Below are positions 1 to 40,246 of a stretch of 40,246 bases of DNA, in pieces. Made by a program: the position numbers and the translations under genes. Numbering within the stretch: the first letter of the stretch is position 1; each line of letters begins with the position of its first letter. Source of the stretch: Candidatus Dojkabacteria bacterium. Lineage in GTDB: Bacteria; Patescibacteriota; Dojkabacteria; SC72. Where the stretch lies: contig JAXGWV010000003.1 in assembly GCA_040773125.1 (NCBI GenBank), positions 1 through 40,246 of the forward strand, written 5' to 3'. The notes beneath the pieces were generated by a model. It worked only from the letters and a program-made list of their open reading frames with translations. It had not been told where the DNA came from and ran no database searches.

Positions 1-234
1 GCACCTCCTTTTAAAGAAGCAACATTTGATATGATATATCCTTTTGGAATAGATAAAGAGAGTAGTATTCTTGATGCTGCAATTGAAACTGGAATTGTTG
101 TGAAGTCAGGAGCTTGGATGAAATATGGTGATCAACAATTAGCTCAGGGAAGAGAAAGTACAATAGAATTACTTAAAAAGGATAAGAAATTGAGAGACAA
201 GATTGAGAAGGATGTTAGGGCTAAGATGAAATGA
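1..234 (+). CDS. recA: RecA, C-terminal part (truncated by window start)
   Basis: Frame from base 1 reads APPFKEATFDMIY..GID..KSGAW..QGRE, typical RecA C-terminus; recX follows. Confidence 0.95.
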   Translation, partial: APPFKEATFDMIYPFGIDKESSILDAAIETGIVVKSGAWMKYGDQQLAQGRESTIELLKKDKKLRDKIEKDVRAKMK

Positions 235-884
235 AGATTACTAAGCTAGTAACCCAAGAGAGGAATACTGAGAGAGTAAATATGTTTTTAGATAACAAGT
301 TTGCTTGTGGTCTCTCACTGAATACTGTTGCAAAGTTTAATCTTTTTGTTGGGAAAGAACTTGATGATGAGGAATTCAACAAAATCCTTCATGATGATTT
401 AACAGAGAGGATATTTAATAGGGCTGTTACATATATTTCAAGAGCAATTAAAAGTGAAAAACAGATTAGGGCATATTTAACTAATCTTTTGTACAAAAAG
501 AAGGGGGTTTGGTTTGACGATTTGAGCAAAGAGTTAGGAAAGGAGATAGTCGATTTTGTAATAGAAAAACTGAAAAGCTATTCATATATTGACGATAAAG
601 AGTTTGCAGAACAATTTGTACTTTCTAGGGTAAAAAATAAACCGAGAGGGAAGTATATAATTGTATCAGAATTAATCTCTAAGGGAATTAATAAAGATTT
701 AGCCGAACAGACTGTTGATGAACTCATTAAAGATGAATATGATATCCTCAAAAGAGTATTTCAGAAGAAATATGGTGAGAGTAAACTTTTAAAAGAAGAC
801 AGAAAGAAAATAGATTTCTTGCTTAGAAAAGGTTTCGATTGGGATTTAATTGAGAGGTTAATTAAAAATGAGTCTGAAAAGTAA
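231..884 (+). CDS. recX: RecX regulatory protein
   Basis: MKITKL..RVNMFLD N-terminus, YIDDKEFA and FLLRKGF motifs; overlaps recA stop. Confidence 0.9.
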   Translation: MKITKLVTQERNTERVNMFLDNKFACGLSLNTVAKFNLFVGKELDDEEFNKILHDDLTERIFNRAVTYISRAIKSEKQIRAYLTNLLYKKKGVWFDDLSKELGKEIVDFVIEKLKSYSYIDDKEFAEQFVLSRVKNKPRGKYIIVSELISKGINKDLAEQTVDELIKDEYDILKRVFQKKYGESKLLKEDRKKIDFLLRKGFDWDLIERLIKNESEK

Positions 885-2568
885 AGGACATTGGAATCTT
901 CCAAAAGAGATAAAAAATAATGATATTTTAGGATACATTCTAAATAGTAGGAATATTGAGGATTCAAAATCTTTTCTTCATCCCCTATTAGAGAATATAC
1001 CTGATTCAAGAAATCTCTTTGATAGTAAATGGGCTGCTGAATTGATAATAGAATCCGTAAATAAAGGGAAGAAGATTGTAATACATGGAGATTTTGATTC
1101 TGATGGGATATGTGCAACTTCACTCCTTTGGGATTTTTTGTACAGAGAGCTTTCTGATTTTTTAAGTAAAAGAGTTGATGTAATACCATATATCCCAAAC
1201 AGAATTGAACAGGGGTATGGTTTAACAGAGGATTCATTAGAAGATGTTTTGGAGTTAGGAGGGGAACTACTAATTTCTGTTGATTGTGGAGTTAGAGATG
1301 AAAAGTTAATTAAAAAATATCAAAAAAAGAATCTCTCAGTAATCATAACCGACCATCACCAGCCCCCAGAGGATATCTCTCCGAAACTTAGCTATCCATT
1401 AGTTCATCAGATGTTTCCTACTCATGAGTATCCTTTTCCTCAGATTTGTGGAACAGCAGTTGTTTTTCTTCTTATTCAAGAAATTCGAAGACAGGTAGGA
1501 ATGGATTACAAGATAACTCCTGATAGTAAAGGTTTAGATTTAGTAGCACTTGCTACTGTTACTGACTTAATGCCATTGATAGATGTGAATAGAATTTTTG
1601 TAAGTTTCGGATTAAAACAAATTGCCTCAGGCAGTAGAGAAGGATTAAGGCAACTTTGTCTTAGAGCAGGGATTAACTTTAAGGATATCAATTCATACCA
1701 CTTGGGATATCTAATTGGTCCAAGAATAAATGCAGCAGGTAGAATTGGTTCTCCGATGGATGCAGTAAAACTTCTTGTTAGTAATAACGAAAAAACTTGT
1801 AATGAGATATCTGCAGAACTAGACGATTTAAATTTCCAAAGACAGAAGCTTACTCAAGAGATTAAGCAACAGGCTGAGGATCAGATTCCAGAGAAAAAAT
1901 TTAAAGTTTTGTTTATTCTAGGACAAGATTGGCATGAGGGAGTAATAGGTTTGGTTGCAGGGAAACTTCTTGAGGAATTTCATGTACCTGTAATTGTTGC
2001 TACTCAGAATGGTGATTTGGTAAAAGGTTCTGCAAGAAGTATTCAAGGTTTTAATATTACAGAAGCCCTTAGCAAATTTGACAAATATTTGGAGAGATTC
2101 GGTGGGCATGAACTAGCAGCAGGTTTTACTGCGAAATTAGACTCAATTGATGAATTTGTTAGGGAGTTTGTGAAATATGCAGAGGAAGAAATAACAGATA
2201 AGATGCTTCTCTCTAAATTGAATGTAGATTTGGTATTGGAGTCAGATAAGGTAAACAAAAAATTGATAGATGATTTGTCTTTGTTGGAGCCATTTGGATA
2301 TGGAAACCCAAGACCAACAATTTGCTTAAGGAATTTAGTTGTCTACAGGAAAACCGTGATGGGGAAAGAAGAGAATCATTTAAAATTAATTGTAAAGGGT
2401 AGTGGAATAGATTTGTTAACACTGATTCTTTTTGGTGCAGGAGAGGATAAAGATGAAATTGAGAAAGATTCGATAATTGATGTTGTAGGATATCCTGATT
2501 TAAACATATGGAATGGGAATGAGAGTGTCCAATTTAATGTAAAAGAGTGGAGATTCTCAGAAGGGTAG
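868..2568 (+). CDS. recJ: ssDNA-specific exonuclease RecJ
   Basis: GDFDSDG, VDCG, TDHH, PRINAAGR, GSARS and GGH motifs (DHH/DHHA1). Confidence 0.96.
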   Translation: MSLKSKGHWNLPKEIKNNDILGYILNSRNIEDSKSFLHPLLENIPDSRNLFDSKWAAELIIESVNKGKKIVIHGDFDSDGICATSLLWDFLYRELSDFLSKRVDVIPYIPNRIEQGYGLTEDSLEDVLELGGELLISVDCGVRDEKLIKKYQKKNLSVIITDHHQPPEDISPKLSYPLVHQMFPTHEYPFPQICGTAVVFLLIQEIRRQVGMDYKITPDSKGLDLVALATVTDLMPLIDVNRIFVSFGLKQIASGSREGLRQLCLRAGINFKDINSYHLGYLIGPRINAAGRIGSPMDAVKLLVSNNEKTCNEISAELDDLNFQRQKLTQEIKQQAEDQIPEKKFKVLFILGQDWHEGVIGLVAGKLLEEFHVPVIVATQNGDLVKGSARSIQGFNITEALSKFDKYLERFGGHELAAGFTAKLDSIDEFVREFVKYAEEEITDKMLLSKLNVDLVLESDKVNKKLIDDLSLLEPFGYGNPRPTICLRNLVVYRKTVMGKEENHLKLIVKGSGIDLLTLILFGAGEDKDEIEKDSIIDVVGYPDLNIWNGNESVQFNVKEWRFSEG

Positions 2569-2569
2569 T

Positions 2570-3913
2570 TTAGTTTTTCTTCTGACTTGCCAACAATTTT
2601 CCCAATCTATTTGGTGTATTTGGAAGATATGCTGTCTCTAACACAGACCCTAAGTCTAAAAGTTTCATTAAGAGTCTCTCTGTTCCAATTGCAAATCCAC
2701 CATGTGGAGGGCAACCATATTTAAAATAGTCAAAGTAATCTTGTAAAGATTCTTCTTGGATATTTCTTTCTTTTGCATTGTTTTTCAACTCCTCATACCT
2801 ATGTTCTCTTTGTGCACCTGTTGTAATTTCTACGCCTTTCCAGAAGAGGTCATATCCTAGTGCAAGTGTAGGATTTAATGGGTTTTTCATATGATAAAAA
2901 GCTCTCTGTCTATGCGGATAATCTGTCATAAAGATAAACTCACTCCCAGTTTCTTTCTCCATTATTTCGCCAATCGCCCTTTCTTCCTCTGGGGAGAAAT
3001 CTCCATCATCCTTACTAGGTATGCCAGCCTTTGCTAATTTCTTTTTTGCTTCTTCAACAGTTAAATATGGGAATTTATCTTTTGGAATGACAACATCAAC
3101 ACCAAAAAGAGTATTGATTTCTTTTCCGTATTTTTCTTTTACCTCTTTAAGCATATGTGTAATCATTGATTCTTCAAACTCACAAACATCAAGAAAGGAA
3201 TCAATATATGACATCTCTACATCAAAACTTGTGTATTCAGTTAAATGCCTTGTTGTAAAAGATTTCTCGGCTCTAAAAACGGGTCCAACATTAAATACTC
3301 TCTCAAACCCTGAAGCCATTGCCATCTGTTTGTGAAATTGAGGAGATTGAGCTAGGTATGCCTTTCTGTCAAAATATTTAACCTCGAAAACATTTGCTCC
3401 TCCTTCACTTGCTGCACCGATAATTCGTGGAGCTTGAATCTCAACAAAATCATTTTCAAGACAGAAATCTCTTAATGCCTTGGTCATTGTTGTTGCAACC
3501 TCTAACATTAAATGATTCTTTTTAGATCTTAGGTCTATCCATCGATAATCCAATCTCTTATTTAATGCTGTAAGATTGTCTGAATGCTCTTCCTCAATAA
3601 CTATTGGAAGGGGTGTTTGAGCAAGAGAATCTATTACTAGGCTCTTAATTTCTAATTCATACCCAGCAGCTACCTGTTTTGCTTCTTTTACAATTCCAGT
3701 TATATCTACGATTGATTCACTACTAACTTCTTTTGCCGTATTAAACAGTTCCTCTCCATTTCCTATCCAGCACACAGCTTGAACGGATGAGCTTCTATCT
3801 TTAATGATGAAGAAAATTATTTTCCCTTGGTCTCTAATTGTTTCAACACTTCCCCTTATCCTTACTTCTTCTCCAATTTTATTCTTTAAATCAACAAGCA
3901 ATGTTCTTTTCAT
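2570..3913 (-). CDS. aspS: Aspartyl-tRNA synthetase, short archaeal/eukaryote type, probably non-discriminating
   Basis: OB-fold N-terminus, LAQSPQ, FRAE, GAQREH, PPHGGFAIGTER; 447 aa without the bacterial GAD insertion. Confidence 0.9.
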   Translation of the reverse strand: MKRTLLVDLKNKIGEEVRIRGSVETIRDQGKIIFFIIKDRSSSVQAVCWIGNGEELFNTAKEVSSESIVDITGIVKEAKQVAAGYELEIKSLVIDSLAQTPLPIVIEEEHSDNLTALNKRLDYRWIDLRSKKNHLMLEVATTMTKALRDFCLENDFVEIQAPRIIGAASEGGANVFEVKYFDRKAYLAQSPQFHKQMAMASGFERVFNVGPVFRAEKSFTTRHLTEYTSFDVEMSYIDSFLDVCEFEESMITHMLKEVKEKYGKEINTLFGVDVVIPKDKFPYLTVEEAKKKLAKAGIPSKDDGDFSPEEERAIGEIMEKETGSEFIFMTDYPHRQRAFYHMKNPLNPTLALGYDLFWKGVEITTGAQREHRYEELKNNAKERNIQEESLQDYFDYFKYGCPPHGGFAIGTERLLMKLLDLGSVLETAYLPNTPNRLGKLLASQKKN

Positions 3914-3940
3914 GAGAGGGAATTATATACTAAAAGTTAA

Positions 3941-5275
3941 TTATAGGAAAGAACTATTATTATCTGTGTTAGTTTCCTGTTTGATTACTATTTTGTCTTT
4001 TAGATTGTTGTAATCGATTGCAGGGTAATAGATATTGAACTCACCATCTGTTCCATCAGCGAAAACTGCTTCCCCAGAGATTAGATATATTGGAACCAAG
4101 AAATTTAACTCCTCAGGAGATTCGTAGTAGAAAAGTCGTACATCATTGATAATTCGGAAAGTTTTAACATTTTTCTGTACATATCCTGCTATGTAATCCC
4201 CATTGTCTTCATACAGATAGGTAATACTACCATTTCCTTTTTTCACTTCTTCTACAGCGGTAGAAGTTGGAATTAATGGATAAGTCCCGCATGGGTCATA
4301 TGAAATTGGCCAATATATGAATTCTATACGATAAGTTGAGCTTAGACCTTTGGTTAATTTGCTATCTTTATCCTGATTCCCAATCCATACAGAGATATTT
4401 GAAACTCTGTAATTATCTAAAACAATAGGTGTATCGTATGTATAGAACTCTACGGCTTTGTCATTTATTGTTTTCTTTGTAATTTTTGGCTCTTTGTTTG
4501 TAATCTTTGAAAACTCCTTAACCATTTCTTCTGCACCAGCTAATTCTGTGGAGAATGTTATCATTGAGCGCTCTCTTACAAAGTCTACTCTAACTAATTC
4601 TGCATCAGCTTGGGATGATGCTTTTTTAAATGTTCCATCAAGGTCAATATCAATATATGTTACTGTCATATTAGCTGTGGAAAACTCATCTTTGAAATTA
4701 AGTAAACCAGTAAGGTTTAATACATTCAAAGCTGTAGATTTTGCACTGTTTTCATCTGGTACGACACCTAGCTTTTTTGTTTCATTTATTTTTGCAATAT
4801 CTGTCTCAAGGACGAAATTCAAATTCTTTGCATTTACTACTAATGTTCTTTTGTTAATATTGTCTCTCCATTTGTAATAGCCTAAATCTTCTTTATTTAT
4901 CTTCTCTTTATCAAAACCAAGTTTTCCTGCTAGTATTGTTGCATTTGTTTCTGATGTCCAAGATTGAGAAGGATTTTCAAATTTGTACACATTAATCACA
5001 GAAGGGAGCACATTGATTTTTCCTGTTTTAGTTAATTCCTCAAACTGAGCAATTGATTCAGGGTCAATTTCTAAACTTGGTATTGTAATTTTAGCTTTTT
5101 CTAGAAATTCTTCTGCAGTTTCTGTACAGCCAAAGTTTGCAGATAGATACTCTTGTGGAACTGTTGGTTTGTTTCCAGAAACAACAAGGAGAATGATAAT
5201 AAATACAATCATTACTGCTACAGCGGCAATTATTCCAAATCTTTTTGTCCAAAAGGATGCTTCTGTCAATGTCAT
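3941..5275 (-). CDS. Membrane-anchored hypothetical protein
   Basis: 444-aa ORF with one N-terminal hydrophobic helix followed by a large soluble domain. Confidence 0.75.
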   Translation of the reverse strand: MTLTEASFWTKRFGIIAAVAVMIVFIIILLVVSGNKPTVPQEYLSANFGCTETAEEFLEKAKITIPSLEIDPESIAQFEELTKTGKINVLPSVINVYKFENPSQSWTSETNATILAGKLGFDKEKINKEDLGYYKWRDNINKRTLVVNAKNLNFVLETDIAKINETKKLGVVPDENSAKSTALNVLNLTGLLNFKDEFSTANMTVTYIDIDLDGTFKKASSQADAELVRVDFVRERSMITFSTELAGAEEMVKEFSKITNKEPKITKKTINDKAVEFYTYDTPIVLDNYRVSNISVWIGNQDKDSKLTKGLSSTYRIEFIYWPISYDPCGTYPLIPTSTAVEEVKKGNGSITYLYEDNGDYIAGYVQKNVKTFRIINDVRLFYYESPEELNFLVPIYLISGEAVFADGTDGEFNIYYPAIDYNNLKDKIVIKQETNTDNNSSFL

Positions 5276-5290
5276 GATATAATATTACCA
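5273..5290. promoter_or_regulatory. Overlapping divergent extended -10 promoters
   Basis: Plus strand TGATATAAT (5275-5283) toward gltX; minus strand TGGTAATAT 6 nt before the ATG at 5275. Confidence 0.55.
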
Positions 5291-5333
5291 TAAATTGGAT
5301 TTCTATCAATTAACTTCTAATAAAAAAATAAAT

Positions 5334-7016
5334 ATGAGAACAGCTGAAGAGAATCAGGAGTTGGCAAATTTACTTTTTCCAAATCACAATACATCTGTTG
5401 AGGATCTTTTTGAAAGATATCCAAAAAGAAATATTGAGAATGGAGAGATGATATTAAGATTCGCTCCAAGCCCTACAGGTTTTTTGCATATAGGGAGTGT
5501 GTATACAGGAATGATTTGTACAAAACTCTCAAAACAATCAGGGGGTTTAGCTATACTAAGGATTGAAGATACAGACAAGAAAAGAGAGGTTGAGGATGGT
5601 GTAACTATGATAGTTAATGGTTTAAAAGGATTTGGAATTTCCTTTGATGAAGGACCAAGTGATGATAAAAATCAAAAGGGTGAGTATGGACCATATATTC
5701 AGAGTCAAAGATTAGATATTTACAAAACTTTTGCAAAAGAAATTGTGAAGAAAGGAAATGCATATCCCTGCTTTATTTCAGAAGAGGAGTTGATATCGAT
5801 TAGAAAAGAGCAGGAGAGTTTGGGTGTTAGGACCGGTTATTATGGTAAATGGGCAAAATGGAGGGATGCAAGTCTGGAGGAAATAAAGAAGGAGTTGGAC
5901 AAAGGTACTCCATATGTAATTAGATTGTATTCTACTGGGAGTATAGATAATACTTTTGAGATGATAGATTTGATTAAAGGTAAAGTCACTCTAAGAGAGA
6001 ATGATATGGATGCAGTCTTGTTAAAATCTGATGGCTTTCCAACATACCACTTTGCACATCCGATAGATGACACTTTAATGGGAATTACCCTTGTTACAAG
6101 GGGAGATGAGTGGTTCCCTTCAGTACCTTTGCACTTTGAGATTTTTCAAAAGCTTGGGTTAGAACAGATTCCTTATGCACACTTCTCCCCACTTATGAAA
6201 GTTGACCATGAGGGGAAGAGTAAAAGAAAACTAAGTAAAAGAAAAGATCCAGAAGCGGATGTTTCCTTTTATATCAATCATGGATATCCGAAGGAAGCAG
6301 TTATTGAATATTTGCTTAATTTGGCCAATTCAAATTTCTCTGATTGGAGGATTCAAAATCCTGATAAATCTCACAATGAATTTGTTTTAAAGATAGAGAA
6401 ATTTAATAAAGCAGGATCCCTTTTTGATATTGTTAAGCTAAGTGATATGTGTAAGGACTACATCTCTACACTGAGTGCACAACAAGTTTATGAGAACTGT
6501 CTTGAATGGGCAAAATTACATGACAGTAAAATTGAGAAATTGCTTTTAGAAAACAAAGAGTATTGCATTAGCATTTTTAATATTGAAAGGAGTGGAGCAA
6601 AGATTAGAAAAGATATTGTGAAATTTGAGGATTGTAAAGAGCAATTAGCACTGTTCTTTGATGAATTGTTTATAGGGGAGTATGAGGATATTCTAGAGAT
6701 GGTAAGTAAAGAAATTCAGAAGGAAATAGTATCAGAATACAAAAAAATATATTCAACTAAAGATAACGAGGTTGAGTGGTTTGAGAAGGTTAAGGAATTG
6801 TCAAAGAAATTAGGTTTTAGTACAGATAGAAAAGAATATGAAGCAAACAAAGAGAAGTTTAAAGGAACAGTTGGTGATGTGGCAATGGTTTTAAGGGTTG
6901 CAATTACAGGTAGGACCAAGAGTCCTAATCTTTACCAAGTGATGTTGGTTTTAGGAGAAGAAAAGGTTATGCAGAGGTTAGATAAATATATCTCGTACAT
7001 CTCGAAAATGGTATAA
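5334..7016 (+). CDS. gltX: Glutamyl-tRNA synthetase
   Basis: RFAPSPTGFLHIG, LRIEDTD, PYIQSQR, KLSKR; ATG 5334 preferred over TTG 5295. Confidence 0.95.
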   Translation: MRTAEENQELANLLFPNHNTSVEDLFERYPKRNIENGEMILRFAPSPTGFLHIGSVYTGMICTKLSKQSGGLAILRIEDTDKKREVEDGVTMIVNGLKGFGISFDEGPSDDKNQKGEYGPYIQSQRLDIYKTFAKEIVKKGNAYPCFISEEELISIRKEQESLGVRTGYYGKWAKWRDASLEEIKKELDKGTPYVIRLYSTGSIDNTFEMIDLIKGKVTLRENDMDAVLLKSDGFPTYHFAHPIDDTLMGITLVTRGDEWFPSVPLHFEIFQKLGLEQIPYAHFSPLMKVDHEGKSKRKLSKRKDPEADVSFYINHGYPKEAVIEYLLNLANSNFSDWRIQNPDKSHNEFVLKIEKFNKAGSLFDIVKLSDMCKDYISTLSAQQVYENCLEWAKLHDSKIEKLLLENKEYCISIFNIERSGAKIRKDIVKFEDCKEQLALFFDELFIGEYEDILEMVSKEIQKEIVSEYKKIYSTKDNEVEWFEKVKELSKKLGFSTDRKEYEANKEKFKGTVGDVAMVLRVAITGRTKSPNLYQVMLVLGEEKVMQRLDKYISYISKMV

Positions 7017-7017
7017 T
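7009..7017 (+). promoter_or_regulatory. Extended -10 for tRNA-Gln
   Basis: TGGTATAAT overlapping the gltX stop, 13 nt before the tRNA. Confidence 0.6.
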
Positions 7018-7030
7018 CACAAACAGTTAT

Positions 7031-7101
7031 TGCCGGATCGTCTAATGGTAGGACGGCGGTCTCTGGAACCGTTAATTCTAGTTCGAATCTAGGTCCGGCA
7101 A
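7031..7101 (+). tRNA. tRNA-Gln (CUG), CCA not encoded
   Basis: Acceptor TGCCGGA/TCCGGCA, anticodon arm GCGGT-CTCTGGA-ACCGT, T-loop TTCGAAT. Confidence 0.95.
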
Positions 7102-7235
7102 TGTGTTCTTTCTTTCCACTTCATAGAATTATTTGAGAATCATATATACAAGTTATTGATAGCAACAGCTATATATAATAGAGAATGTGGTTGTAGTATA
7201 ATAAACATAAGGTAATAAATTAATTGGAAAAGACT

Positions 7236-7952
7236 ATGCCTACTGAACATCAACCAAGTTTTGATGAATTTGCAAATGATAATCTACATAAAGGTTTTTC
7301 TACTGATATTACTATGCATACAAATACAATTAACTATATTAATTCCCTTGAATTAGATGAAAAAGTAAAACCTCTTGTTGAAGTTATAGCGGAAAGAAGA
7401 GCTTTTGATTCTTTGCAAAGAATGGAAAATATGAGACCCAGGATAAACGAATCAATTGCAGATGTTAGAAAGAGTGAATTGGTATTTTCAGAAGGAGAAG
7501 AGAGTAGGCAGGGCCACTATATCCCTGTAGGAGGTCACTACTTTGATCATAACTTGGGGTTAATTATGCTTCATCAAGAAGTTGAGGAAGGGAGTAAGTT
7601 GGGTAGCAATTTTTATATTACAAGACATGTTTTAAAAGAGTCTCCTGGAGGAAACAGTTTTAGTTCGATTACATTTATGAAATTCTCTTTATATGATTCC
7701 AATAAGGAGGGAACTCTTCTCACAACTTTAAATCAGGCACAGAAAAAATTCCCATATTTCAAAGATTTAAAAGGACATTTTTCTCTTAAGCAAGACCTTT
7801 CAAAAGTTCAAAGAATGAGATATCTTGGGAGCAAGGAGATTTCTAAAAAGGTTAAGGAGTATATTGAGCAAAGAAAACCAGATCCAGAAATATTAAAGAC
7901 AATTTATGGATTGATAAAACAAGCTAAGGAATTTGAGGAATATCCTTTTTAA
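7236..7952 (+). CDS. Hypothetical protein
   Basis: ~240-aa ORF with no recognised motif. Confidence 0.65.
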   Translation: MPTEHQPSFDEFANDNLHKGFSTDITMHTNTINYINSLELDEKVKPLVEVIAERRAFDSLQRMENMRPRINESIADVRKSELVFSEGEESRQGHYIPVGGHYFDHNLGLIMLHQEVEEGSKLGSNFYITRHVLKESPGGNSFSSITFMKFSLYDSNKEGTLLTTLNQAQKKFPYFKDLKGHFSLKQDLSKVQRMRYLGSKEISKKVKEYIEQRKPDPEILKTIYGLIKQAKEFEEYPF

Positions 7953-7963
7953 ACTCTTGTTTG

Positions 7964-7972
7964 TGATATAAT
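7964..7972 (+). promoter_or_regulatory. Extended -10 promoter of the ileS leader
   Basis: TGATATAAT immediately upstream of the T-box. Confidence 0.7.
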
Positions 7973-7977
7973 TTAAA

Positions 7978-8170
7978 AGTGATGAACCAGTAATCACTGG
8001 GGAGCTAGGGAAAGAAAGATATATTTTATATATTTAGTAGAATCCCAAACCGTATTAGGTTGTAAGGGAGTATTAGAAATAATACTCTGAAGTAGGGTGG
8101 TAACGCGGATTTATTCGCCCCTTTGCGAGTGGTTAGAAAGGTTCTAACTATTTGTAAGGGGGCTTTTTAT
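7978..8170 (+). ncRNA. ileS T-box riboswitch with ultrashort Stem I
   Basis: CCAGT-AATC-ACTGG hairpin with Ile specifier AUC (7993-7995) in the loop; Stem II GGGA-AAGAA...AGTA-GAA-TCCC; antiterminator AGGG-TGGTAAC-GCG...CGCCCCT. Confidence 0.92.
8117..8168 (+). terminator. T-box intrinsic terminator
   Basis: 22-bp stem including G-U pairs (GCCCCTTTG...TAAGGGGGC) followed by TTTTT; shares CCCCT with the antiterminator. Confidence 0.9.
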
Positions 8171-8186
8171 TTTATTATTTATTTTG

Positions 8187-11090
8187 ATGAAAAATATTGG
8201 ACTAAAAAATGTCAATGCAACCCAAGATTTTGTTGAAATGGAGAATCAAATTATGACCTTTTGGGAAGAGAAGGAAATTGAGAAAAAATATCTTGAAAAA
8301 AACAAGAAATCTCCAAAGCATTTCTCTTTTATAGATGGTCCAATTACAGCTAATAATCCAATGGGTGTACACCATGCTTGGGGAAGAACTTACAAGGATA
8401 TTGTACAAAGATATAAGAATATGCAGGGTTTCGAGCAAAGATTTCAGAATGGTTTTGATTGTCAAGGTCTTTGGGTTGAGGTTGGAGTTGAGAGGGATTT
8501 GGGTTTTAATAGTAAAAAGGATATTCAAAATTTTGGTTTAGACAATTTTACTAATGCGTGTATTGCGAGGGTAAACAAGTTCTCTAAAGTTCAAACGGAG
8601 CAGTCAAAAAGGCTTGGTATGTTTATGGATTGGGATAATAGCTACTACACAATGTCTAAGCAGAATAATATATATATTTGGCATTTCCTGAAAGTTTGTT
8701 ATGAGAGAGGACTTCTTTACAAAGATAGGTCTGCAACTACTTGGTGTCCGAGATGTGAGACAGGGCTCTCTCAGCACGAGCAGGCGGATGGATATGAGAT
8801 GGTGAAAGATAAGTCTGTTTACGTTTTCTTCAAATTAAAATCAGAAGAGAAGAGTAATACAAATGAATATATACTGGCTTGGACAACTACTCCGTGGACA
8901 TTGTCATCAAATGTTCTTTTGGCAGTTAATCCTAAGCTCAAGTATGTGAAAACGAATATTGATGGGAAGATGGTGTATTTAGGAGTAGATGGTGCAAAGA
9001 GATTAAATATCAAAGAATATGAAGAAATTGATGTCAAAGAGTTATTGGGTAGAGAATACGAATCTTTGCTTGATATCCCCGCACAGAAAGGAATTAAGCA
9101 TAGTATTGTTGAATGGGATTTGGTTGATGCAAAAACGGGATGTGGAGTAGTACATATTGCTCCTGGTTGTGGACAAGAAGACTTTGAGCTTGGTATGAAA
9201 TTGAAATCTGATATCATCTCTCCAATTGATACGACAGGACATTTTACATCTGGTTTTGGTAACTTGGATGGTAAATATGCACATGATGTAGCAGATGAAG
9301 TAATTGATGACCTTAAGAAAAAGGGGCTACTTTTCAAAGTAGAAGAATATGAGCATAGTTATCCTCACTGTTGGAGGTGTCATACAAAATGTTTGTTTAG
9401 GTTGGAAGACAACTGGTTCCTTGATGTGTTAAAGATAAAGGATGAGTTGAAAGAGCAGGTCAATTCAGTGAAATGGCATCCAGAATATGTTGGGAAAAGA
9501 ATGCTTGGATGGTTGGACAGTATGGGCAATTGGATGATAAGTAGAAAACGATTCTATGGTCTTGCGTTACCATTCTATGAGTGTTCTAACTGTAATCATT
9601 TGCATGTAGTTGGAAGTCTTGAAGAGTTGAAAGAACTTGCAGTAAGGCCAGAATTAGTTGATAAGTTGCAAGATATTCATAGACCTTGGATAGACGAGAT
9701 AGAAATTAAATGTCCAAAGTGTGGAAAAAATGTTAAAAGAGTCCCTGATGTTGGTGACTGTTGGTTAGATGCAGGAGTAGTCCCATTCTCTACACTAAAA
9801 TATCTTGAAGATAGAAAGTATTGGGAGAAATGGTATCCTGCTGACTTCATAACGGAAATGATTGAACAAGTAAGATTATGGTTTTACTCTATGCTTGTTT
9901 TTGGGACAGTTCTTGAAAAGAGAGTTCCTTACAAAGAGGTTATGTGCTTTGCAGAATTAAGGGATGAAAAAAATGAAAGAATGAGTAAAACAAAGCCCAA
10001 TTATGTAAAATTTGATGATGCTGCAAACAAGGTTGGTTCTGATATTTTAAGGTGGAATTATGCATCTGCATCTATCGGAGCAAATATGAGATTTGGTTGG
10101 CAAACACTAGAAGATGTTAGAAGAAGATTCTACATACAGCTTTGGAATACATACAACTATTTTGTAACTTATGCCCAATTGAATAATTGGAACTATGAAG
10201 ACTTTGATCTTGAAAAAGTAACTAATTTGATGGATAGATGGTTAGTTTCTGAAACTAAAAAATTAGTTGTTAATGTTACCAAGTCTCTAGATTCTTTTAA
10301 TATCGCCACTGCATCGAGAGATATAGAAGAGTACTGTAAAGACTTATCACAGTGGTATATTAGAAGAAGCAGAACACGATTTAAAGAGGGTGATGTAAAT
10401 GCATTAGGTACACTCCATTACTCTCTCATGACTTTGTCAAAGCTATTGGCTCCATTCATCCCTTATATCTCAGAAGTAATTTATCAAAATATTGTTGTAA
10501 ATCTTGGTATAGACAGTAAAGAATCTGTACATTTGACAGATTTCCCAATAGCCAATGAGCAAGAGATAGATGAAAAGATACTTGAGGAAATGGAATTAGT
10601 AAGAAAGATTACCTCAAATGGTATGAAGATAAGAGAGAGGGCAAAGCTTAATCTTAGACGACCTTTGTGTAGGGCATTTGTTAATGTTAAGGATTCAGAA
10701 CTATCTCAAATTATTAAAGATGAGTTAAATGTTAAAGAGATTATTTTCTCTGACAAGCAGGATTCTGGAGAGAATATCTTTTCCGAAGGTGAGAAAGAAA
10801 ATTTAATCACAATCGACTGTAATCTTACAAGTGAGTTAAAGAATGAAGCATTGATAAATGAATTTATGAGAAGATACAAGGATTATAGGAAGAAAAAAGG
10901 TTTGAAGGTTGGAGATTTAATTACCCTGTATTTAAATATAGAGGATAGTTCTACAAAAAAGGTTTTTGAAGAGTATATTAATAACAATTTCTCTGCTTTT
11001 AATGCAAAGAATGTGGTAATTAATGAAATTAAAGAGGTAGATATGGAAATTGAAGTTTTAGGTAGTAAAATAGGAATAAGTATCTATTAA
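8187..11090 (+). CDS. ileS: Isoleucyl-tRNA synthetase, type 2
   Basis: DGPITANNPMGVHH, WTTTPWT, GVVHIAPG, HSYPHCWRC, ISRKR, RMSKT; Ile T-box upstream. Confidence 0.95.
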   Translation: MKNIGLKNVNATQDFVEMENQIMTFWEEKEIEKKYLEKNKKSPKHFSFIDGPITANNPMGVHHAWGRTYKDIVQRYKNMQGFEQRFQNGFDCQGLWVEVGVERDLGFNSKKDIQNFGLDNFTNACIARVNKFSKVQTEQSKRLGMFMDWDNSYYTMSKQNNIYIWHFLKVCYERGLLYKDRSATTWCPRCETGLSQHEQADGYEMVKDKSVYVFFKLKSEEKSNTNEYILAWTTTPWTLSSNVLLAVNPKLKYVKTNIDGKMVYLGVDGAKRLNIKEYEEIDVKELLGREYESLLDIPAQKGIKHSIVEWDLVDAKTGCGVVHIAPGCGQEDFELGMKLKSDIISPIDTTGHFTSGFGNLDGKYAHDVADEVIDDLKKKGLLFKVEEYEHSYPHCWRCHTKCLFRLEDNWFLDVLKIKDELKEQVNSVKWHPEYVGKRMLGWLDSMGNWMISRKRFYGLALPFYECSNCNHLHVVGSLEELKELAVRPELVDKLQDIHRPWIDEIEIKCPKCGKNVKRVPDVGDCWLDAGVVPFSTLKYLEDRKYWEKWYPADFITEMIEQVRLWFYSMLVFGTVLEKRVPYKEVMCFAELRDEKNERMSKTKPNYVKFDDAANKVGSDILRWNYASASIGANMRFGWQTLEDVRRRFYIQLWNTYNYFVTYAQLNNWNYEDFDLEKVTNLMDRWLVSETKKLVVNVTKSLDSFNIATASRDIEEYCKDLSQWYIRRSRTRFKEGDVNALGTLHYSLMTLSKLLAPFIPYISEVIYQNIVVNLGIDSKESVHLTDFPIANEQEIDEKILEEMELVRKITSNGMKIRERAKLNLRRPLCRAFVNVKDSELSQIIKDELNVKEIIFSDKQDSGENIFSEGEKENLITIDCNLTSELKNEALINEFMRRYKDYRKKKGLKVGDLITLYLNIEDSSTKKVFEEYINNNFSAFNAKNVVINEIKEVDMEIEVLGSKIGISIY

Positions 11091-11106
11091 ATTAATATTT
11101 ATCAAT

Positions 11107-11361
11107 ATGTCAGAAAAAGACACTACCAATCAACATGCTTCTGGGGAAGAATTATCCATAAATATGGATGAAAAGAAGAGAAAGATTATCCAGGTAGCTA
11201 AACTTTTAGATGTGCATTCAGAAAATGCTACCACAGAAGAACTTCTTGGGAGAGTATTAGTTGAACTAGGAGACGAGTATGATGATGAGTTAACATTCTC
11301 TGAGCAAGTAAACAAAATGGAATGTATTTTGAACGAAATTGGAGATCTTCCGGAGGACTAA
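11107..11361 (+). CDS. Small acidic hypothetical protein
   Basis: 84-aa ORF filling the gap after ileS. Confidence 0.55.
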   Translation: MSEKDTTNQHASGEELSINMDEKKRKIIQVAKLLDVHSENATTEELLGRVLVELGDEYDDELTFSEQVNKMECILNEIGDLPED

Positions 11362-11882
11362 TCTTTTCCTATTTCTACCTTAATGCCAGTGATATCACTG
11401 AAATTTTTTGACGCTGACTTTAGAGAAGTACCAGAAGATACTGCCAATTCTCCGACGATATTCTTTATTGCATTCTCAAGTTGTTTTTCAATACTTACAG
11501 GAATTAATCTTCCTTCCATTTCTCTAATTTTTTTAACATGGTTACAGTATTGAATAATTTTTATTGAAGATTCAATTGAAGAGCTTTCTTCAAGCTCTTT
11601 AAAAGTATTTAACATTAAATTGAAATCTTTCATCTTAGGATCAAGAGACGGATTTTTTTTAAGGATAGAAATTTTTTCTATTATTTCTTTTTTAGGAAGT
11701 ACAGGGCGGATTCCTAAGTTGTCAACATTATCTACTGGTGTAGATATGCTAAGTAGATTCGTAATTAGTTCAAACTCAAAGTATCTTTTCTTCTCTCCAT
11801 TAAACTCAATTTCTTTTTCTCCTTTAATCCAACCTGCTCCGTGTGATGGATAAAAAACTTTTGAACCAATCTTGAAATTCAT
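11358..11882 (-). CDS. carD: CarD-family transcription factor
   Basis: FKIGSKVFYPSHGAG N-terminus and LGIRP motif. Confidence 0.85.
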   Translation of the reverse strand: MNFKIGSKVFYPSHGAGWIKGEKEIEFNGEKKRYFEFELITNLLSISTPVDNVDNLGIRPVLPKKEIIEKISILKKNPSLDPKMKDFNLMLNTFKELEESSSIESSIKIIQYCNHVKKIREMEGRLIPVSIEKQLENAIKNIVGELAVSSGTSLKSASKNFSDITGIKVEIGKD

Positions 11883-11909
11883 ACTAGAATAATATTATCT
11901 TAATGCTAC

Positions 11910-11933
11910 ATTATACCATAAAAATGATATACT
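11910..11933. promoter_or_regulatory. Divergent extended -10 elements for carD and yvcK
   Basis: Minus strand TGGTATAAT (11910-11918); plus strand TGATATACT (11925-11933) 6 nt before ATG 11940. Confidence 0.65.
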
Positions 11934-11939
11934 TGACCT

Positions 11940-12974
11940 ATGAATATTCTTCTAATTGGAGGAGGTACAGGAAGTACAGTTGTAATAGAAGGGCTCAAAA
12001 AGCATAAGGATTTAAATCTCTCTGTGATAGTAGGGATGATGGATGACGGAGGGAGTAATGCGGTGGTGAGAGATGAATTTGGTTTACTTCCATTAAGCGA
12101 TATTAGAAAATCACTGATAGCACTATATGATATTGGAAGTAACGAGGTCTTAAGAAAATTGTTTATGTATAGATTTTCAAATGGTGAGGGTATTAAAGGT
12201 CATACTTTAGGAAATCTACTGATGGTTGCTATGACCGATATATTAGGAAGTGAGGTAGAAGCAATTGAGATGTTTAAAACAATTTTCTCAATTAAAGGGG
12301 ATATAATCCCAGTTACATTAGATGATTCAAGATTGGTTGCTGAGTATGAGAATGGAGAGGTGATAGAAGGGGAGCACTTAATTGATGAGCCTGAAGATGA
12401 TAGAAATATTACGAGAATTTATCTAAAACCTGCAGCTAAAGCGAATGAGAATGCTATCAGGGCGATTGAGAAAGCTGACTATATTATCTTAGGCCCTGGG
12501 GATTTGTATACTACAACCTTGGCAAACATTGTTGTTGATGGGATAAAGCAAAGTATACAAAAGAGTAAGGCTAAGATAATTTGCATCGGGAACCTGATGA
12601 GCAAGAAAGGGCAAACAAGAAATCTTACTCAATCTGGATATCTAAAAATTGTTGAAAGGTATATAGGTCGAGATGTTGATTATTTCTTAATTAATAATGG
12701 AAAAATTCCAACTAAGGCGTATGAGAGATATCTTAAGAAGGGTGAGCATATAATTGTGGATGATTTATCGGCCGAAGAAACAAAAGCAAAAATCATTAGA
12801 GCTGATTTGGTAGCAACAGCTCCTGTTGTTAGAGAGAAGGGAGATAAGCTTGAAAGAAGTTTGGTCAGGCATGATAGTAAGAAATTATTTAGAGAGCTAA
12901 ACAAAATATTCTACTCAGAAAGTACTCTCATCTCAAAATTATTTGGGACTTTTATTTCCTATTACAAAGATTAA
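11940..12974 (+). CDS. yvcK: YvcK/GlmR (CofD-like, UPF0052) protein
   Basis: IGGGTG, DDGGS, GHTLGNL, LGPGDLYT, RHD motifs. Confidence 0.9.
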   Translation: MNILLIGGGTGSTVVIEGLKKHKDLNLSVIVGMMDDGGSNAVVRDEFGLLPLSDIRKSLIALYDIGSNEVLRKLFMYRFSNGEGIKGHTLGNLLMVAMTDILGSEVEAIEMFKTIFSIKGDIIPVTLDDSRLVAEYENGEVIEGEHLIDEPEDDRNITRIYLKPAAKANENAIRAIEKADYIILGPGDLYTTTLANIVVDGIKQSIQKSKAKIICIGNLMSKKGQTRNLTQSGYLKIVERYIGRDVDYFLINNGKIPTKAYERYLKKGEHIIVDDLSAEETKAKIIRADLVATAPVVREKGDKLERSLVRHDSKKLFRELNKIFYSESTLISKLFGTFISYYKD

Positions 12975-13634
12975 TCCCTCATCTCCGTTCATGTCTTCTT
13001 TTGTATTAATTGTAAAGCCTTCATTTTCTAATATCTCTAATACTCTTTTTAAGCCGAATTTTTTGACTGGATGATATTCTAAAACAATATTCTTAATTAG
13101 ATTAAATTTTTTACTTGTATATAGATCTTGAAGAATCTCTAGCTCTGCTCCCTCAGTATCAATTTTTAACAGATCAACAGGTTTGTGAATATAAGTACTT
13201 AATTTTACTGTCTTTACTTTTATCCCTCTTGACTTCTGTTTCCCATTCCATGCATTTGGTATGAAGGATGAAGTAGAGAATGCTCCATCTCCTGAAGAAT
13301 CTATGTAAAGAATTCTTTCTCCATTGTTTTTTGAAAGTGCGAGATTGTAAAGAGTAACATTCCTAATATTATTTCCTTTAATATTATCTTCAAGAAGGGG
13401 GAAAACATTTGGGTTGGGTTCAAAACCAACTATCTTAGAATCAGGGAAATTCTTTTTAAAATAAAGAATACTAAGTCCAATATGTGAGCCAATATCAAAT
13501 ATTAAAGGATTTTTCTTTTTAATATTGATTTTGTAAATCTCATTTCCAAAGATTTCCTTATCAAGAATTTTCAGCTCACTTTTGTTTAGAAAAGTAACAG
13601 TAAAATTATGCAATTTAGTAGATTGAGGAAACAT
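12939..13634 (-). CDS. FkbM-family methyltransferase
   Basis: FDIGSHIG, FEPNP, LKIDTEGAE. Confidence 0.9.
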   Translation of the reverse strand: MFPQSTKLHNFTVTFLNKSELKILDKEIFGNEIYKINIKKKNPLIFDIGSHIGLSILYFKKNFPDSKIVGFEPNPNVFPLLEDNIKGNNIRNVTLYNLALSKNNGERILYIDSSGDGAFSTSSFIPNAWNGKQKSRGIKVKTVKLSTYIHKPVDLLKIDTEGAELEILQDLYTSKKFNLIKNIVLEYHPVKKFGLKRVLEILENEGFTINTKEDMNGDEGLIFVIGNKSPK

Positions 13635-13656
13635 AGTAGATTATACCTCTAATACA

Positions 13657-14271
13657 TTAGTATTGAGCAATGAGATTCATCACACCTTGTACTTTTCTTG
13701 CCCAGCTATCAGCTGAAGGAGGACAGTAAGAGTAACTAATTAATTTTGGAGTTGTTAGACCATTACTGTAGTATTTTCCAATTCCTTTTGAAACAGCCCA
13801 GATACCCTCTGACCAACTGCTAAAACCTTTTTTCCCCCATCCCCATGCATTGTATGGCATAAAATTCTTCTTCCCTCCACCAGATTCAACTATTGAAATG
13901 GCAGTAACTATTCTGTAGTCTATACCGTATTCTTCTGAACCATTAACAAAGTCTTCAGCGTAATGAGATAGGGGAGAATTTCTACTTTGTAAATATTTTC
14001 TTACTTTTTGAACTTTTTCATCGTGAACAATCTGTTCCTCTGTTATTACAACAAAAGGGATAGGATTGGAGTCTTCATAAATATGTTCGGATTCATCATA
14101 AATATGCTCAAATTCATTTTTTTCTATTATCGGAGAAATTTCATCAGCAGTTCCTGCATTCGCAGTAGTAATAACGACCTTTTCAGTAACTGTTTGAAAC
14201 AAAAGCCCAACAAAAATGATTCCACTTAAAAGAGATACTGTTTTTTTACTGTTTATTCTTAAAATGTTCAT
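13657..14271 (-). CDS. Membrane-anchored lysozyme-like/glucosaminidase-domain protein
   Basis: N-terminal hydrophobic helix; YGIDYRIVTAISIVESGGG and NAWGW motifs. Confidence 0.7.
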   Translation of the reverse strand: MNILRINSKKTVSLLSGIIFVGLLFQTVTEKVVITTANAGTADEISPIIEKNEFEHIYDESEHIYEDSNPIPFVVITEEQIVHDEKVQKVRKYLQSRNSPLSHYAEDFVNGSEEYGIDYRIVTAISIVESGGGKKNFMPYNAWGWGKKGFSSWSEGIWAVSKGIGKYYSNGLTTPKLISYSYCPPSADSWARKVQGVMNLIAQY

Positions 14272-14365
14272 AGAAAAGATTAGAATACCAATAGATATTA
14301 TACCATGGACTGGCCCATAGTGCCAATCAGTTTAAGTGATAGTGTGGTTTATGATAGTATTACAT

Positions 14366-16102
14366 ATGATTAATATAGATATTTCTGCTTCGACTAAAGG
14401 TAATTCCAGAACTTTTAAACCTAAAGATAGGGGCTCTTACAGAAAAAGTGAAGTAAAGAAAAATCCAAAGGGAATTGCTCCTAAGATAATTTTGCTTGCT
14501 TTTCTTTTTTCTACAATTTTTCTTTTTTTGGAGAACAAACATCTTTTTATTCATTCTGTAGAAAACCTTTTTAGATTTGGGAAAAGTGCAGTTATTTATG
14601 ATACTTATTCTATATCTTTTAATGATGATGTCCCAGAGGAATTTGTTAATTCAATGAAGAGTAATTTGAGTAAGCTAGTTTTTGAAGGAAAACCAAGATT
14701 TGAATTTGACGAGAAAAATGCTGATATTGTAGTTGGGATGCAACAAGGGGATGGAAGTAAGGAGGTTTTTAGTAAGGACTTTATTCCAGTAGGTCATTTT
14801 TATTCCCTTCTTACAAATATTTCTTTAGACCAGCTAAAGAGCAAAAAAGTTTTTATGTTAGATTCTGAAACAGAGAAATTTTTGGAAAAGAAACTAGGTA
14901 TAGAGATAACTGTAGTAGGAGAGGGGAAAGATGCACTAGTTGAAAAACTTAAGGAGAGCGATGAGAATATCGCGTTGTTGTCTTTTGAGGACTTAGATCC
15001 TAGGGTTAAGATAATTCCTCTTGATAACAAATATTATCTTGATGATAAAGAGGGGTCAGTAAAATTTAGTTTTTATTCTTCTGTTGAACCAAAGGACGAG
15101 TTTATTCTTTCTGTTATTGCAAGGAATATGGGTAATGCATCTTTTGATGAAGACTTTCTGAGTAAGGTAAATATGGGAGGTGTGGTAGCAATAGCGAGAA
15201 ATCTTGCTTTTAAGATGGAAGAAGTTAAGGACTATGCTTATCCAGCTAAGGAAATTGGTGATTTCTTGGCTGATGCTGATTTGACACATGTTTCTAATGA
15301 GGTTTCTTTTGTTCCAGGTTGTATGCCTACAAGAAGTATGGCTTTTTGTTCAAATCCAAATTACATTGAGAGTTTAAAGAAAAGTGGGGTAGATATTGTA
15401 GAGTTAACCGGAAATCATAACAATGATTATGGAGCTAAGTATAGTGCAAGTACAATTGAAACTTTTAAGGAGTTAGGTTGGGATTATTTCGGTGGGGGAT
15501 TGAATGAAGAAGATGCTAAGAAAATATTATATAAAGAGGTTAATGGAACAAAGTTGGCATTTATTGGTTATAACTATTACGATTCCATTCACAACAATAT
15601 TGGACCTTTGGCTAGAGATGGTATCTCAGGGGCTAATTCATATTCCGAGAGTAAGTTAAAAGAGGATATTGCAGAAGCTAAAAAGAATGCAGATGTTGTT
15701 ATTACAACTTTTCAATTCCAAGAGTGCTATGCCTATCCAGATGGTGATGTTATTTATCCAATCTGTTATCAACCTCTTTCGGTTCCTGATCAAAGAGGGA
15801 CATTTAAAAAAGCAATTGACTTAGGTGCTGATATAGTTGTTGGGACACAAGCTCATCAGCCTCAGACATATGAGTTGTATGGTGATGGGGTGATATTTTA
15901 TGGACTGGGAAATCTTTTTTTTGATCAGTATATTTGGATAGGTACTAGACAAGGATTAGTATTAACTCATTATTTTTATGATGGTAAGTATATCCAGACT
16001 AAAGTAGTTCCTATATATATGGACAAGGATTTTGTTGTTCGTTTGGCTACAGAAGAACAGGGAGCACTACTGCTAAAACTACTCAAACAGGCTAGAGATT
16101 AA
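14366..16102 (+). CDS. CapA-family (poly-gamma-glutamate/metallophosphatase-like) membrane protein
   Basis: LTGNHNNDYG, GADIVVGTQAH, YGLGNLFFDQ; one TM helix; ATG 14366 follows TGATAGTAT. Confidence 0.85.
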   Translation: MINIDISASTKGNSRTFKPKDRGSYRKSEVKKNPKGIAPKIILLAFLFSTIFLFLENKHLFIHSVENLFRFGKSAVIYDTYSISFNDDVPEEFVNSMKSNLSKLVFEGKPRFEFDEKNADIVVGMQQGDGSKEVFSKDFIPVGHFYSLLTNISLDQLKSKKVFMLDSETEKFLEKKLGIEITVVGEGKDALVEKLKESDENIALLSFEDLDPRVKIIPLDNKYYLDDKEGSVKFSFYSSVEPKDEFILSVIARNMGNASFDEDFLSKVNMGGVVAIARNLAFKMEEVKDYAYPAKEIGDFLADADLTHVSNEVSFVPGCMPTRSMAFCSNPNYIESLKKSGVDIVELTGNHNNDYGAKYSASTIETFKELGWDYFGGGLNEEDAKKILYKEVNGTKLAFIGYNYYDSIHNNIGPLARDGISGANSYSESKLKEDIAEAKKNADVVITTFQFQECYAYPDGDVIYPICYQPLSVPDQRGTFKKAIDLGADIVVGTQAHQPQTYELYGDGVIFYGLGNLFFDQYIWIGTRQGLVLTHYFYDGKYIQTKVVPIYMDKDFVVRLATEEQGALLLKLLKQARD

Positions 16103-16106
16103 GAAT

Positions 16107-18791
16107 TTATTTTACTACTTTTATAAATATTCCTTCCTCTTGATTAATCTTTAATGAATCTCCAAAGATATAGTTACTTTCATCTTTGAATGTGTAATCA
16201 AAGAGACCTTTTTCTTTCTGCCATTGTCCTATCTGTTTAATTTTATTGAATTCTAAATTTTTTAATATATCTACAGAAGTAGTGCCTTTTCCGTCAAATA
16301 CAAAAGAGGGTACTAAGTTCCATCCTGCGGATTCAAGGATATTAGATGGAGAGATTCTGTAGCCTTTTACTGAGAATTCTGTTTCGTGTAAAGAAGAAAC
16401 CATGTACGATTTGCCCGATTTAAGGGAGAAATCATTTCCTTTTATACTTCCCTCTTCATATTTAACAACATGTACCCATTGTCCACTTTGATATTCTCCC
16501 ACGGCTATTACCCTTTTATCTGATATATTTATTAAGTCATAAGCACTTTTAGGAACTAGTGGATTATCAACATCAATTACTTCAAGAGGGCTTATAAAGC
16601 TAATTCCTTCCCTAATTACATATTTAGTACTCTCCATATGACAATTTTCAGCACTAATATCTGAGCGTATTACACCAGAGCACTCATAAGGCATTCTCAT
16701 TGAAAGAGAATTGTTGTAGTAACAACATACACTTTCAGTTTTGATAACTTTTTGATCGGTAGTGCAAGTAAATCCGTTTTTGGCATCCTTTTGAACCGTT
16801 TTGTTATTCCAATAGCAGATACATCCTTTTGGATTTCTACAGTACAAATCTTTATCTGTAACTTCAAGAATGGTTTTTTCCTCAGGAGGAGGAGTAGGAC
16901 CTTGTTCGGTACATACAAGTCCACATTCTACATCTTTAAAGTAATTTTCTGGTTTAATTGTTCCCTTAAAACATTCACATCCCCCAACATCTTTACAGGT
17001 TTCCCCTACCTTAATATCAGACTCCCCTGGGATGTTATCGTTTCCAGTACATTGAATACTGGGGTCTGGTGTAGGGTTAGGGCTTGGGTTCGGATTTGGA
17101 TTTGGGTTTGGTGTAGGGTTTTGTTCGGTACATACAAGTCCACACATTACATCTTTAAGGTAATTTTCTGGTTTAATTGTTCCTTTAAAACATTCGCATC
17201 CACCGACATCTTTACAAGTTTCTCCTACCTTAATATCAGACTCTCCAGGGATGTTGTCATTCCCAGTACATGGAACATTAGGATCTGGTTCCGGTTCTGG
17301 GTTGGTGTCCGACTTCCATTTGATAGTACATTTACTATCTGAAAAGGCCTTATTCTGTAAATGATAGGCATCACAAGTTTGAACACTTCTTGTTGAGCGG
17401 CATTGAGTATCTTTGATGTAACAAAGTGGGTCATTTTTACATTTCTCTTCTGATGTAAACATCCCTTCTCTTGCACAAGATTGGTATTTTTTAGTAGTTT
17501 TTTCACATACATTATTATTTGGGTTAATGTACCAACAGTAAGAGCCATCTTCAGGTGGCTGTGGATTAGTTCCTGAAGGATTTCCATTACAATCTCTATA
17601 CACACTGTTTGTAACTTGTTTGGATCTATCGCAGGCACTAGAACTCTTTGAAACATTCCATGGCCAACTTGGAAGAGTACCACCAGTTAGCCAGTTGTAA
17701 TAATTTCGAATTTCAGTGATATATGCTTTCCCATGTGCAATATTTTCATCATTACAGTACCCTCTTGCATACTTTGTAGCCCATCTCTCTTCTTCCGAGA
17801 TACCTTTGTCTGTGCAGTACCCTGAGATATAGTCGTCAGCCATTTGTACTGAAATCAATCGCTCCAATTGTTTTGTAAAATCTCTGCTTGGCACTCCACC
17901 TCCATTTATACCGAAATCTTGAACATTAGAATATTTAGCATACATACTTCCTGCTGATTCATGGACCCACAATGTTATTGGAAGTGCAGGATTTACTCCG
18001 GCTTCTATAGATTGACAATATACATCACTGTAACACTCTTGTGCATAGTGTCCTTTACAGCCTCCAATTAATCGATCAAGTAAGCTTTGTGTTTGGCTCT
18101 TAGTTGGAAGATATTGAGTATTGGTTATTGATATATTAGTTTTACAATTTGCTCCACTTTCTGCATATACAGGAGAGATAATCCCAAACAAGCTGGCCTC
18201 TAACTCATCTTGAAGAATAGCAGATGGAATAAACCGTGCATACTCAGTAACAGTATATCCACTACCTTTCAAATCTAATGCCCAAGTTCCATGGTAACTT
18301 GTGTAAACCATATACTTTTTCCCACCATTTTCTATCAAAATGAAATTACCTTTTTCTGATGTCCCTGTTTTTATATTGGGTAATTCTACTTTTGTGTTGT
18401 ATTCTTCAGTAGTAAATTCTAAATCAAAATCCCATTTCTGTTTTGGGGATTGAATACGAAATGTATATGTAGTGTCAGGGCGGAGTTGAGATAGAGTGGC
18501 TTCATAGAAGTAATTATCTTCTTTCATATTTTTGTAGAGGTTAGAATCCATCACTGAAATGTAAGGCATGTTTCTTTCTTTCTCTTTGTAAGAGAGAATA
18601 CTGTAAACACCCTCATTGTTTTTCCAATATATTGTTGCACCTGAAGATCCAATGTTTGTTACAACAATATCTGTGGGTTTTTCTTTGAGGATTTCAAAAA
18701 GCTTGTAATTTTGTACATAAAGCCAGGATGATGCAAAGAGAAGTACTAATGCAAATACAAACTTTAGTAAAAATATGTTCTTTTTCTTCAT
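16107..18791 (-). CDS. Large Cys-rich secreted/surface protein: FN3-like N-terminus, lysozyme-like domain, duplicated Cys module, Pro linkers
   Basis: Signal/TM helix; LRPDTTYTFRI; GVNPALPITLWVHES; PEPEP/PNPNP linkers; many cysteines. Confidence 0.8.
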   Translation of the reverse strand: MKKKNIFLLKFVFALVLLFASSWLYVQNYKLFEILKEKPTDIVVTNIGSSGATIYWKNNEGVYSILSYKEKERNMPYISVMDSNLYKNMKEDNYFYEATLSQLRPDTTYTFRIQSPKQKWDFDLEFTTEEYNTKVELPNIKTGTSEKGNFILIENGGKKYMVYTSYHGTWALDLKGSGYTVTEYARFIPSAILQDELEASLFGIISPVYAESGANCKTNISITNTQYLPTKSQTQSLLDRLIGGCKGHYAQECYSDVYCQSIEAGVNPALPITLWVHESAGSMYAKYSNVQDFGINGGGVPSRDFTKQLERLISVQMADDYISGYCTDKGISEEERWATKYARGYCNDENIAHGKAYITEIRNYYNWLTGGTLPSWPWNVSKSSSACDRSKQVTNSVYRDCNGNPSGTNPQPPEDGSYCWYINPNNNVCEKTTKKYQSCAREGMFTSEEKCKNDPLCYIKDTQCRSTRSVQTCDAYHLQNKAFSDSKCTIKWKSDTNPEPEPDPNVPCTGNDNIPGESDIKVGETCKDVGGCECFKGTIKPENYLKDVMCGLVCTEQNPTPNPNPNPNPSPNPTPDPSIQCTGNDNIPGESDIKVGETCKDVGGCECFKGTIKPENYFKDVECGLVCTEQGPTPPPEEKTILEVTDKDLYCRNPKGCICYWNNKTVQKDAKNGFTCTTDQKVIKTESVCCYYNNSLSMRMPYECSGVIRSDISAENCHMESTKYVIREGISFISPLEVIDVDNPLVPKSAYDLINISDKRVIAVGEYQSGQWVHVVKYEEGSIKGNDFSLKSGKSYMVSSLHETEFSVKGYRISPSNILESAGWNLVPSFVFDGKGTTSVDILKNLEFNKIKQIGQWQKEKGLFDYTFKDESNYIFGDSLKINQEEGIFIKVVK
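16902..17270. repeat. Two 150-bp intragenic direct repeats (16902-17051, 17121-17270) encoding a 50-aa six-Cys module
   Basis: CTGNDNIPGESDIKVGETCKDVGGCECFKGTIKPENY(F/L)KDV(E/M)CGLVCTEQ occurs twice. Confidence 0.95.
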
Positions 18792-18832
18792 TGCTGATTA
18801 ATAATAGCAGATTCAGTTATTTGTGTATATCT

Positions 18833-19417
18833 TTAATGAGATTCTAAATCAGAGAAGTCTCTTAACTCCTCCCATTTTTCTTCAAACTCATCTCGAGATT
18901 TAGCCTCTTCTACAAATTTATCGTATTGAGAATGAGAATTTATTCTTCTGTAATATTTAATTGGACACCAGTATCTTTCAGTTCTCGCACCAATTTCAGT
19001 ACAGAATCGAAAAAGATTGTTTACATAGCTACAGTATATGCAATTAAATTTTTCCATAGGATTGAGTAAACTTAATAGCTTTCTATCGTATACAAAGTAT
19101 TCGCTTTGTTTGACAGTTGGTATTCCGTAGAGTCTAAAACAAACTTGTTGGTATATTTGGACAGAGATATGAAGGATTACAGAGGGGATTATCATTGAAT
19201 ATATAAAGGGCATACTTAATAAATATTTCCAATTGAATTTTACTTTTGGAAACTTAATTCGTTTAACAATATTCTCTTCTTCAAGTATTTTATTAATATT
19301 TTCATCAAAAGTAGTACTAATTTTCTCTTTTAATTCTGTAAGTTTTATATATGCATCATTGTTTTTGGAGATTTCATTAATGTTCTCTTTTATCTTTTCA
19401 AGTAGGTTTTCTTTCAT
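18833..19417 (-). CDS. Conserved hypothetical membrane protein with CxxC
   Basis: Hydrophobic stretch then NCIYCSYVN and RTERYWCPIK. Confidence 0.75.
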   Translation of the reverse strand: MKENLLEKIKENINEISKNNDAYIKLTELKEKISTTFDENINKILEEENIVKRIKFPKVKFNWKYLLSMPFIYSMIIPSVILHISVQIYQQVCFRLYGIPTVKQSEYFVYDRKLLSLLNPMEKFNCIYCSYVNNLFRFCTEIGARTERYWCPIKYYRRINSHSQYDKFVEEAKSRDEFEEKWEELRDFSDLESH

Positions 19418-19525
19418 ATTAGTAATGTAAAAATTATTAGTTTATGCAAGGTATTATAGACTTTAATTGAAGATTTTACGATGTATATGTTTAATATCCA
19501 CCCAATTATCTAATATAATGTGTAT

Positions 19526-20257
19526 ATGGATGTTATTTATACAATTGATAGGGAGAAGGATATGAGTATGGTCTATACTATGCTTAAATCTGATGATCTT
19601 TCTGATAATTTGCAAAGAACAAAAAGAATGGGTATTAGTAGGCAATTGTTTAATAAGATAGCCGAGAGTAGCTCATATAATGAAGTAGAAAATGAAATTA
19701 ATGAACTTTACAATACAAAACTTTTAAATGACAAAGAACTACTTCTCTCTAAAACAAAACTATATCAGAGTAATTGGAATTTAATAAATGATATTTTCGA
19801 ACAAGAAACTGAAAGAGTAGTAGGAATGAAATGGAAATATGAAAAATACTATGTGATAGTATCATTGTTTCATCCTGGTGTTAGTAATATGTTGGGAGAC
19901 ACAGTATATCTCTGGATTTATGATGATTTAGATATCCATTTAAGGATAGCTGCTCATGAGTTACTAATGACCCATTTATGGCAATTCTTTTATAAAAACT
20001 TTCCAGAGGAGGATATTAATAATAATTGGAATAAATATTGGTCGGTAAATGAAATAACAACGACATTTATTTTAGGATTAGATAGTAAATTAAATAATCT
20101 ATGGTCAGATAGGATGAAGGGATACAAAAACTTTTTACAAAATTATCCTCAATTAAAAGAAGGAAGGGATTTATTAGTAAACAAGTATAAGAAGAGAAGT
20201 AGCTTTAAAGACTTTATTGATTATAGTCTACCAATGTTTACAACTCCGCGTATATGA
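19526..20257 (+). CDS. Hypothetical protein with degenerate HExxH-like motif; stop codon lies inside repeat R1
   Basis: IAAHELLMTH; TATAAT 6 nt before ATG 19526. Confidence 0.65.
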   Translation: MDVIYTIDREKDMSMVYTMLKSDDLSDNLQRTKRMGISRQLFNKIAESSSYNEVENEINELYNTKLLNDKELLLSKTKLYQSNWNLINDIFEQETERVVGMKWKYEKYYVIVSLFHPGVSNMLGDTVYLWIYDDLDIHLRIAAHELLMTHLWQFFYKNFPEEDINNNWNKYWSVNEITTTFILGLDSKLNNLWSDRMKGYKNFLQNYPQLKEGRDLLVNKYKKRSSFKDFIDYSLPMFTTPRI

Positions 20258-20324
20258 CATATTCCTTAACCTGAAGTTGGATTATGGAATTAATATATTC
20301 AAAATAGATTCGTTGATATATAAT
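20244..20324 (+). repeat. att-like module R1
   Basis: CTCCGCGTATATGACATATTCCTTAACC; first 7 nt identical to the tRNA-Asn 3' end (31914-31920); TATAAT at offset +75. Confidence 0.85.
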
Positions 20325-20331
20325 GCTAAAT

Positions 20332-20871
20332 ATGGAAATAGAAAAATTAGAATTAATTGATTTGCCAAAGACTGACGAATTACAAGTTACTACGAGGTTA
20401 TTTCCTATACCAAGTGCTATGGAAGATGGAAAGATACTAATACAAGAGATGAAAATAAATGGGAAGCTTAGCCCTGATATAGCTCTAATTGACGCTTCAG
20501 TTAATACTCCTGTCCAGTATTATGATGGAGTAAGTAAAATAACAGATATTTTTTACTCTACAACTGACAATAGACCAGTTGGTGTTATTTTAATGTCTCC
20601 GGAAGGAGAAATATCTTTGAAAGTATATAATCCCAAGACAGATGGTGGTCCTAGAGGATATTCAGTGACCAAGGGATGGACTATGCAAACAATTATTCCA
20701 GAAGGGACAACTTTAAGGTTCTTTGATTATCACTCTCCTAAGGGGTATGCAGAAAAGGAAGGGGATAAAATGTATGGGGAAACTGTAGTATCTACGGTAA
20801 CAGATGAAAAGGTATTAGAGAAATTTAAAGGAGCAGAAAAAGAGTTGTTAGATTATATGAAAAAGCTTTGA
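20332..20871 (+). CDS. Hypothetical protein (cassette 1 cargo)
   Basis: ~180-aa ORF; ATG 7 nt after the TATAAT of R1. Confidence 0.7.
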   Translation: MEIEKLELIDLPKTDELQVTTRLFPIPSAMEDGKILIQEMKINGKLSPDIALIDASVNTPVQYYDGVSKITDIFYSTTDNRPVGVILMSPEGEISLKVYNPKTDGGPRGYSVTKGWTMQTIIPEGTTLRFFDYHSPKGYAEKEGDKMYGETVVSTVTDEKVLEKFKGAEKELLDYMKKL

Positions 20872-20879
20872 GGAAAAAA

Positions 20880-20960
20880 CTTCTTGTATATGACATATTT
20901 CTGGACCTTAGAATATTTGTTAGCCTGAACTCTCAAGAGAATGACAAATTATTGTATAAT
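20880..20960 (+). repeat. att-like module R2
   Basis: CTTCTTGTATATGACATATTTCTGGACC preceded by an A-run; TATAAT at offset +75. Confidence 0.85.
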
Positions 20961-20989
20961 CTTTAATAAAATGTTATTACCTTACCAAT

Positions 20990-21670
20990 ATGACAAAACC
21001 CTTCCCAGCTGATGAAAGTAATTATATATTTACAGAGGGTATAGATTATTCAAAGACATCCGCAAATTCAATATGGGGAGATGAGGATATTTCTACCCAG
21101 AGTATGTTAAAGAAATTGGTTAAATCTGATAGCAAGTGGGTTAATCTTGCTTCGGGTGATGGAAGATACAACTGCTTGATTGCAAATATTGCAGGTGAGG
21201 TTACAGATGTAGATATTGATGAAGGCGCTTTAGAAAAACTTTTTTCTAATACTCCAGAGAATATTAGGAGTAAGCTTGTATTAAAATCATTTAATATTGT
21301 TAAGAAATTCCCTTTAGAAAGTAGTGCATATGATGGTTTATTTAGCTCTGGTACTCTTTATCTTTTTCCAGATGATGTATTTATGAATATTGCTAAAGAG
21401 ATATCAAGGATATTGAAGGTAGGAGGGAATATCGCATTAGAGTGGGCTATAAATATTAAAAGGATTTCTCCAACAGGAGAACCAGTTATCTTTGGTACGG
21501 AGCCTTTATATAATAGGGAGAGAGCAAGTAATGTTATACAGAAGGCTTTTCCAAATTTTAAAGTTAAGTTTATAGATGGAGAAAAGGTGTATTCTGATGA
21601 ATGTGAAGCCAACCCTCCATATCATTTTTACTGTGATACATTATTAATAGTGGGGGAAAAAATTCAATAA
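20990..21670 (+). CDS. Class I SAM-dependent methyltransferase (cassette 2 cargo)
   Basis: VNLASGDGR motif I, VDID, FPLESSAYDG, EISRILKVGG. Confidence 0.85.
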   Translation: MTKPFPADESNYIFTEGIDYSKTSANSIWGDEDISTQSMLKKLVKSDSKWVNLASGDGRYNCLIANIAGEVTDVDIDEGALEKLFSNTPENIRSKLVLKSFNIVKKFPLESSAYDGLFSSGTLYLFPDDVFMNIAKEISRILKVGGNIALEWAINIKRISPTGEPVIFGTEPLYNRERASNVIQKAFPNFKVKFIDGEKVYSDECEANPPYHFYCDTLLIVGEKIQ

Positions 21671-21673
21671 AAA

Positions 21674-21709
21674 CTCCCCGTATATGGCATATTCCTGAAC
21701 TTTAAGTTC
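21674..21709 (+). repeat. att-like module R3
   Basis: CTCCCCGTATATGGCATATTCCTGAAC, 3 nt after the methyltransferase stop. Confidence 0.85.
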
Positions 21710-21712
21710 TCT

Positions 21713-23017
21713 TTACCAAAGGGGGTTTTGTTCGTATATTGATTTTGTGGAGGGAGAGAGTACATTAAGAAATATATTTCTTGGTTCCTCTTCTCTTACT
21801 ACATTCCAACAAGAAAGAAGGATAGAAGCTTGGTTTGGAAAAATTTGGTCTCTTTGTATTTCTCCTGTATGAGTATTTACTGTGTCACCATCTCCAAAGA
21901 ATGGGTGAGTTAAACTTGGGAATTCCTGGTGGAGGCGTTTTAATGCATTAAGTGTATCTTGTGGATATACAATTCCCATATTTATTAGGGCTGAGATTGT
22001 TACAATAGGTTGAGGAATATATGGATCTGTAGATTCTCCTGTTTGTGGAACTCTGTATTCATAATATCTTCCATCTGGTCCCAATCCTGCAGAATATCCA
22101 TAGTGTCCATAGTTGTGTTGTTCTCCATACTCTCTTTGTAGTTGTATTGTACTTTTTATTGTTTCCTCCCACTGAGGACTAAATTTATCTTCTGGGATTA
22201 TTAGGGTTGGCCATCCTAGTGCAAAGTATTCTCCATCCCATGTACGTCTTCCTTTTCGTTGTTTTGAATCTTTAAAGAAACTATTTTCTGTTCGCCTGTT
22301 TATTAACTTACTCATTTCATGTAATATCTCATCTTCGCATAATAGATAGGCGATTCGTGCTTCTGAGAGAACATCATATTGCCAAGGTTCAAAACATTTG
22401 TCATTTATATTGTAGCATCCATTAAAAAACCCAGTTGAATGGTCAAACATAAAAGGTAGATCCATTTTATTGAGGTAAGTTTCAATAGAGTCAGAATATT
22501 CAGGAAATTGTACACCTGTCATTTTACTAAAAGCTATTAACCATGCCATGTCTACAGTAGAAATTTGTTGTTTTATTTTTATTTCTGTATTTGGCCACTG
22601 TTTTAGTATTGTTCCTGTTGATGGTTGTATAGAGTTAACAAATAGACCCTTATCTTCTCTTGTTTTAATAAAGATTTCAGGATCTTCTGTCATTTTTATA
22701 ATTGTAGTTATAGTTTTTCCTAATCTTTCATATGTTTCTTGTTCTGAAATAAAGCCCATTGAATATGCCCCACCTATAGAAGCTAAGAGAAACCCTATAT
22801 TTGTAGGACTAGTTTTATCTATTTTAGAAACTTCCCCCGTAGGGATACCATCATAAAGATGATGATGTAATTGATCTGAAGGGAGGCCTGTATCATTGTA
22901 TGTCATTTCACTAATGCTGTTCCAAGCCATCTTCGCATATTGAAGATATTCCTCTTTTATTTCAGGTGGGAGAGTTTCTATTACTTCTTTATCGTATATA
23001 GGTGATTCTAGACTCAT
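21713..23017 (-). CDS. DUF3131/glycoamylase-like glycoside hydrolase related to beta-1,2-glucan enzymes (cassette 3 cargo)
   Basis: TGLPSD, KTSPTNIG, ISTVDMAWL, YDVLSEARI motifs. Confidence 0.7.
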   Translation of the reverse strand: MSLESPIYDKEVIETLPPEIKEEYLQYAKMAWNSISEMTYNDTGLPSDQLHHHLYDGIPTGEVSKIDKTSPTNIGFLLASIGGAYSMGFISEQETYERLGKTITTIIKMTEDPEIFIKTREDKGLFVNSIQPSTGTILKQWPNTEIKIKQQISTVDMAWLIAFSKMTGVQFPEYSDSIETYLNKMDLPFMFDHSTGFFNGCYNINDKCFEPWQYDVLSEARIAYLLCEDEILHEMSKLINRRTENSFFKDSKQRKGRRTWDGEYFALGWPTLIIPEDKFSPQWEETIKSTIQLQREYGEQHNYGHYGYSAGLGPDGRYYEYRVPQTGESTDPYIPQPIVTISALINMGIVYPQDTLNALKRLHQEFPSLTHPFFGDGDTVNTHTGEIQRDQIFPNQASILLSCWNVVREEEPRNIFLNVLSPSTKSIYEQNPLW

Positions 23018-23078
23018 TATTGGTAATTATAGATGAAAATATAAATTATAGATAGGAAACTTGTGGAGGTTTAAAAAA

Positions 23079-23189
23079 CTCCTTGTACTGAGTATTGTGC
23101 GAACTGAAATAATAACATTGTTGTTGCAAGATGTGGGTAATGAAGAGGTGCAGTCTTTAGTTAGAAATATACTCATTAAAGAGGCTTAA
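23079..23189 (+). other. R4 / putative attL carrying the orphan 3' end of the serine recombinase gene
   Basis: AAAAAA-CTCC-TTGTACTGAGTATTGTGCGAAC; open 36-codon frame LLVLSIVRTEIITLLLQDVGNEEVQSLVRNILIKEA* in register with the recombinase CTC codon. Confidence 0.75.
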
Positions 23190-23267
23190 TAGAACTTTAC
23201 TTTTTTAAGTTAGAGATCCCCTTATATTAGATAGTATATGGGAATATAACTATGTATAACTAGAGTA

Positions 23268-24161
23268 TTAAATACTCATTTCTCCATTGTAAATCTTTTT
23301 GATTAAGTCTTTAGCATATTCTAATTCTTCACCATTGCTTACAAAGACACCTGTGTTTCCTGTCCCCCAGTGTCCTTTGCCTTTGACATCCTTTACATTA
23401 GATTTTGGATTGTCAATATCTTCATAATCTAAAGATAAGTAAACATCTAATTTTTCCTTATTAATTACTATGCAAGCCAAATTCTTAATTGTTTTATATG
23501 CCCAATAATTTTTTAGTTCCTTCTTTTGTATGTCATCACCCAAGTTAAGGATATATTCATCTAACTCTTCAGTATAATCAACAATGTTTTTATTAGCAGT
23601 TTTTAGTTTGTATTCAATTCTGTCATGAGGATACTTGTCACCAGAGATATGTGAACTTCTAGGTTTTTCACTTACTGCTGATGCCAACTGTATCATCAGG
23701 AAGTCGTTTTCAAATAAGGTATATCTAATTAACTCTATGTTTCTATTAATCTGTTTTATAGCATTATCATCATATTTATTGAAATCAGTTGCTATACATA
23801 ATAATCTAGGATTATCCCAATCAATATCTACTTTTGTACCGATTTTCTCTCTACACAGAATATCAAAATCAGCTTTGTGTTCCATGAACCAATCTAGGTA
23901 GAAGAGACCCTGATTAATAACATTGGTGTTAGAGTCTAGTTTGTATTCTATAATTACAGGACAGTTATTTTCATCCAATCCTAGTGTATCTACTCTTCCA
24001 TTATCAATAATATATTCAGAGGCTAAAAATCTTACTCCAAAGAGCTCTTCTAAGTTCTTCTCCACAATATCTTGTATCTGCTTTTCTAACCTTAGGCTTT
24101 TAGCTTTTATCTGTGTACTTTTATTTGTTGGAGAGATATTAAAGAGTTTTATTTCTGACAT
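23268..24161 (-). CDS. NucS/DUF91-like PD-(D/E)xK endonuclease with DUF5655-like C-terminus
   Basis: LEKQIQ..E, GRVDTLGLD, IIEYK, QGLFY; C-terminal GHWGTG. Confidence 0.8.
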   Translation of the reverse strand: MSEIKLFNISPTNKSTQIKAKSLRLEKQIQDIVEKNLEELFGVRFLASEYIIDNGRVDTLGLDENNCPVIIEYKLDSNTNVINQGLFYLDWFMEHKADFDILCREKIGTKVDIDWDNPRLLCIATDFNKYDDNAIKQINRNIELIRYTLFENDFLMIQLASAVSEKPRSSHISGDKYPHDRIEYKLKTANKNIVDYTEELDEYILNLGDDIQKKELKNYWAYKTIKNLACIVINKEKLDVYLSLDYEDIDNPKSNVKDVKGKGHWGTGNTGVFVSNGEELEYAKDLIKKIYNGEMSI

Positions 24162-24348
24162 TTATATCTATTCTTAATTTACATTAATGTTGTAATTATA
24201 TATCATTACTCATATTTATAAAAATAGGCTTAAGATATTAAAACCTATTAAATATAACCATTGCTATATTATTGGAAGGAGTTAGACTTAAAAAATTCAT
24301 TAATATGAAGTATACTAGCAATGTAATTACACGAAGGAATGTAAAGAT

Positions 24349-26928
24349 ATGGCCAAAGAAGCTCAAGCAAGAATTAAAATTAATGAACTGTTAACTGCTT
24401 CAGGTTGGAGATTACTTGATGACCCAGAAAAAGGGAGAGCTAATGTTTCTTTAGAGAGTAATGTAAAGATTGAAAATAATCCAGGGGACAATTTTGAAAA
24501 TGTTGAAACTAGAAATGGATTTGTAGACTATCTCTTGTATGATGCAAATAACTATCCAATATGTGTCTTAGAAGCAAAATCAGAAGATAGACATCCTTTA
24601 GATGGTAAAGAACAGGCAAGAGACTATGCTAACTCCTTAGGTTCAAATGTAAGGTACATAATACTTTCTAATGGAAACATGCACTTCCTTTGGGATATGA
24701 AGCTAGGAAATCCTACTTCCATATCTCATTTTCCAACACTAGAATCATTAGTATCCTCAAAAGATTTTGTACCAGATAAAAATAGGTTAGTTAATACACA
24801 GGTTGGAAGTGATTACATAGCTCTTACTCAAGATCCTGATTACAAGCTTGATCCTAGGTGGAATACAGAAGAAGGCAGAAATCAGATGATTGAAAGAGAA
24901 GGATTGAGATTTCTAAGACCATATCAGTTAAATGCAATTATAACTGTTCAAAAAGCTGTAGCAGAAGATAAGAATAGATTTTTGATGGAAATGGCAACAG
25001 GTACAGGTAAGACCTTGCTATCTGCAGCCCTGATTAAACTCTTTCTTAAGACTAAAAATGCTAGAAGAGTACTCTTTCTTGTAGATAGAATTGAATTAGA
25101 AAATCAAGCAAAAAGGAACTTTGATGCATATTTAAAACCTGACTTCACAACAGTTGTTTACAAGGAAGCTAGGGATGAGTGGAAGAAAGCAGAAATAGTT
25201 GTAACAACAATACAGAGTATCTCTTCAAACAACAAATACCTTAGGCTCTTCTCTCCAAATGACTTTGATTTAATTATCTCTGATGAGGCACATAGGTCTA
25301 TCTCTGGAAACAGTAGAGTTATCTTTGAGTACTTCATAGGATACAAGCTTGGTTTAACTGCTACCCCTAAGGACTATCTTAAAAAGGTTAATCAAGAAGA
25401 TTTAGCTGAACAGGACCCAAGAGAACTAGAAAGAAGAATACTTCTATCTACTTACAAAACTTTTGGATGCGAAAGTGGGGAACCAACATTTAGATATAGT
25501 CTTGTAGATGGTGTAAGAGATGGCTTTTTAGTTAATCCTAGAACAATAGATTGTAGAACAGAGGTTACAACTCAATTACTTTCAGAGGAAGGTTTTGTTA
25601 TGACACAAGATCCAGATTCAGAAGAGGGAGAATATATTAGTACTGATGAGCAAGGAAACCAAGTGGTATATAAAGCAAGAGACTTTGAAAAAAAATTCTT
25701 TAGTGAAGAGACAAATAGAAAGTTTGTAGAAGCCTTTATGCAAAATGCTCAAAGAGATCCAATATCTGGGGAGATTGGTAAATCAATAATTTTTTGTGTC
25801 AGTCAGAGACATGCATCAAAGATTACAAATCTACTTAATGAATATGCTATGCAAATGTATCCAGATAAATACCAGTCAGACTTTGCCTTACAGATAACCT
25901 CAAATGTACAAGATGCTCAGCTTTATTCAGTACAGTTTGCTAATAATAATCTAAGAGGGCTATCAAAGTTTCTTGATGGATACAAATCAAGTAAGACCAG
26001 AGTATGTGTAACTGTTGGTATGATGACAACAGGATATGATTGCGAGGACCTATTAAATGTAGCTCTTCTTAGGCCAATATTTTCTCCTACAGATTTTGTA
26101 CAGATAAAAGGTAGAGGTACAAGAAGATTCAGATTCAGATATTCACAAAGAGATGGTATGGCAGTTAATGAAATTGTAAAAGATAAGAAGTATTTTAAAC
26201 TCTTTGATTTCTTCGCTAACTGTGAATACTTTGAAGAAGAGTATCCATATGATGAGATATTACCGTTACCAAAACAGAGAAAAGGAACTACAGCAGATCC
26301 TCGTGGTCCATTTGGACCTATAGGAGGAAAAGATTCTGAAGGTATCTATGGTGGAACTGATGTAATAACGGAATTTAATGAAATAGAAATAGATGAAAAT
26401 GGTATGAGAATTGATAGAGAGCTTTACTCAAGTAAATTTGAGGAGAAGCTTAAAGAAGTGTATACAGAGATTCCAGAGTTTAAAGAGGCTGTAGATACTA
26501 ACGACTATGAGACAGCTCAGTATGTTGTTACATCTCAACTCTTTGATAAACCAGAGGAGTATTACAATATGGATAGATTAAGAGAGAGTTACAAGAGTGA
26601 TAGAAGAATATTCTTATCAGATATTTTAGAGAAGGTCTTTAAAGGAAAGGCATTCAAAACAAAGAATGATTTAGCAGAGGAAGATTTCCAAAACTACTTG
26701 GTAGTTAATAATGTTCCTGCTGAAAACTTCTATAATGTAAAAGAGTTCTTTAAACTATATGTTGCTGATGAGACTTTTAGAAGGGATATAAATACGAATG
26801 AAATAAATAAATATGCAAATGATCCTAAACTTTTTGAAGTAATAAATAAATTGGGGAAGGAGAATATCCAGTATGTTACAGACTATGTAAAGGACAATGT
26901 TCAAATAAATAAATATTACAGCCAATAA
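24349..26928 (+). CDS. hsdR: Type I restriction enzyme R subunit
   Basis: VDYLL..VLEAK nuclease motif, LRPYQ, MATGTGKT, DEAH, LTATP, TTGYD, QIKGRGTR. Confidence 0.93.
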   Translation: MAKEAQARIKINELLTASGWRLLDDPEKGRANVSLESNVKIENNPGDNFENVETRNGFVDYLLYDANNYPICVLEAKSEDRHPLDGKEQARDYANSLGSNVRYIILSNGNMHFLWDMKLGNPTSISHFPTLESLVSSKDFVPDKNRLVNTQVGSDYIALTQDPDYKLDPRWNTEEGRNQMIEREGLRFLRPYQLNAIITVQKAVAEDKNRFLMEMATGTGKTLLSAALIKLFLKTKNARRVLFLVDRIELENQAKRNFDAYLKPDFTTVVYKEARDEWKKAEIVVTTIQSISSNNKYLRLFSPNDFDLIISDEAHRSISGNSRVIFEYFIGYKLGLTATPKDYLKKVNQEDLAEQDPRELERRILLSTYKTFGCESGEPTFRYSLVDGVRDGFLVNPRTIDCRTEVTTQLLSEEGFVMTQDPDSEEGEYISTDEQGNQVVYKARDFEKKFFSEETNRKFVEAFMQNAQRDPISGEIGKSIIFCVSQRHASKITNLLNEYAMQMYPDKYQSDFALQITSNVQDAQLYSVQFANNNLRGLSKFLDGYKSSKTRVCVTVGMMTTGYDCEDLLNVALLRPIFSPTDFVQIKGRGTRRFRFRYSQRDGMAVNEIVKDKKYFKLFDFFANCEYFEEEYPYDEILPLPKQRKGTTADPRGPFGPIGGKDSEGIYGGTDVITEFNEIEIDENGMRIDRELYSSKFEEKLKEVYTEIPEFKEAVDTNDYETAQYVVTSQLFDKPEEYYNMDRLRESYKSDRRIFLSDILEKVFKGKAFKTKNDLAEEDFQNYLVVNNVPAENFYNVKEFFKLYVADETFRRDINTNEINKYANDPKLFEVINKLGKENIQYVTDYVKDNVQINKYYSQ

Positions 26929-26930
26929 TT

Positions 26931-29378
26931 ATGTTAAATGGAGATACAAAAAGAAAAATAAAAAATGCAAGAGATATTCTAGTAGGGAAGATTCCTGTTC
27001 CTACAGCACAAGTAGAACAGATTACTCTTGCACTTATGTATAAGTTCATGAGTGATATGGATGAACAAGCCAAGAAGTTAGGAGATAAGACTAGCTTCTT
27101 TATGGGAGAGTATGAAAAATATTCATGGGATAAGATAACAGACACCTCTTTGTCAGCATATGATAGGGTGGCTTTGTATTCTGAAGGATTAGAGAAGATG
27201 AATAACAATCCCAATGTACCACAGCTGTTTAGAGACATATTTAAAGGGGCTTTCTTGCCCTTTAAAGACCCAGAAACATTAAAGCTGTTCTTAGACCAGA
27301 TAAATGAAATTGAGTATACTCAAAGTGAAGATTTAGGTGATGCATATGAGTACTTATTATCTGTAATGGGCTCTCAGGGCGATGCAGGGCAATTCAGGAC
27401 CCCTAGACACATCATAGACTTCATAGTAGATATTGTAGATCCTAAGAAGGAGGACAAGATACTAGATCCTGCCTGTGGTACTGCTGGATTCCTTATCTCT
27501 GCATTCAAACATATTCTAAAACACAATACCACTAAAGATTCTAAGATTCTGGGAGATGCACTTTCTCCTATGGATAGAAGAAACTTAACAAAGAATTTTG
27601 TAGGCTATGATATTTCTCCTGAGATGAGAAGATTATCATTGGTGAATATGTATTTACATCAGTTCCCAGACCCACAGGTATATGAATATGATACCTTAAC
27701 TAGTACAGATCATTGGGATGAAGATTTTGATTGTATATTAGCTAATCCTCCTTTTATGACTCCTAAAGGTGGTATAAGACCTCACAAGAGATTTGCAATA
27801 CAGGCAAATAGGTCAGAAGTCTTATTTGTAGATTATATAATGGAACATCTTAGTACTTCTGGCAAAGCAGGTATTATTGTTCCAGAGGGTATTATTTTTC
27901 AATCTTCTAATGCATACAAGAATTTAAGAAAGTTACTTGTAGAAGATAATTATCTTTGGGGTGTAGTATCACTTCCTCAGGGAGTATTTAACCCATATGC
28001 GGGTGTTAAGACTAGTGTATTACTTTTAGACAAGAATATTGCCAAGAAGACTGATAATATCTTGTTTGTAAATGTGGAAAATGATGGTTTTGATTTAGGT
28101 GCACAGAGAAAGGAGAATGGGAAGAATGATTTACCTAAGATTTTAGATGGTTTGAAGAAGTACAAGAAATGGATATTGAATGATGAAGAAATCAAGGAAG
28201 ACGAATTATTTAATACCCAAATCATTGGAAAAAGTAGGATTAAGGAGAGTGGAGATTACAATTTAAATGGTTATAGGTATCAAAATAGCGAAAGAGGTAT
28301 TTATGTGAAGGGAAAATGGGAGAGTGTCTTGTTAAGAGATATTCTTGAAGATGTGAGATATACTCACAAGATCAAAAAAAGTGAGTATCTACCAGAGGGG
28401 GAATATCCAATAATTGATCAATCAAGTAATTTTATAGCAGGCTACTGTGATAATAAAGATTTTCTTTACAATGTAACCAAACCAGTTGTTATATTTGGTG
28501 ATCATACTAGAGAGCTTAAGTATGTTGATTTTGATTTTGTATTAGGTGCTGATGGTGTAAAGATTCTTCAATTTAAAGAAGTTGCTTCAGCAAAGTATTT
28601 ATACTATGTGCTAAAAAACACTCCAATCAAGAGTTTGGGTTATTCCCGTCATTTCAAGGAATTAGTCAGGTTAGAAATTCCTCTTCCCCCAATAGAAGAA
28701 CAAAAGAAAATAGTAGAAGAACTTGATAGATACCAAAGGGTTATAGATGGAGCAAGAATGGTTATAGATAATTGGAAGCCTGAGATAGAGATAAACCCAG
28801 AGTGGAAAATAATTAAATTAAAAGAGGTATGTGCACTTGTAAGGGGAGTAACTTATTCAAAGGATGATGAAGTTGAGAATGGAGGTAAAATAGTGCTTAG
28901 GGCAAACAATATTGATTTAATGGGGGGGCTTAATCTTACTGACTTAAAATATATTAAGAAAGAGCTAAAAGAAACTCAGAAGCTCAAAAAGGGAGATATA
29001 TTTATTTGTATGTCTAGTGGAAGTAAATCTCATATAGGCAAAGTTGCTTTCATAGACAATGATACAGACTATTATCTTGGAGGATTTATGGGTTGTGTAA
29101 GAGCATATGATAATATAAATGCAAAATATCTTTATTACATACTGAATTCACAGGCATTCAACAAATATTTAAGAGATCAGATTAGTGGTGTGAATATAAA
29201 TAATATAAATCAGGGAATTTTTTATAATTTTGGCATACCTCTTCCTTCTATAGAGGAACAAGAGGATATTGTAGAGAAGTTATCCAAGCTGGAAGATTCC
29301 GTTTCAAAGAATAAAGAGATAATCAATTTCTTTGAAAAGAAATCTGCAGATGTAATTTCAAAAATTTTCAATGGTTAA
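26931..29378 (+). CDS. hsdM: Fused type I N6-adenine methyltransferase and specificity subunit (HsdM-HsdS)
   Basis: GQFRTP, DPACGTAGFL, ANPPF, then two TRDs each ending in IPLP(P/S)IEEQ..IV. Confidence 0.92.
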   Translation: MLNGDTKRKIKNARDILVGKIPVPTAQVEQITLALMYKFMSDMDEQAKKLGDKTSFFMGEYEKYSWDKITDTSLSAYDRVALYSEGLEKMNNNPNVPQLFRDIFKGAFLPFKDPETLKLFLDQINEIEYTQSEDLGDAYEYLLSVMGSQGDAGQFRTPRHIIDFIVDIVDPKKEDKILDPACGTAGFLISAFKHILKHNTTKDSKILGDALSPMDRRNLTKNFVGYDISPEMRRLSLVNMYLHQFPDPQVYEYDTLTSTDHWDEDFDCILANPPFMTPKGGIRPHKRFAIQANRSEVLFVDYIMEHLSTSGKAGIIVPEGIIFQSSNAYKNLRKLLVEDNYLWGVVSLPQGVFNPYAGVKTSVLLLDKNIAKKTDNILFVNVENDGFDLGAQRKENGKNDLPKILDGLKKYKKWILNDEEIKEDELFNTQIIGKSRIKESGDYNLNGYRYQNSERGIYVKGKWESVLLRDILEDVRYTHKIKKSEYLPEGEYPIIDQSSNFIAGYCDNKDFLYNVTKPVVIFGDHTRELKYVDFDFVLGADGVKILQFKEVASAKYLYYVLKNTPIKSLGYSRHFKELVRLEIPLPPIEEQKKIVEELDRYQRVIDGARMVIDNWKPEIEINPEWKIIKLKEVCALVRGVTYSKDDEVENGGKIVLRANNIDLMGGLNLTDLKYIKKELKETQKLKKGDIFICMSSGSKSHIGKVAFIDNDTDYYLGGFMGCVRAYDNINAKYLYYILNSQAFNKYLRDQISGVNINNINQGIFYNFGIPLPSIEEQEDIVEKLSKLEDSVSKNKEIINFFEKKSADVISKIFNG

Positions 29379-30024
29379 AAATATACAAAAGCAAAAAACA
29401 TTAAAAGATTTTATTAAAGAGACAACATTTAAACCTGACTCTACAAGAGATGATAATTCCTTCTTTAGTGCATATTATGGACCGAAACCATATGGAGAAT
29501 CTTTAGATGATATTTTCAAAATAATTAGAGATATTTATGATAACAATAAGAAACCAGATGACTTATTTTGGGACTTTACTACAAACATTTTACATACATA
29601 TATGGAGTTTGAAGATCACATTGCTTTAAAGATTTCATCAATAGAGAAATACTTTGATCCAGACCCTCCTCTAAGTGCTATATTAGAGTTAGAATCTTCA
29701 ATTTCCCCAATTTACTATACAGGAAGTAAATGTGCCAAATATCTACTTGCAAACTCAGGAGGCAAACTAACGAATGATGATATAGAGTTTCTAGCAAAAT
29801 ACAAAGGGACAAGAAATAAGATTTTTGAACACAACTTAGATCCAGAGGAATATCCTTTTGTGGTAAGGGTCTTTCATTTTTCAGTATTTTCAACAGACTC
29901 AGAATTAGAGATAGAGTTGATTAACTCTAAAAATGAAAAAGAAGAAAGAGGTTTTATTGACTATTATGATGATAATTACAAGTTAATAGAAATTTGTATT
30001 AGATATTTGAAGTCAATTAAGTAA
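29371..30024 (+). CDS. Hypothetical protein with HEPN-like RxxxxxH motif
   Basis: RNKIFEH at residues 148-154; start overlaps the hsdMS end. Confidence 0.6.
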   Translation: MVKNIQKQKTLKDFIKETTFKPDSTRDDNSFFSAYYGPKPYGESLDDIFKIIRDIYDNNKKPDDLFWDFTTNILHTYMEFEDHIALKISSIEKYFDPDPPLSAILELESSISPIYYTGSKCAKYLLANSGGKLTNDDIEFLAKYKGTRNKIFEHNLDPEEYPFVVRVFHFSVFSTDSELEIELINSKNEKEERGFIDYYDDNYKLIEICIRYLKSIK

Positions 30025-30083
30025 GAAAAATACCTAAAAAACTAGGGAAAAACTTGGAAAAACATTGATATTTTTAACAAAAA

Positions 30084-30296
30084 ATGGCAAAAACATACAC
30101 AAATCTAAAGAAAAACCAATCAACATCTGAACTAAGGAAATTCATATCCTCTATCATAGACATAGCTACTAGACCACAAATATTCTCTCAATGGATTAAA
30201 GAAAAGAAGTCCTGGAGACACATTCTTAATGTACCTGAAAAGATAAAAGTAAGAGAGGAATTTGAAATAAAGAAGATTCCAAAAGAAGAAAAATAG
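30084..30296 (+). CDS. Small basic protein upstream of the recombinase
   Basis: 70-aa Lys-rich ORF; position only. Confidence 0.5.
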   Translation: MAKTYTNLKKNQSTSELRKFISSIIDIATRPQIFSQWIKEKKSWRHILNVPEKIKVREEFEIKKIPKEEK

Positions 30297-30324
30297 TTTT
30301 TCGGCGCTTATAGGGGATTGAAAC
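30296..30324 (+). repeat. Solitary CRISPR-repeat-like sequence
   Basis: GTTTTTCGGCGCTTATAGGGGATTGAAAC: GTTT start and ATTGAAAC end; single copy. Confidence 0.4.
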
Positions 30325-30365
30325 AACAACATTCTTTAGCATAAAAATAGCTAAAAACAACAAAA

Positions 30366-31952
30366 ATGGAACAAAATACCTCAAAAATTAAAGTATTTGC
30401 ATACCTTAGAAAATCTACTAAGCAAGAGAGAGAAGGTACACCTGAGAAACAACCCAACTCCCTTAACTATCAAAGAAGAGTAGTTAAAGAGATTGCAGAG
30501 AGGAACAATCTAAAGATTGTTAACCAATTTGAGGATAAAGAGTCAGGATACAAAGCATATGTAAGGAAAGACTTTAATAGAATGTGTGAGCTACTAGATG
30601 AACAGGGCTCAGAAGGTGAAATTAAAGGTATAGTTTGTAGTGAACACAACAGATTAGCAAGAAACTTTGGAGATGGAGGCAGGATACTCTGGTATTTACA
30701 GAATGGAGAGATAGAAGCTGTGTATACCCATGACAAAATATTCTCTAACAGTAGCAGTGATCAAATGATGTTGGCTATTAATTTTGCAATGGCTAAGAAC
30801 TCTAGTGATGAAACAAGCTATAGAATGAAGCAAACATGGAAGAGTAAAGCTATTGCAGGAATGCCACCAAACCAAAGAATAGTTGGATATAAATATGTTG
30901 GAAACAAAGGTCAGAAAGTATGGGTTAAAGACCCCAAAACAGCCCCATTGATTGTAAAAGTATTTGAAACATATGCAACTGGAGAATATACGATAGAAGA
31001 GTTGGCAAAATATGCTGCTTCAATAGGACTTGTTAATAAAAGAAATGATAATAAACCATATGGAGAAAATACAGTAAGAGAATGGTTATCAAAGAAAGAA
31101 TATATTTGTATCTTTGAGTATGAAGGGGAAAGACATAAAGGAATGTATCCTAGGATGATAAGTGATGATTTATTCTACAAAGTTCAAGATGTTCTTCTAC
31201 TTAGATCTCATAAGAGGGGAAAAACCAAAAACATGTATGCATACTCTCCTAAACTTATTAAGTGTGGTAAGTGTGGTGAATATATGACAGGAGACATTCA
31301 AAAGGGAATAGTGTATTACAAATGTCCTCACAGAAAGGAGCCATGTAAGAGTAATCCTAATGAAAGGCTTCCTCACCTTAAAGAAACTTTTGTTGATGAA
31401 AGTATTATGAAGAAGTTAAAACAGATAGAAATATCAGAAGAGAAATGGAAAGAACTCTCTGCATTAGTTAAAGCAAATTATCAATATGAGGTAGCTCAAC
31501 ACGAGGAGGATATTAGAGAGATGAGAACTAAGATAGGTTATGAAGAAGGTTTTAAGAAACAGTATTCAAAAGCTATATCAGAGCTAAGGATTAAAGGTAC
31601 ATTGACTAAGGAAGAAGAAGAGGAATTGAAAGGCTATCAAGATTTAATATTAGATTGTAACAAAACTATTGAGTTGTATCAGGAAGCAATAATCAAAGCT
31701 AAGGAAATTATGAATGAGATTCCATTTGAAATGGAAGGGTTCCTAGAGTCTTTGAAGGTAGCTAGTGCAAGATTTAACCAAGGTACACCTGCTAATAAAA
31801 GGGTGATTGTAGAGACCCTTTGTGCGAACTTAATATGGGATGGTAAAAATATTGTCTGGAATTGGAAAAACAAGTATAAGAAACTAATAAATCAGGAAGA
31901 AGACATAGATTGGCTCCGCGACCAGGACTCGAACCTGGAACCAAACGGTTAA
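30366..31952 (+). CDS. Large serine recombinase (resolvase + recombinase + zinc ribbon + coiled coil)
   Basis: YLRKST catalytic motif, ESG, NRLARN, CGKCG...YYKC..C; last 13 codons (WLRDQDSNLEPNG) are antisense tRNA. Confidence 0.93.
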   Translation: MEQNTSKIKVFAYLRKSTKQEREGTPEKQPNSLNYQRRVVKEIAERNNLKIVNQFEDKESGYKAYVRKDFNRMCELLDEQGSEGEIKGIVCSEHNRLARNFGDGGRILWYLQNGEIEAVYTHDKIFSNSSSDQMMLAINFAMAKNSSDETSYRMKQTWKSKAIAGMPPNQRIVGYKYVGNKGQKVWVKDPKTAPLIVKVFETYATGEYTIEELAKYAASIGLVNKRNDNKPYGENTVREWLSKKEYICIFEYEGERHKGMYPRMISDDLFYKVQDVLLLRSHKRGKTKNMYAYSPKLIKCGKCGEYMTGDIQKGIVYYKCPHRKEPCKSNPNERLPHLKETFVDESIMKKLKQIEISEEKWKELSALVKANYQYEVAQHEEDIREMRTKIGYEEGFKKQYSKAISELRIKGTLTKEEEEELKGYQDLILDCNKTIELYQEAIIKAKEIMNEIPFEMEGFLESLKVASARFNQGTPANKRVIVETLCANLIWDGKNIVWNWKNKYKKLINQEEDIDWLRDQDSNLEPNG

Positions 31953-31985
31953 CAGCCGTTCGCTCTACCATTGAGCTATCGCGGA
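31911..31985 (-). tRNA. tRNA-Asn (GUU) with CCA
   Basis: TCCGCGA...AACGG-CTGTTAA-CCGTT...CCAGG-TTCGAGT-CCTGG-TCGCGGA-G-CCA; TATAAT upstream at 31998-32003. Confidence 0.97.
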
Positions 31986-32018
31986 TTAGCTGGGTCTATT
32001 ATATCCATCTCCTCTTCA

Positions 32019-32492
32019 TTATTCAATATCTTCATCTTCAAGATCATCATAGTATCTGAAATCAAAGAAATCTTTTAGGTCTTCAAATGATCTACGACTA
32101 TCACATGGGAAGAGTGTATATATAATGGAATTGCCCTCTCCTATCTCAAATTGCTCACAGTATGGCACAGATTCCTCATCTATTGTTTGATGCATTTTGA
32201 TAGAGTGTTTAATCTGGTTGATAATACCCTTTGTTAATTGTAAGTCATAGACAGGAATCCTCTCTTCGTTGTTTCTTGCTCTAGTTTGGATATTTCCTAA
32301 AAGTCCATCGACTAGTAGATATCTAGCTGTAGGAGTAATCCTTCCATATTGTCTGAATTTTTCTATATAAATAAATGAACCATCTGGAAGTTTCTTTCGT
32401 TCAAAAAATCGTTCATATCCCTTTAGGAGTTCAGCTGGAGAGTATGACTCTCCGTCACCATCTTCATAATCATCCTCATATTCGATTGGCAT
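32019..32492 (-). CDS. Acidic hypothetical protein
   Basis: 157-aa ORF with no recognised motif. Confidence 0.6.
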   Translation of the reverse strand: MPIEYEDDYEDGDGESYSPAELLKGYERFFERKKLPDGSFIYIEKFRQYGRITPTARYLLVDGLLGNIQTRARNNEERIPVYDLQLTKGIINQIKHSIKMHQTIDEESVPYCEQFEIGEGNSIIYTLFPCDSRRSFEDLKDFFDFRYYDDLEDEDIE

Positions 32493-32581
32493 ACTTTTAC
32501 GATATATTACAATTTAATGGTATACACTTTTTGAAGTATCGTATACAATATATCATATATAACTTTAGAGTGGGTATTGAT

Positions 32582-33151
32582 ATGAAGAAAGAAGAAATTA
32601 GATTCACTTTTCTGGGAATGGATTCAAGTGATGCTCTTAAGGAATATGCTTTAAGTAAGATATCCAAGAGGGAAGATTTAATTGAGAAGCTATTAAACTT
32701 AGAAGTAGCATTTAAAGAGCATAAGGCAAGTAGAGGAGTTAAAAACGATTTTAGAGTAGATATATCAGTTGATTTACCTGAGACACCAATTAGAGTTACT
32801 GAAAGAGGGGAGGATATGTATGCAAATATCGATTTAGCAGTAGATACTCTTGTGAGAAGGCTTACAAGGTATTTTGAGATGAGAGAGAGTTGGGGAGGTA
32901 GTAAAGAATGGGAAGTGATGGATGTTGAGGGGAAGGAGGAGGAGAGTTTTGATGAATATACTAACTATGTTCCAAAGATAGCTAAGAGAAAGAAGATAAA
33001 GGATATGTCTCCATTAGAGGAGGGAGAAGCTATTGAGAGAATGGAGATGCTTGGGTATGATTCCTTCCTTTTTAGGAGTAAGAAGACAGACAAGATATCT
33101 TTGGTCTACAAAAGAAAAGATGGCTCATACGGAATTGTAGAGCCATCTTAA
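32582..33151 (+). CDS. hpf: Long ribosome hibernation promoting factor (HPF/RaiA)
   Basis: SDALKEYA..K, DMYANIDLAVD, EAIERMEMLGYD, VYKRKDGSYG; true start ATG 32582. Confidence 0.92.
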   Translation: MKKEEIRFTFLGMDSSDALKEYALSKISKREDLIEKLLNLEVAFKEHKASRGVKNDFRVDISVDLPETPIRVTERGEDMYANIDLAVDTLVRRLTRYFEMRESWGGSKEWEVMDVEGKEEESFDEYTNYVPKIAKRKKIKDMSPLEEGEAIERMEMLGYDSFLFRSKKTDKISLVYKRKDGSYGIVEPS

Positions 33152-33169
33152 AAATCTAATTTACTTAAC

Positions 33170-33985
33170 TTACTTGCTTACAAGGTTAAACAAAGTTGTT
33201 AAGAATCCATACTTAGGTTTTGCAATACTATTGTTCTGAATACTGTATTCAGATTTCTTGTTAGTTAACCATTCACTCTGTACTGTTTGAACCTCATTAA
33301 TGATATATTGCTCCTTTGTTTCATCCTTGTATTTTTCATAATCAAGTTGCTCACCCTCTGCTAATGCTGCACTCTCTTGAGGGAAGATAACACTTGAGTA
33401 TTGATTGAAGAATTCCTTGATATCATCCTCAGTATATTCAATACTTGGACCAATTACCTTAGTATAGAGAAGCTGTATTCTTATTTGATCTTTAAGTTCT
33501 TCCTCAGCTAAATTACTTGCTTTCAATGCTGATTCATACGCTTCTTGACCACCAATTCTTTCAATTATTTTATCTAGTTGAGTCTTAATCTCATCATCTG
33601 TAACTTCAATATCAGCTTTCTCTGCTTCTAATTCAATAATAGCATCATTTATCATTGTGTCAGCAACAGATACACCATAGGAACTCTCAAGATTTTTATG
33701 CCATTCAGCCTTAGAGATTCTCTTGTTGTTTACCTTAGCTACACTGTAATCATTGTTAAGGTATTGGACACCTAAATCTACCAATGCAATTAATCCTATA
33801 ATTGCAACTACAAAGCCAAATATTTTTAATATTTGTTTATATATTGGACTCTTGAAATCAGGTTTTTTAACCACTATCTTAGGAAGACTCTTTTTAACAA
33901 CTGTCTTCTTAGCAGGTGCCTTCTTTTGAGTAGTATTCTTTAGGGTAGTTTTTTTTGTTTTGACAATCTTTTTAGTTCTTGCCAT
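33170..33985 (-). CDS. SurA-N/PrsA-like membrane-anchored chaperone
   Basis: TM helix then VAKVN..IS, IEVTDDEI, TEDDIKEFF; no parvulin domain apparent. Confidence 0.75.
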   Translation of the reverse strand: MARTKKIVKTKKTTLKNTTQKKAPAKKTVVKKSLPKIVVKKPDFKSPIYKQILKIFGFVVAIIGLIALVDLGVQYLNNDYSVAKVNNKRISKAEWHKNLESSYGVSVADTMINDAIIELEAEKADIEVTDDEIKTQLDKIIERIGGQEAYESALKASNLAEEELKDQIRIQLLYTKVIGPSIEYTEDDIKEFFNQYSSVIFPQESAALAEGEQLDYEKYKDETKEQYIINEVQTVQSEWLTNKKSEYSIQNNSIAKPKYGFLTTLFNLVSK

Positions 33986-34067
33986 GAAATTGATTAAAAT
34001 AAATTAGATTATATTATCTTGTAGTTTATCAGATATTGGAGAAAGAATAAAGTGTATTAGAAAATTC

Positions 34068-35417
34068 CTAAATTGGTTGCAAATGTACATATAATGACTT
34101 ATTACCATCATCATGTTGAAGATAGGCCCAGGTAGCACCATATTGATCAATATAATAATTAACTATTCCACTTGTTGAGGAATAAACCCGTGCGCCCTCA
34201 CCATTGAGATAAGCCAAATTCCAATCAGTTAGTCCAGCATTCTTCCTAGTAGTTAATATGTTGTCTACTATTGGGCAGAGACCGTAAGGAACTGTATATC
34301 TCTCCCATGATTGATTCCCCTGGGCTTTGCTAACCATATCCAAAGCGTAATGTCCTCCCCAATAATCATTTGTAACTTGACCACTAACTAAGGGTGCTGA
34401 ATATCTTCCACTTGTAACAAACTGTCCGTACCCTGTACCGTATAGGTATCCGTTTGCAGAGGGCTCAATAACTACATTCCAAGTATTTCGTAATTGATAA
34501 TGAAGGTGAGAACCAAAAGAACACCCTGTATGACCCTGGAATCCAATAAATTCGCCCTTTGCAACTCTTCTTCCGTTTTTAAAATAGCCCTGTTCTGCAA
34601 GTCGAATAATTAATTCTGCAGTCGCTTTTTCAGACTCGCTAAGGGCCGTAGAAATCTGTTTTAATTCTGCAAGATATGTTGCTTCTCGTCTTTTTGATTG
34701 TGCAAGTAAATTAGCTTGTTCAACTTTTTGTCCATCAAGTTCGGTTTTTGCCAATTCATATTCTTTCCTTTCTTCTTCAAGGGCAAGCTTTTTTAATTCA
34801 ATTTCATCTTTATCCTCAAGTAATAACCCTTCTTCCCTTGCTAAATCAGACACGGTCTTTGTATATTGTTCAAGGGCAATCTTATCCATAGATCGGGTTG
34901 TTGCCAAATACTTGCTTTTTCTAAGAATCGAAGAAAAGTTTTTAAGATCTAAAAACAATTCTAATTGATTGATAAAGGAGTACTTATACGATTCAGTTAT
35001 TCTTTGATTTACTGATGAGCTGAGGGCATTTATTTCTTGCTTAAGAAGAGAGATATTATCTTCCTTCTTGTTTATCTCTTCTTCAAGAATTCTTATTGAC
35101 AAATCATTAGCTGAGATTTCTATTTGGAGGGACTTTATTAAAGATTCGTTTTGTGAAATTAATTGCTGTATATACTTGATTTTTTCGTTTAGAGAAAGTT
35201 GCTGATACTCCTCATCTTTAAGTTTTTTAGTGAGATTTTTTTCTTGATTCTGAAGATTTGCTTCTTGATTTTTGTAGTACTCGTAGCATTCTAAAAGAGT
35301 CATCCCGGCAGGACATTGGGCCTCAGCAAATACTTTAAGTCCTTCATTCTGGAAAAGAAACAAACAAGACAAAATTACTGTAAATAGACCAATAAAGGTT
35401 AAAACTGCTTTTTTCAT
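34068..35417 (-). CDS. Coiled-coil M23 peptidase (EnvC/CwlO-like FtsEX partner)
   Basis: Signal peptide, long coiled coil, IGFQGHTG..GSHLHY, HYALD, YVHL. Confidence 0.85.
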   Translation of the reverse strand: MKKAVLTFIGLFTVILSCLFLFQNEGLKVFAEAQCPAGMTLLECYEYYKNQEANLQNQEKNLTKKLKDEEYQQLSLNEKIKYIQQLISQNESLIKSLQIEISANDLSIRILEEEINKKEDNISLLKQEINALSSSVNQRITESYKYSFINQLELFLDLKNFSSILRKSKYLATTRSMDKIALEQYTKTVSDLAREEGLLLEDKDEIELKKLALEEERKEYELAKTELDGQKVEQANLLAQSKRREATYLAELKQISTALSESEKATAELIIRLAEQGYFKNGRRVAKGEFIGFQGHTGCSFGSHLHYQLRNTWNVVIEPSANGYLYGTGYGQFVTSGRYSAPLVSGQVTNDYWGGHYALDMVSKAQGNQSWERYTVPYGLCPIVDNILTTRKNAGLTDWNLAYLNGEGARVYSSTSGIVNYYIDQYGATWAYLQHDDGNKSLYVHLQPI

Positions 35418-35424
35418 CTTTCCA

Positions 35425-36351
35425 TTATTTCAAATATTTCTTAATTGCACTCATACTACTAATAGTACCAATAATTATGCCAGATAACATATGTATACCA
35501 TAATAGGAAAGTAGGAAGGGAATATTAACAGGTCTTAGGAATATAACATCTAAATCTCTAAGTATTTGATTAAATGAAAAAGAAAAATCTGGATTCTTAG
35601 ATAGAGATAATATGATAATGTAAAAAGGTACAATTATTAATGTAGCTGCTATAAATCCTCCCAATCCTCCATAATATGCTCCTTCTAATATGTATGGCAT
35701 CCTAATATATCTACTAGAACTACCCATCAAATTCATAATCTTAATCTCATCCTTATGATTATTAATATTAAATCCTACTGTTATTCTTATTAAGGAAAAT
35801 GCAATTATTACAAGAGCAGAAATTAATATTATCGATGCAATACGTATAGTAGAAGAAAGTGATTTCAAATTGTTTACAACATCCTTAAAATACATAACCT
35901 CATCAATAGAGGAATTCGTTTCTTTCTCTTTGTTAATCTTCTCAATAAGTAGGAGTAGTGAATCTACATCCTTTGCTCTAATTTCTAAACTTGGAGGAAG
36001 GGAATCTGCTGTAACAGTTGCAAGTAAATCTGGGTTGTCTGAAAAATCTTCCTTGTATATAGCTAAAGCTTTCTCTTGAGAAATGTAATCAATATTCTCA
36101 ACAAGAAGAGGATCATCAAAAAGCTCCTTAATCTTCATAATATCAGCTTCTTTTGTATCTCTTTTGAAAAAAACAATTACCTGTGCTTTCTTCTCATAAT
36201 ATTTGACAGCTTTTTGAGATAGGATTCCAATACTTATGAAAAAGGAGGAGATAAGAAGAACTATAGCCGAAACAAAAATAGTAGAAAGAGAAAGAAATTT
36301 GTTTCTCTGTATATTTTTTTTAGTTGTTTCAACTAATTTATTCTTTGTCAT
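35425..36351 (-). CDS. ftsX: Cell division permease FtsX
   Basis: Four TM helices, LPPSLEI, EIKIMNLMGSS..PYILEG. Confidence 0.92.
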   Translation of the reverse strand: MTKNKLVETTKKNIQRNKFLSLSTIFVSAIVLLISSFFISIGILSQKAVKYYEKKAQVIVFFKRDTKEADIMKIKELFDDPLLVENIDYISQEKALAIYKEDFSDNPDLLATVTADSLPPSLEIRAKDVDSLLLLIEKINKEKETNSSIDEVMYFKDVVNNLKSLSSTIRIASIILISALVIIAFSLIRITVGFNINNHKDEIKIMNLMGSSSRYIRMPYILEGAYYGGLGGFIAATLIIVPFYIIILSLSKNPDFSFSFNQILRDLDVIFLRPVNIPFLLSYYGIHMLSGIIIGTISSMSAIKKYLK

Positions 36352-37324
36352 CTTTTTTACTCTTATTACTATTTAAATACTCTTTTAAAAATTTCTCAAG
36401 TTTTTTCTTCTCCTTTTTACCGATTTTTAAATTTCTTAAATCATCTTCAGTAAGATTGAGTATTAAACTTACTGTAGTTATCTTTGCATCAAGAAGCTTT
36501 TTAAGAGTCTTTTTATCTAGGTCATCCATCTCTTTATCATATTCTACTTCATCTTTCTGTTCTTTCTTTTCTTCAAACTCTGTATCTGCTTCATCCCCAA
36601 TCTTGATGTTAGAATCTATTGTGGATGTTTCTTTTACTGGTTTTGCAATAGTGTCATAGTCACCCTTTGTATCAGAAATAATTCTACCTTCATCCATTCG
36701 TATTACTCTGGTCTTAAGTTTGTTAACAATCTCTCTATCATGGGTAATTACTAAAACAGTTGTTCCTCCCTTGTTAATGACATTAAGAATATCAAGAACT
36801 TGGAACGAACTATCAGGATCAAGATTGCCTGTAGGTTCGTCTGCAACAAGTAATTCTGGATTATTTGCCAGTGCTCGTGCTATTGCACCTCTCTGTTGTT
36901 CTCCCCCTGATAGCTGGATTGGAAAAAGATTTCTTCTATCCTGTAACTTCACTAACTCAAGTAAGTATTCAGTGGTCTCTTTGACTTCCTTGTCATCTTT
37001 CCCAAGAATCTCAAGAGAAAACCTAATATTCTCCTCCAATGTTTTACTTTCTAAGAGTCTCAAATCCTGAAAAACAATACCCAGTCTCTGTCTATATTTG
37101 GGAAGAAGTTTCGCTGGAAGTTTTGGAACTTCAATTTTGTCAAAAACAATATTTCCTGAAGTTGGAAGTTCTTCTCTAATGAGTAATCTCATTAAAGTAG
37201 TTTTTCCTGCTCCTGAAGGACCTACTAAAAAAGAAAACTCACCTCTGTTAATGCTAAAAGTAACATTATCAAGAGCGAGAATGTTTTCGGTGTAACGTTT
37301 TGTAACTTTATCAAACAGTAGCAT
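36338..37324 (-). CDS. ftsE: Cell division ATPase FtsE with C-terminal extension
   Basis: GPSGAGKTT, VFQD, LSGGEQQR, ADEPTGNLD; start ambiguous (37324-37354). Confidence 0.92.
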   Translation of the reverse strand: MLLFDKVTKRYTENILALDNVTFSINRGEFSFLVGPSGAGKTTLMRLLIREELPTSGNIVFDKIEVPKLPAKLLPKYRQRLGIVFQDLRLLESKTLEENIRFSLEILGKDDKEVKETTEYLLELVKLQDRRNLFPIQLSGGEQQRGAIARALANNPELLVADEPTGNLDPDSSFQVLDILNVINKGGTTVLVITHDREIVNKLKTRVIRMDEGRIISDTKGDYDTIAKPVKETSTIDSNIKIGDEADTEFEEKKEQKDEVEYDKEMDDLDKKTLKKLLDAKITTVSLILNLTEDDLRNLKIGKKEKKKLEKFLKEYLNSNKSKKDDKE

Positions 37325-37359
37325 GGCAGTTTCCATAGTCATCCATTCTATCATAAATA

Positions 37360-38445
37360 TTACTTCATTCTAACCTCTGCTTCAATAAATTCGTCTAAAT
37401 CCCCATTTAATACGGATTCTGGGTCAGATGACTCTATCCCAGTTCTTAGGTCTTTAACTAATTTGTATGGATGAAGTACATAATTTCTAATCTGATTTCC
37501 CCAACCAGCTACTTTGTAAGTACCCTTAATATCTGAAATTTCTTTAAGATGCTGTTCCTCTTTAATTCTCCAAAGTTTACCCTTAAGTATTTTCATTGCA
37601 TTCTCTCTGTTTTGTGCCTGACTTCTCTGAGTAGAGCTACTTACAGTTATGCCTGAGGGAATATGGGTTATTTGTACGGCCGAAGATGTCTTGTTTACAT
37701 TCTGTCCACCAGGGCCACCAGATTTAACAGCTTTGAATTCAATATCTTTTTCTGGAATGGAAATAATCTCATCATTTTGATTAAAAAGAGGAATCACTTC
37801 CACTCCTGCAAATGTAGTTTGTCTTAATCCTTGAGAGTTAAATGGAGAAATCCTTACTAATCTATGTGCTCCGTGTTCTTTTTTTAACATTCCAAAAGAC
37901 AGAGGAGTGTGTATTTCTATCGTTCCAGAGGTAATTCCTGTCTCACTTCCTTTCAAAACTTCAGTAATTGTATATTGCCAACCCTTTTTGTCAAAGTACA
38001 TGGTGTACATTCTAAAAAGCATAGAAGCCCAGTCATTTGCTTCTGTTCCTCCCTGTCCTGAAAAAATTGTAAGAACAGCAGGGTAGGAATCATATTCTCC
38101 TGATAGAAATTTTCGAAGAAGAAATTCATCTAATTCTTTCCTTAATCTCTGGTACTCTTCAAGTAGTTCAATCTGTTCATTTTCATTTTTAATTGAATTG
38201 AAAAGTTCAGATAGGGATTTAATATCTTCTTCCAATTTTCCTATGGTTCTAAGAGTATCTCCTATGTATGAAATCTTGTTCATAACTACTTTCGCCCTAT
38301 TAGAATCTTGCCAGAAATCAGTTTCTAGGCTTTCTCTCTCAAGATTAGCAAGTTCATCTCTTAGTGAGGGTATGTCAAGTGAATTTGCAATATCTGAAGA
38401 ATCTTTTTGTAAATCCAAAATCTCTTTTTTACTTAAAATTGTCAT
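37360..38445 (-). CDS. prfB: Peptide chain release factor 2
   Basis: SPF tripeptide, GGPGGQ, WGNQIRNYV; prfB-ftsE-ftsX order. Confidence 0.95.
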   Translation of the reverse strand: MTILSKKEILDLQKDSSDIANSLDIPSLRDELANLERESLETDFWQDSNRAKVVMNKISYIGDTLRTIGKLEEDIKSLSELFNSIKNENEQIELLEEYQRLRKELDEFLLRKFLSGEYDSYPAVLTIFSGQGGTEANDWASMLFRMYTMYFDKKGWQYTITEVLKGSETGITSGTIEIHTPLSFGMLKKEHGAHRLVRISPFNSQGLRQTTFAGVEVIPLFNQNDEIISIPEKDIEFKAVKSGGPGGQNVNKTSSAVQITHIPSGITVSSSTQRSQAQNRENAMKILKGKLWRIKEEQHLKEISDIKGTYKVAGWGNQIRNYVLHPYKLVKDLRTGIESSDPESVLNGDLDEFIEAEVRMK

Positions 38446-38532
38446 TAGTGTATATTATATTGAACTAATGTATTTATATCCAGATGTAAAAAAATACTTT
38501 TACGAAATTAATTCTGAATCAAAGATTTACTA

Positions 38533-40149
38533 ATGACAAATGAAAATATTGTAGATGTGAGAAAATTTGTAACTCTAATTGTACTTGATGGTTTTGGAGT
38601 ACATCCTGATAGTGAAGGAAATGCAGTAATAGCTGCGAAGACTCCCTTCCTTGATACAATTTGGACTCAAGGAAGGTCTACATTAATACATGCGTCCGGA
38701 ACTCATGTTGGATTGCCTGGGGAGTATGCAGGGGATTCAGAGGTAGGGCACCTCAATCTTGGTGCTGGTCAGGTAGTATATCAGACTTTGCCTAGGATAA
38801 ATGATGCAATTAGCGGAAAAGAACTAGACAACAATCCTGTAATTAAGCACATGTTCTCCTTTCTTGGGAAGAATAGGGGGAGATTACATTTAACGGGAGT
38901 ACTAAGTCCGGCTGGGGTTCATGGACACATTAAACATTTATTTTCTTTGCTAGAGTTATGTGCTGCAAACGATATCGATCCATATATCCATGTTATGTTG
39001 GATGGAAGGGATACTCCTCCTAAGGAGGGCTATATTTATATAAACAAGCTTCAGGCTAAAATAAAAGAACTAGGGGTTGGTAAAATTGCCTCGATAATGG
39101 GAAGATTTTATGGTATGGATAGAGACAGTAGATGGGAGAGAACGAAACTAGCATATGATGCAATGGTAGGGATTTCTGATGAGACATTTACTGACCCTAT
39201 GGAGGTTGTTCAAAGAGCTTACAGCAAAGGAGAGGATGATCAATTCTTCAAACCAAGAGTTTGTGTTGATAATAACTCACGACCGATAGGCCCTGTTGGT
39301 AACAATGATGCCATACTTTTTTGGAATTTTAGGGAAGACAGAGCTAGGCAGTTGACTAAGGCATTTGTTTTGAAAGATTTCCCACATTTCTCAAGAAGAA
39401 ATTATCCTCAAAATCTTTTTTTTGCGACTATGACTGGTTATGAAGAAAATCTTTCTGCAAATGTAATATTCCCTCCTATTAAAATTAAAAAGTCCTTATC
39501 TGAATATTTAGCAGACAATGGCAAGAAGCAACTTCATATTTCCGAGACAGAGAAGTATATGCATGTTACATACTTCTTTAATGGTGGTATTGAGCAACCT
39601 CATCCAGGAGAAGTATTTTTTAATATCCCTTCAAGAAAAGTAGATAACTATGCTTCAGTTCCTGAAATGAGTTCTCCAATTATTAAAGATGAAGTTGTGA
39701 ATAGGATAAAAGATATTAACAGAAATCCTTTAGATTTCATTCTAATAAACTTTGCGAATCCAGATATGCTTGGTCATACAGGTAACTTTAGGGCTACCGT
39801 AAGGGGAAATGAAATCTGTGATGATTTATGTGCCCAGGTTGGAAAAGCCACAATTGAAGCTGGGGGTGCACTTGTAGTTACTGGGGATCATGGGAATTGT
39901 GAGACAATGATAAATAGGGTAACAAAAGAAATAGATATTGCCCATACAAGTAATCCTGTTCCTCTTGTGGTCGTAAATACACTTCAAGAGATTACACCAG
40001 CAAAAGGTGTTCCTCAATTAAAAATTGGTACTGGCCCAAAATCAAGAACTACTGGAATTCTTGCAGATGTTGCACCAACAATTTTAGGTTTACTTGGAAT
40101 GGAGATTCCAGCCAATATGACGGGGATTGATTTGAGACCTGTATTATAG
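38533..40149 (+). CDS. gpmI: 2,3-bisphosphoglycerate-independent phosphoglycerate mutase
   Basis: LDGFG, DSEVGH, DGRD, GRFYGMDRD, NFREDRARQL, ETEKY, DMLGHTG, GDHGN. Confidence 0.96.
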   Translation: MTNENIVDVRKFVTLIVLDGFGVHPDSEGNAVIAAKTPFLDTIWTQGRSTLIHASGTHVGLPGEYAGDSEVGHLNLGAGQVVYQTLPRINDAISGKELDNNPVIKHMFSFLGKNRGRLHLTGVLSPAGVHGHIKHLFSLLELCAANDIDPYIHVMLDGRDTPPKEGYIYINKLQAKIKELGVGKIASIMGRFYGMDRDSRWERTKLAYDAMVGISDETFTDPMEVVQRAYSKGEDDQFFKPRVCVDNNSRPIGPVGNNDAILFWNFREDRARQLTKAFVLKDFPHFSRRNYPQNLFFATMTGYEENLSANVIFPPIKIKKSLSEYLADNGKKQLHISETEKYMHVTYFFNGGIEQPHPGEVFFNIPSRKVDNYASVPEMSSPIIKDEVVNRIKDINRNPLDFILINFANPDMLGHTGNFRATVRGNEICDDLCAQVGKATIEAGGALVVTGDHGNCETMINRVTKEIDIAHTSNPVPLVVVNTLQEITPAKGVPQLKIGTGPKSRTTGILADVAPTILGLLGMEIPANMTGIDLRPVL

Positions 40150-40245
40150 ATAGAAGTAAATGAGGACAAATAATCCTAGAGCTATTCGATAAATCCCAAA
40201 GAATGTCAGCCAATTCTTTCTTTTAATCCTTTTAAGAATATGTAA
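40144..40245 (-). CDS. uppP: Undecaprenyl-diphosphate phosphatase, C-terminal fragment (not in ORF track)
   Basis: Minus strand reads LHILKRIKRKNWLTFFGIYRIALGLFVLIYFYL*, matching the BacA/UppP F..YRI.LG terminus. Confidence 0.75.
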   Translation of the reverse strand, partial: LHILKRIKRKNWLTFFGIYRIALGLFVLIYFYL

Positions 40246-40246
40246 A

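Follow-up and report, generated by a model that had tools for sequence, protein, structure and literature searches.

The window, by which we mean the whole 40,246-nt stretch of Candidatus Dojkabacteria DNA analysed here, holds three direct copies (R1, R2 and R3) of a 37-nt repeat, and each of them can be read in the frame of a large serine recombinase (LSR). We wanted to know what these repeats are, and whether the resident recombinase could exchange its C-terminus at them. We consider it probable (about 0.8) that R1-R3 are attL-type junctions of LSR elements with the tRNA-Asn 3' end as their insertion point, and that each of these junctions heads a discrete cassette in a stacked array.

The repeats and the array in the window

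The features discussed below are the following.

19520..20257, + strand: gene A, 245 aa, outermost cassette gene, no Pfam family above cut-off
20242-20278, + strand: R1 repeat core, CT crossover at 20244-20245; P' arm and 38-codon tail frame end at 20360; site 20242..20360; heads the gene B cassette
20323..20871, + strand: gene B, 182 aa, without a Pfam family; likely true start at 20332, the second ATG
20878-20914, + strand: R2 repeat core, CT at 20880-20881; site 20878..20966; tail frame of 28 codons, including TTGTATAAT; heads the gene C cassette
20990..21670, + strand: gene C, 226-aa methyltransferase-domain protein (Pfam Methyltransf_11, Methyltransf_25)
21672-21708, + strand: R3 repeat core, CT at 21674-21675; site 21672..21742; tail frame truncated to 22 codons; heads the glycoside-hydrolase-like cassette
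21713..23017, - strand: glucoamylase/DUF3131-like gene, 434 aa, cargo of the R3 cassette; both Pfam matches at or below curated cut-offs
23079..23189, + strand: R4, P' arm and cognate 36-codon tail of LSR-1 (LLVLSIVRTEIITLLLQDVGNEEVQSLVRNILIKEA, then a stop)
23079..31913, + strand: resident LSR-1 element, 8,835 bp
30366..31952, + strand: LSR-1 large serine recombinase, 528 aa as integrated, with Resolvase, Recombinase and Zn_ribbon_recom domains
31911..31985, - strand: tRNA-Asn(GTT), found with ARAGORN; B' arm of the attachment site

R2 and R3 are 73% and 86% identical to R1 over the 37-nt repeat. The complete 674-kb genome has just three exact copies of the 17-nt core GTATATGRCATATTYCT, and all three lie in the window, on the + strand. 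When a 23-nt form of the repeat was searched for with at most 3 mismatches, 37 sites were found in 30 of 100 family genomes, and the reversed control gave 0; the repeat is evidently not a chance match. In public genome and viral contigs the 17-nt core gave at least 197 scored matches. Among the matches listed, only four (L114, L122, L144 and L164) reached at least 29 of 36 positions, and the rest look like chance.

The sites share a short A-rich left arm, a CT crossover dinucleotide and, after it, some 45 nt of conserved P' arm. Reading from CT at 20244, 20880 and 21674 we recovered the same 38-, 28- and 22-codon peptides that a sequence-only reading of this DNA had given for R1, R2 and R3. 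The site list of that reading was correct for these three and missed R4 at 23079, which is a diverged site of this type and the fourth in the window.

The stop codon of gene A falls within R1, and there is no intact R site upstream of gene A in the window. Homologues of this gene adjoin R-type sites in G047 (L309) and G057 (L304), and in L144, L306 and L302 an R-type site comes after the homologue of gene C. A possible degenerate site upstream of gene A was also considered, and alignment gave no support for it.

Two recombinase families and the frame of their tails

The resident element carries genes for a NucS-like nuclease, the R and M-S components of a type I restriction-modification system, a 217-aa ORF and the recombinase LSR-1, the only Resolvase-domain gene in the genome. 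The last 13 codons of LSR-1 lie in the tRNA-Asn gene. The codon just ahead of the crossover is TGG, and it doubles as the source of the tRNA CCA: the encoded CCA is the Trp codon at 31911-31913, and the crossover CT is at 31914-31915. A metagenome contig with an empty site joins 23078 to 31914. Another contig, L265, matches 23072-32011 at 99.25% identity over 8,940 nt; the left flank of this copy is different and its right flank is just 74% identical. On sequence grounds R4 is the true attL, the left end, of the resident element.

We compared this locus with other LSR-1 loci. LSR-1 lies next to tRNA-Asn in all 6 genome loci and in all 10 metagenome loci whose 3' end is complete, and its last codon is TGG in 14 of these 16. 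The empty site of G072 reads GAGGAGGATTTAAA followed directly by CTCCGCG of the tRNA. In L278 this left arm adjoins an arm of R4 type. The attL, attR and empty attB have a short identical core, and comparison of G072 with L278 places the site precisely at the element boundary. In G011 CT is the sole dinucleotide in common. The tRNA flank was without CCA in 11 of 24 loci of the genus and had TGG in 11. The attL of LSR-1 relatives of 45-50% identity is of the R4-like kind, with the pattern unmatched in 3 of 9 loci (L269, L280 and L266); an nhmmer profile built from R-type sites, run on the loci of these relatives, added no site.

The zinc-ribbon motif is reported to stand 5 bp farther from the centre in attP than in attB half-sites (PMC3783163). 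In the tRNA arm CGAAC occupies nt 17-21, and in seven LSR-1 P' arms it occupies nt 22-26, a weak sign given by a 5-nt motif; R-type arms show a shift of 6 or an ambiguous register. Inverted-repeat symmetry between the recombinase-proximal P arm and the P' arm was noticed by eye only, off by 1-3 nt.

The second family, LSR-2, is absent from this genome. It is approximately 27% identical to LSR-1, and in G005 it has Resolvase, Recombinase and Zn ribbon domains. Its insertion point is identical, the 3' end of tRNA-Asn, and its gene ends likewise. In G056 an R-type site is followed by an XRE-like gene, an ImmA-like gene, a 110-aa LSR-2 remnant and tRNA-Asn. In L122 a module 61, 46 and 74% identical to the module of the G005 LSR-2 element stands directly after the R-type site. 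In G032 an LSR-2 remnant ending in SQNNHIW is in frame with LPIYDIFLNIKFN and the rest of the tail up to its stop, and one gene and then tRNA-Asn follow. LSR-1 thus pairs with R4-type P' arms (tail motif LxVLxxVRT) and LSR-2 with the R1-R3 type (tail beginning LPVYDIFLNLKFNFE); the two types of arm have about half of their first 27 nt in common. R1-R3 are supported as attL-type junctions (flank arm, CT crossover, P' arm) of the LSR-2 family. The earlier proposal that they are attL-type relics of a sister recombinase family agrees well with the LSR-2 remnants found opposite R-type sites in G056 and G032.

Further, we analyzed the tails for signs of coding. The frame of R1-R3 continues that of the recombinase, as had been suggested. 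Among R-type tails frame 0 was open for 22-38 codons in 21 of 21 sites used. Codon differences by a single nucleotide were synonymous in 477 of 958 cases in frame 0 (50%) and in 235 of 948 and 149 of 906 in the other frames (25% and 16%), counted pairwise among related sequences and hence as non-independent samples. Codon 10, for example, is Leu encoded by CTG, CTT, CTA, TTA and TTG. In R4-type tails the variable sites at codon positions 1, 2 and 3 numbered 5, 3 and 14, compared with 15, 18 and 19 past the stop codon. Variation in both kinds of tail thus follows the recombinase frame, which answers the check on codon-position bias proposed from the sequence alone.

Of the likeness of R1 and R2 over about 27 codons, the part near codons 24-27 (LIYN and LLYN) is a TATAAT promoter box and does not reflect a conserved protein. 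As to recombinases that end in such a tail, in-frame fusions of LSR-2 are present in G032 (HIW followed by LPIYDIFL) and also in G092, and no intact enzyme of this form was found. These two junctions are truncated remnants, of 66 and 18 codons, and that of G092 is cut by the contig. A protein homologue search with recombinase residues 330-528 gave 8 proteins, 6 of which were examined. A free attP-form tail was seen in none: 6 of 6 examined homologues and 10 of 10 complete metagenome loci have tRNA-derived tails. Viral contigs contained no relative of the recombinase and no junction of TGG with an R-type arm.

We read these data as evidence that the recombinase gene spans attP and that its integration swaps a tail of 28-37 codons for residues encoded by the tRNA. 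We infer that the tails are translated and relevant to the function of the enzyme.

Cassettes across genomes and what they say of other explanations

A cassette consists of a P' arm, often a TATAAT box, and one gene in either orientation, and ends 3-13 nt past the stop codon. The same cassettes were found in other genomes in varying order; G058 has six sites within 3.5 kb. Gene B is present in 12 of 100 family genomes, and nine loci are 81-90% identical. Identity at this level is seen between genera; for host flank proteins it is 47-71% even inside the genus. An R variant moves with its right-hand gene while the downstream neighbour varies (gene B, n = 3 genomes; a cupin gene, n = 3). The 38-codon R1-type variant is found ahead of gene B in L302 and L303 too, and in L305 a paralogue of gene B is preceded by a shorter related variant (29 codons). 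The gene B homologue of G088 has tRNA-Asn as its immediate neighbour, at the position taken by R2 here. Units without a recombinase occur in G062, L114, L144 and G032.

Metagenome joints were looked for in Logan contigs. At R3 we found joints of 21668 to 23074 and of 21673 to 31914, and the 1,405-bp R3 unit is missing from an 11,145-nt contig of run X6. Presence/absence breakpoints lie exactly at CT(CC), and the joints have 4-9 letters in common. These joints may come from strains that never had the units, rather than from excision. Several other joints (20264 to 21669, 21699 to 31913/4, 21709 to 21668, 20989 to 29113 and 30814 to 31905) have short sides or unknown letters between, and may come from the arrays of other organisms.

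The resident recombinase with a directionality factor might excise between attR and any of R1-R4, giving circles that differ in size and a switch of C-terminal isoforms. We regard this as unlikely. All four sites are direct and in frame with the TGG codon, a coding signature is kept in the tails, and there are metagenome contigs without R4..attR (8,835 bp) and without R3..attR (10,240 bp), the latter form from a run that may be the source sample. However, the arms of R1-R3 are those of LSR-2 and not of the resident LSR-1, the R3 tail is truncated, the R1 tail continues into gene B, and insertions alone can yield all four observed forms. The sequence-only reading had expected that excision at R1-R3 would give the resident enzyme five C-termini, and that reads would join GATTGG to the R arms. 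In Logan contigs the forms found were chromosomal ones missing R4..attR or R3..attR; no circle junction leading back, and no joint of R1 or R2 to the tRNA, turned up.

Plain accretion and decay, with R1-R3 as fossils of tandem full-length elements randomly deleted to one gene each and with no mobile cassettes, seems to us quite improbable. Decay does take place at such loci: G056 and G032 are internally deleted and keep the R-type site, the XRE-like and ImmA-like genes and a recombinase remnant, G087 retains one gene and a recombinase remnant, and 3' remnants of recombinases adjoin the tRNA in G082, G085 and G084. Random deletion would not be expected to leave a constant right end, yet the distance from the gene B stop to the crossover is 8-13 nt in 6 of 6 copies, which have six different right-hand neighbours. 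Nor would it be expected to give identical R-plus-gene units in varied orders, or the one-gene cassette of G032, which sits exactly between the 3' end of LSR-2 (TGG) and tRNA-Asn.

There is very little to recommend the view that the repeats regulate an operon from between its genes, as promoter, terminator or RNA motif, and are not recombination sites. Every repeat is intergenic, and a TATAAT box stands 46-140 nt rightward in 15 of 19 units with a + strand gene to their right, compared with 2 of 9 where that gene is on the minus strand. Single-stranded DNA of R1-R4 nevertheless folds no better than shuffled sequences (z from -0.55 to +0.57), a generic scan for promoters and terminators was at background (23 promoter-like sites, 19.7 expected), the conserved core coincides with element boundaries and presence/absence breakpoints, and the R site is oriented toward the tRNA-Asn 3' end in 9 of 9 loci showing both. 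We give almost no credence to decayed tRNA-Asn 3' ends displaced by tyrosine-integrase-type islands carrying a tRNA fragment: CTCCGCG is common to R1 and the tRNA, and the R consensus agrees with the tRNA at roughly 21 of 34 positions in an alignment by eye, but R copies from 13 genera are far more alike mutually than to tRNA-Asn, the conserved part GTATATGACATATTCCTGAAC is absent from the tRNA, which matches just CTCC(G/C)CG and scattered positions, and the recombinases found at the locus are all of serine type.

A proposed capture site and its relation to known systems

We observed the anatomy of the array, its reading frame, the pairing of site type with recombinase family, precise presence or absence of units at CT(CC), and shuffling of cassettes between genomes. 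From these we propose that LSR elements would insert at the 3' end of tRNA-Asn and leave attL-type junctions such as R1-R3. In the unintegrated state (P joined to P') the recombinase gene would read on for 28-37 codons into the P' arm; integrated beside the tRNA, it would read LRDQDSNLEPNG and a stop from the tRNA in place of the P' tail. Two LSR families use one target, LSR-1 with R4-type and LSR-2 with R1-R3-type arms. Since new units would enter at the tRNA-proximal junction, the array at 19520-31913 may be a record of successive insertions, with the 8.8-kb LSR-1 element as the latest.

Canonical LSRs recombine attP with attB only, or attL with attR when a directionality factor is present. 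The units without a recombinase have a clear P' half-site only. We infer that LSRs catalyse the movement of these units, as well as which sites pair.

SCC/SCCmec elements offer a comparison. They use the large serine recombinases CcrAB/CcrC at the 3' end of rlmH, form tandem units with internal att repeats, and include units without a recombinase; the oldest unit is considered to be the one most distant from the target gene (PMC13739063; PMC6222049). The present locus is alike in LSR insertion at the 3' end of one conserved gene, in tandem units with internal att repeats (four sites in the window, six in G058), and in that some units have no recombinase. It differs in that the target is a tRNA-Asn gene, many units comprise just one gene (0.5-1.4 kb), the ORF of the recombinase crosses attP so that its C-terminus changes upon integration, and two LSR families (about 27% identical) have one crossover.

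Like integrons (IntI, attI, attC), the locus has one-gene cassettes with their own recombination site, shuffled between genomes, and one fixed insertion point. Unlike integrons, it has no tyrosine IntI (Pfam search of ORFs of 5295-33985), its recombinases being serine; its sites form no hairpins as attC does and stand at the head of the cassette, not the tail; the cassettes carry a promoter-like box and lie in either orientation; and the recombinase rides on a mobile unit and has no fixed place next to the array. In archaeal 'suicidal' (SSV-type) tyrosine integrases att is inside the integrase gene, and integration splits the gene (PMC8371274). The attachment site inside the recombinase ORF is a likeness; here, though, the recombinases are serine enzymes of a bacterium, the exchange is confined to the last 28-37 codons, and catalytic and DNA-binding domains stay intact.

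ICE/CIME accretion at tRNA genes or gene 3' ends, by which att-flanked units without a recombinase gather beside an integrative element, and integration-dependent immunity of mycobacteriophages, in which attP lies within the repressor gene and integration alters the C-terminus and hence the behaviour, both depend on tyrosine recombinases. The att-bounded units without a recombinase accumulate here as in the former; unlike in the latter, the gene split is that of the recombinase and not of a repressor.

It is possible, and we put it forward only tentatively, that the locus is a serine-recombinase counterpart of the integron in a single family of bacteria with small genomes, with the tRNA-Asn 3' end as capture site, two LSR families, promoter-bearing one-gene cassettes, and an arm that doubles as an exchangeable last 'exon' of the recombinase. 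If so, insertion of a cassette behind the recombinase, or excision elsewhere, would rewrite its C-terminus, and this could set the activity or direction of the enzyme.

Searches of open-access papers and bioRxiv brought up no account of serine-recombinase cassette arrays at tRNA-Asn or of an LSR gene spanning attP. Direction control by serine integrases is a long-standing question, and a recombinase gene that crosses attP would provide a built-in contrast between integrated and free enzyme, and so a testable handle on it. The short and well-defined tRNA-Asn target, with two divergent enzymes and one crossover, could interest users of serine-integrase tools. In summary, these results would extend the stacking and shuffling of single genes at one chromosomal site beyond tyrosine-recombinase integrons, as LSRs would stack single genes in very small genomes, which have few accessory genes.

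Repeats R1-R3 and the reading frame of their arms

The source genome comprised 674 kb in 70 contigs, with a completeness of 90.7% by marker genes, and the window was one entire contig of 40,246 bp. We analyzed three direct repeats, R1-R3, and the genes between them, here called A, B and C:

19520-20257, + strand, gene A, with its stop codon within R1
20242-20278, + strand, R1, 37-nt direct repeat
20323-20871, + strand, gene B, upstream of R2
20878-20914, + strand, R2, 37-nt direct repeat, 73% identity to R1
20990-21670, + strand, gene C, upstream of R3
21672-21708, + strand, R3, 37-nt direct repeat, 86% identity to R1

A gene stop codon precedes each repeat. The 17-nt repeat core was present in exactly three copies in the window and three in the genome, all on the + strand. 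Allowing up to three mismatches, we found a 23-nt core at 37 sites in 30 of 100 genomes of the family and 13 of 21 genera, while the control gave 0 matches. Of 121 genomes from the same class but outside the family, only 2 contained it at up to two mismatches.

The sequence-only reading had R1-R3 encode alternative recombinase tails. Translation from the crossover CT at 20244, 20880 and 21674 gave the same peptides of 38, 28 and 22 codons. We gathered 23 such R-type sites from 15 sources and used 21, as one lay near a contig end and one was degenerate. In all 21 sites frame 0 was open for 22-38 codons, while frames 1 and 2 closed within 15 and 9 codons, respectively. Entropy over nt 27-48 was 7.2, 5.7 and 10.6 at codon positions 1, 2 and 3, and codon 10 was Leu encoded by five different codons. 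Of the pairwise single-nucleotide codon differences, 477/958 were synonymous in frame 0, compared with 235/948 and 149/906 in the two other frames; the sequences are related and the counts are not independent. The direction is clear, and the variation respects the recombinase frame, as had been proposed. The match of R1 and R2 at codons 24-27 is most likely a promoter box, because LLYN is encoded by TTG TAT AAT, and among the 19 units with the right-hand gene on the + strand, 15 had an exact TATAAT 46-140 nt to the right of the crossover. With a minus-strand right-hand gene it was found in 2 of 9 units, both at nt 128-134. Four sites too near contig ends were not scored.

The resident element and its recombinase

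The genome has a single Resolvase-domain gene, LSR-1, which overlaps a tRNA gene:

30366-31952, + strand, LSR-1, large serine recombinase with Resolvase, Recombinase and zinc-ribbon domains
31911-31985, minus strand, tRNA-Asn, whose 3' half encodes the last 13 LSR-1 codons

The CCA of the tRNA is the Trp codon TGG of LSR-1 (31911-31913). This geometry was kept in all six genome loci (relatives 46-100% identical; one tRNA partly N-masked) and in 10 of 10 metagenome loci with a complete 3' end; the remaining 9 of the 19 metagenome loci were cut before it and left out of the count. Two metagenome relatives carried ATG or GTG in place of TGG. Among 24 tRNA-Asn loci of the genus, 11 had TGG before CTCCGCG and 11 had an A-rich flank without encoded CCA, one was cut at a contig end and one fell outside the search pattern. 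At loci where tRNA-Asn is bordered by a recombinase or a recombinase remnant, the encoded CCA comes from the last Trp codon of the enzyme. Just left of tRNA-Asn, G085 (L038), G082 (L039) and G084 (L043) retain about 65 nt of a recombinase 3' end; these remnants share a start point (CTAAGCTGGGA…) despite their origin from two different LSR-1 subtypes. A contig of metagenome run X6 skips 1,090 nt within the LSR-1 gene (30814-31905; depth 81.8, with one side of 34 letters), and may represent a strain with a truncated recombinase resembling the remnants in other genomes.

Metagenome contig L265 contains a copy of window positions 23072-32011 (8,940 nt, 99.25% identity). The left flank in this contig was different and the right flank only 74% identical, therefore the same element resides in another host. 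Its left end in L265 reads AAAAAA followed by CTCCTTGTACTGAGTATTGTGCGAACT… at 23079, which is R4, a fourth, diverged site. An arm of the R4 kind bounds the element also in G034, G011 and contig L278. The left arm of L278 (GAGGAGGATTTAAA) is identical to what borders the tRNA in G072, where the site is empty, therefore exchange takes place within CTCC, directly after the TGG position. In G011 attL and attR have only CT in common. Further, a contig of run X6 joined 23078 to 31914, skipping 8,835 nt, and lacked the resident element. The element boundaries were thus confirmed by metagenome contigs.

Within the element, 24349-29378 encodes a type I restriction-modification system. Its R subunit was 90-93% identical to the G034 and G011 counterparts and its fused M-S protein only 62-67%, which suggests that the specificity domains were swapped. 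Directly upstream of LSR-1 lies a 217-aa ORF (29371-30024), 83% identical in G034 and matching no Pfam family; from its position we would only guess at a directionality factor or regulator. In the flank of the array, a 202-nt direct repeat (16891-17311; 83% identity, 219-nt spacing) lies within the gene of an 894-aa secreted protein (16107-18791, minus strand).

Run on from TGG into R4, the LSR-1 frame reads LLVLSIVRTEIITLLLQDVGNEEVQSLVRNILIKEA and then a stop. In four distinct R4-type copies the first approximately 50 nt were invariant except nt 5-7 (codons 2-3). Past this point there were 5, 3 and 14 variable sites at codon positions 1, 2 and 3, compared with 15, 18 and 19 after the stop codon, which lies at 36-37 codons. 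For LSR-1 relatives of 45-50% identity, six loci had one candidate left end each (CTCCGCG..CTTC....GTGCGAACTT), with tails such as LRVLQIVRTFLEKEY…, and the pattern search gave no left end in three further loci. In the integrated state the native tail is replaced by LRDQDSNLEPNG and a stop, or by LRE and a stop where the tRNA gives an early stop. These reading frames indicate that the LSR-1 gene probably spans attP. The motif CGAAC occupies nt 17-21 of the tRNA arm, and LSR-1 P' arms have it at nt 22-26, although a 5-nt motif makes a weak test. A 5-bp outward shift of the zinc-ribbon motif in attP relative to attB has been described (PMC3783163), and the CGAAC offset is only a hint of the same kind of shift.

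A second recombinase family, LSR-2

LSR-2 is a recombinase of 496-516 aa, absent from this genome, with the same three domains and approximately 27% identity to LSR-1. It ends …(A/G)ATTGG, directly before CTCCGCG, at tRNA-Asn in G005, G063, G087, G078 and G081. In G056 a short element consists, in order, of an R-type site, an XRE-like gene, an ImmA/IrrE-like gene, a 110-codon LSR-2 remnant and tRNA-Asn. At locus L122 the three genes directly after an R-type site show 61, 46 and 74% identity to the module of the LSR-2 element in G005. G032 retains 66 open codons of an LSR-2 gene as a remnant (…IKPFDVILKSQNNHIW), whose frame runs on into an R-type arm, LPIYDIFLNIKFNMANELSLFLRYNEQYLT and a stop; a 199-aa gene and tRNA-Asn come next. 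The pairing of R-type sites with LSR-2 in G056, L122 and G032 supports the proposal that R1-R3 are attL-type relics of a sister recombinase family.

G092 has an 18-codon LSR-2 remnant, …KSNDNHIW, and then, where the contig ends, LPVYDIFL. The predicted recombinase with a WLxVYDIFL-type tail was thus found in part: the end W-L-x-(V/I)-Y-D-I-F-L exists (G032, G092), on remnants only. No intact enzyme with an R-type tail was found among 6 protein homologues, 10 complete metagenome loci or viral contigs.

In G005 (L305, contig C3, 1751-1955) the anticodon loop of tRNA-Asn is interrupted by an insertion of about 290 nt, which matches the group I intron model RF00028 (65.9 bits, gathering score 50). 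It adjoins the LSR-2 gene (L305:1902-3446), whose frame reads on into the insertion (…WLRDQDSNLEPNGYTLIKKLDYIFFIDIKYP and a stop).

One-gene cassettes and proposed growth of the array

The repeats stand at the heads of cassettes, and each R variant was co-inherited with its right-hand gene. In the window, L302 and L303 the 38-codon variant, …IFKI.SL.YN..YG.RK.R.. and a stop, stands before gene B, and a shorter, related 29-codon variant lies ahead of a gene B paralogue in L305. In L164, L302 and L309 a cupin gene on the minus strand follows another variant, …NFLLDIQ and a stop. The right-hand neighbour of gene B varies: gene C in the window, GNAT in L302, cupin in L164, gene A in L304 and the tRNA in G088. 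In 6 of 6 copies, gene B stops 8-13 nt short of the following crossover. We detected gene B in 12 of 100 family genomes and 5 of 21 genera (6 including that of the window), with 81-90% identity in nine loci; host flank proteins were only 47-71% identical to those of a same-genus genome. In G058 six R-type sites are packed into 3.5 kb, and each interval is occupied by a single gene or gene fragment; the complete genome G062 has a single R-type site, a single gene and then tRNA-Asn. The cargo includes an EamA transporter, GNAT, cupin, NUDIX, an endonuclease/exonuclease/phosphatase protein, a methyltransferase and a glucoamylase-like protein. In L048 (G088:C8), at a contig end, …GGGATTGG and then a degenerate R-like stretch (about 15/21 positions by eye) lie approximately 60-100 nt ahead of the gene B homologue; together they may be an old junction of recombinase end and P' arm.

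We compared metagenome contigs of four runs with window positions 18700-32100, and besides the window form we observed three other forms. An 11,145-nt contig of X6 continues from 19389-21668 to 23074-31938, with the 1,405-bp R3 unit absent and 9 letters common at the joint. In run X1, which may be the source sample, 21673 is joined to 31914 with 4 common letters, so that gene C abuts the tRNA and 10,240 nt with R3 and R4 are absent. The third form is the X6 joint of 23078 to 31914 described above. The breakpoints of all three alternative forms lie at CT(CC) cores. Insertion at the tRNA-proximal junction alone can explain them, therefore they are no proof of excision. We saw no circle junction in the contigs of the four runs, which would seldom show one. 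Excision at R1-R3, as the sequence-only reading had it, is a possible alternative.

Under growth by insertion, new units would enter between the left-hand content and the tRNA. Insertion into the attR of an earlier element would be expected to leave a left arm ending in TGG. Two attL sites of LSR-1 had such an arm, as did nine R-type sites, two of the nine with a recognisable LSR-2 end, and in G032 a one-gene unit is inserted between the LSR-2 end and tRNA-Asn. In the window the gene A unit, whose own site would have eroded, may have arrived first, followed by R1-gene B, R2-gene C, the R3-hydrolase gene unit and finally the LSR-1 element; its late arrival fits its near-identity to the copy in another host (L265). 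Units without a recombinase might pair an attP-like with an attB-like site, or a circle with an attL-type site might enter attR with a directionality factor.

Of the known systems, the SCC composite island comes closest: it likewise has large serine recombinases, the 3' end of one conserved gene as target, internal att repeats and recombinase-less units, and its outermost unit is taken as the oldest (PMC13739063). The array resembles integrons in its shuffled one-gene units, but has no tyrosine IntI, and its sites lack hairpin folding. For archaeal tyrosine integrases, an att site within the integrase gene has been described (PMC8371274). Full-text searches of open-access papers and preprints returned no report of a serine integrase with att inside its own gene or of serine-recombinase cassette arrays at tRNA-Asn. 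In summary, the fuller picture of this locus is that of a serine-recombinase cassette array.

Follow-up and report, generated by a model that had tools for sequence, protein, structure and literature searches.

Recombination scars of large serine recombinase elements at a tRNA-Asn gene in a Dojkabacteria genome

Here, we describe a tRNA-Asn locus of a Candidatus Dojkabacteria bacterium as a likely hot spot (probability of about 0.78) for integrative elements of the large serine recombinase (LSR) type that insert at the final bases of the tRNA gene and carry attP inside the LSR gene. The window analysed, i.e., the whole stretch of 40,246 nucleotides, holds an array of small genes separated by repeats, R1 to R4, between a conserved chromosomal gene and tRNA-Asn. 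In the mechanism that we propose, attP would lie in the 3' end of the element's own LSR gene and crossover would occur within CTCC, which is common to the tRNA acceptor end and to the codons of a conserved Trp-Leu, so that integration would join the LSR gene to the tRNA and strand its tail. The LSR reading frame would then end on tRNA sequence, the element would provide the last bases of the tRNA plus an encoded CCA, and the native tail of 20 to 36 codons would end up at the opposite end of the element, fused to the former tRNA flank, as an attL (the R site). Because tRNA and target would be rebuilt each time, later arrivals would stack on the tRNA side and older units would be pushed outward. 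The features of the locus are as follows.

18833–19417, minus strand: left neighbour of the array and its anchor, a conserved chromosomal gene (194 aa); a homologue lies beside tRNA-Asn in genome G014
about 19476–19505, plus strand: R0, possible oldest junction with a decayed core, co-linear with the degenerate first site of loci L079 and L062
19520–20257, plus strand: cargo of unit 0, a 245-aa ORF without assigned function; its stop codon lies inside R1
20244–20360, plus strand: R1; core CTCC at 20244–20247, displaced 36-codon LSR tail at 20250–20357, stop
20323–20871, plus strand: cargo of unit 1, a 182-aa protein
20880–20966, plus strand: R2; core CTTC at 20880–20883, 26-codon tail, stop
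20990–21670, plus strand: cargo of unit 2, a class I SAM methyltransferase, 226 aa (Methyltransf_11, 5.9e-08)
21674–21742, plus strand: R3; core CTCC at 21674–21677, 20-codon tail, stop
21713–23017, minus strand: cargo of unit 3, a Glycoamylase/DUF3131-like glycoside hydrolase, 434 aa
23079–23189, plus strand: R4, attL of the resident island; core CTCC at 23079–23082, 34-codon tail of resident LSR type, stop
23268–24161, minus strand: island cargo, a NucS_C+DUF5655 protein matching candidate defence family PDC-S18 (3.1e-116)
24349–29378, plus strand: island interior segment (family searches)
29371–30296, plus strand: two ORFs (217 and 70 aa) that directly precede the recombinase
30366–31952, plus strand: LSR, 528 aa, whose 13 final codons lie in the tRNA gene
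31911–31985, minus strand: tRNA-Asn(GTT), attR now and attB when empty; crossover within CTCC at 31914–31917

Displaced recombinase tails in the repeat sites

A preliminary description of this DNA had reported related sites at 20244, 20880 and 21674, and its pattern (at most 3 mismatches) matches at exactly these positions on the plus strand; 0.02 matches are expected in shuffled sequence, and 0 of 100 shuffles gave three. The 674,246-base assembly contains no copy besides the three of R1–R3, so that the motif is confined to this locus rather than scattered; the reversed pattern, as a control, gave 0 matches over the same assembly. The diverged fourth site reported at 23079 is likewise real: R4 is too diverged for the pattern and belongs to another subtype, yet it has 71% identity to an LSR C-terminus, and contig joints fall at 23078. 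The four sites share one orientation, as had been noted, whereas the preceding run of As holds for R2–R4 and R1 is preceded by ACAA. A short palindrome, ATATG-N-CATAT, lies inside R sites. R0 may be a fifth, badly decayed site at the far end of the array; it is not significant alone (1114 of 2000 shuffles scored equally well). In the window, L062, L079 and G030 alike, decay is greatest at the site farthest from the tRNA, in line with polarised insertion.

The R repeats are recombination scars, each an attL junction. On the left they consist of the former 3' flank of tRNA-Asn, terminated by CTCC, and on the right of the P' arm belonging to an attP within the 3' end of an LSR gene, which is why each R encodes a displaced LSR tail. 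R1–R3 are attLs of one LSR subfamily (tail VYDIF...) and R4 of another. Several lines of evidence support this anatomy. First, the window LSR aligns to residues 1–522 of homologue P0018 (47% identity), ending at WLR, and the 36 codons from 23079 align to residues 521–555 (E 7e-15); P0018 itself is uninterrupted and reads straight through the site. Second, for the R1–R3 subfamily, metagenome contig L080 has an unbroken 521-aa LSR ORF that runs through the motif to the stop (...DWLP-VYDIFLNL...), while the LSR of G002, 99% identical to it, reads ...DWLR-DQDSNLEPNG into tRNA-Asn; G030 contains a complete 6.9-kb element with an R1–R3-type attL, an L080-type LSR and the tRNA. The ends of L080 are 91% alike over 594 bases and the contig is not a clean circle, so its intact ORF may come from two tandem elements and not a free episome. 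Third, the R tails keep an open frame up to their stop after 20–36 codons, and the frame upstream of the motif is open in relatives for merely 0–73 codons. In tail codons 8–14, the third position is the most variable (0.52 versus 0.35 and 0.28; 36 distinct sites, including about five chance matches from unrelated organisms that have no tRNA-type core). Fourth, among the best 45 LSR homologues, 18 end in a ...DSN... peptide encoded by the tRNA T arm, 16 stop one or two residues past the conserved Leu-Arg/Pro and seven bear tails of 10–50 residues, counts that were adjusted by eye (false DSN calls P0014 and P0015 moved, P0037 and P0045 added).

For the R1–R3 subtype, the site set comprises attP in L080, attB in G014, attL in R1–R3 and about 30 others, and attR in G002 and G022, and a single crossover confined to CTCC relates all four site types. 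The attL, attR and empty attB of the resident island were also found. Counting against our explanation, the inverted symmetry expected between att arms, around a central dinucleotide, is weak: 88 of 2000 shuffles scored equally well for L080, and 417 of 2000 did so for the resident island. The conserved half of each site is LSR coding sequence, which the preliminary description had missed; the sites are ordinary LSR attL junctions and are not attC-like.

That the sites are intergenic and carry the palindrome would also suit a regulatory element, a terminator or a small gene that lies between genes by chance. This reading is contradicted by the location of the copies (three of three in the genome within this locus), by their folding and by their co-linearity with the C-terminus of intact recombinases, and we give it almost no weight. 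The 71-base windows of R1–R4, folded on both strands, yielded no hairpin better than those of shuffled sequence (z −1.49 to +1.25), and there is no start codon upstream in frame.

The resident island terminates in the recombinase, whose ORF runs into tRNA-Asn and which matches Resolvase (3.4e-18), Recombinase (1e-10), a zinc ribbon (Zn_ribbon_recom, 8.6e-07) and the phrog_95 integrase (8.8e-50). In a structural model of P0018, long helices are predicted at 360–410 and 421–467 as a coiled-coil insert within the zinc-ribbon region; by this model, tail exchange would concern only a C-terminal two-helix appendage past a flexible linker, with all core domains on one piece. The swap may have an effect on the enzyme. 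This LSR is the only one in the genome and is of the R4 subtype. The R1–R3 subfamily is 25% identical to it and, therefore, the resident recombinase is probably not the enzyme of R1–R3. The cell has no obvious candidate for that enzyme, which counts against our preferred explanation.

The array and its variation among strains and relatives

The gene content is as previously noted: a 182-aa ORF, a methyltransferase, a hydrolase and a recombinase island, the last an 8.8-kb defence island. The 182-aa protein had no Pfam, PHROG or PADLOC match, and nor did the 217-aa and 70-aa ORFs upstream of the LSR, the smaller of which is, from its position, a candidate directionality factor. The tRNA is intact (72.3 bits), and the displaced fragment amounts to its last few bases (CTCC plus flank).

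Genome G014 provides the empty site. There, the left-neighbour homologue (86% identity) directly adjoins tRNA-Asn in the order left neighbour, native flank (A-run plus CTCC) and tRNA, with no encoded CCA; LSR-occupied tRNA-Asn sites read TGG+CTCC. The 245-aa ORF is absent from the empty site and thus also belongs to the inserted region. Left-neighbour homologues precede the arrays in L062, L078, L079, L057 and L053 as well.

Contigs from public sequencing runs differ from the window exactly at the CTCC core, where either the island (8.8 kb) or the recombinase-less hydrolase unit (1.4 kb) is missing. A joint of 23078 to 31914, which skips 8835 bases, occurs in runs X14 (a 1391-base contig, 187 bases on the short side) and X6 (22 bases). 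A joint of 21668 to 23074, which skips 1405 bases, occurs in an 11,145-base X6 contig that shares only nine bases, AAAAACTCC. R3 is a breakpoint both of the latter joint and of one loose end in X6, and loose contig ends with other neighbours lie at 21674, 23074 and 31914. Every observed breakpoint falls on the core. The hydrolase unit is present or absent as a block, it varies independently of the island, and backgrounds with 99.9% identity (2 differences in 2280 bases) can differ in a recombinase-less unit.

Relatives carry the same units in other contexts. The 182-aa cassette (83–88% identical) is found in G008, L053, L061, L062 and L078 with differing neighbours. In a comparison of three genomes, this unit of about 640 bp has 75–97% identity only from R1 to the end of the R2 arm, and outside that span the comparison drops to chance level. 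The R1 tail is homologous to the tails ahead of the 182-aa gene in L062 and L078; in G008 the unit abuts the tRNA. Methyltransferase homologues occupy other array positions in L052, L062 and L079. L062 has six to seven sites that bound single genes, and L079 has the first two units of L062 and then the tRNA. Cassette orientation is mixed: the hydrolase in the window is on the opposite strand, as are several units of L062, L078 and L079. Across the window and related loci, 11 distinct recombinase-less intervals span 465–1555 bases, compared with 6.9 and 8.8 kb for LSR-bearing elements.

The split LSR genes, an empty site, breakpoints at exact positions and cassettes in shuffled contexts are all direct observations. 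The empty site, the units missing at the core and the cassette in other contexts together support serial, polarised insertion. The proposal that units were added at the 3' end of tRNA-Asn, which was regenerated each time, with the newest unit next to it, is therefore supported (G014, G008, L079 versus L062, and the public contigs), as is the expectation of cargo that is neither fixed nor syntenic among relatives and of empty sites, found in G014 and in the contigs that skip the island.

Movement of the recombinase-less units

The short units between R sites are site-bounded modules. Most likely, a visiting LSR element would bring them along if it had excised through a distal attL in place of its own, and they would stay at the locus once that element later departed from its own attL (cis-mobilisation). 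By analogy with the composite SCC elements of staphylococci, the recombinase-less units probably move by hitch-hiking on LSR elements, a step that we infer. It leaves unexplained how a single gene first gained a tail at one end and a native-type tRNA flank at the other. Homologous exchange of entire arrays may account for part of the differences in presence and absence among strains.

The integron analogy goes further and envisages a true cassette system in which units excise as circles with one R each and an LSR inserts them in trans at the tRNA. Recombinase-less units all share one pair of ends, with a tail arm to the left and an A-run plus CTCC to the right, so that insertion would recreate an R site as well as a tRNA target of native appearance; if only the right half-site, tail arm or tRNA arm, decides the partner, products would equal substrates and the reaction would be freely reversible. 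The small, mostly single-gene units, the identical cassette in different orders and the unit that varies between near-identical backgrounds are in line with this idea. However, LSRs recombine attP with attB and need a directionality factor to recombine attL with attR; a reaction of an attL-type site with attB is not known. This genome lacks the cognate LSR subtype, and integration and excision of whole elements can also yield every arrangement seen. The public contigs examined contain no circular junction of any unit, of the island or of a composite, hence no free single-cassette circle, the core of the analogy, and no R-by-R joint of like sites; because contigs drop rare forms, the lack of circular junctions, which also counts against our preferred explanation, is weak evidence. 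We regard a true cassette system as possible but doubtful.

An unlikely reading, to which we assign still less weight, is that the units are inert scars, leftovers of full-size islands after random deletion, in which nothing moves now and strains differ through homologous recombination or slippage between short repeats. RecA-independent deletion between short repeats is a known process (PMC5426353). LSR 3' stubs of 33–51 codons lie beside the tRNA in five relatives (G018, G020, G007, G002 and G019), and about 10 bases of an LSR end remain behind a cargo gene in L052, so that the alternative considered in the preliminary description, remnants of older tandem islands, was partly right. Yet the same module of about 640 bases, with the same two ends, recurs in at least three genomes with differing neighbours, unlike the products of random deletion, which would also not place all observed breakpoints on the core. 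Moreover, 21 of 33 distinct sites have an A-type left arm (A-run plus CTCC, the native-type tRNA flank) and not an LSR stub, and the island and the hydrolase unit vary independently.

Relation to known systems

The suggested stacking of LSR elements at tRNA-Asn shares traits with several systems. Ccr proteins, the recombinases of SCC composites at orfX/rlmH (ccrAB/ccrC; ACME, COMER, pseudo-SCC), are LSRs. These composites resemble the array in that modules are lined up in tandem beside the 3' terminus of a single conserved gene, with short direct repeats as their boundaries. Some of their modules lack a recombinase and are mobilised by a neighbouring ccrAB, with excision alone or as a composite (PMC7029739). 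A serine-recombinase counterpart, of which the preliminary description knew none, therefore exists in outline. SCC modules, however, are tens of kilobases in size beside a protein gene, whereas the units here are single genes of 0.5–1.6 kb beside a tRNA gene, part of the recombinase gene forms the repeat, and the host is not a staphylococcus but a bacterium of the candidate phyla radiation with a genome of roughly 0.7 Mb.

Serine-integrase elements and prophages (phiC31, Bxb1, A118, SPbeta) share the Resolvase, Recombinase and zinc-ribbon domains, the long coiled coil, short att sites and a crossover in a few shared bases without long target duplication. They differ from the elements here in that here the target is a tRNA gene, attP lies within the recombinase coding region and family searches of small ORFs identified no directionality factor. 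Serine integrases were stated in 2014, in the Islander paper, not to be known to use tRNA genes (PMC4383910), and the word "tRNA" occurs nowhere in the main text of a large LSR survey (PMC10083194). In Islander-type islands, as here, one end carries the intact tRNA and the other a displaced fragment of it, but the integrase is a tyrosine recombinase.

In cis-mobilisable elements (CIMEs) and tandem accretion at tRNA and other genes (ICESt1 family and others), the recombinase is lost and att sites are kept, and a newcomer uses the regenerated site to give a composite that can move as a whole (PMC5704250). Units 1–3 are similarly bounded by att-type sites and have no recombinase of their own; CIMEs, however, involve tyrosine recombinases and longer identical repeats, and cis-mobilisation of the units here is presumptive. 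The "suicidal" SSV-type integrases of archaeal viruses and plasmids also have their site in the integrase gene, partition that gene and target a tRNA. Self-disrupting recombinases are called exclusive to archaea in a review (PMC8371274). SSV-type enzymes are tyrosine recombinases; here, a serine recombinase in a bacterium is concerned and, according to the model, only the two-helix appendage would be exchanged while the core domains stay together. Finally, the array shares with integrons a fixed insertion point, a polarity in which the most recent unit lies closest to that point, units that mostly hold one gene, and cassettes whose order changes from genome to genome, but not the IntI tyrosine recombinase, attC hairpins or co-oriented cassettes behind a common promoter, and the contigs showed no single-cassette circles. 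Overall, the interpretation in the preliminary description is supported in part, including the serial insertion at the tRNA that it proposed.

In the literature searched, an LSR that targets a tRNA gene looks undescribed, as does, in a bacterium, an attP inside the recombinase's own gene. The scars that these elements leave in a bacterium with a tiny genome now delimit a series of small gene cassettes, in which near-identical strains differ.

A tRNA-Asn hot spot and the identity of its repeats

The window, one entire contig of 40,246 bases, belongs to a 674-kb assembly of 70 contigs with ~33% G+C, and same-site loci in other records carry the public label Candidatus Dojkabacteria (WS6). Its tRNA-Asn gene is joined by a large serine recombinase (LSR) gene, the only one in the assembly, whose final 13 codons are tRNA gene sequence:

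31911-31985, minus strand: tRNA-Asn(GTT), 72.3 bits
30366-31952, plus strand: LSR, 528 aa, with Resolvase, Recombinase and Zn_ribbon_recom domains

The preliminary description reported a repeat that separates unrelated single genes, and this holds. The repeat pattern matches at 20244, 20880 and 21674 only (R1 to R3; chance expectation 0.02); with no further copies in the 674-kb genome, the motif is not scattered. The genes between the sites are as described, namely a 182-aa ORF, a methyltransferase gene and a minus-strand glycoside-hydrolase-like gene. The island to the right of the site at 23079 (R4) contains a PDC-S18-like gene, a type I restriction system, two ORFs without assignment and the LSR gene. 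The 245-, 182-, 217- and 70-aa ORFs had no family match in PHROGs or PADLOC. The locus is a genuine mobile-DNA hot spot, and the support for this is unusually strong.

The repeat contains a reading frame, CTC-CSC-GTA-TAT-GAC, encoding L-(R/P/L)-V-Y-D-I-F-L-N-L-K-F... and ending in a stop after 20-36 codons, and no long open frame lies upstream of the R sites. This peptide and a short upstream frame recur in relatives of several genera and families, where CTCC(C/G)C always precedes the peptide. Over codons 8-14, beyond the stretch that the searched pattern covers, variability is highest at the third position (0.52 vs 0.35 and 0.28; 36 distinct sites, with ~5 chance matches that lack a tRNA-type core and come from unrelated organisms). 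R is an attL junction composed of an old tRNA flank and the P' arm of attP. A regulatory or terminator identity is rejected on the confinement of genomic copies to the locus and on the folding result, in which no hairpin was better than in shuffled sequence. A tRNA-like pseudogene, raised by the tRNA alignment, was discarded: the repeat cannot be drawn with a T-arm, and its frame is coding. Genome-scan matches outside the candidate phyla (Prevotella, SAR202, Lachnospiraceae and others) have no CTCC core and represent other proteins or chance, and a scan of viral contigs gave five matches, none with a tRNA-type core. The alignment of R1 with R0, a possible decayed fifth site at ~19476-19505, was not significant.

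The divided recombinase gene and its crossover site

Several comparisons place the attachment site of the element within the recombinase gene itself. Most LSR homologues end in a peptide encoded by the tRNA T-arm (...WLRDQDSNLEPNG) or 1-2 residues past WLR/WLP, and a few extend 10-50 residues further (pattern-based classes corrected by eye). First, the tail of one homologue, P0018, matches the frame at R4 (71% identity, E 7e-15), while the alignment of the resident LSR with P0018 stops at WLR (residues 1-522, 47% identity); the resident gene is thus split, with its body at the tRNA and its tail 8.8 kb away at R4. Second, scanning metagenomes for the R1-R3 type in its joined state identified contig L080, in which a 521-aa LSR ORF reads ...KPFDVILKSQDSHDWLP-VYDIFLNLRIRV... 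across the motif to its own stop. Third, relative G002 has an LSR 99% identical to that of L080, but its frame enters tRNA-Asn. Fourth, a complete 6.9-kb element is present in relative G030, its R1-R3-type LSR lying beside the tRNA and the motif at the opposite end. Altogether, these comparisons show that attP lies within the LSR gene and that R is attL. L080, an 8-kb contig, is not called an episome because its ends (1-594 and 7480-8076) are 91% identical with no exact terminal repeat; it resembles either a tandem pair of related type III restriction-modification elements or several variants collapsed into one sequence.

In the structural model of P0018 (mean pLDDT 81.8), the core domains are modelled confidently, WLR falls in a linker of low confidence (516-526), and the tail consists of two helices (523-537 and 542-556). 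On this layout, integration exchanges an appendage of the LSR and leaves every core domain in place; any effect of the swap on function is speculation. Two homologues of ~40% identity, P0031 and P0026, come from records named Micrarchaeota archaeon and Nevskiaceae and end, respectively, in a tRNA-encoded-looking peptide and one residue past WLR; the clade might extend into DPANN archaea, unless the bins are mixed.

In relatives, the unoccupied native tRNA-Asn has no encoded CCA and is followed by an A-run (plus strand ...AAACTCCGCG...); the LSR-occupied gene reads ...TGGCTCCGCG..., in which TGG is a Trp codon. The attL sites have an A-run or TGG to the left of CTCC and element-specific CC, GC or TT to the right. 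Among 33 distinct sites, the left arm is of the A-type in 21, the TGG-type in nine and another type in three. Given the sequences on either side of CTCC, strand exchange must occur within these four bases, and the element thus swaps only the last acceptor-stem bases and supplies an encoded CCA. About this point, the arms show weak or no inverted symmetry (88/2000 shuffles for L080; not significant for the resident island). In the native 3' flank of tRNA-Asn, GGAG can pair with the core CTCC across the A/T run, as at 23060-23082 in the window and near 12730-12755 in the related locus L030. Similar G-rich blocks lie 8-16 bases left of the core in several left arms, though not all, and may be part of a B-type half-site or a tRNA terminator.

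Serial insertion and variation among populations

The proposal that units were inserted one after another at the tRNA, in a polarised order, is supported by related loci. G014 is the closest relative that has the locus on a single contig, and there the 18833-19417 homologue directly adjoins tRNA-Asn; everything from 19.4 to 31.9 kb in the window is therefore inserted sequence. The 182-aa gene of G008 lies directly against the tRNA. Locus L079 has two units and then the tRNA, and L062 adds at least three more units after the same pair. The most tRNA-distal site is also the most decayed in the window (R0, weakly), L062, L079 and G030.

The units behave as discrete modules. The 182-aa unit measures 636 bases in the window, 641 in L062 and 638 in L078, and is 75-97% identical only between R1 and the end of the R2 arm; beyond these limits, identity drops to chance, and each locus has other neighbours. 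The methyltransferase gene occupies other array positions in other loci. The 182-aa protein (20323-20871) is the most recurrent cargo. In G030, which has reverse-strand copies at 218-880 and 1570-2106 of L095, its gene is the first after the tail of the complete LSR element, and a second copy lies just outside. A circular form would place this gene directly downstream of the recombinase gene, so the protein may serve the element itself.

The stretch is present in runs of nine studies (digesters, wastewater and unlabelled metagenomes), and contigs, not reads, from four of these runs were aligned to 18800-32100. A 1391-base contig from run X14 joins 23078 to 31914 (short side 187 bases), a joint that X6 shows more weakly (22 bases); in both, the island is missing and the tRNA directly follows the hydrolase unit. 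An 11,145-base contig from X6 comprises 19389-21668 and then 23074-31938, and so is missing the hydrolase unit. The sequence common to both sides of its joint is AAAAACTCC only, and it differs from the window at 2/2280 bases to the left and 59/8865 to the right. Loose ends reveal a different left neighbour of the hydrolase unit (21674, X6), a different left neighbour of the island (23074, X10) and an empty, G014-like site (31914, X13). Every well-supported breakpoint in these contigs falls at a CTCC core. Nothing is inferred from further joints with short sides of only 22-34 bases (20989-29113, 27736-27864 and 30814-31905). No backward joint indicative of a circular junction was present in the contigs of the four runs; because contigs drop rare forms, this negative carries little weight.

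Two further features were also observed. The anticodon loop of tRNA-Asn is split by a ~250-base insert in L095 (G030:C3, 951-1155) and in G069:C11 (~4631-4966); the G030 insert scores 65.9 bits against the group I intron family (RF00028), and ARAGORN missed this tRNA. Left of the array, an 894-aa protein (16107-18791, minus strand) has fibronectin-III and purple-acid-phosphatase-N domains and homologous stretches in L025, L027, L029, L034 and L041. Because relatives hold two to four diverged partial copies in tandem (28-59% identity), this stretch looks like a second variable region adjoining the hot spot.

Mobilization, precedent and meaning

The anatomy of the recombinase-bearing elements needs canonical LSR chemistry only. 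For the recombinase-less units, we favour cis-mobilization: a visiting LSR element would excise from a distal attL, taking intervening units along; the composite would integrate elsewhere; and the LSR element would later depart from its own attL, leaving the units with a native-type flank against the tRNA. Passages on accretion and CIMEs (PMC5704250) describe the same scheme, and SCC composite islands, as portrayed in part of PMC7029739, perform the equivalent with LSRs. Cis-mobilization leaves the first origin of recombinase-less units unexplained, and a true in-trans cassette reaction is a possible alternative. A broader reading combines integron-like gene capture by the LSR at tRNA-Asn with two LSR isoforms set by integration state. 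Single-gene cassettes without a recombinase would enter and leave tRNA-Asn through the R sites; intact attP would yield an LSR with the native two-helix tail, and the integrated state an LSR with a 10-residue tRNA-encoded tail. We consider this combination unlikely, at roughly one chance in five. If true, the tail swap would be a built-in directionality switch that replaces or assists a separate directionality factor.

LSR integrative elements with tandem accretion are a known kind. Against the literature searched, three features look new: the tRNA target, the position of attP in the very gene of the recombinase, and the rows of cassettes that hold single genes and no recombinase. A passage of the Islander paper (PMC4383910) states that serine integrases were not known to target tRNA genes, and the main text of an LSR survey (PMC10083194) does not contain the word tRNA. 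Part of a review (PMC8371274) describes self-disrupting recombinases as exclusive to archaea, and a section of PMC9938205 reports high expression of ccrB-like recombinases in other candidate-phyla lineages, where sites are not given. The literature searched contained no description of this arrangement, and the supplementary tables of PMC10083194 or TIGER/Islander might list tRNA-targeting LSRs.

An entire LSR clade, with candidate-phyla-radiation labels and one DPANN label, is directed at the ends of tRNA genes, a niche long credited to tyrosine integrases. The attP-in-gene layout was earlier described as exclusive to archaeal tyrosine integrases. Swapping of a C-terminal appendage upon integration offers a testable idea on directionality control. 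Four site types for two LSR subfamilies and a 4-base crossover window provide a basis for trying integration tools, suited to organisms currently without genetics. In genomes of ~0.7 Mb that contain few mobile elements, a single tRNA locus is a cheap store of variable genes: its turnover-prone row of small cassettes and of islands for defence (restriction systems of type I and type III and a PDC-S18 candidate) varies among near-identical strains from digesters and wastewater.

Follow-up and report, generated by a model that had tools for sequence, protein, structure and literature searches.

Direct repeats beside a tRNA-Asn gene of a Candidatus Dojkabacteria genome are probably attachment-site scars of serine-integrase elements

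The window, a 40,246-nt stretch of a Candidatus Dojkabacteria contig, contains three direct repeats, R1 (20242-20278), R2 (20878-20914) and R3 (21672-21708), set among single genes, which raises the question of what kind of site these repeats represent. The initial annotation had regarded them as arms of a cassette attachment site, in which one module serves as recombination site, coding tail and promoter, so that captured genes would be expressed at once. The observations behind this proposal proved sound. The repeats are real, with 73-86% identity to R1, and the palindrome ATATG-R-CATAT is present in all three. In R1 and R2 a TATAAT motif (20319-20324 and 20955-20960) lies exactly 75 nt from the core start (20244 and 20880, respectively) and is read as the Tyr-Asn codons of the tail frame. 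R3 is indeed shortened at the convergent gene: its likeness to other modules stops about 37 nt past the core start, and the stop codon of its frame (21740-21742) overlaps the 3' end of that gene, which has a TATAAT of its own on the minus strand (23031-23026), 8 nt before the ATG. A profile search with nhmmer found no copies beyond R1-R3 in the 674-kb genome, and contigs from two metagenome runs, X13 (19853-21442) and X14 (18279-20475), span the repeats as they stand in the window. The explanation that we favour, at a probability of roughly 80%, is that R1-R3 are attL-type scars of integrative elements that carry a large serine recombinase (LSR) and were inserted at the 3' end of tRNA-Asn. The coordinates are collected in Table 1.

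Table 1. Features of the repeat array and of the adjoining island (window coordinates).
Feature	Position	Strand	Description
Gene A	19526..20257	+	Accessory gene without assigned function; ORF enters R1
R1 attL-type site	20240..20270	+	A-rich left arm, overlap CTCC 20244-20247, then putative P' half-site
R1 P' half-site (putative)	20248-20270	+	23 nt; includes palindrome ATATGACATAT
R1 tail	20244..20360	+	Start-less putative remnant of integrase C-terminal coding end, LRVYDIFLNLKLDYGINIFKIDSLIYNAKYGNRKIRIN then stop; overlaps gene B start
TATAAT	20319..20324	+	Likely -10 box of gene B, judged from sequence only; 7 nt before homology-supported ATG
Gene B	20332..20871	+	No assigned function; homology-supported ATG 20332, ORF-list start 20323
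R2 attL-type site	20876..20906	+	A-run, degenerate overlap CTTC 20880-20883, putative P' half-site 20884-20906
R2 tail	20880..20966	+	LLVYDIFLDLRIFVSLNSQENDKLLYNL then stop; TATAAT 20955-20960 reads Tyr-Asn
Gene C	20990..21670	+	SAM-dependent methyltransferase; TATAAT 29 nt upstream of ATG
R3	21670..21742	+	A-run, CTCC 21674-21677, putative P' half-site 21678-21700, truncated tail
Convergent gene	21713..23017	-	Glucoamylase/DUF3131-like; abuts R3
Resident-island attL	23061..23189	+	A-run and CTCC at about 23075-23083, then second type of P' arm
Integrated element	23079..31910	+	NucS-like nuclease, type I restriction-modification genes, two small ORFs, integrase
Window LSR	30366..31952	+	528 aa; Resolvase, Recombinase and zinc-ribbon domains (Pfam)
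tRNA-Asn(GTT)	31911..31985	-	Integration target; 3' end faces array

The R1 core is shared by 42 matches in 34 of the 221 genomes of the class, as against 6 matches for a reversed control pattern. Within the same family, apparently Ca. Dojkabacteria, it occurs in 29 of 99 genomes, mostly as a single copy. Nearly all related copies contain the palindrome, and the 23 nt that follow CTCC, palindrome included, are invariant. Where the flanks are long enough, the module is found 0.5-2 kb from tRNA-Asn; a tRNA-Asn(GTT) gene was present in 13 of the 34 loci scanned and, as read from the coordinates, always lies downstream of the module on the opposite strand. In the tRNA trailers an A-run is followed by CTCCGCGACC, and most modules have this sequence as their left arm; an integrase or its remnant abuts the tRNA in the window as well as in G123, L029 and L058. 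The genes between the modules belong to such kinds as GNAT, NUDIX, methyltransferase and cupin. The order and neighbours of genes A, B and C vary across genomes, and gene A has homologues in only three of the 99 family genomes. A homologue of gene C in L006 (61% identity) has TATAAT 26 nt upstream and is likewise followed by a core. The gene adjoining the array encodes a conserved 194-aa membrane protein.

The tail that follows the core behaves as coding sequence. Of 38 copies, 33 keep the tail frame open over 24 codons; four other frames are open in 0-3 copies and one antisense frame in 20. Single-base differences within tail codons 7-18 fall on codon positions 1, 2 and 3 in the proportion 473/386/1099, and the ratio of synonymous to non-synonymous differences is 735:1223 in the tail frame versus 568:1582 and 359:1660 in the other two. 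The R1 tail is homologous to the tails that precede gene B homologues in L017, L057, L041 and L033. In the genome copies it never lies within a long upstream ORF (3-34 codons open upstream; open frames of 21-109 aa), and the genes that precede it terminate in various frames, so that a C-terminus of the upstream gene was rejected. Gene A ends with TTPRI at a TGA inside the R1 palindrome, and its homologue in G155 sits after a module and stops before any core. Two further readings were considered, a small gene in its own right and a tail reached by a +1 shift at CCC-C; several copies have TTG or ATG in the frame neighbouring the tail, but 12 of 33 copies lack a start in either frame, and both readings were dropped once the link to an integrase had been found. 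Protein databases held no long or near-length protein with the words of the tail. A tail profile run against 1.84 billion representatives returned four matches only, namely ORFs of 31-47 aa and one 143-aa repeat protein, which is weak evidence because each cluster is represented by one member.

The link was provided by LSRs that have two different endings. On the metagenome contig L112 an ATG-started LSR ORF of 521 aa crosses the core and continues as PVYDIFLNLRIRV to the stop codon. It shares 68% identity over residues 1-485 with the 514-aa LSR of G123, and the alignment stops exactly at WL. The G123 enzyme, with Resolvase, Recombinase and Zn_ribbon_recom domains, continues after WL with RDQDSNLEPNG into the 3' half of tRNA-Asn; the tRNA there is only partial, and ARAGORN finds none at this site. 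Both endings recur in remnants: that of L049 is 84% identical to G123 residues 437-485 and then reads WL-PIYDIFLNIKF, while the same LSR remnant in L058 reads WL-RDQDSNLEPNG and stops. All three close database relatives have an ending that begins WLR. The G123 element spans 6.9 kb with the LSR at one end and the module at the far end, the order being module, gene B homologue, HAD-like gene, XRE/ImmA, 370-aa ORF, C5 methylase with R.HinP1I, LSR and tRNA-Asn half; the gene B homologue is thus the first gene after attL in an intact element. Judged by these reading frames, the start-less tail is the C-terminal end of an LSR whose gene crosses its own attP. L112 is the one full-length integrase-plus-tail ORF that was found, on a contig that represents either a free circle or a tandem junction; viral contigs scanned for an integrase-type junction gave no matches.

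The attachment sites of large serine integrases are short and lack arm-type sites; only a few bases at the crossover are common to all four forms, and a half-site measures about 23 nt. The sites compared here match this pattern. Between attP (L112), attB (the tRNA-Asn trailers), attL (R1-R3 and L041) and attR (G123 and the window), forms that come from different genomes and not from one before/after pair, CTCC is the only common stretch, and this 4-nt overlap is compatible with a 2-bp staggered crossover. As the forms share CTCC alone, the invariant 23 nt that follow are most simply seen as the P' half-site, and the palindrome would be one part of this half-site, to which the recombinase would bind. 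In the free form, the LSR gene would cross the crossover point, running through Trp-Leu (TGG CTC C) and the 23-nt P' half-site to end 25-36 codons later. Integration at the CTCC overlap would fuse the LSR gene to the tRNA, so that the protein ends with WLRDQDSNLEPNG, and would leave the codons that had formed the C-terminus stranded at the opposite end of the element, start-less and joined to the A-rich tRNA trailer. A scar would then have the layout host arm, overlap, P' arm. Since the tail is conserved as protein, it probably matters for the integrase in its free form.

The same arrangement may account for the promoter motif. On the P' side of attP, the adjacent gene would begin right after the integrase stop, with its -10 box overlapping the last integrase codons, which would keep TATAAT at a nearly constant distance from the core. 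Exact TATAAT is rare in this genome (0.00053 per position per strand), yet it occurs 65-82 nt after the core in 13 of 33 de-duplicated related modules, so the element does recur. Its offset is approximate, however (65, 71 in five modules, 74 in two, 75, 80, 81 in two and 82); of the promoter at a fixed offset proposed at the outset, the recurring -10 box stands and the fixed spacing gives way to a range of about +/-8 nt among related modules. Relaxing the -10 definition gives matches at +65 to +89 in 17 of 33 modules, a rate that does not clearly exceed the one in the AT-rich DNA immediately downstream. Across 580 putative start codons of this genome, TATAAT-like hexamers are most frequent 5-9 nt ahead of the ATG (129 matches, 46 of them exact) and no Shine-Dalgarno peak was seen, which is evidence that a -10 box directly before the ATG is the norm in this organism. 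TATAAT precedes the ATG by 5-7 nt in gene B copies and by 6 nt in gene A (19514-19519). These gaps for genes A and B, like that for gene C, rest on homology-supported starts, as an automated count of the distance from the -10 box to the cargo ATG is unreliable: its first-ATG rule mis-sets starts (20323 for 20332). The motif is therefore likely to serve as -10 box for whichever gene comes first downstream of the integrase. Because it obeys the genome-wide rule, we see in it no device for the immediate expression of captured genes. A sigma-70-type scan gave 14 sites versus 14.1 expected, neither the R1 nor the R2 TATAAT having a qualifying -35 hexamer, and a terminator scan found nothing at R1-R3. 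A possible RNA run covers 22827-23078 only.

Several observations run against the model of attL-type scars. This genome lacks a cognate LSR for R1-R3, a single full-length integrase-plus-tail ORF was found, four metagenome runs showed neither excision nor deletion joints, and the tRNA-Asn beside the G123 LSR is only partial. Simple successive integration into attR predicts integrase-type left arms (TGG). Internal junctions with an integrase-side arm do exist (L049 and L114; L006 keeps KIWL), but R2, R3 and all five L017 junctions have the A-run of the host type. One single-gene unit of G180 has AAGGAA(A)CT.CC on either side, an arrangement that is not a product of canonical attP x attB recombination. 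One-gene units such as these might be older scars that have become stacked.

A more far-reaching reading, which we consider rather unlikely, is that the tRNA-Asn end is a serial gene-capture platform run by the serine integrase. Each single-gene unit would carry a P' arm, a remnant of the integrase tail and its own promoter, and since each ends with an A-run plus CTCC, a usable attB would be restored beside the tRNA and units could stack. The C-terminus would act as a built-in directionality switch, with the tail of 25-36 residues in the free state and 13 tRNA-encoded residues in the integrated state.

Quite unlikely as a full explanation is homologous recombination between promoter-bearing repeats, with no dedicated recombinase acting on R1-R3 today. 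Over 40-60 bp the modules, which are in direct orientation, are nearly identical, and identical host-type left arms, as in two L017 junctions that have about 17 nt in common, arise more easily in this way than via attP x attB. A precedent is offered by the PeSL promoter/stem-loop cassettes of T4-type phages, for which mini-circles are described (PMC2839356). There, too, a conserved short promoter-containing unit flanks shuffled small genes (PMC2839356). The stem-loop terminator component is absent here, though, and the modules are chromosomal, linked to a tRNA and derived, on our model, from an integrase attachment site. Moreover, homologous recombination explains neither how the module arose nor its association with tRNA-Asn nor the integrase reading frame, and four metagenome runs contained no excision, deletion or circle joints. 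It may be an add-on to the integrase model rather than a rival.

We regard an integron-like capture platform, in which the ~80-bp module would act as the recombination site of a cassette and bring its own promoter, as very unlikely, attractive as an integron in a CPR bacterium may be. The same module separates single-gene units in direct orientation, genes A, B and C are reordered with varied neighbours, the cargo is of the cassette-array kind, and a site of the host type seems to be re-created beside the tRNA. On the other hand, attC sites form imperfect hairpins as single strands, and integrons carry an adjacent IntI-type tyrosine recombinase, attI and Pc. No hairpin was predicted for single strands of R1-R3 in either orientation (DNA folds, z -0.74 to +0.78), RNAalifold found 0 consensus pairs in an alignment of 28 modules, and no Rfam match was obtained at E <= 1; a folded attC or RNA element was rejected on these grounds. 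Pfam detected no tyrosine recombinase among the window ORFs; the sole recombinase is a serine enzyme 10 kb away. The tail forms the C-terminal end of an LSR gene, the site appears to be part of the recombinase ORF, and promoters reside inside the units rather than in a platform, the -10 box travelling with the downstream gene. Cargo may also face the strand opposite to that of the module, as do the EamA and cupin genes of L017 and the NUDIX gene of L004. What had been taken for a cassette att arm is better described as the crossover and P' arm of an LSR attP. The anatomy of one compact module (~90 bp, with a -10 box before the next gene) is retained, and its cassette logic is given up in favour of a concrete model.

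That the palindrome is an operator, as had been suggested, or an activator site of a transcription factor controlling the downstream promoter is hardly credible. The 5-1-5 palindrome does have its centre about 74 nt before the predicted start, and the core is more conserved than neighbouring proteins. Yet a genome usually has only one to a few sites, the genes downstream of them are unrelated and no regulator gene is conserved in their vicinity, some modules lack a same-strand gene downstream, and conservation sets in abruptly at the crossover and extends over about 23 nt, as in a serine-integrase half-site, inside which the palindrome sits with nothing to indicate an operator. A dif/Xer-type site with IMEX arrays was considered since most genomes hold one module copy; in G180, a single contig with dnaA at 44 kb and the module at 338 kb, cumulative GC skew has its minimum at about 55 kb and its maximum at about 405 kb on a broad plateau, which gives no support.

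In comparison with known large serine integrases, the domains (PF00239, PF07508 and PF13408), the short sites with few bases shared at the crossover and the conserved half-site of ~23 nt are the same. The differences are that integration is directed to a tRNA gene, at its 3' end, and that the ORF crosses attP, so that the last 25-36 residues would be replaced upon integration by 13 residues encoded by the tRNA antisense strand. In the literature searched, we found no description of a serine integrase whose ORF crosses attP. Formally, the arrangement resembles the "suicidal" tyrosine integrases of the archaeal SSV1 type, which, as outlined in a review, have attP inside their own gene and are altered by integration; the review presents such an integrase as an all-in-one module, directionality control included (PMC8371274). 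There the gene is split in two, whereas here 485 residues stay intact and the tail alone changes. The tycheposons of Prochlorococcus are tRNA-anchored islands built by successive integrations, and a minority of these elements use large serine recombinases (bioRxiv 10.1101/2020.12.28.424599). Similarities include the island beside a tRNA gene, in which newcomers push older elements further in, and the broken integrases and att remnants scattered through it. The repeat in our case is 4-11 nt of tRNA end plus the P' arm of the element, not a partial tRNA, and the host is a CPR bacterium of ~0.7 Mb. The model would explain a variable region of these small genomes as a place where restriction-modification and other accessory genes are exchanged, and it defines, from the DNA alone, candidate attP and attB sites for a serine-integrase family in an uncultured phylum.

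A cognate LSR for R1-R3 is absent from this genome; the sole intact LSR in the window belongs to the resident island, and it was rejected as the enzyme acting on R1-R3, its own attL carrying a different P' arm. The frame in this attL is open for 36 codons and encodes a different integrase tail; a sequence similar to 23061-23189 is found in G155 downstream of the gene A homologue. At the other end of the island (attR), the 13 final residues of the LSR after Trp-Leu are encoded by the antisense strand of tRNA-Asn. In run X20, one contig departs from the window at 23078 and continues with a match to the 3' end of tRNA-Asn, which hints at an empty site.

Three direct repeats, R1–R3, lie beside the consecutive genes A–C, and no further copies occur elsewhere in the genome (674 kb, 70 contigs). 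As described in the initial annotation, TATAAT stands at the same distance from the core start in R1 and R2, where it is read as Tyr-Asn in a frame that is open through the repeat, and all three copies contain the palindrome ATATG-R-CATAT. R3 is indeed cut short: similarity is lost about 37 nt in, and the repeat overlaps the end of a convergent gene.

Features of the repeat region and of the adjacent island
Feature	Position	Strand	Remark
Conserved 194-aa protein	18833-19417	-	hydrophobic segment, Cys-rich C-terminal half; 79% identical to counterpart in another genus
Gene A	19520/19526-20257	+
R1	20242-20278		just 3′ of gene A
TATAAT after R1	20319-20324		75 nt from 20244
Gene B	20323/20332-20871	+
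R2	20878-20914		just 3′ of gene B
TATAAT after R2	20955-20960		75 nt from 20880
Gene C, methyltransferase	20990-21670	+
R3	21672-21708		just 3′ of gene C
Convergent gene overlapping R3	21713-23017		own TATAAT, 8 nt ahead of ATG
Second element, ~8.8 kb, at tRNA-Asn(GTT)	23079-31910		attL side to tRNA 31911-31985

Scanning one genome per species for an exact 18-mer yielded 32 loci. Judged by the flanks, 19 contain the extended module, four of them being nested views of one Saccharibacteria-labelled contig; these loci lie in MAGs labelled Dojkabacteria, Saccharibacteria, Anaerolineaceae, 'bacterium' or 'uncultured bacterium'. The remaining 13, from unrelated phyla, share the 18-mer alone and look like chance matches. 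With ≤3 mismatches allowed, 34 of the 221 class genomes (the present one included) and 29 of 99 of the same family contain the core; the search gave 42 core matches overall, versus 6 for a reversed control pattern. Matching genomes mostly carry one copy, two carry two, the present genome three and another five. The module has an abrupt left edge about 8–10 nt before the core and then about 27 almost invariant bases, beyond which the sequence diverges yet one frame is kept open.

Of 38 distinct copies, 33 keep this tail frame open over 24 codons; for the same stretch, the count is 0–3 for four other frames and 20 for one antisense frame. Among 33 de-duplicated copies, single-base differences in tail codons 7–18 number 473/386/1099 at codon positions 1/2/3, and synonymous to non-synonymous differences amount to 735:1223 in the tail frame versus 568:1582 and 359:1660 in the two remaining frames. 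In tails preceding gene B homologues, Ser and Leu are kept via unrelated codons. Tails follow the consensus LPVYDIFLNLKFNFxIDxxxIxxLL, and a stop comes after 25–36 codons. Twelve of 33 copies have no available start codon for the tail, the genome copies never place it within a long ORF (3–34 codons open upstream in a set of related copies; in a further survey, open frames of 21–109 aa), and the protein databases hold it only in ORFs of 31–47 aa. A 143-aa database protein (P0005) contains a 21-residue unit resembling the tail motif (..ALIYDIQLDLKLTVSINVG..), repeated four times in tandem, and might represent an array of related attachment-site repeats in translated form.

The origin of the tail emerges from large serine recombinases (LSRs). 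A metagenome contig (L112) encodes an ATG-started ORF of 521 aa that is 68% identical to the LSR of the related genome G123 over residues 1–485; the alignment ends exactly at WL, beyond which the ORF continues across the core and adds a tail of 36 residues. The G123 LSR, with Resolvase, Recombinase and zinc-ribbon domains, reads on into a tRNA-Asn 3′ half. Likewise, the window LSR (30366-31952) terminates ...EEDIDWLRDQDSNLEPNG*, its final codons being the antisense of tRNA-Asn(GTT) at 31911-31985, and each of the three close relatives in the databases ends WLR.... Locus L049 preserves a C-terminal LSR remnant in the frame that enters the core from upstream; this remnant shares 84% identity with residues 437–485 of the intact G123 LSR and ends HIWL, after which the frame continues PIYDIFLNIKF. 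The same remnant at L058 reads HDWL and then RDQDSNLEPNG*. About a quarter of module left arms carry (A/T)TGGCTCC, which with the preceding Ile codon gives ...IWLP VYDIF. The tail thus represents the integrase C-terminus in the attP state.

The attachment sites then read as follows: attP, integrase end–TGG–CTCC–conserved 23 nt (L112); attB, A-run–CTCC–tRNA-Asn body; attL, A-run–CTCC–conserved 23 nt (R1–R3, L041); and attR, integrase end–TGG–CTCC–tRNA body (the window, G123). CTCC is the sole stretch common to these forms, which come from different genomes. Since a C/G difference directly after CTCC travels with the right arm, the exchange is placed within CTCC. The invariant bases that follow, palindrome included, would most simply represent the P′ half-site.

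The initial annotation had proposed a cassette att arm from which captured genes are expressed immediately, an integron-like reading. R1–R3 fold no better than shuffled sequence on either strand, an alignment of 28 related modules contains no consensus base pairs, an Rfam search of the module gave no match, and Pfam scans of the window ORFs detected no tyrosine recombinase. Lacking a folded site and a tyrosine recombinase among these ORFs, and with the tail assigned to an integrase, the integron reading was rejected. Identity with PeSL cassettes, as portrayed in PMC2839356, was likewise discarded.

Of 33 modules, 13 contain an exact TATAAT 65–82 nt beyond the core, against ~0.3 expected from its genome-wide frequency; nine are in frame as Tyr-Asn and four overlap the stop codon. 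The hexamer therefore recurs in homologous modules, but its distance is not fixed (commonest offset 71, five copies), and the offset is explained by the conserved tail length. Among 580 putative starts in the present genome (first ATG of long ORFs), TATAAT-like hexamers peak 5–9 nt before ATG (129 matches, 46 exact), and no Shine-Dalgarno peak was seen; a −10 box just before ATG thus looks like the norm, which suggests that most genes of this genome are leaderless. TATAAT precedes ATG 20332 of gene B, a start supported by homology, by 7 nt (5–7 nt in homologues) and the ATG of gene A by 6 nt (TATAGT at 6 nt in the G155 homologue); in gene C it lies 29 nt upstream (26 nt in the L006 homologue). 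The module TATAAT would thus be the promoter of the gene following the integrase, squeezed onto the last integrase codons. Of the proposed single module, the overlap of recombination site, coding tail and presumed promoter holds, but not the cassette reading.

G123 contains a complete element, which runs from the module through the gene B homologue, a HAD-like gene, an XRE/ImmA pair, a 370-aa ORF and the C5 methylase plus R.HinP1I to the LSR and the tRNA-Asn half; a glutaredoxin-like and a hibernation factor gene come next. tRNA-Asn is present in 13 of 34 related loci, several of which overlap the same genomic place; as the coordinates were read, it is in every case located downstream of the module and encoded on the opposite strand. 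The region is syntenic, bordered on one side by the 194-aa membrane protein or an fn3/phosphatase-like gene and on the other by hibernation factor and SurA-like genes. The gene for the 194-aa protein, which has only a weak sub-threshold DUF1492 match, is a backbone gene bordering the variable region.

This system works like large-serine-integrase elements and like tRNA-anchored islands that grow by accretion (10.1101/2020.12.28.424599). An attP within the integrase ORF is also found in archaeal "suicidal" tyrosine integrases, as outlined in PMC8371274. The literature listings searched contain no account of such an arrangement, either in serine integrases or in CPR bacteria.

If elements had integrated one after another into attR, integrase-type left arms would be expected, unlike the A-run arms of R2, R3 and the five L017 junctions; integrase-type arms do occur at L049, L114 and L006. 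One single-gene unit in G180 has a similar 12–13-nt stretch containing CTCC on either side. The A-run arms and the G180 flanks could stem from homologous recombination between modules, mobilised int-less units or decay. In four metagenome runs, the arrangement is that of the window, and no deletion joints appear.

The second element encodes a type I R-M system (HsdR and a fused HsdM-S) along with a NucS-like nuclease, two small ORFs and a serine recombinase of 528 aa, whose ORF ends inside the tRNA antisense. The attL of this element (~23075-23110) includes another type of P′ arm, in which one frame stays open over 36 codons. One contig from run X20 departs from the window at 23078, after which its letters match the tRNA end; this hints at an empty site. 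Directly upstream of the integrase, a 70-aa ORF (30084-30296, +) without Pfam match could, by position, encode a directionality factor or regulator.

A unit of an XRE-type HTH gene and an ImmA/IrrE-like peptidase gene recurs 3′ of the module in L005, L040, L058, L063 and L065 and ahead of it in L049; a ~115-aa C-terminal integrase remnant with the same truncation accompanies it in both flanks examined (L058, L049). At L107 (G123:C3, ~1450-1500, minus strand), an intact integrase adjoins only the tRNA-Asn 3′ half; similarity stops in the anticodon loop, and ARAGORN called no tRNA at the integrase end. Older rearrangements, or a second kind of element that targets this tRNA, are suggested by this arrangement.

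Follow-up and report, generated by a model that had tools for sequence, protein, structure and literature searches.

Within a stretch of 40,246 nucleotides (the window), a gene predicted to encode a large serine recombinase (LSR) runs beyond the end of an 8.8-kb island into the antisense strand of the neighbouring tRNA-Asn gene, which raises the question of how the protein ends when the island is free. An earlier note on the sequence had claimed that the gene is split by its own attachment site and that integration exchanges its C-terminus. Taken alone, the sequence was no more than suggestive in this respect; the comparative and metagenomic data make the observation solid. The host is a Dojkabacteria-like genome (candidate phyla radiation).

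Island boundaries and target site

The island consists of positions 23083-31913 together with one copy of the tetranucleotide CTCC and lies beside the tRNA-Asn gene. It is probably an integrative defence island which a large serine recombinase inserted into the single tRNA-Asn gene, at the 3' end of the latter. The following features were assigned in and around it.

20244-20275, plus strand: older attL-like junction (a), in which CTCC precedes a P' arm belonging to a second element family
20880-20911, plus strand: older attL-like junction (b); the tRNA of genome G008 starts here, after the orthologue of ORF 20323-20871
21674-21705, plus strand: older attL-like junction (c), seen in contigs where 21673 directly precedes 31914 and 21668 directly precedes the island
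23079-23082, no strand: attL core CTCC, with the crossover within these 4 bases according to the empty-site joint and the start of homology among islands
23079-23189, plus strand: 36 codons and a stop, the would-be C-terminus of the recombinase in the circle, based on frame, comparison and the fusion in homologue P0019
23083-23130, plus strand: P' arm of the attachment site, based on the comparison of islands
23268-24161, minus strand: PDC-S18 candidate defence protein with NucS_C and DUF5655 domains (domain and defence matches)
24349-26928, plus strand: type I restriction subunit with ResIII helicase (domain and defence matches)
26931-29378, plus strand: type I methyltransferase fused to two specificity domains (domain and defence matches)
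29371-30024, plus strand: 217-aa cargo ORF with no family match in domain and defence searches
30084-30296, plus strand: 70-aa ORF directly upstream of the recombinase (position comparison)
30366-31952, plus strand: LSR in its integrated form, 528 aa, the body of which ends at W516 (31911-31913)
31911-31985, minus strand: tRNA-Asn(GTT) predicted by ARAGORN, its CCA end contributed by the island
31914-31917, no strand: attR core CTCC at the right junction, based on the empty-site joint and the loci of relatives

The proposal that the island ends at a shared CTCC was borne out by metagenomic contigs and by the comparison of islands. A contig of run X6 (depth 177) represents the empty site, joining 23078 to 31914 with one extra A between them, and in the same run the island was also recovered as a separate contig of 8886 nt (depth 30). 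Six related islands have left flanks that bear no relation to one another, and their homology begins exactly at CTC(C/T). Furthermore, copies of the island in public metagenome contigs are 99.3% identical (59 differences over about 8.87 kb) and occur behind two other left flanks: in X6 a near-identical island is placed behind the flank of junction (c), and in X15 one is found behind a flank resembling those of G013 and G019, which represent another species of the genus.

Since CTCC occurs 112 times on the plus strand of the window, the shared tetranucleotide alone is uninformative. A longer tRNA repeat was not detected in the window: a search allowing up to 3 mismatches in 25 nt gave no second copy, and the 20 largest direct-repeat families listed for it do not include the 3' segment of the tRNA. 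Counted from the core, the motif CGAAC occupies bases 17-21 on the tRNA side, where it belongs to the T-loop, and bases 22-26 in the P' arm, which is 5 nt further outward. The P' arm may mimic the tRNA, the outer motif being displaced outward, like the sites of other large serine recombinases; for SPbeta the accessible part of a recent study gives a shift of 4 bp (10.1101/2025.01.03.631226). Scans for promoters and terminators at 22950-23350 and 29900-30450 yielded nothing that exceeded shuffled sequences. The element of G005 encodes a full recombinase, yet a matching left end was not detectable there by eye or by DNA search.

The target is the only tRNA-Asn gene called in the 674-kb assembly. 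In relatives whose tRNA-Asn has no adjoining recombinase, a T-rich trailer directly follows GGAG in about half of the loci, and at loci with a recombinase gene or a remnant of one GGAG is followed by CCA and then by the recombinase antisense sequence. The encoded CCA was considered as a sign of island origin in its own right and was dropped, about half of the 40 tRNA genes of this genome encoding CCA. Partial tRNA-Asn copies in G002:C99, G019:C5 and G013:C8, initially regarded as candidates for displaced tRNA halves, are all located at contig ends and represent assembly breaks.

The recombinase and its C-terminus

The catalytic domain of the LSR was recognised as PF00239 (Resolvase; E 3.4e-18, residues 10-165), in which R15, S17 and T18 are invariant in three of three sequences and nearly invariant in 41. 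It is accompanied by the Recombinase (PF07508) and Zn_ribbon_recom (PF13408) domains, the zinc-ribbon cysteines C300, C303, C320 and C327 being invariant in the 41 sequences, and the LSR profile matches the C-terminal domain of the A118 integrase (4kis, E 2.3e-18). In the AlphaFold model of the homologue P0019 a coiled-coil insert formed by helices 360-410 and 421-468 separates the zinc ribbon strands from the closing strands; in the window's own protein the insert was assigned by alignment to P0019.

The claim that the ORF ends in the tRNA antisense strand across the right junction holds for ORF 30366-31952 and the tRNA called by ARAGORN. At its C-terminus D-I-D-W is followed by LRDQDSNLEPNG and the stop. 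The codon of W516 (31911-31913) is the antisense of the encoded CCA, the last 12 codons (517-528) run antisense to the acceptor and T arms (3' half of the tRNA), and the stop codon TAA falls in the anticodon loop. At the left end of the island the frame starting at 23079 translates to LLVLSIVRTEIITLLLQDVGNEEVQSLVRNILIKEA followed by a stop and comprises 36 codons. As CTC is codon 517 at the right site and codon 1 of the left frame, joining at the core is in frame.

Given the empty site, the start of homology among islands, the conserved frame of the tail and the fusion in P0019, the recombinase gene appears to span attP, and the circle should encode a protein of 552 aa, the integrated form one of 528 aa. 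Excision would join the island ends and thereby form the circle, in which the ORF would read from W516 through the core into the 36 codons of the left end. Upon integration these codons would be left 8.8 kb away and the ORF would enter the tRNA antisense strand for 12 or 3 codons. This reading as a whole, a mobile island whose LSR gene lies across the crossover core and exchanges its tail on integration, is in our judgement the likely one. To describe the gene as "split", as the earlier note did, is overstated: the C-terminal swap stands, and all three recognised domains are kept together in the integrated 528-aa ORF, only the last 36 codons being displaced.

Coding potential of the alternative tail

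The in-frame alternative end of 36 codons was confirmed by comparison. The chance of an open frame of this length is about 0.046 in the shuffled window and 0.025 at the local intergenic composition. The frame continuous with the recombinase is open over 36-49 codons in six of six islands with 0 stops, and the other two sense frames of the six left ends contain 3-7 stops. Over codons 11-36 of six close variants, 66 synonymous and 85 non-synonymous codon differences were counted, i.e. 44% synonymous, the highest value of any frame (the other five: 7-29%); column permutations (n=1000) had a mean of 22% synonymous, and 5 of them reached 44%. In G220, at a DNA identity of 69%, the frame is still open and encodes similar residues. 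The third-position excess at variable sites of the tail is weak (6, 7 and 11). In G019 the frame is intact though the recombinase gene is deleted, so that in the short term an open frame needs no selection.

The earlier note had proposed aligning the C-termini of homologous recombinases, and this comparison revealed the tail as part of a recombinase. P0019 (557 aa), an LSR 47% identical to ours, has the C-terminus WLRILGIVRTEIITLLLQDIGNEELKLLVKNTLIKKVY, which is the fused tail, and P0040 (36% identical) carries a related one. A search with the P0019 tail against recombinase-length proteins among 5.8 billion clusters returned P0019 alone as a carrier of this tail. Similarity of tails at the protein level is still seen at 33% identity. 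In a second subfamily, L083 and L089 have 243 of 495 residues of the body and 18 of 37 residues of the tail in common (49% and 49%). Most families possess tails of 29-50 residues, compared to about 13 codons expected by chance in AT-rich DNA, although ascertainment is imperfect. The integrated ends are likewise widespread: recombinases with mutual identities of only 25-50% share the frame in which they enter tRNA-Asn, and 35 of 56 database homologues have a tail of the tRNA-antisense type or end 3 residues past the junction, the integrated tail comprising 12 residues, or only 3 where the tRNA provides an earlier stop.

The sequence comparison thus supports the view that the alternative tail is under coding-type conservation, in the frame that continues the recombinase. 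It seems improbable that the 108 conserved bases represent attachment-site or regulatory DNA, or a separate small gene on either strand, and do not belong to the recombinase. Such an interpretation may draw on the first 30 or so bases, which are conserved as P' arm anyway (23086-23130 are identical in the window, G019, G178 and G155), on one antisense frame that is also open in six of six islands, and on ORFs of 42 aa (plus strand) and 49 aa (minus strand) that have their own start codons in the window. However, given the unrelated left flanks, translation would have to start within the island, and the start codons are not conserved: G220 has GCG in place of the GTG at codon 7, and G178, G155 and G156 lack the antisense ATG. 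Moreover, the antisense frame has a synonymous fraction of 21-29% and the fraction peaks in the recombinase frame, and the tail is fused to recombinases in P0019 and P0040. A TGG preceding the core in G155 and G220 was considered as a trace of fused recombinases and rejected, no recombinase ORF being present upstream.

Circular form, tandem arrays and possible role of the tail

The attP junction, for which the earlier note had suggested looking, was not detected: the circular junction is absent from the assembled contigs (Logan) of four runs, attP-type and attB-type junctions are absent from the genome assembly and all fetched loci, and viral contigs gave no match to the junction pattern or the P' arm. 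The absence from contigs is weak evidence, since contigs drop rare forms. The long form may alternatively arise mainly in tandem arrays, where a newcomer at the tRNA would lend its left end to the older recombinase, free circles not being the main source. Arrays do occur, and a long form can arise in an array of two integrated elements: L090 contains recombinase A with a long tail, 6.8 kb further on recombinase B, and then tRNA-Asn, L084 carries three tail-like remnants upstream of a single recombinase, and the window itself has its three older attL-like junctions. Against this explanation, to which we assign little probability, stand the near-identical islands with identical ends behind different flanks and in different species, which imply that a free, joined intermediate existed at some point, and the fact that the left neighbour of the island in the window is no recombinase gene. 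A tail moves together with the left end of its island, so that enzymes would acquire new tails through arrays and exchanges; this idea fits P0019, the tail of which is about 69% identical to ours compared to 47% for the body.

If the gene spans attP, as we prefer to assume, the tail would belong to the active integrating enzyme. It is possible, if rather doubtful, that the inserted enzyme, through loss of the tail, is changed in direction, in activity or in how it responds to a partner protein. In LSRs, excision depends as a rule on a separate directionality factor. Somewhat less likely still, the recombinase may sense the state of its own DNA by way of its C-terminus, the conserved tail of the form made from the circle allowing or being required for attP x attB integration and the tail-less form being altered in direction or partner dependence, which would constitute a built-in directionality switch replacing or joining the separate factor. 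The swap may also be a neutral by-product of a compact element whose attachment site happens to fall at the gene end, the tail being tolerated or aiding folding slightly, and bear no regulatory meaning while a separate directionality factor sets the direction, a serious contender that we nevertheless place short of an even chance. In agreement with such neutrality, the integrated tail is arbitrary, being dictated by the tRNA, and the tail sequences vary between subfamilies. The tail is hydrophobic, is modelled by AlphaFold as two helices at low confidence (pLDDT means over 10 residues of 37-74), and is located beyond the end of the solved C-terminal domain of the A118 integrase. Furthermore, the small ORF upstream of the recombinase, which is found in five of five elements compared and shows a weak common motif (F, PQ, K), could encode a conventional cofactor; a complex prediction of the 70-aa product with recombinase residues 285-528 gave a score of 0.01. 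On the other hand, in two subfamilies divergence of the tail does not exceed that of the enzyme body, the substitutions in the tail follow a coding pattern, and long tails recur in most families. [quoted passage not shown]

LSRs are valued in genome editing for acting in one direction only. What determines this direction is under active structural study, the C-terminus being implicated in the switch in the accessible part of the same work (10.1101/2025.01.03.631226). In the clade described here each enzyme naturally comes in a long and a short version, for which attP, attB, attL and attR sites of about 50 bp are defined. Moreover, the finding accounts for small defence islands piling up at the single tRNA-Asn of these reduced genomes and moving between species.

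Comparison with known systems

The recombinase has the same order of catalytic domain, recombinase domain and zinc ribbon with coiled-coil insert as the known LSRs (A118/LI, SPbeta SprA, phiC31, Bxb1), and like those it employs short attachment sites with few common bases (here only CTCC) and an outer attP motif located further out than in attB. Abe et al. reportedly described the C-terminus of the SPbeta integrase in 2021 as part of a "molecular toggle switch". Unlike in these LSRs, the gene crosses attP so that a C-terminal extension is exchanged by the enzyme's own reaction, and the target is a tRNA 3' end to which the island supplies the CCA. A literature search retrieved no description of a serine recombinase with such a gene-spanning arrangement.

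In the SSV1-type archaeal integrases attP is located inside int, integration partitions the gene, and the target is a tRNA. The analogy to these enzymes drawn by the earlier note applies to the attachment site inside the recombinase ORF and to the tRNA target. It does not extend to the enzyme or to the fate of the gene: SSV1-type integrases are tyrosine recombinases divided into two non-functional parts, whereas here a serine enzyme keeps its domains together and exchanges a 36-residue extension. Similar to tRNA-targeting islands of tyrosine integrases, the elements insert at a tRNA 3' end, reuse the site and leave arrays of old elements; unlike those, they have 4 common bases and no long tRNA 3' repeat, and the body of the tRNA is not duplicated.

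The mycobacteriophage BPs and its relatives carry attP inside the repressor gene, and the prophage product is C-terminally shortened and differs in activity, as stated in the accessible part of the source (PMC4557955). As in this integration-dependent immunity, attP lies in a coding sequence and the C-termini of the free and integrated forms differ. In BPs, however, it is a repressor that is altered, the integrase is of the tyrosine type and an ssrA-like degradation tag is lost, whereas here the recombinase itself is affected. The tail variants terminate in KEA, KES, KKV, KKVL or KKVY, so that the last residue varies between A, S, V, L and Y; they have no conserved Ala-Ala end and would not seem to represent a single conserved tag.

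Recombinase gene, tRNA-Asn and cargo

The assembly comprises 674 kb in 70 contigs, and the window (GC content near 33%) is its contig C3. The large serine recombinase (LSR) of the 8.8-kb island is the sole LSR of the assembly, and the tRNA-Asn gene next to it is the single one among 40 detected tRNA genes.

Features of the island and its target
30366-31952, + strand: LSR ORF, 528 aa, with Resolvase, Recombinase and Zn_ribbon_recom domains
31911-31985, - strand: tRNA-Asn(GTT), predicted by ARAGORN
Island cargo, 5' of the LSR: PDC-S18 candidate defence gene
Island cargo, 5' of the LSR: type I restriction subunit
Island cargo, 5' of the LSR: methyltransferase-specificity fusion
Island cargo, 5' of the LSR: two ORFs without family match

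Given the position of the tRNA gene, the LSR ORF finishes with 42 bases that are antisense to the tRNA 3' half. The encoded CCA, read on the opposite strand, supplies codon W516; residues 517-528 read LRDQDSNLEPNG, and the stop codon TAA falls within the anticodon loop.

The motif CTCC is present at 23079-23082 and at 31914-31917, and from 23079 a frame in phase with the LSR stays open for 36 codons. By itself, the window sequence is weak evidence in this respect: the + strand contains CTCC 112 times, the chance probability of a 36-codon open frame is 0.025-0.046, and no tRNA-Asn repeat longer than CTCC was found anywhere in the window.

A small basic ORF (30084-30296) lies directly 5' of the LSR gene, with matching ORFs in four related loci (L034, L083, L085 and L089). 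Such an ORF often overlaps the start of the recombinase gene; a weak motif (F, PQ, K) recurs in all five elements, and the product could be a cofactor or regulator.

Island ends in related genomes and public sequencing runs

The tRNA-Asn gene and its right flank served as query against 41 genomes from this order, of which 40 matched; ARAGORN called the tRNA-Asn in 27 of 31 loci. In 14 of the called loci no encoded CCA follows the acceptor-stem 3' GGAG; most of these continue directly with a T-rich trailer, two stop at contig ends and two have a single C first. Twelve relatives possess a tRNA-Asn ending in GGAG-CCA, which in five of them (G018, G020, G007, G005 and G002) is followed by an LSR 3' end in antisense. 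Sites with and without a recombinase therefore diverge exactly at the right junction, where the earlier note had placed it. The left neighbours of the tRNA-Asn differ among relatives (an orthologue of ORF 18833-19417 in G014, of ORF 20323-20871 in G008 and G035), so that everything from about 19440 to 31913 is variable, with the island as the most recent layer.

Twenty public runs from nine studies contain half or more of the words sampled from 22600-32400; four of these runs were examined, all as Logan contigs. Run X6 contains the empty site: a contig at depth 177 (flanks about 180-190) links 23078 to 31914; the 8835 bases between are missing and a single A is added. In X6 the island was assembled on a contig of its own (8886 nt, depth 30) that shows 59 differences to the window. 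The first 21 bases of this contig equal 21648-21668, and the island here directly follows an older attL-like junction at 21674, without the 1.4-kb cassette 21678-23078. In run X1, which may be the source sample, a contig at depth 7.3 links 21673 to 31914, both cassette and island being absent, and a 12.8-kb contig of run X15 carries the island (23072-31943, 59 differences) behind another flank, similar to the one found left of the site in two further species of the genus, G013 and G019. Compared with the window, the X6 and X15 contigs therefore reveal a 99.3% identical island with the same ends in at least three contexts; together with the empty site 23078/31914 they confirm the island ends claimed in the earlier note. 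The joint of the circular form was not listed in the Logan contigs of the four runs.

The predicted alternative C-terminus

In the circular form the LSR is predicted to end in the 36 codons from 23079 (552 aa). The left ends of six islands (window, G019, G178, G155, G156 and G220) were aligned; a seventh, L096, was obtained from a metagenome. Among the six, the left flanks are unrelated and homology starts at CTC(C/T), followed by three variable bases and by 23086-23130, which is identical in four sequences and has two differences in G156. The frame continuing the LSR contains no stop in any of the six, the other sense frames three to seven. The tail comprises 36-37 residues in five left ends and 49 in G220, which shares only 69% DNA identity, yet similar tail residues.

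Codon differences were compared among six close variants, restricted to codons 11-36, past the likely protein-binding arm. Here 66 synonymous differences stand against 85 non-synonymous ones (44% synonymous) while the five other frames reach 7-29%; column permutation gave a mean of 22%, and 44% was reached in 5 of 1000 permutations. Since the sequences are kin, this excess supports coding, short of proof. Counting against the coding reading, the variable sites per codon position number merely 6, 7 and 11, and in G019 the tail frame is intact though the LSR is only a remnant. The region might instead be read in antisense, where one frame is open in all six left ends, amounting in the window to a 49-aa ORF; that frame, however, lacks a conserved start and has a lower synonymous share than the LSR frame. 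Coding-type conservation is seen in the LSR frame.

Two further observations concern the arm to the right of the left core (P' arm, 23083-23130). In G155 (L044 2600-2944, minus strand) an ATG within it opens a 114-aa ORF running from the island into the flank; the window shares the first residues, the frame closing early. The 11-mer TTGTGCGAACT occurs in the arm (23095-23105) and within the LSR gene (31820-31830), there at a conserved T-L-C-A-N motif and in a different frame, and may reflect chance or a second binding site.

Among 8000 scored candidates, 56 homologous proteins were retained (E up to 1e-20). Nineteen have a tRNA-antisense tail with D-S-N or a variant, 16 stop three residues past the junction and 21 end otherwise; the short endings in inspectable loci are tRNA variants with an early stop. 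The earlier note had predicted a fusion of LSR and alternative tail, and such a fusion was found in the public protein P0019 (557 aa, 47% identical to the window LSR, on one 7464-nt contig), whose C-terminus WLRILGIVRTEIITLLLQDIGNEELKLLVKNTLIKKVY belongs to the tail family of this island. P0040 (36% identical to the window LSR) carries a related tail; its identity to the window tail, about one third, is much like that of its body. In P0010, P0030, P0033, P0034 and P0039 the tails (12-43 residues) are of other non-tRNA kinds. A search with the P0019 tail alone returned no match beyond P0019 itself among proteins of similar length.

A metagenome scan yielded 44 loci, 23 with a complete recombinase 3' end. 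Of these, 16 continue into a called tRNA-Asn and two into tRNA-like sequence, one is unclear, and four (L083, L085, L086 and L089) have long non-tRNA tails starting at the CTCC core. Between L083 and L089, identity is 49% both for the body (243/495) and for the tail (18/37). Locus L090 is a tandem array of an LSR with long tail, 6.8 kb and a second LSR with tRNA-Asn, so that a fused ORF does not prove a circle; judged from L090, the L089 junction lies within such an array.

Proposed mechanism

The proposal that the recombinase gene crosses its own att site was borne out in the window and, by other genomes, public runs and homologues, well beyond it, across a clade of recombinases. Its structural interpretation, a swap of the C-terminus on integration, is supported by the ends in other genomes and runs and by the conservation of the tail. 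An LSR gene spanning attP or ending in its tRNA target was not found described in the full-text library searched, which covers few subscription journals. The partitioned integrases of the SSV1 type are one of the two nearest known ideas. The other is the BPs repressor system (PMC4557955).

By known LSR behaviour, the crossover would occur at a dinucleotide within CTCC, and the circle would carry attP composed of LSR 3' end, core and P' arm. Counted from the core, CGAAC occupies bases 17-21 in the tRNA T-loop and 22-26 in the P' arm. The motif is thus shifted outward by 5 nt, much as the second DNA-binding domain of SPbeta integrase is displaced by 4 bp between its attB and attP sites (10.1101/2025.01.03.631226).

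The solved C-terminal domain of A118 integrase stops short of the tail. In an AlphaFold model of P0019 (mean pLDDT 82.7) the tail forms two helices, 524-538 and 542-556, of low confidence. Earlier work reportedly called the SPbeta integrase C-terminus part of a toggle switch. According to the SPbeta study, this C-terminus moves to contact the directionality factor (10.1101/2025.01.03.631226); by analogy, loss of the tail could plausibly alter the direction or partner dependence of the LSR.

Distribution and probable decay of older elements

LSRs merely 25-50% identical to one another run into tRNA-Asn in the same frame, and the arrangement is old within this clade. Recombinases 20-26% identical (L049, L052 and L053) have ORFs ending antisense inside a tRNA-Met gene; the arrangement therefore occurs with a second tRNA.

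Partial LSR 3' ends persist beside the tRNA, the shortest of about 33 and the longest of more than 80 codons.

LSR remnants between tRNA and conserved left flank
G007: L007/L032
G018: L005
G020: L006/L033
G002: L012/L035
G019: L038

Judged by their varying lengths, these seem to have been left by ordinary deletions unable to take out the tRNA. G019 has kept the restriction genes (R subunit 91% identical) and lost the recombinase.

Three older junctions, at 20244, 20880 and 21674, can be recognised in the window by a repeat family of 31 nt (D2). Each consists of a CTCC-like core and an arm translating in the matching frame to a peptide weakly resembling the L083/L089 tails (21-24% identity); L084 contains three such remnants. 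Elements would have inserted repeatedly at the tRNA-proximal side, the older ones decaying, and, given that each genome has a different flank, the left half of the target would matter little.

The region 19440-23078 is an array of single-gene cassettes (Myb-like ORF, 182-aa ORF, methyltransferase, glycoamylase-like gene), each with a CTCC-like core and A-run on the left and the D2 repeat on the right. Public-run contigs lack the last cassette, or both cassette and island, and the glycoamylase-like gene was not detected in any of the 40 other genomes searched.

At L047 (11492-11696) a group I intron (Rfam RF00028, 65.9 bits) splits the anticodon loop of the tRNA-Asn beside a related recombinase, and the recombinase ORF continues antisense into this intron; similar sequence occurs in L082 and L084. 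Furthermore, a 36-nt sequence starting with the last tRNA bases and CCA is found in the window's own assembly (G000) at C1:258-293, C35:5812-5847 and C38:3361-3396. Copies come after tRNA-Ser(CGA) and after one tRNA-Asp gene; for the second of the two tRNA-Asp genes, the copy is located about 2 kb downstream. Another element may use this sequence as its attachment repeat.
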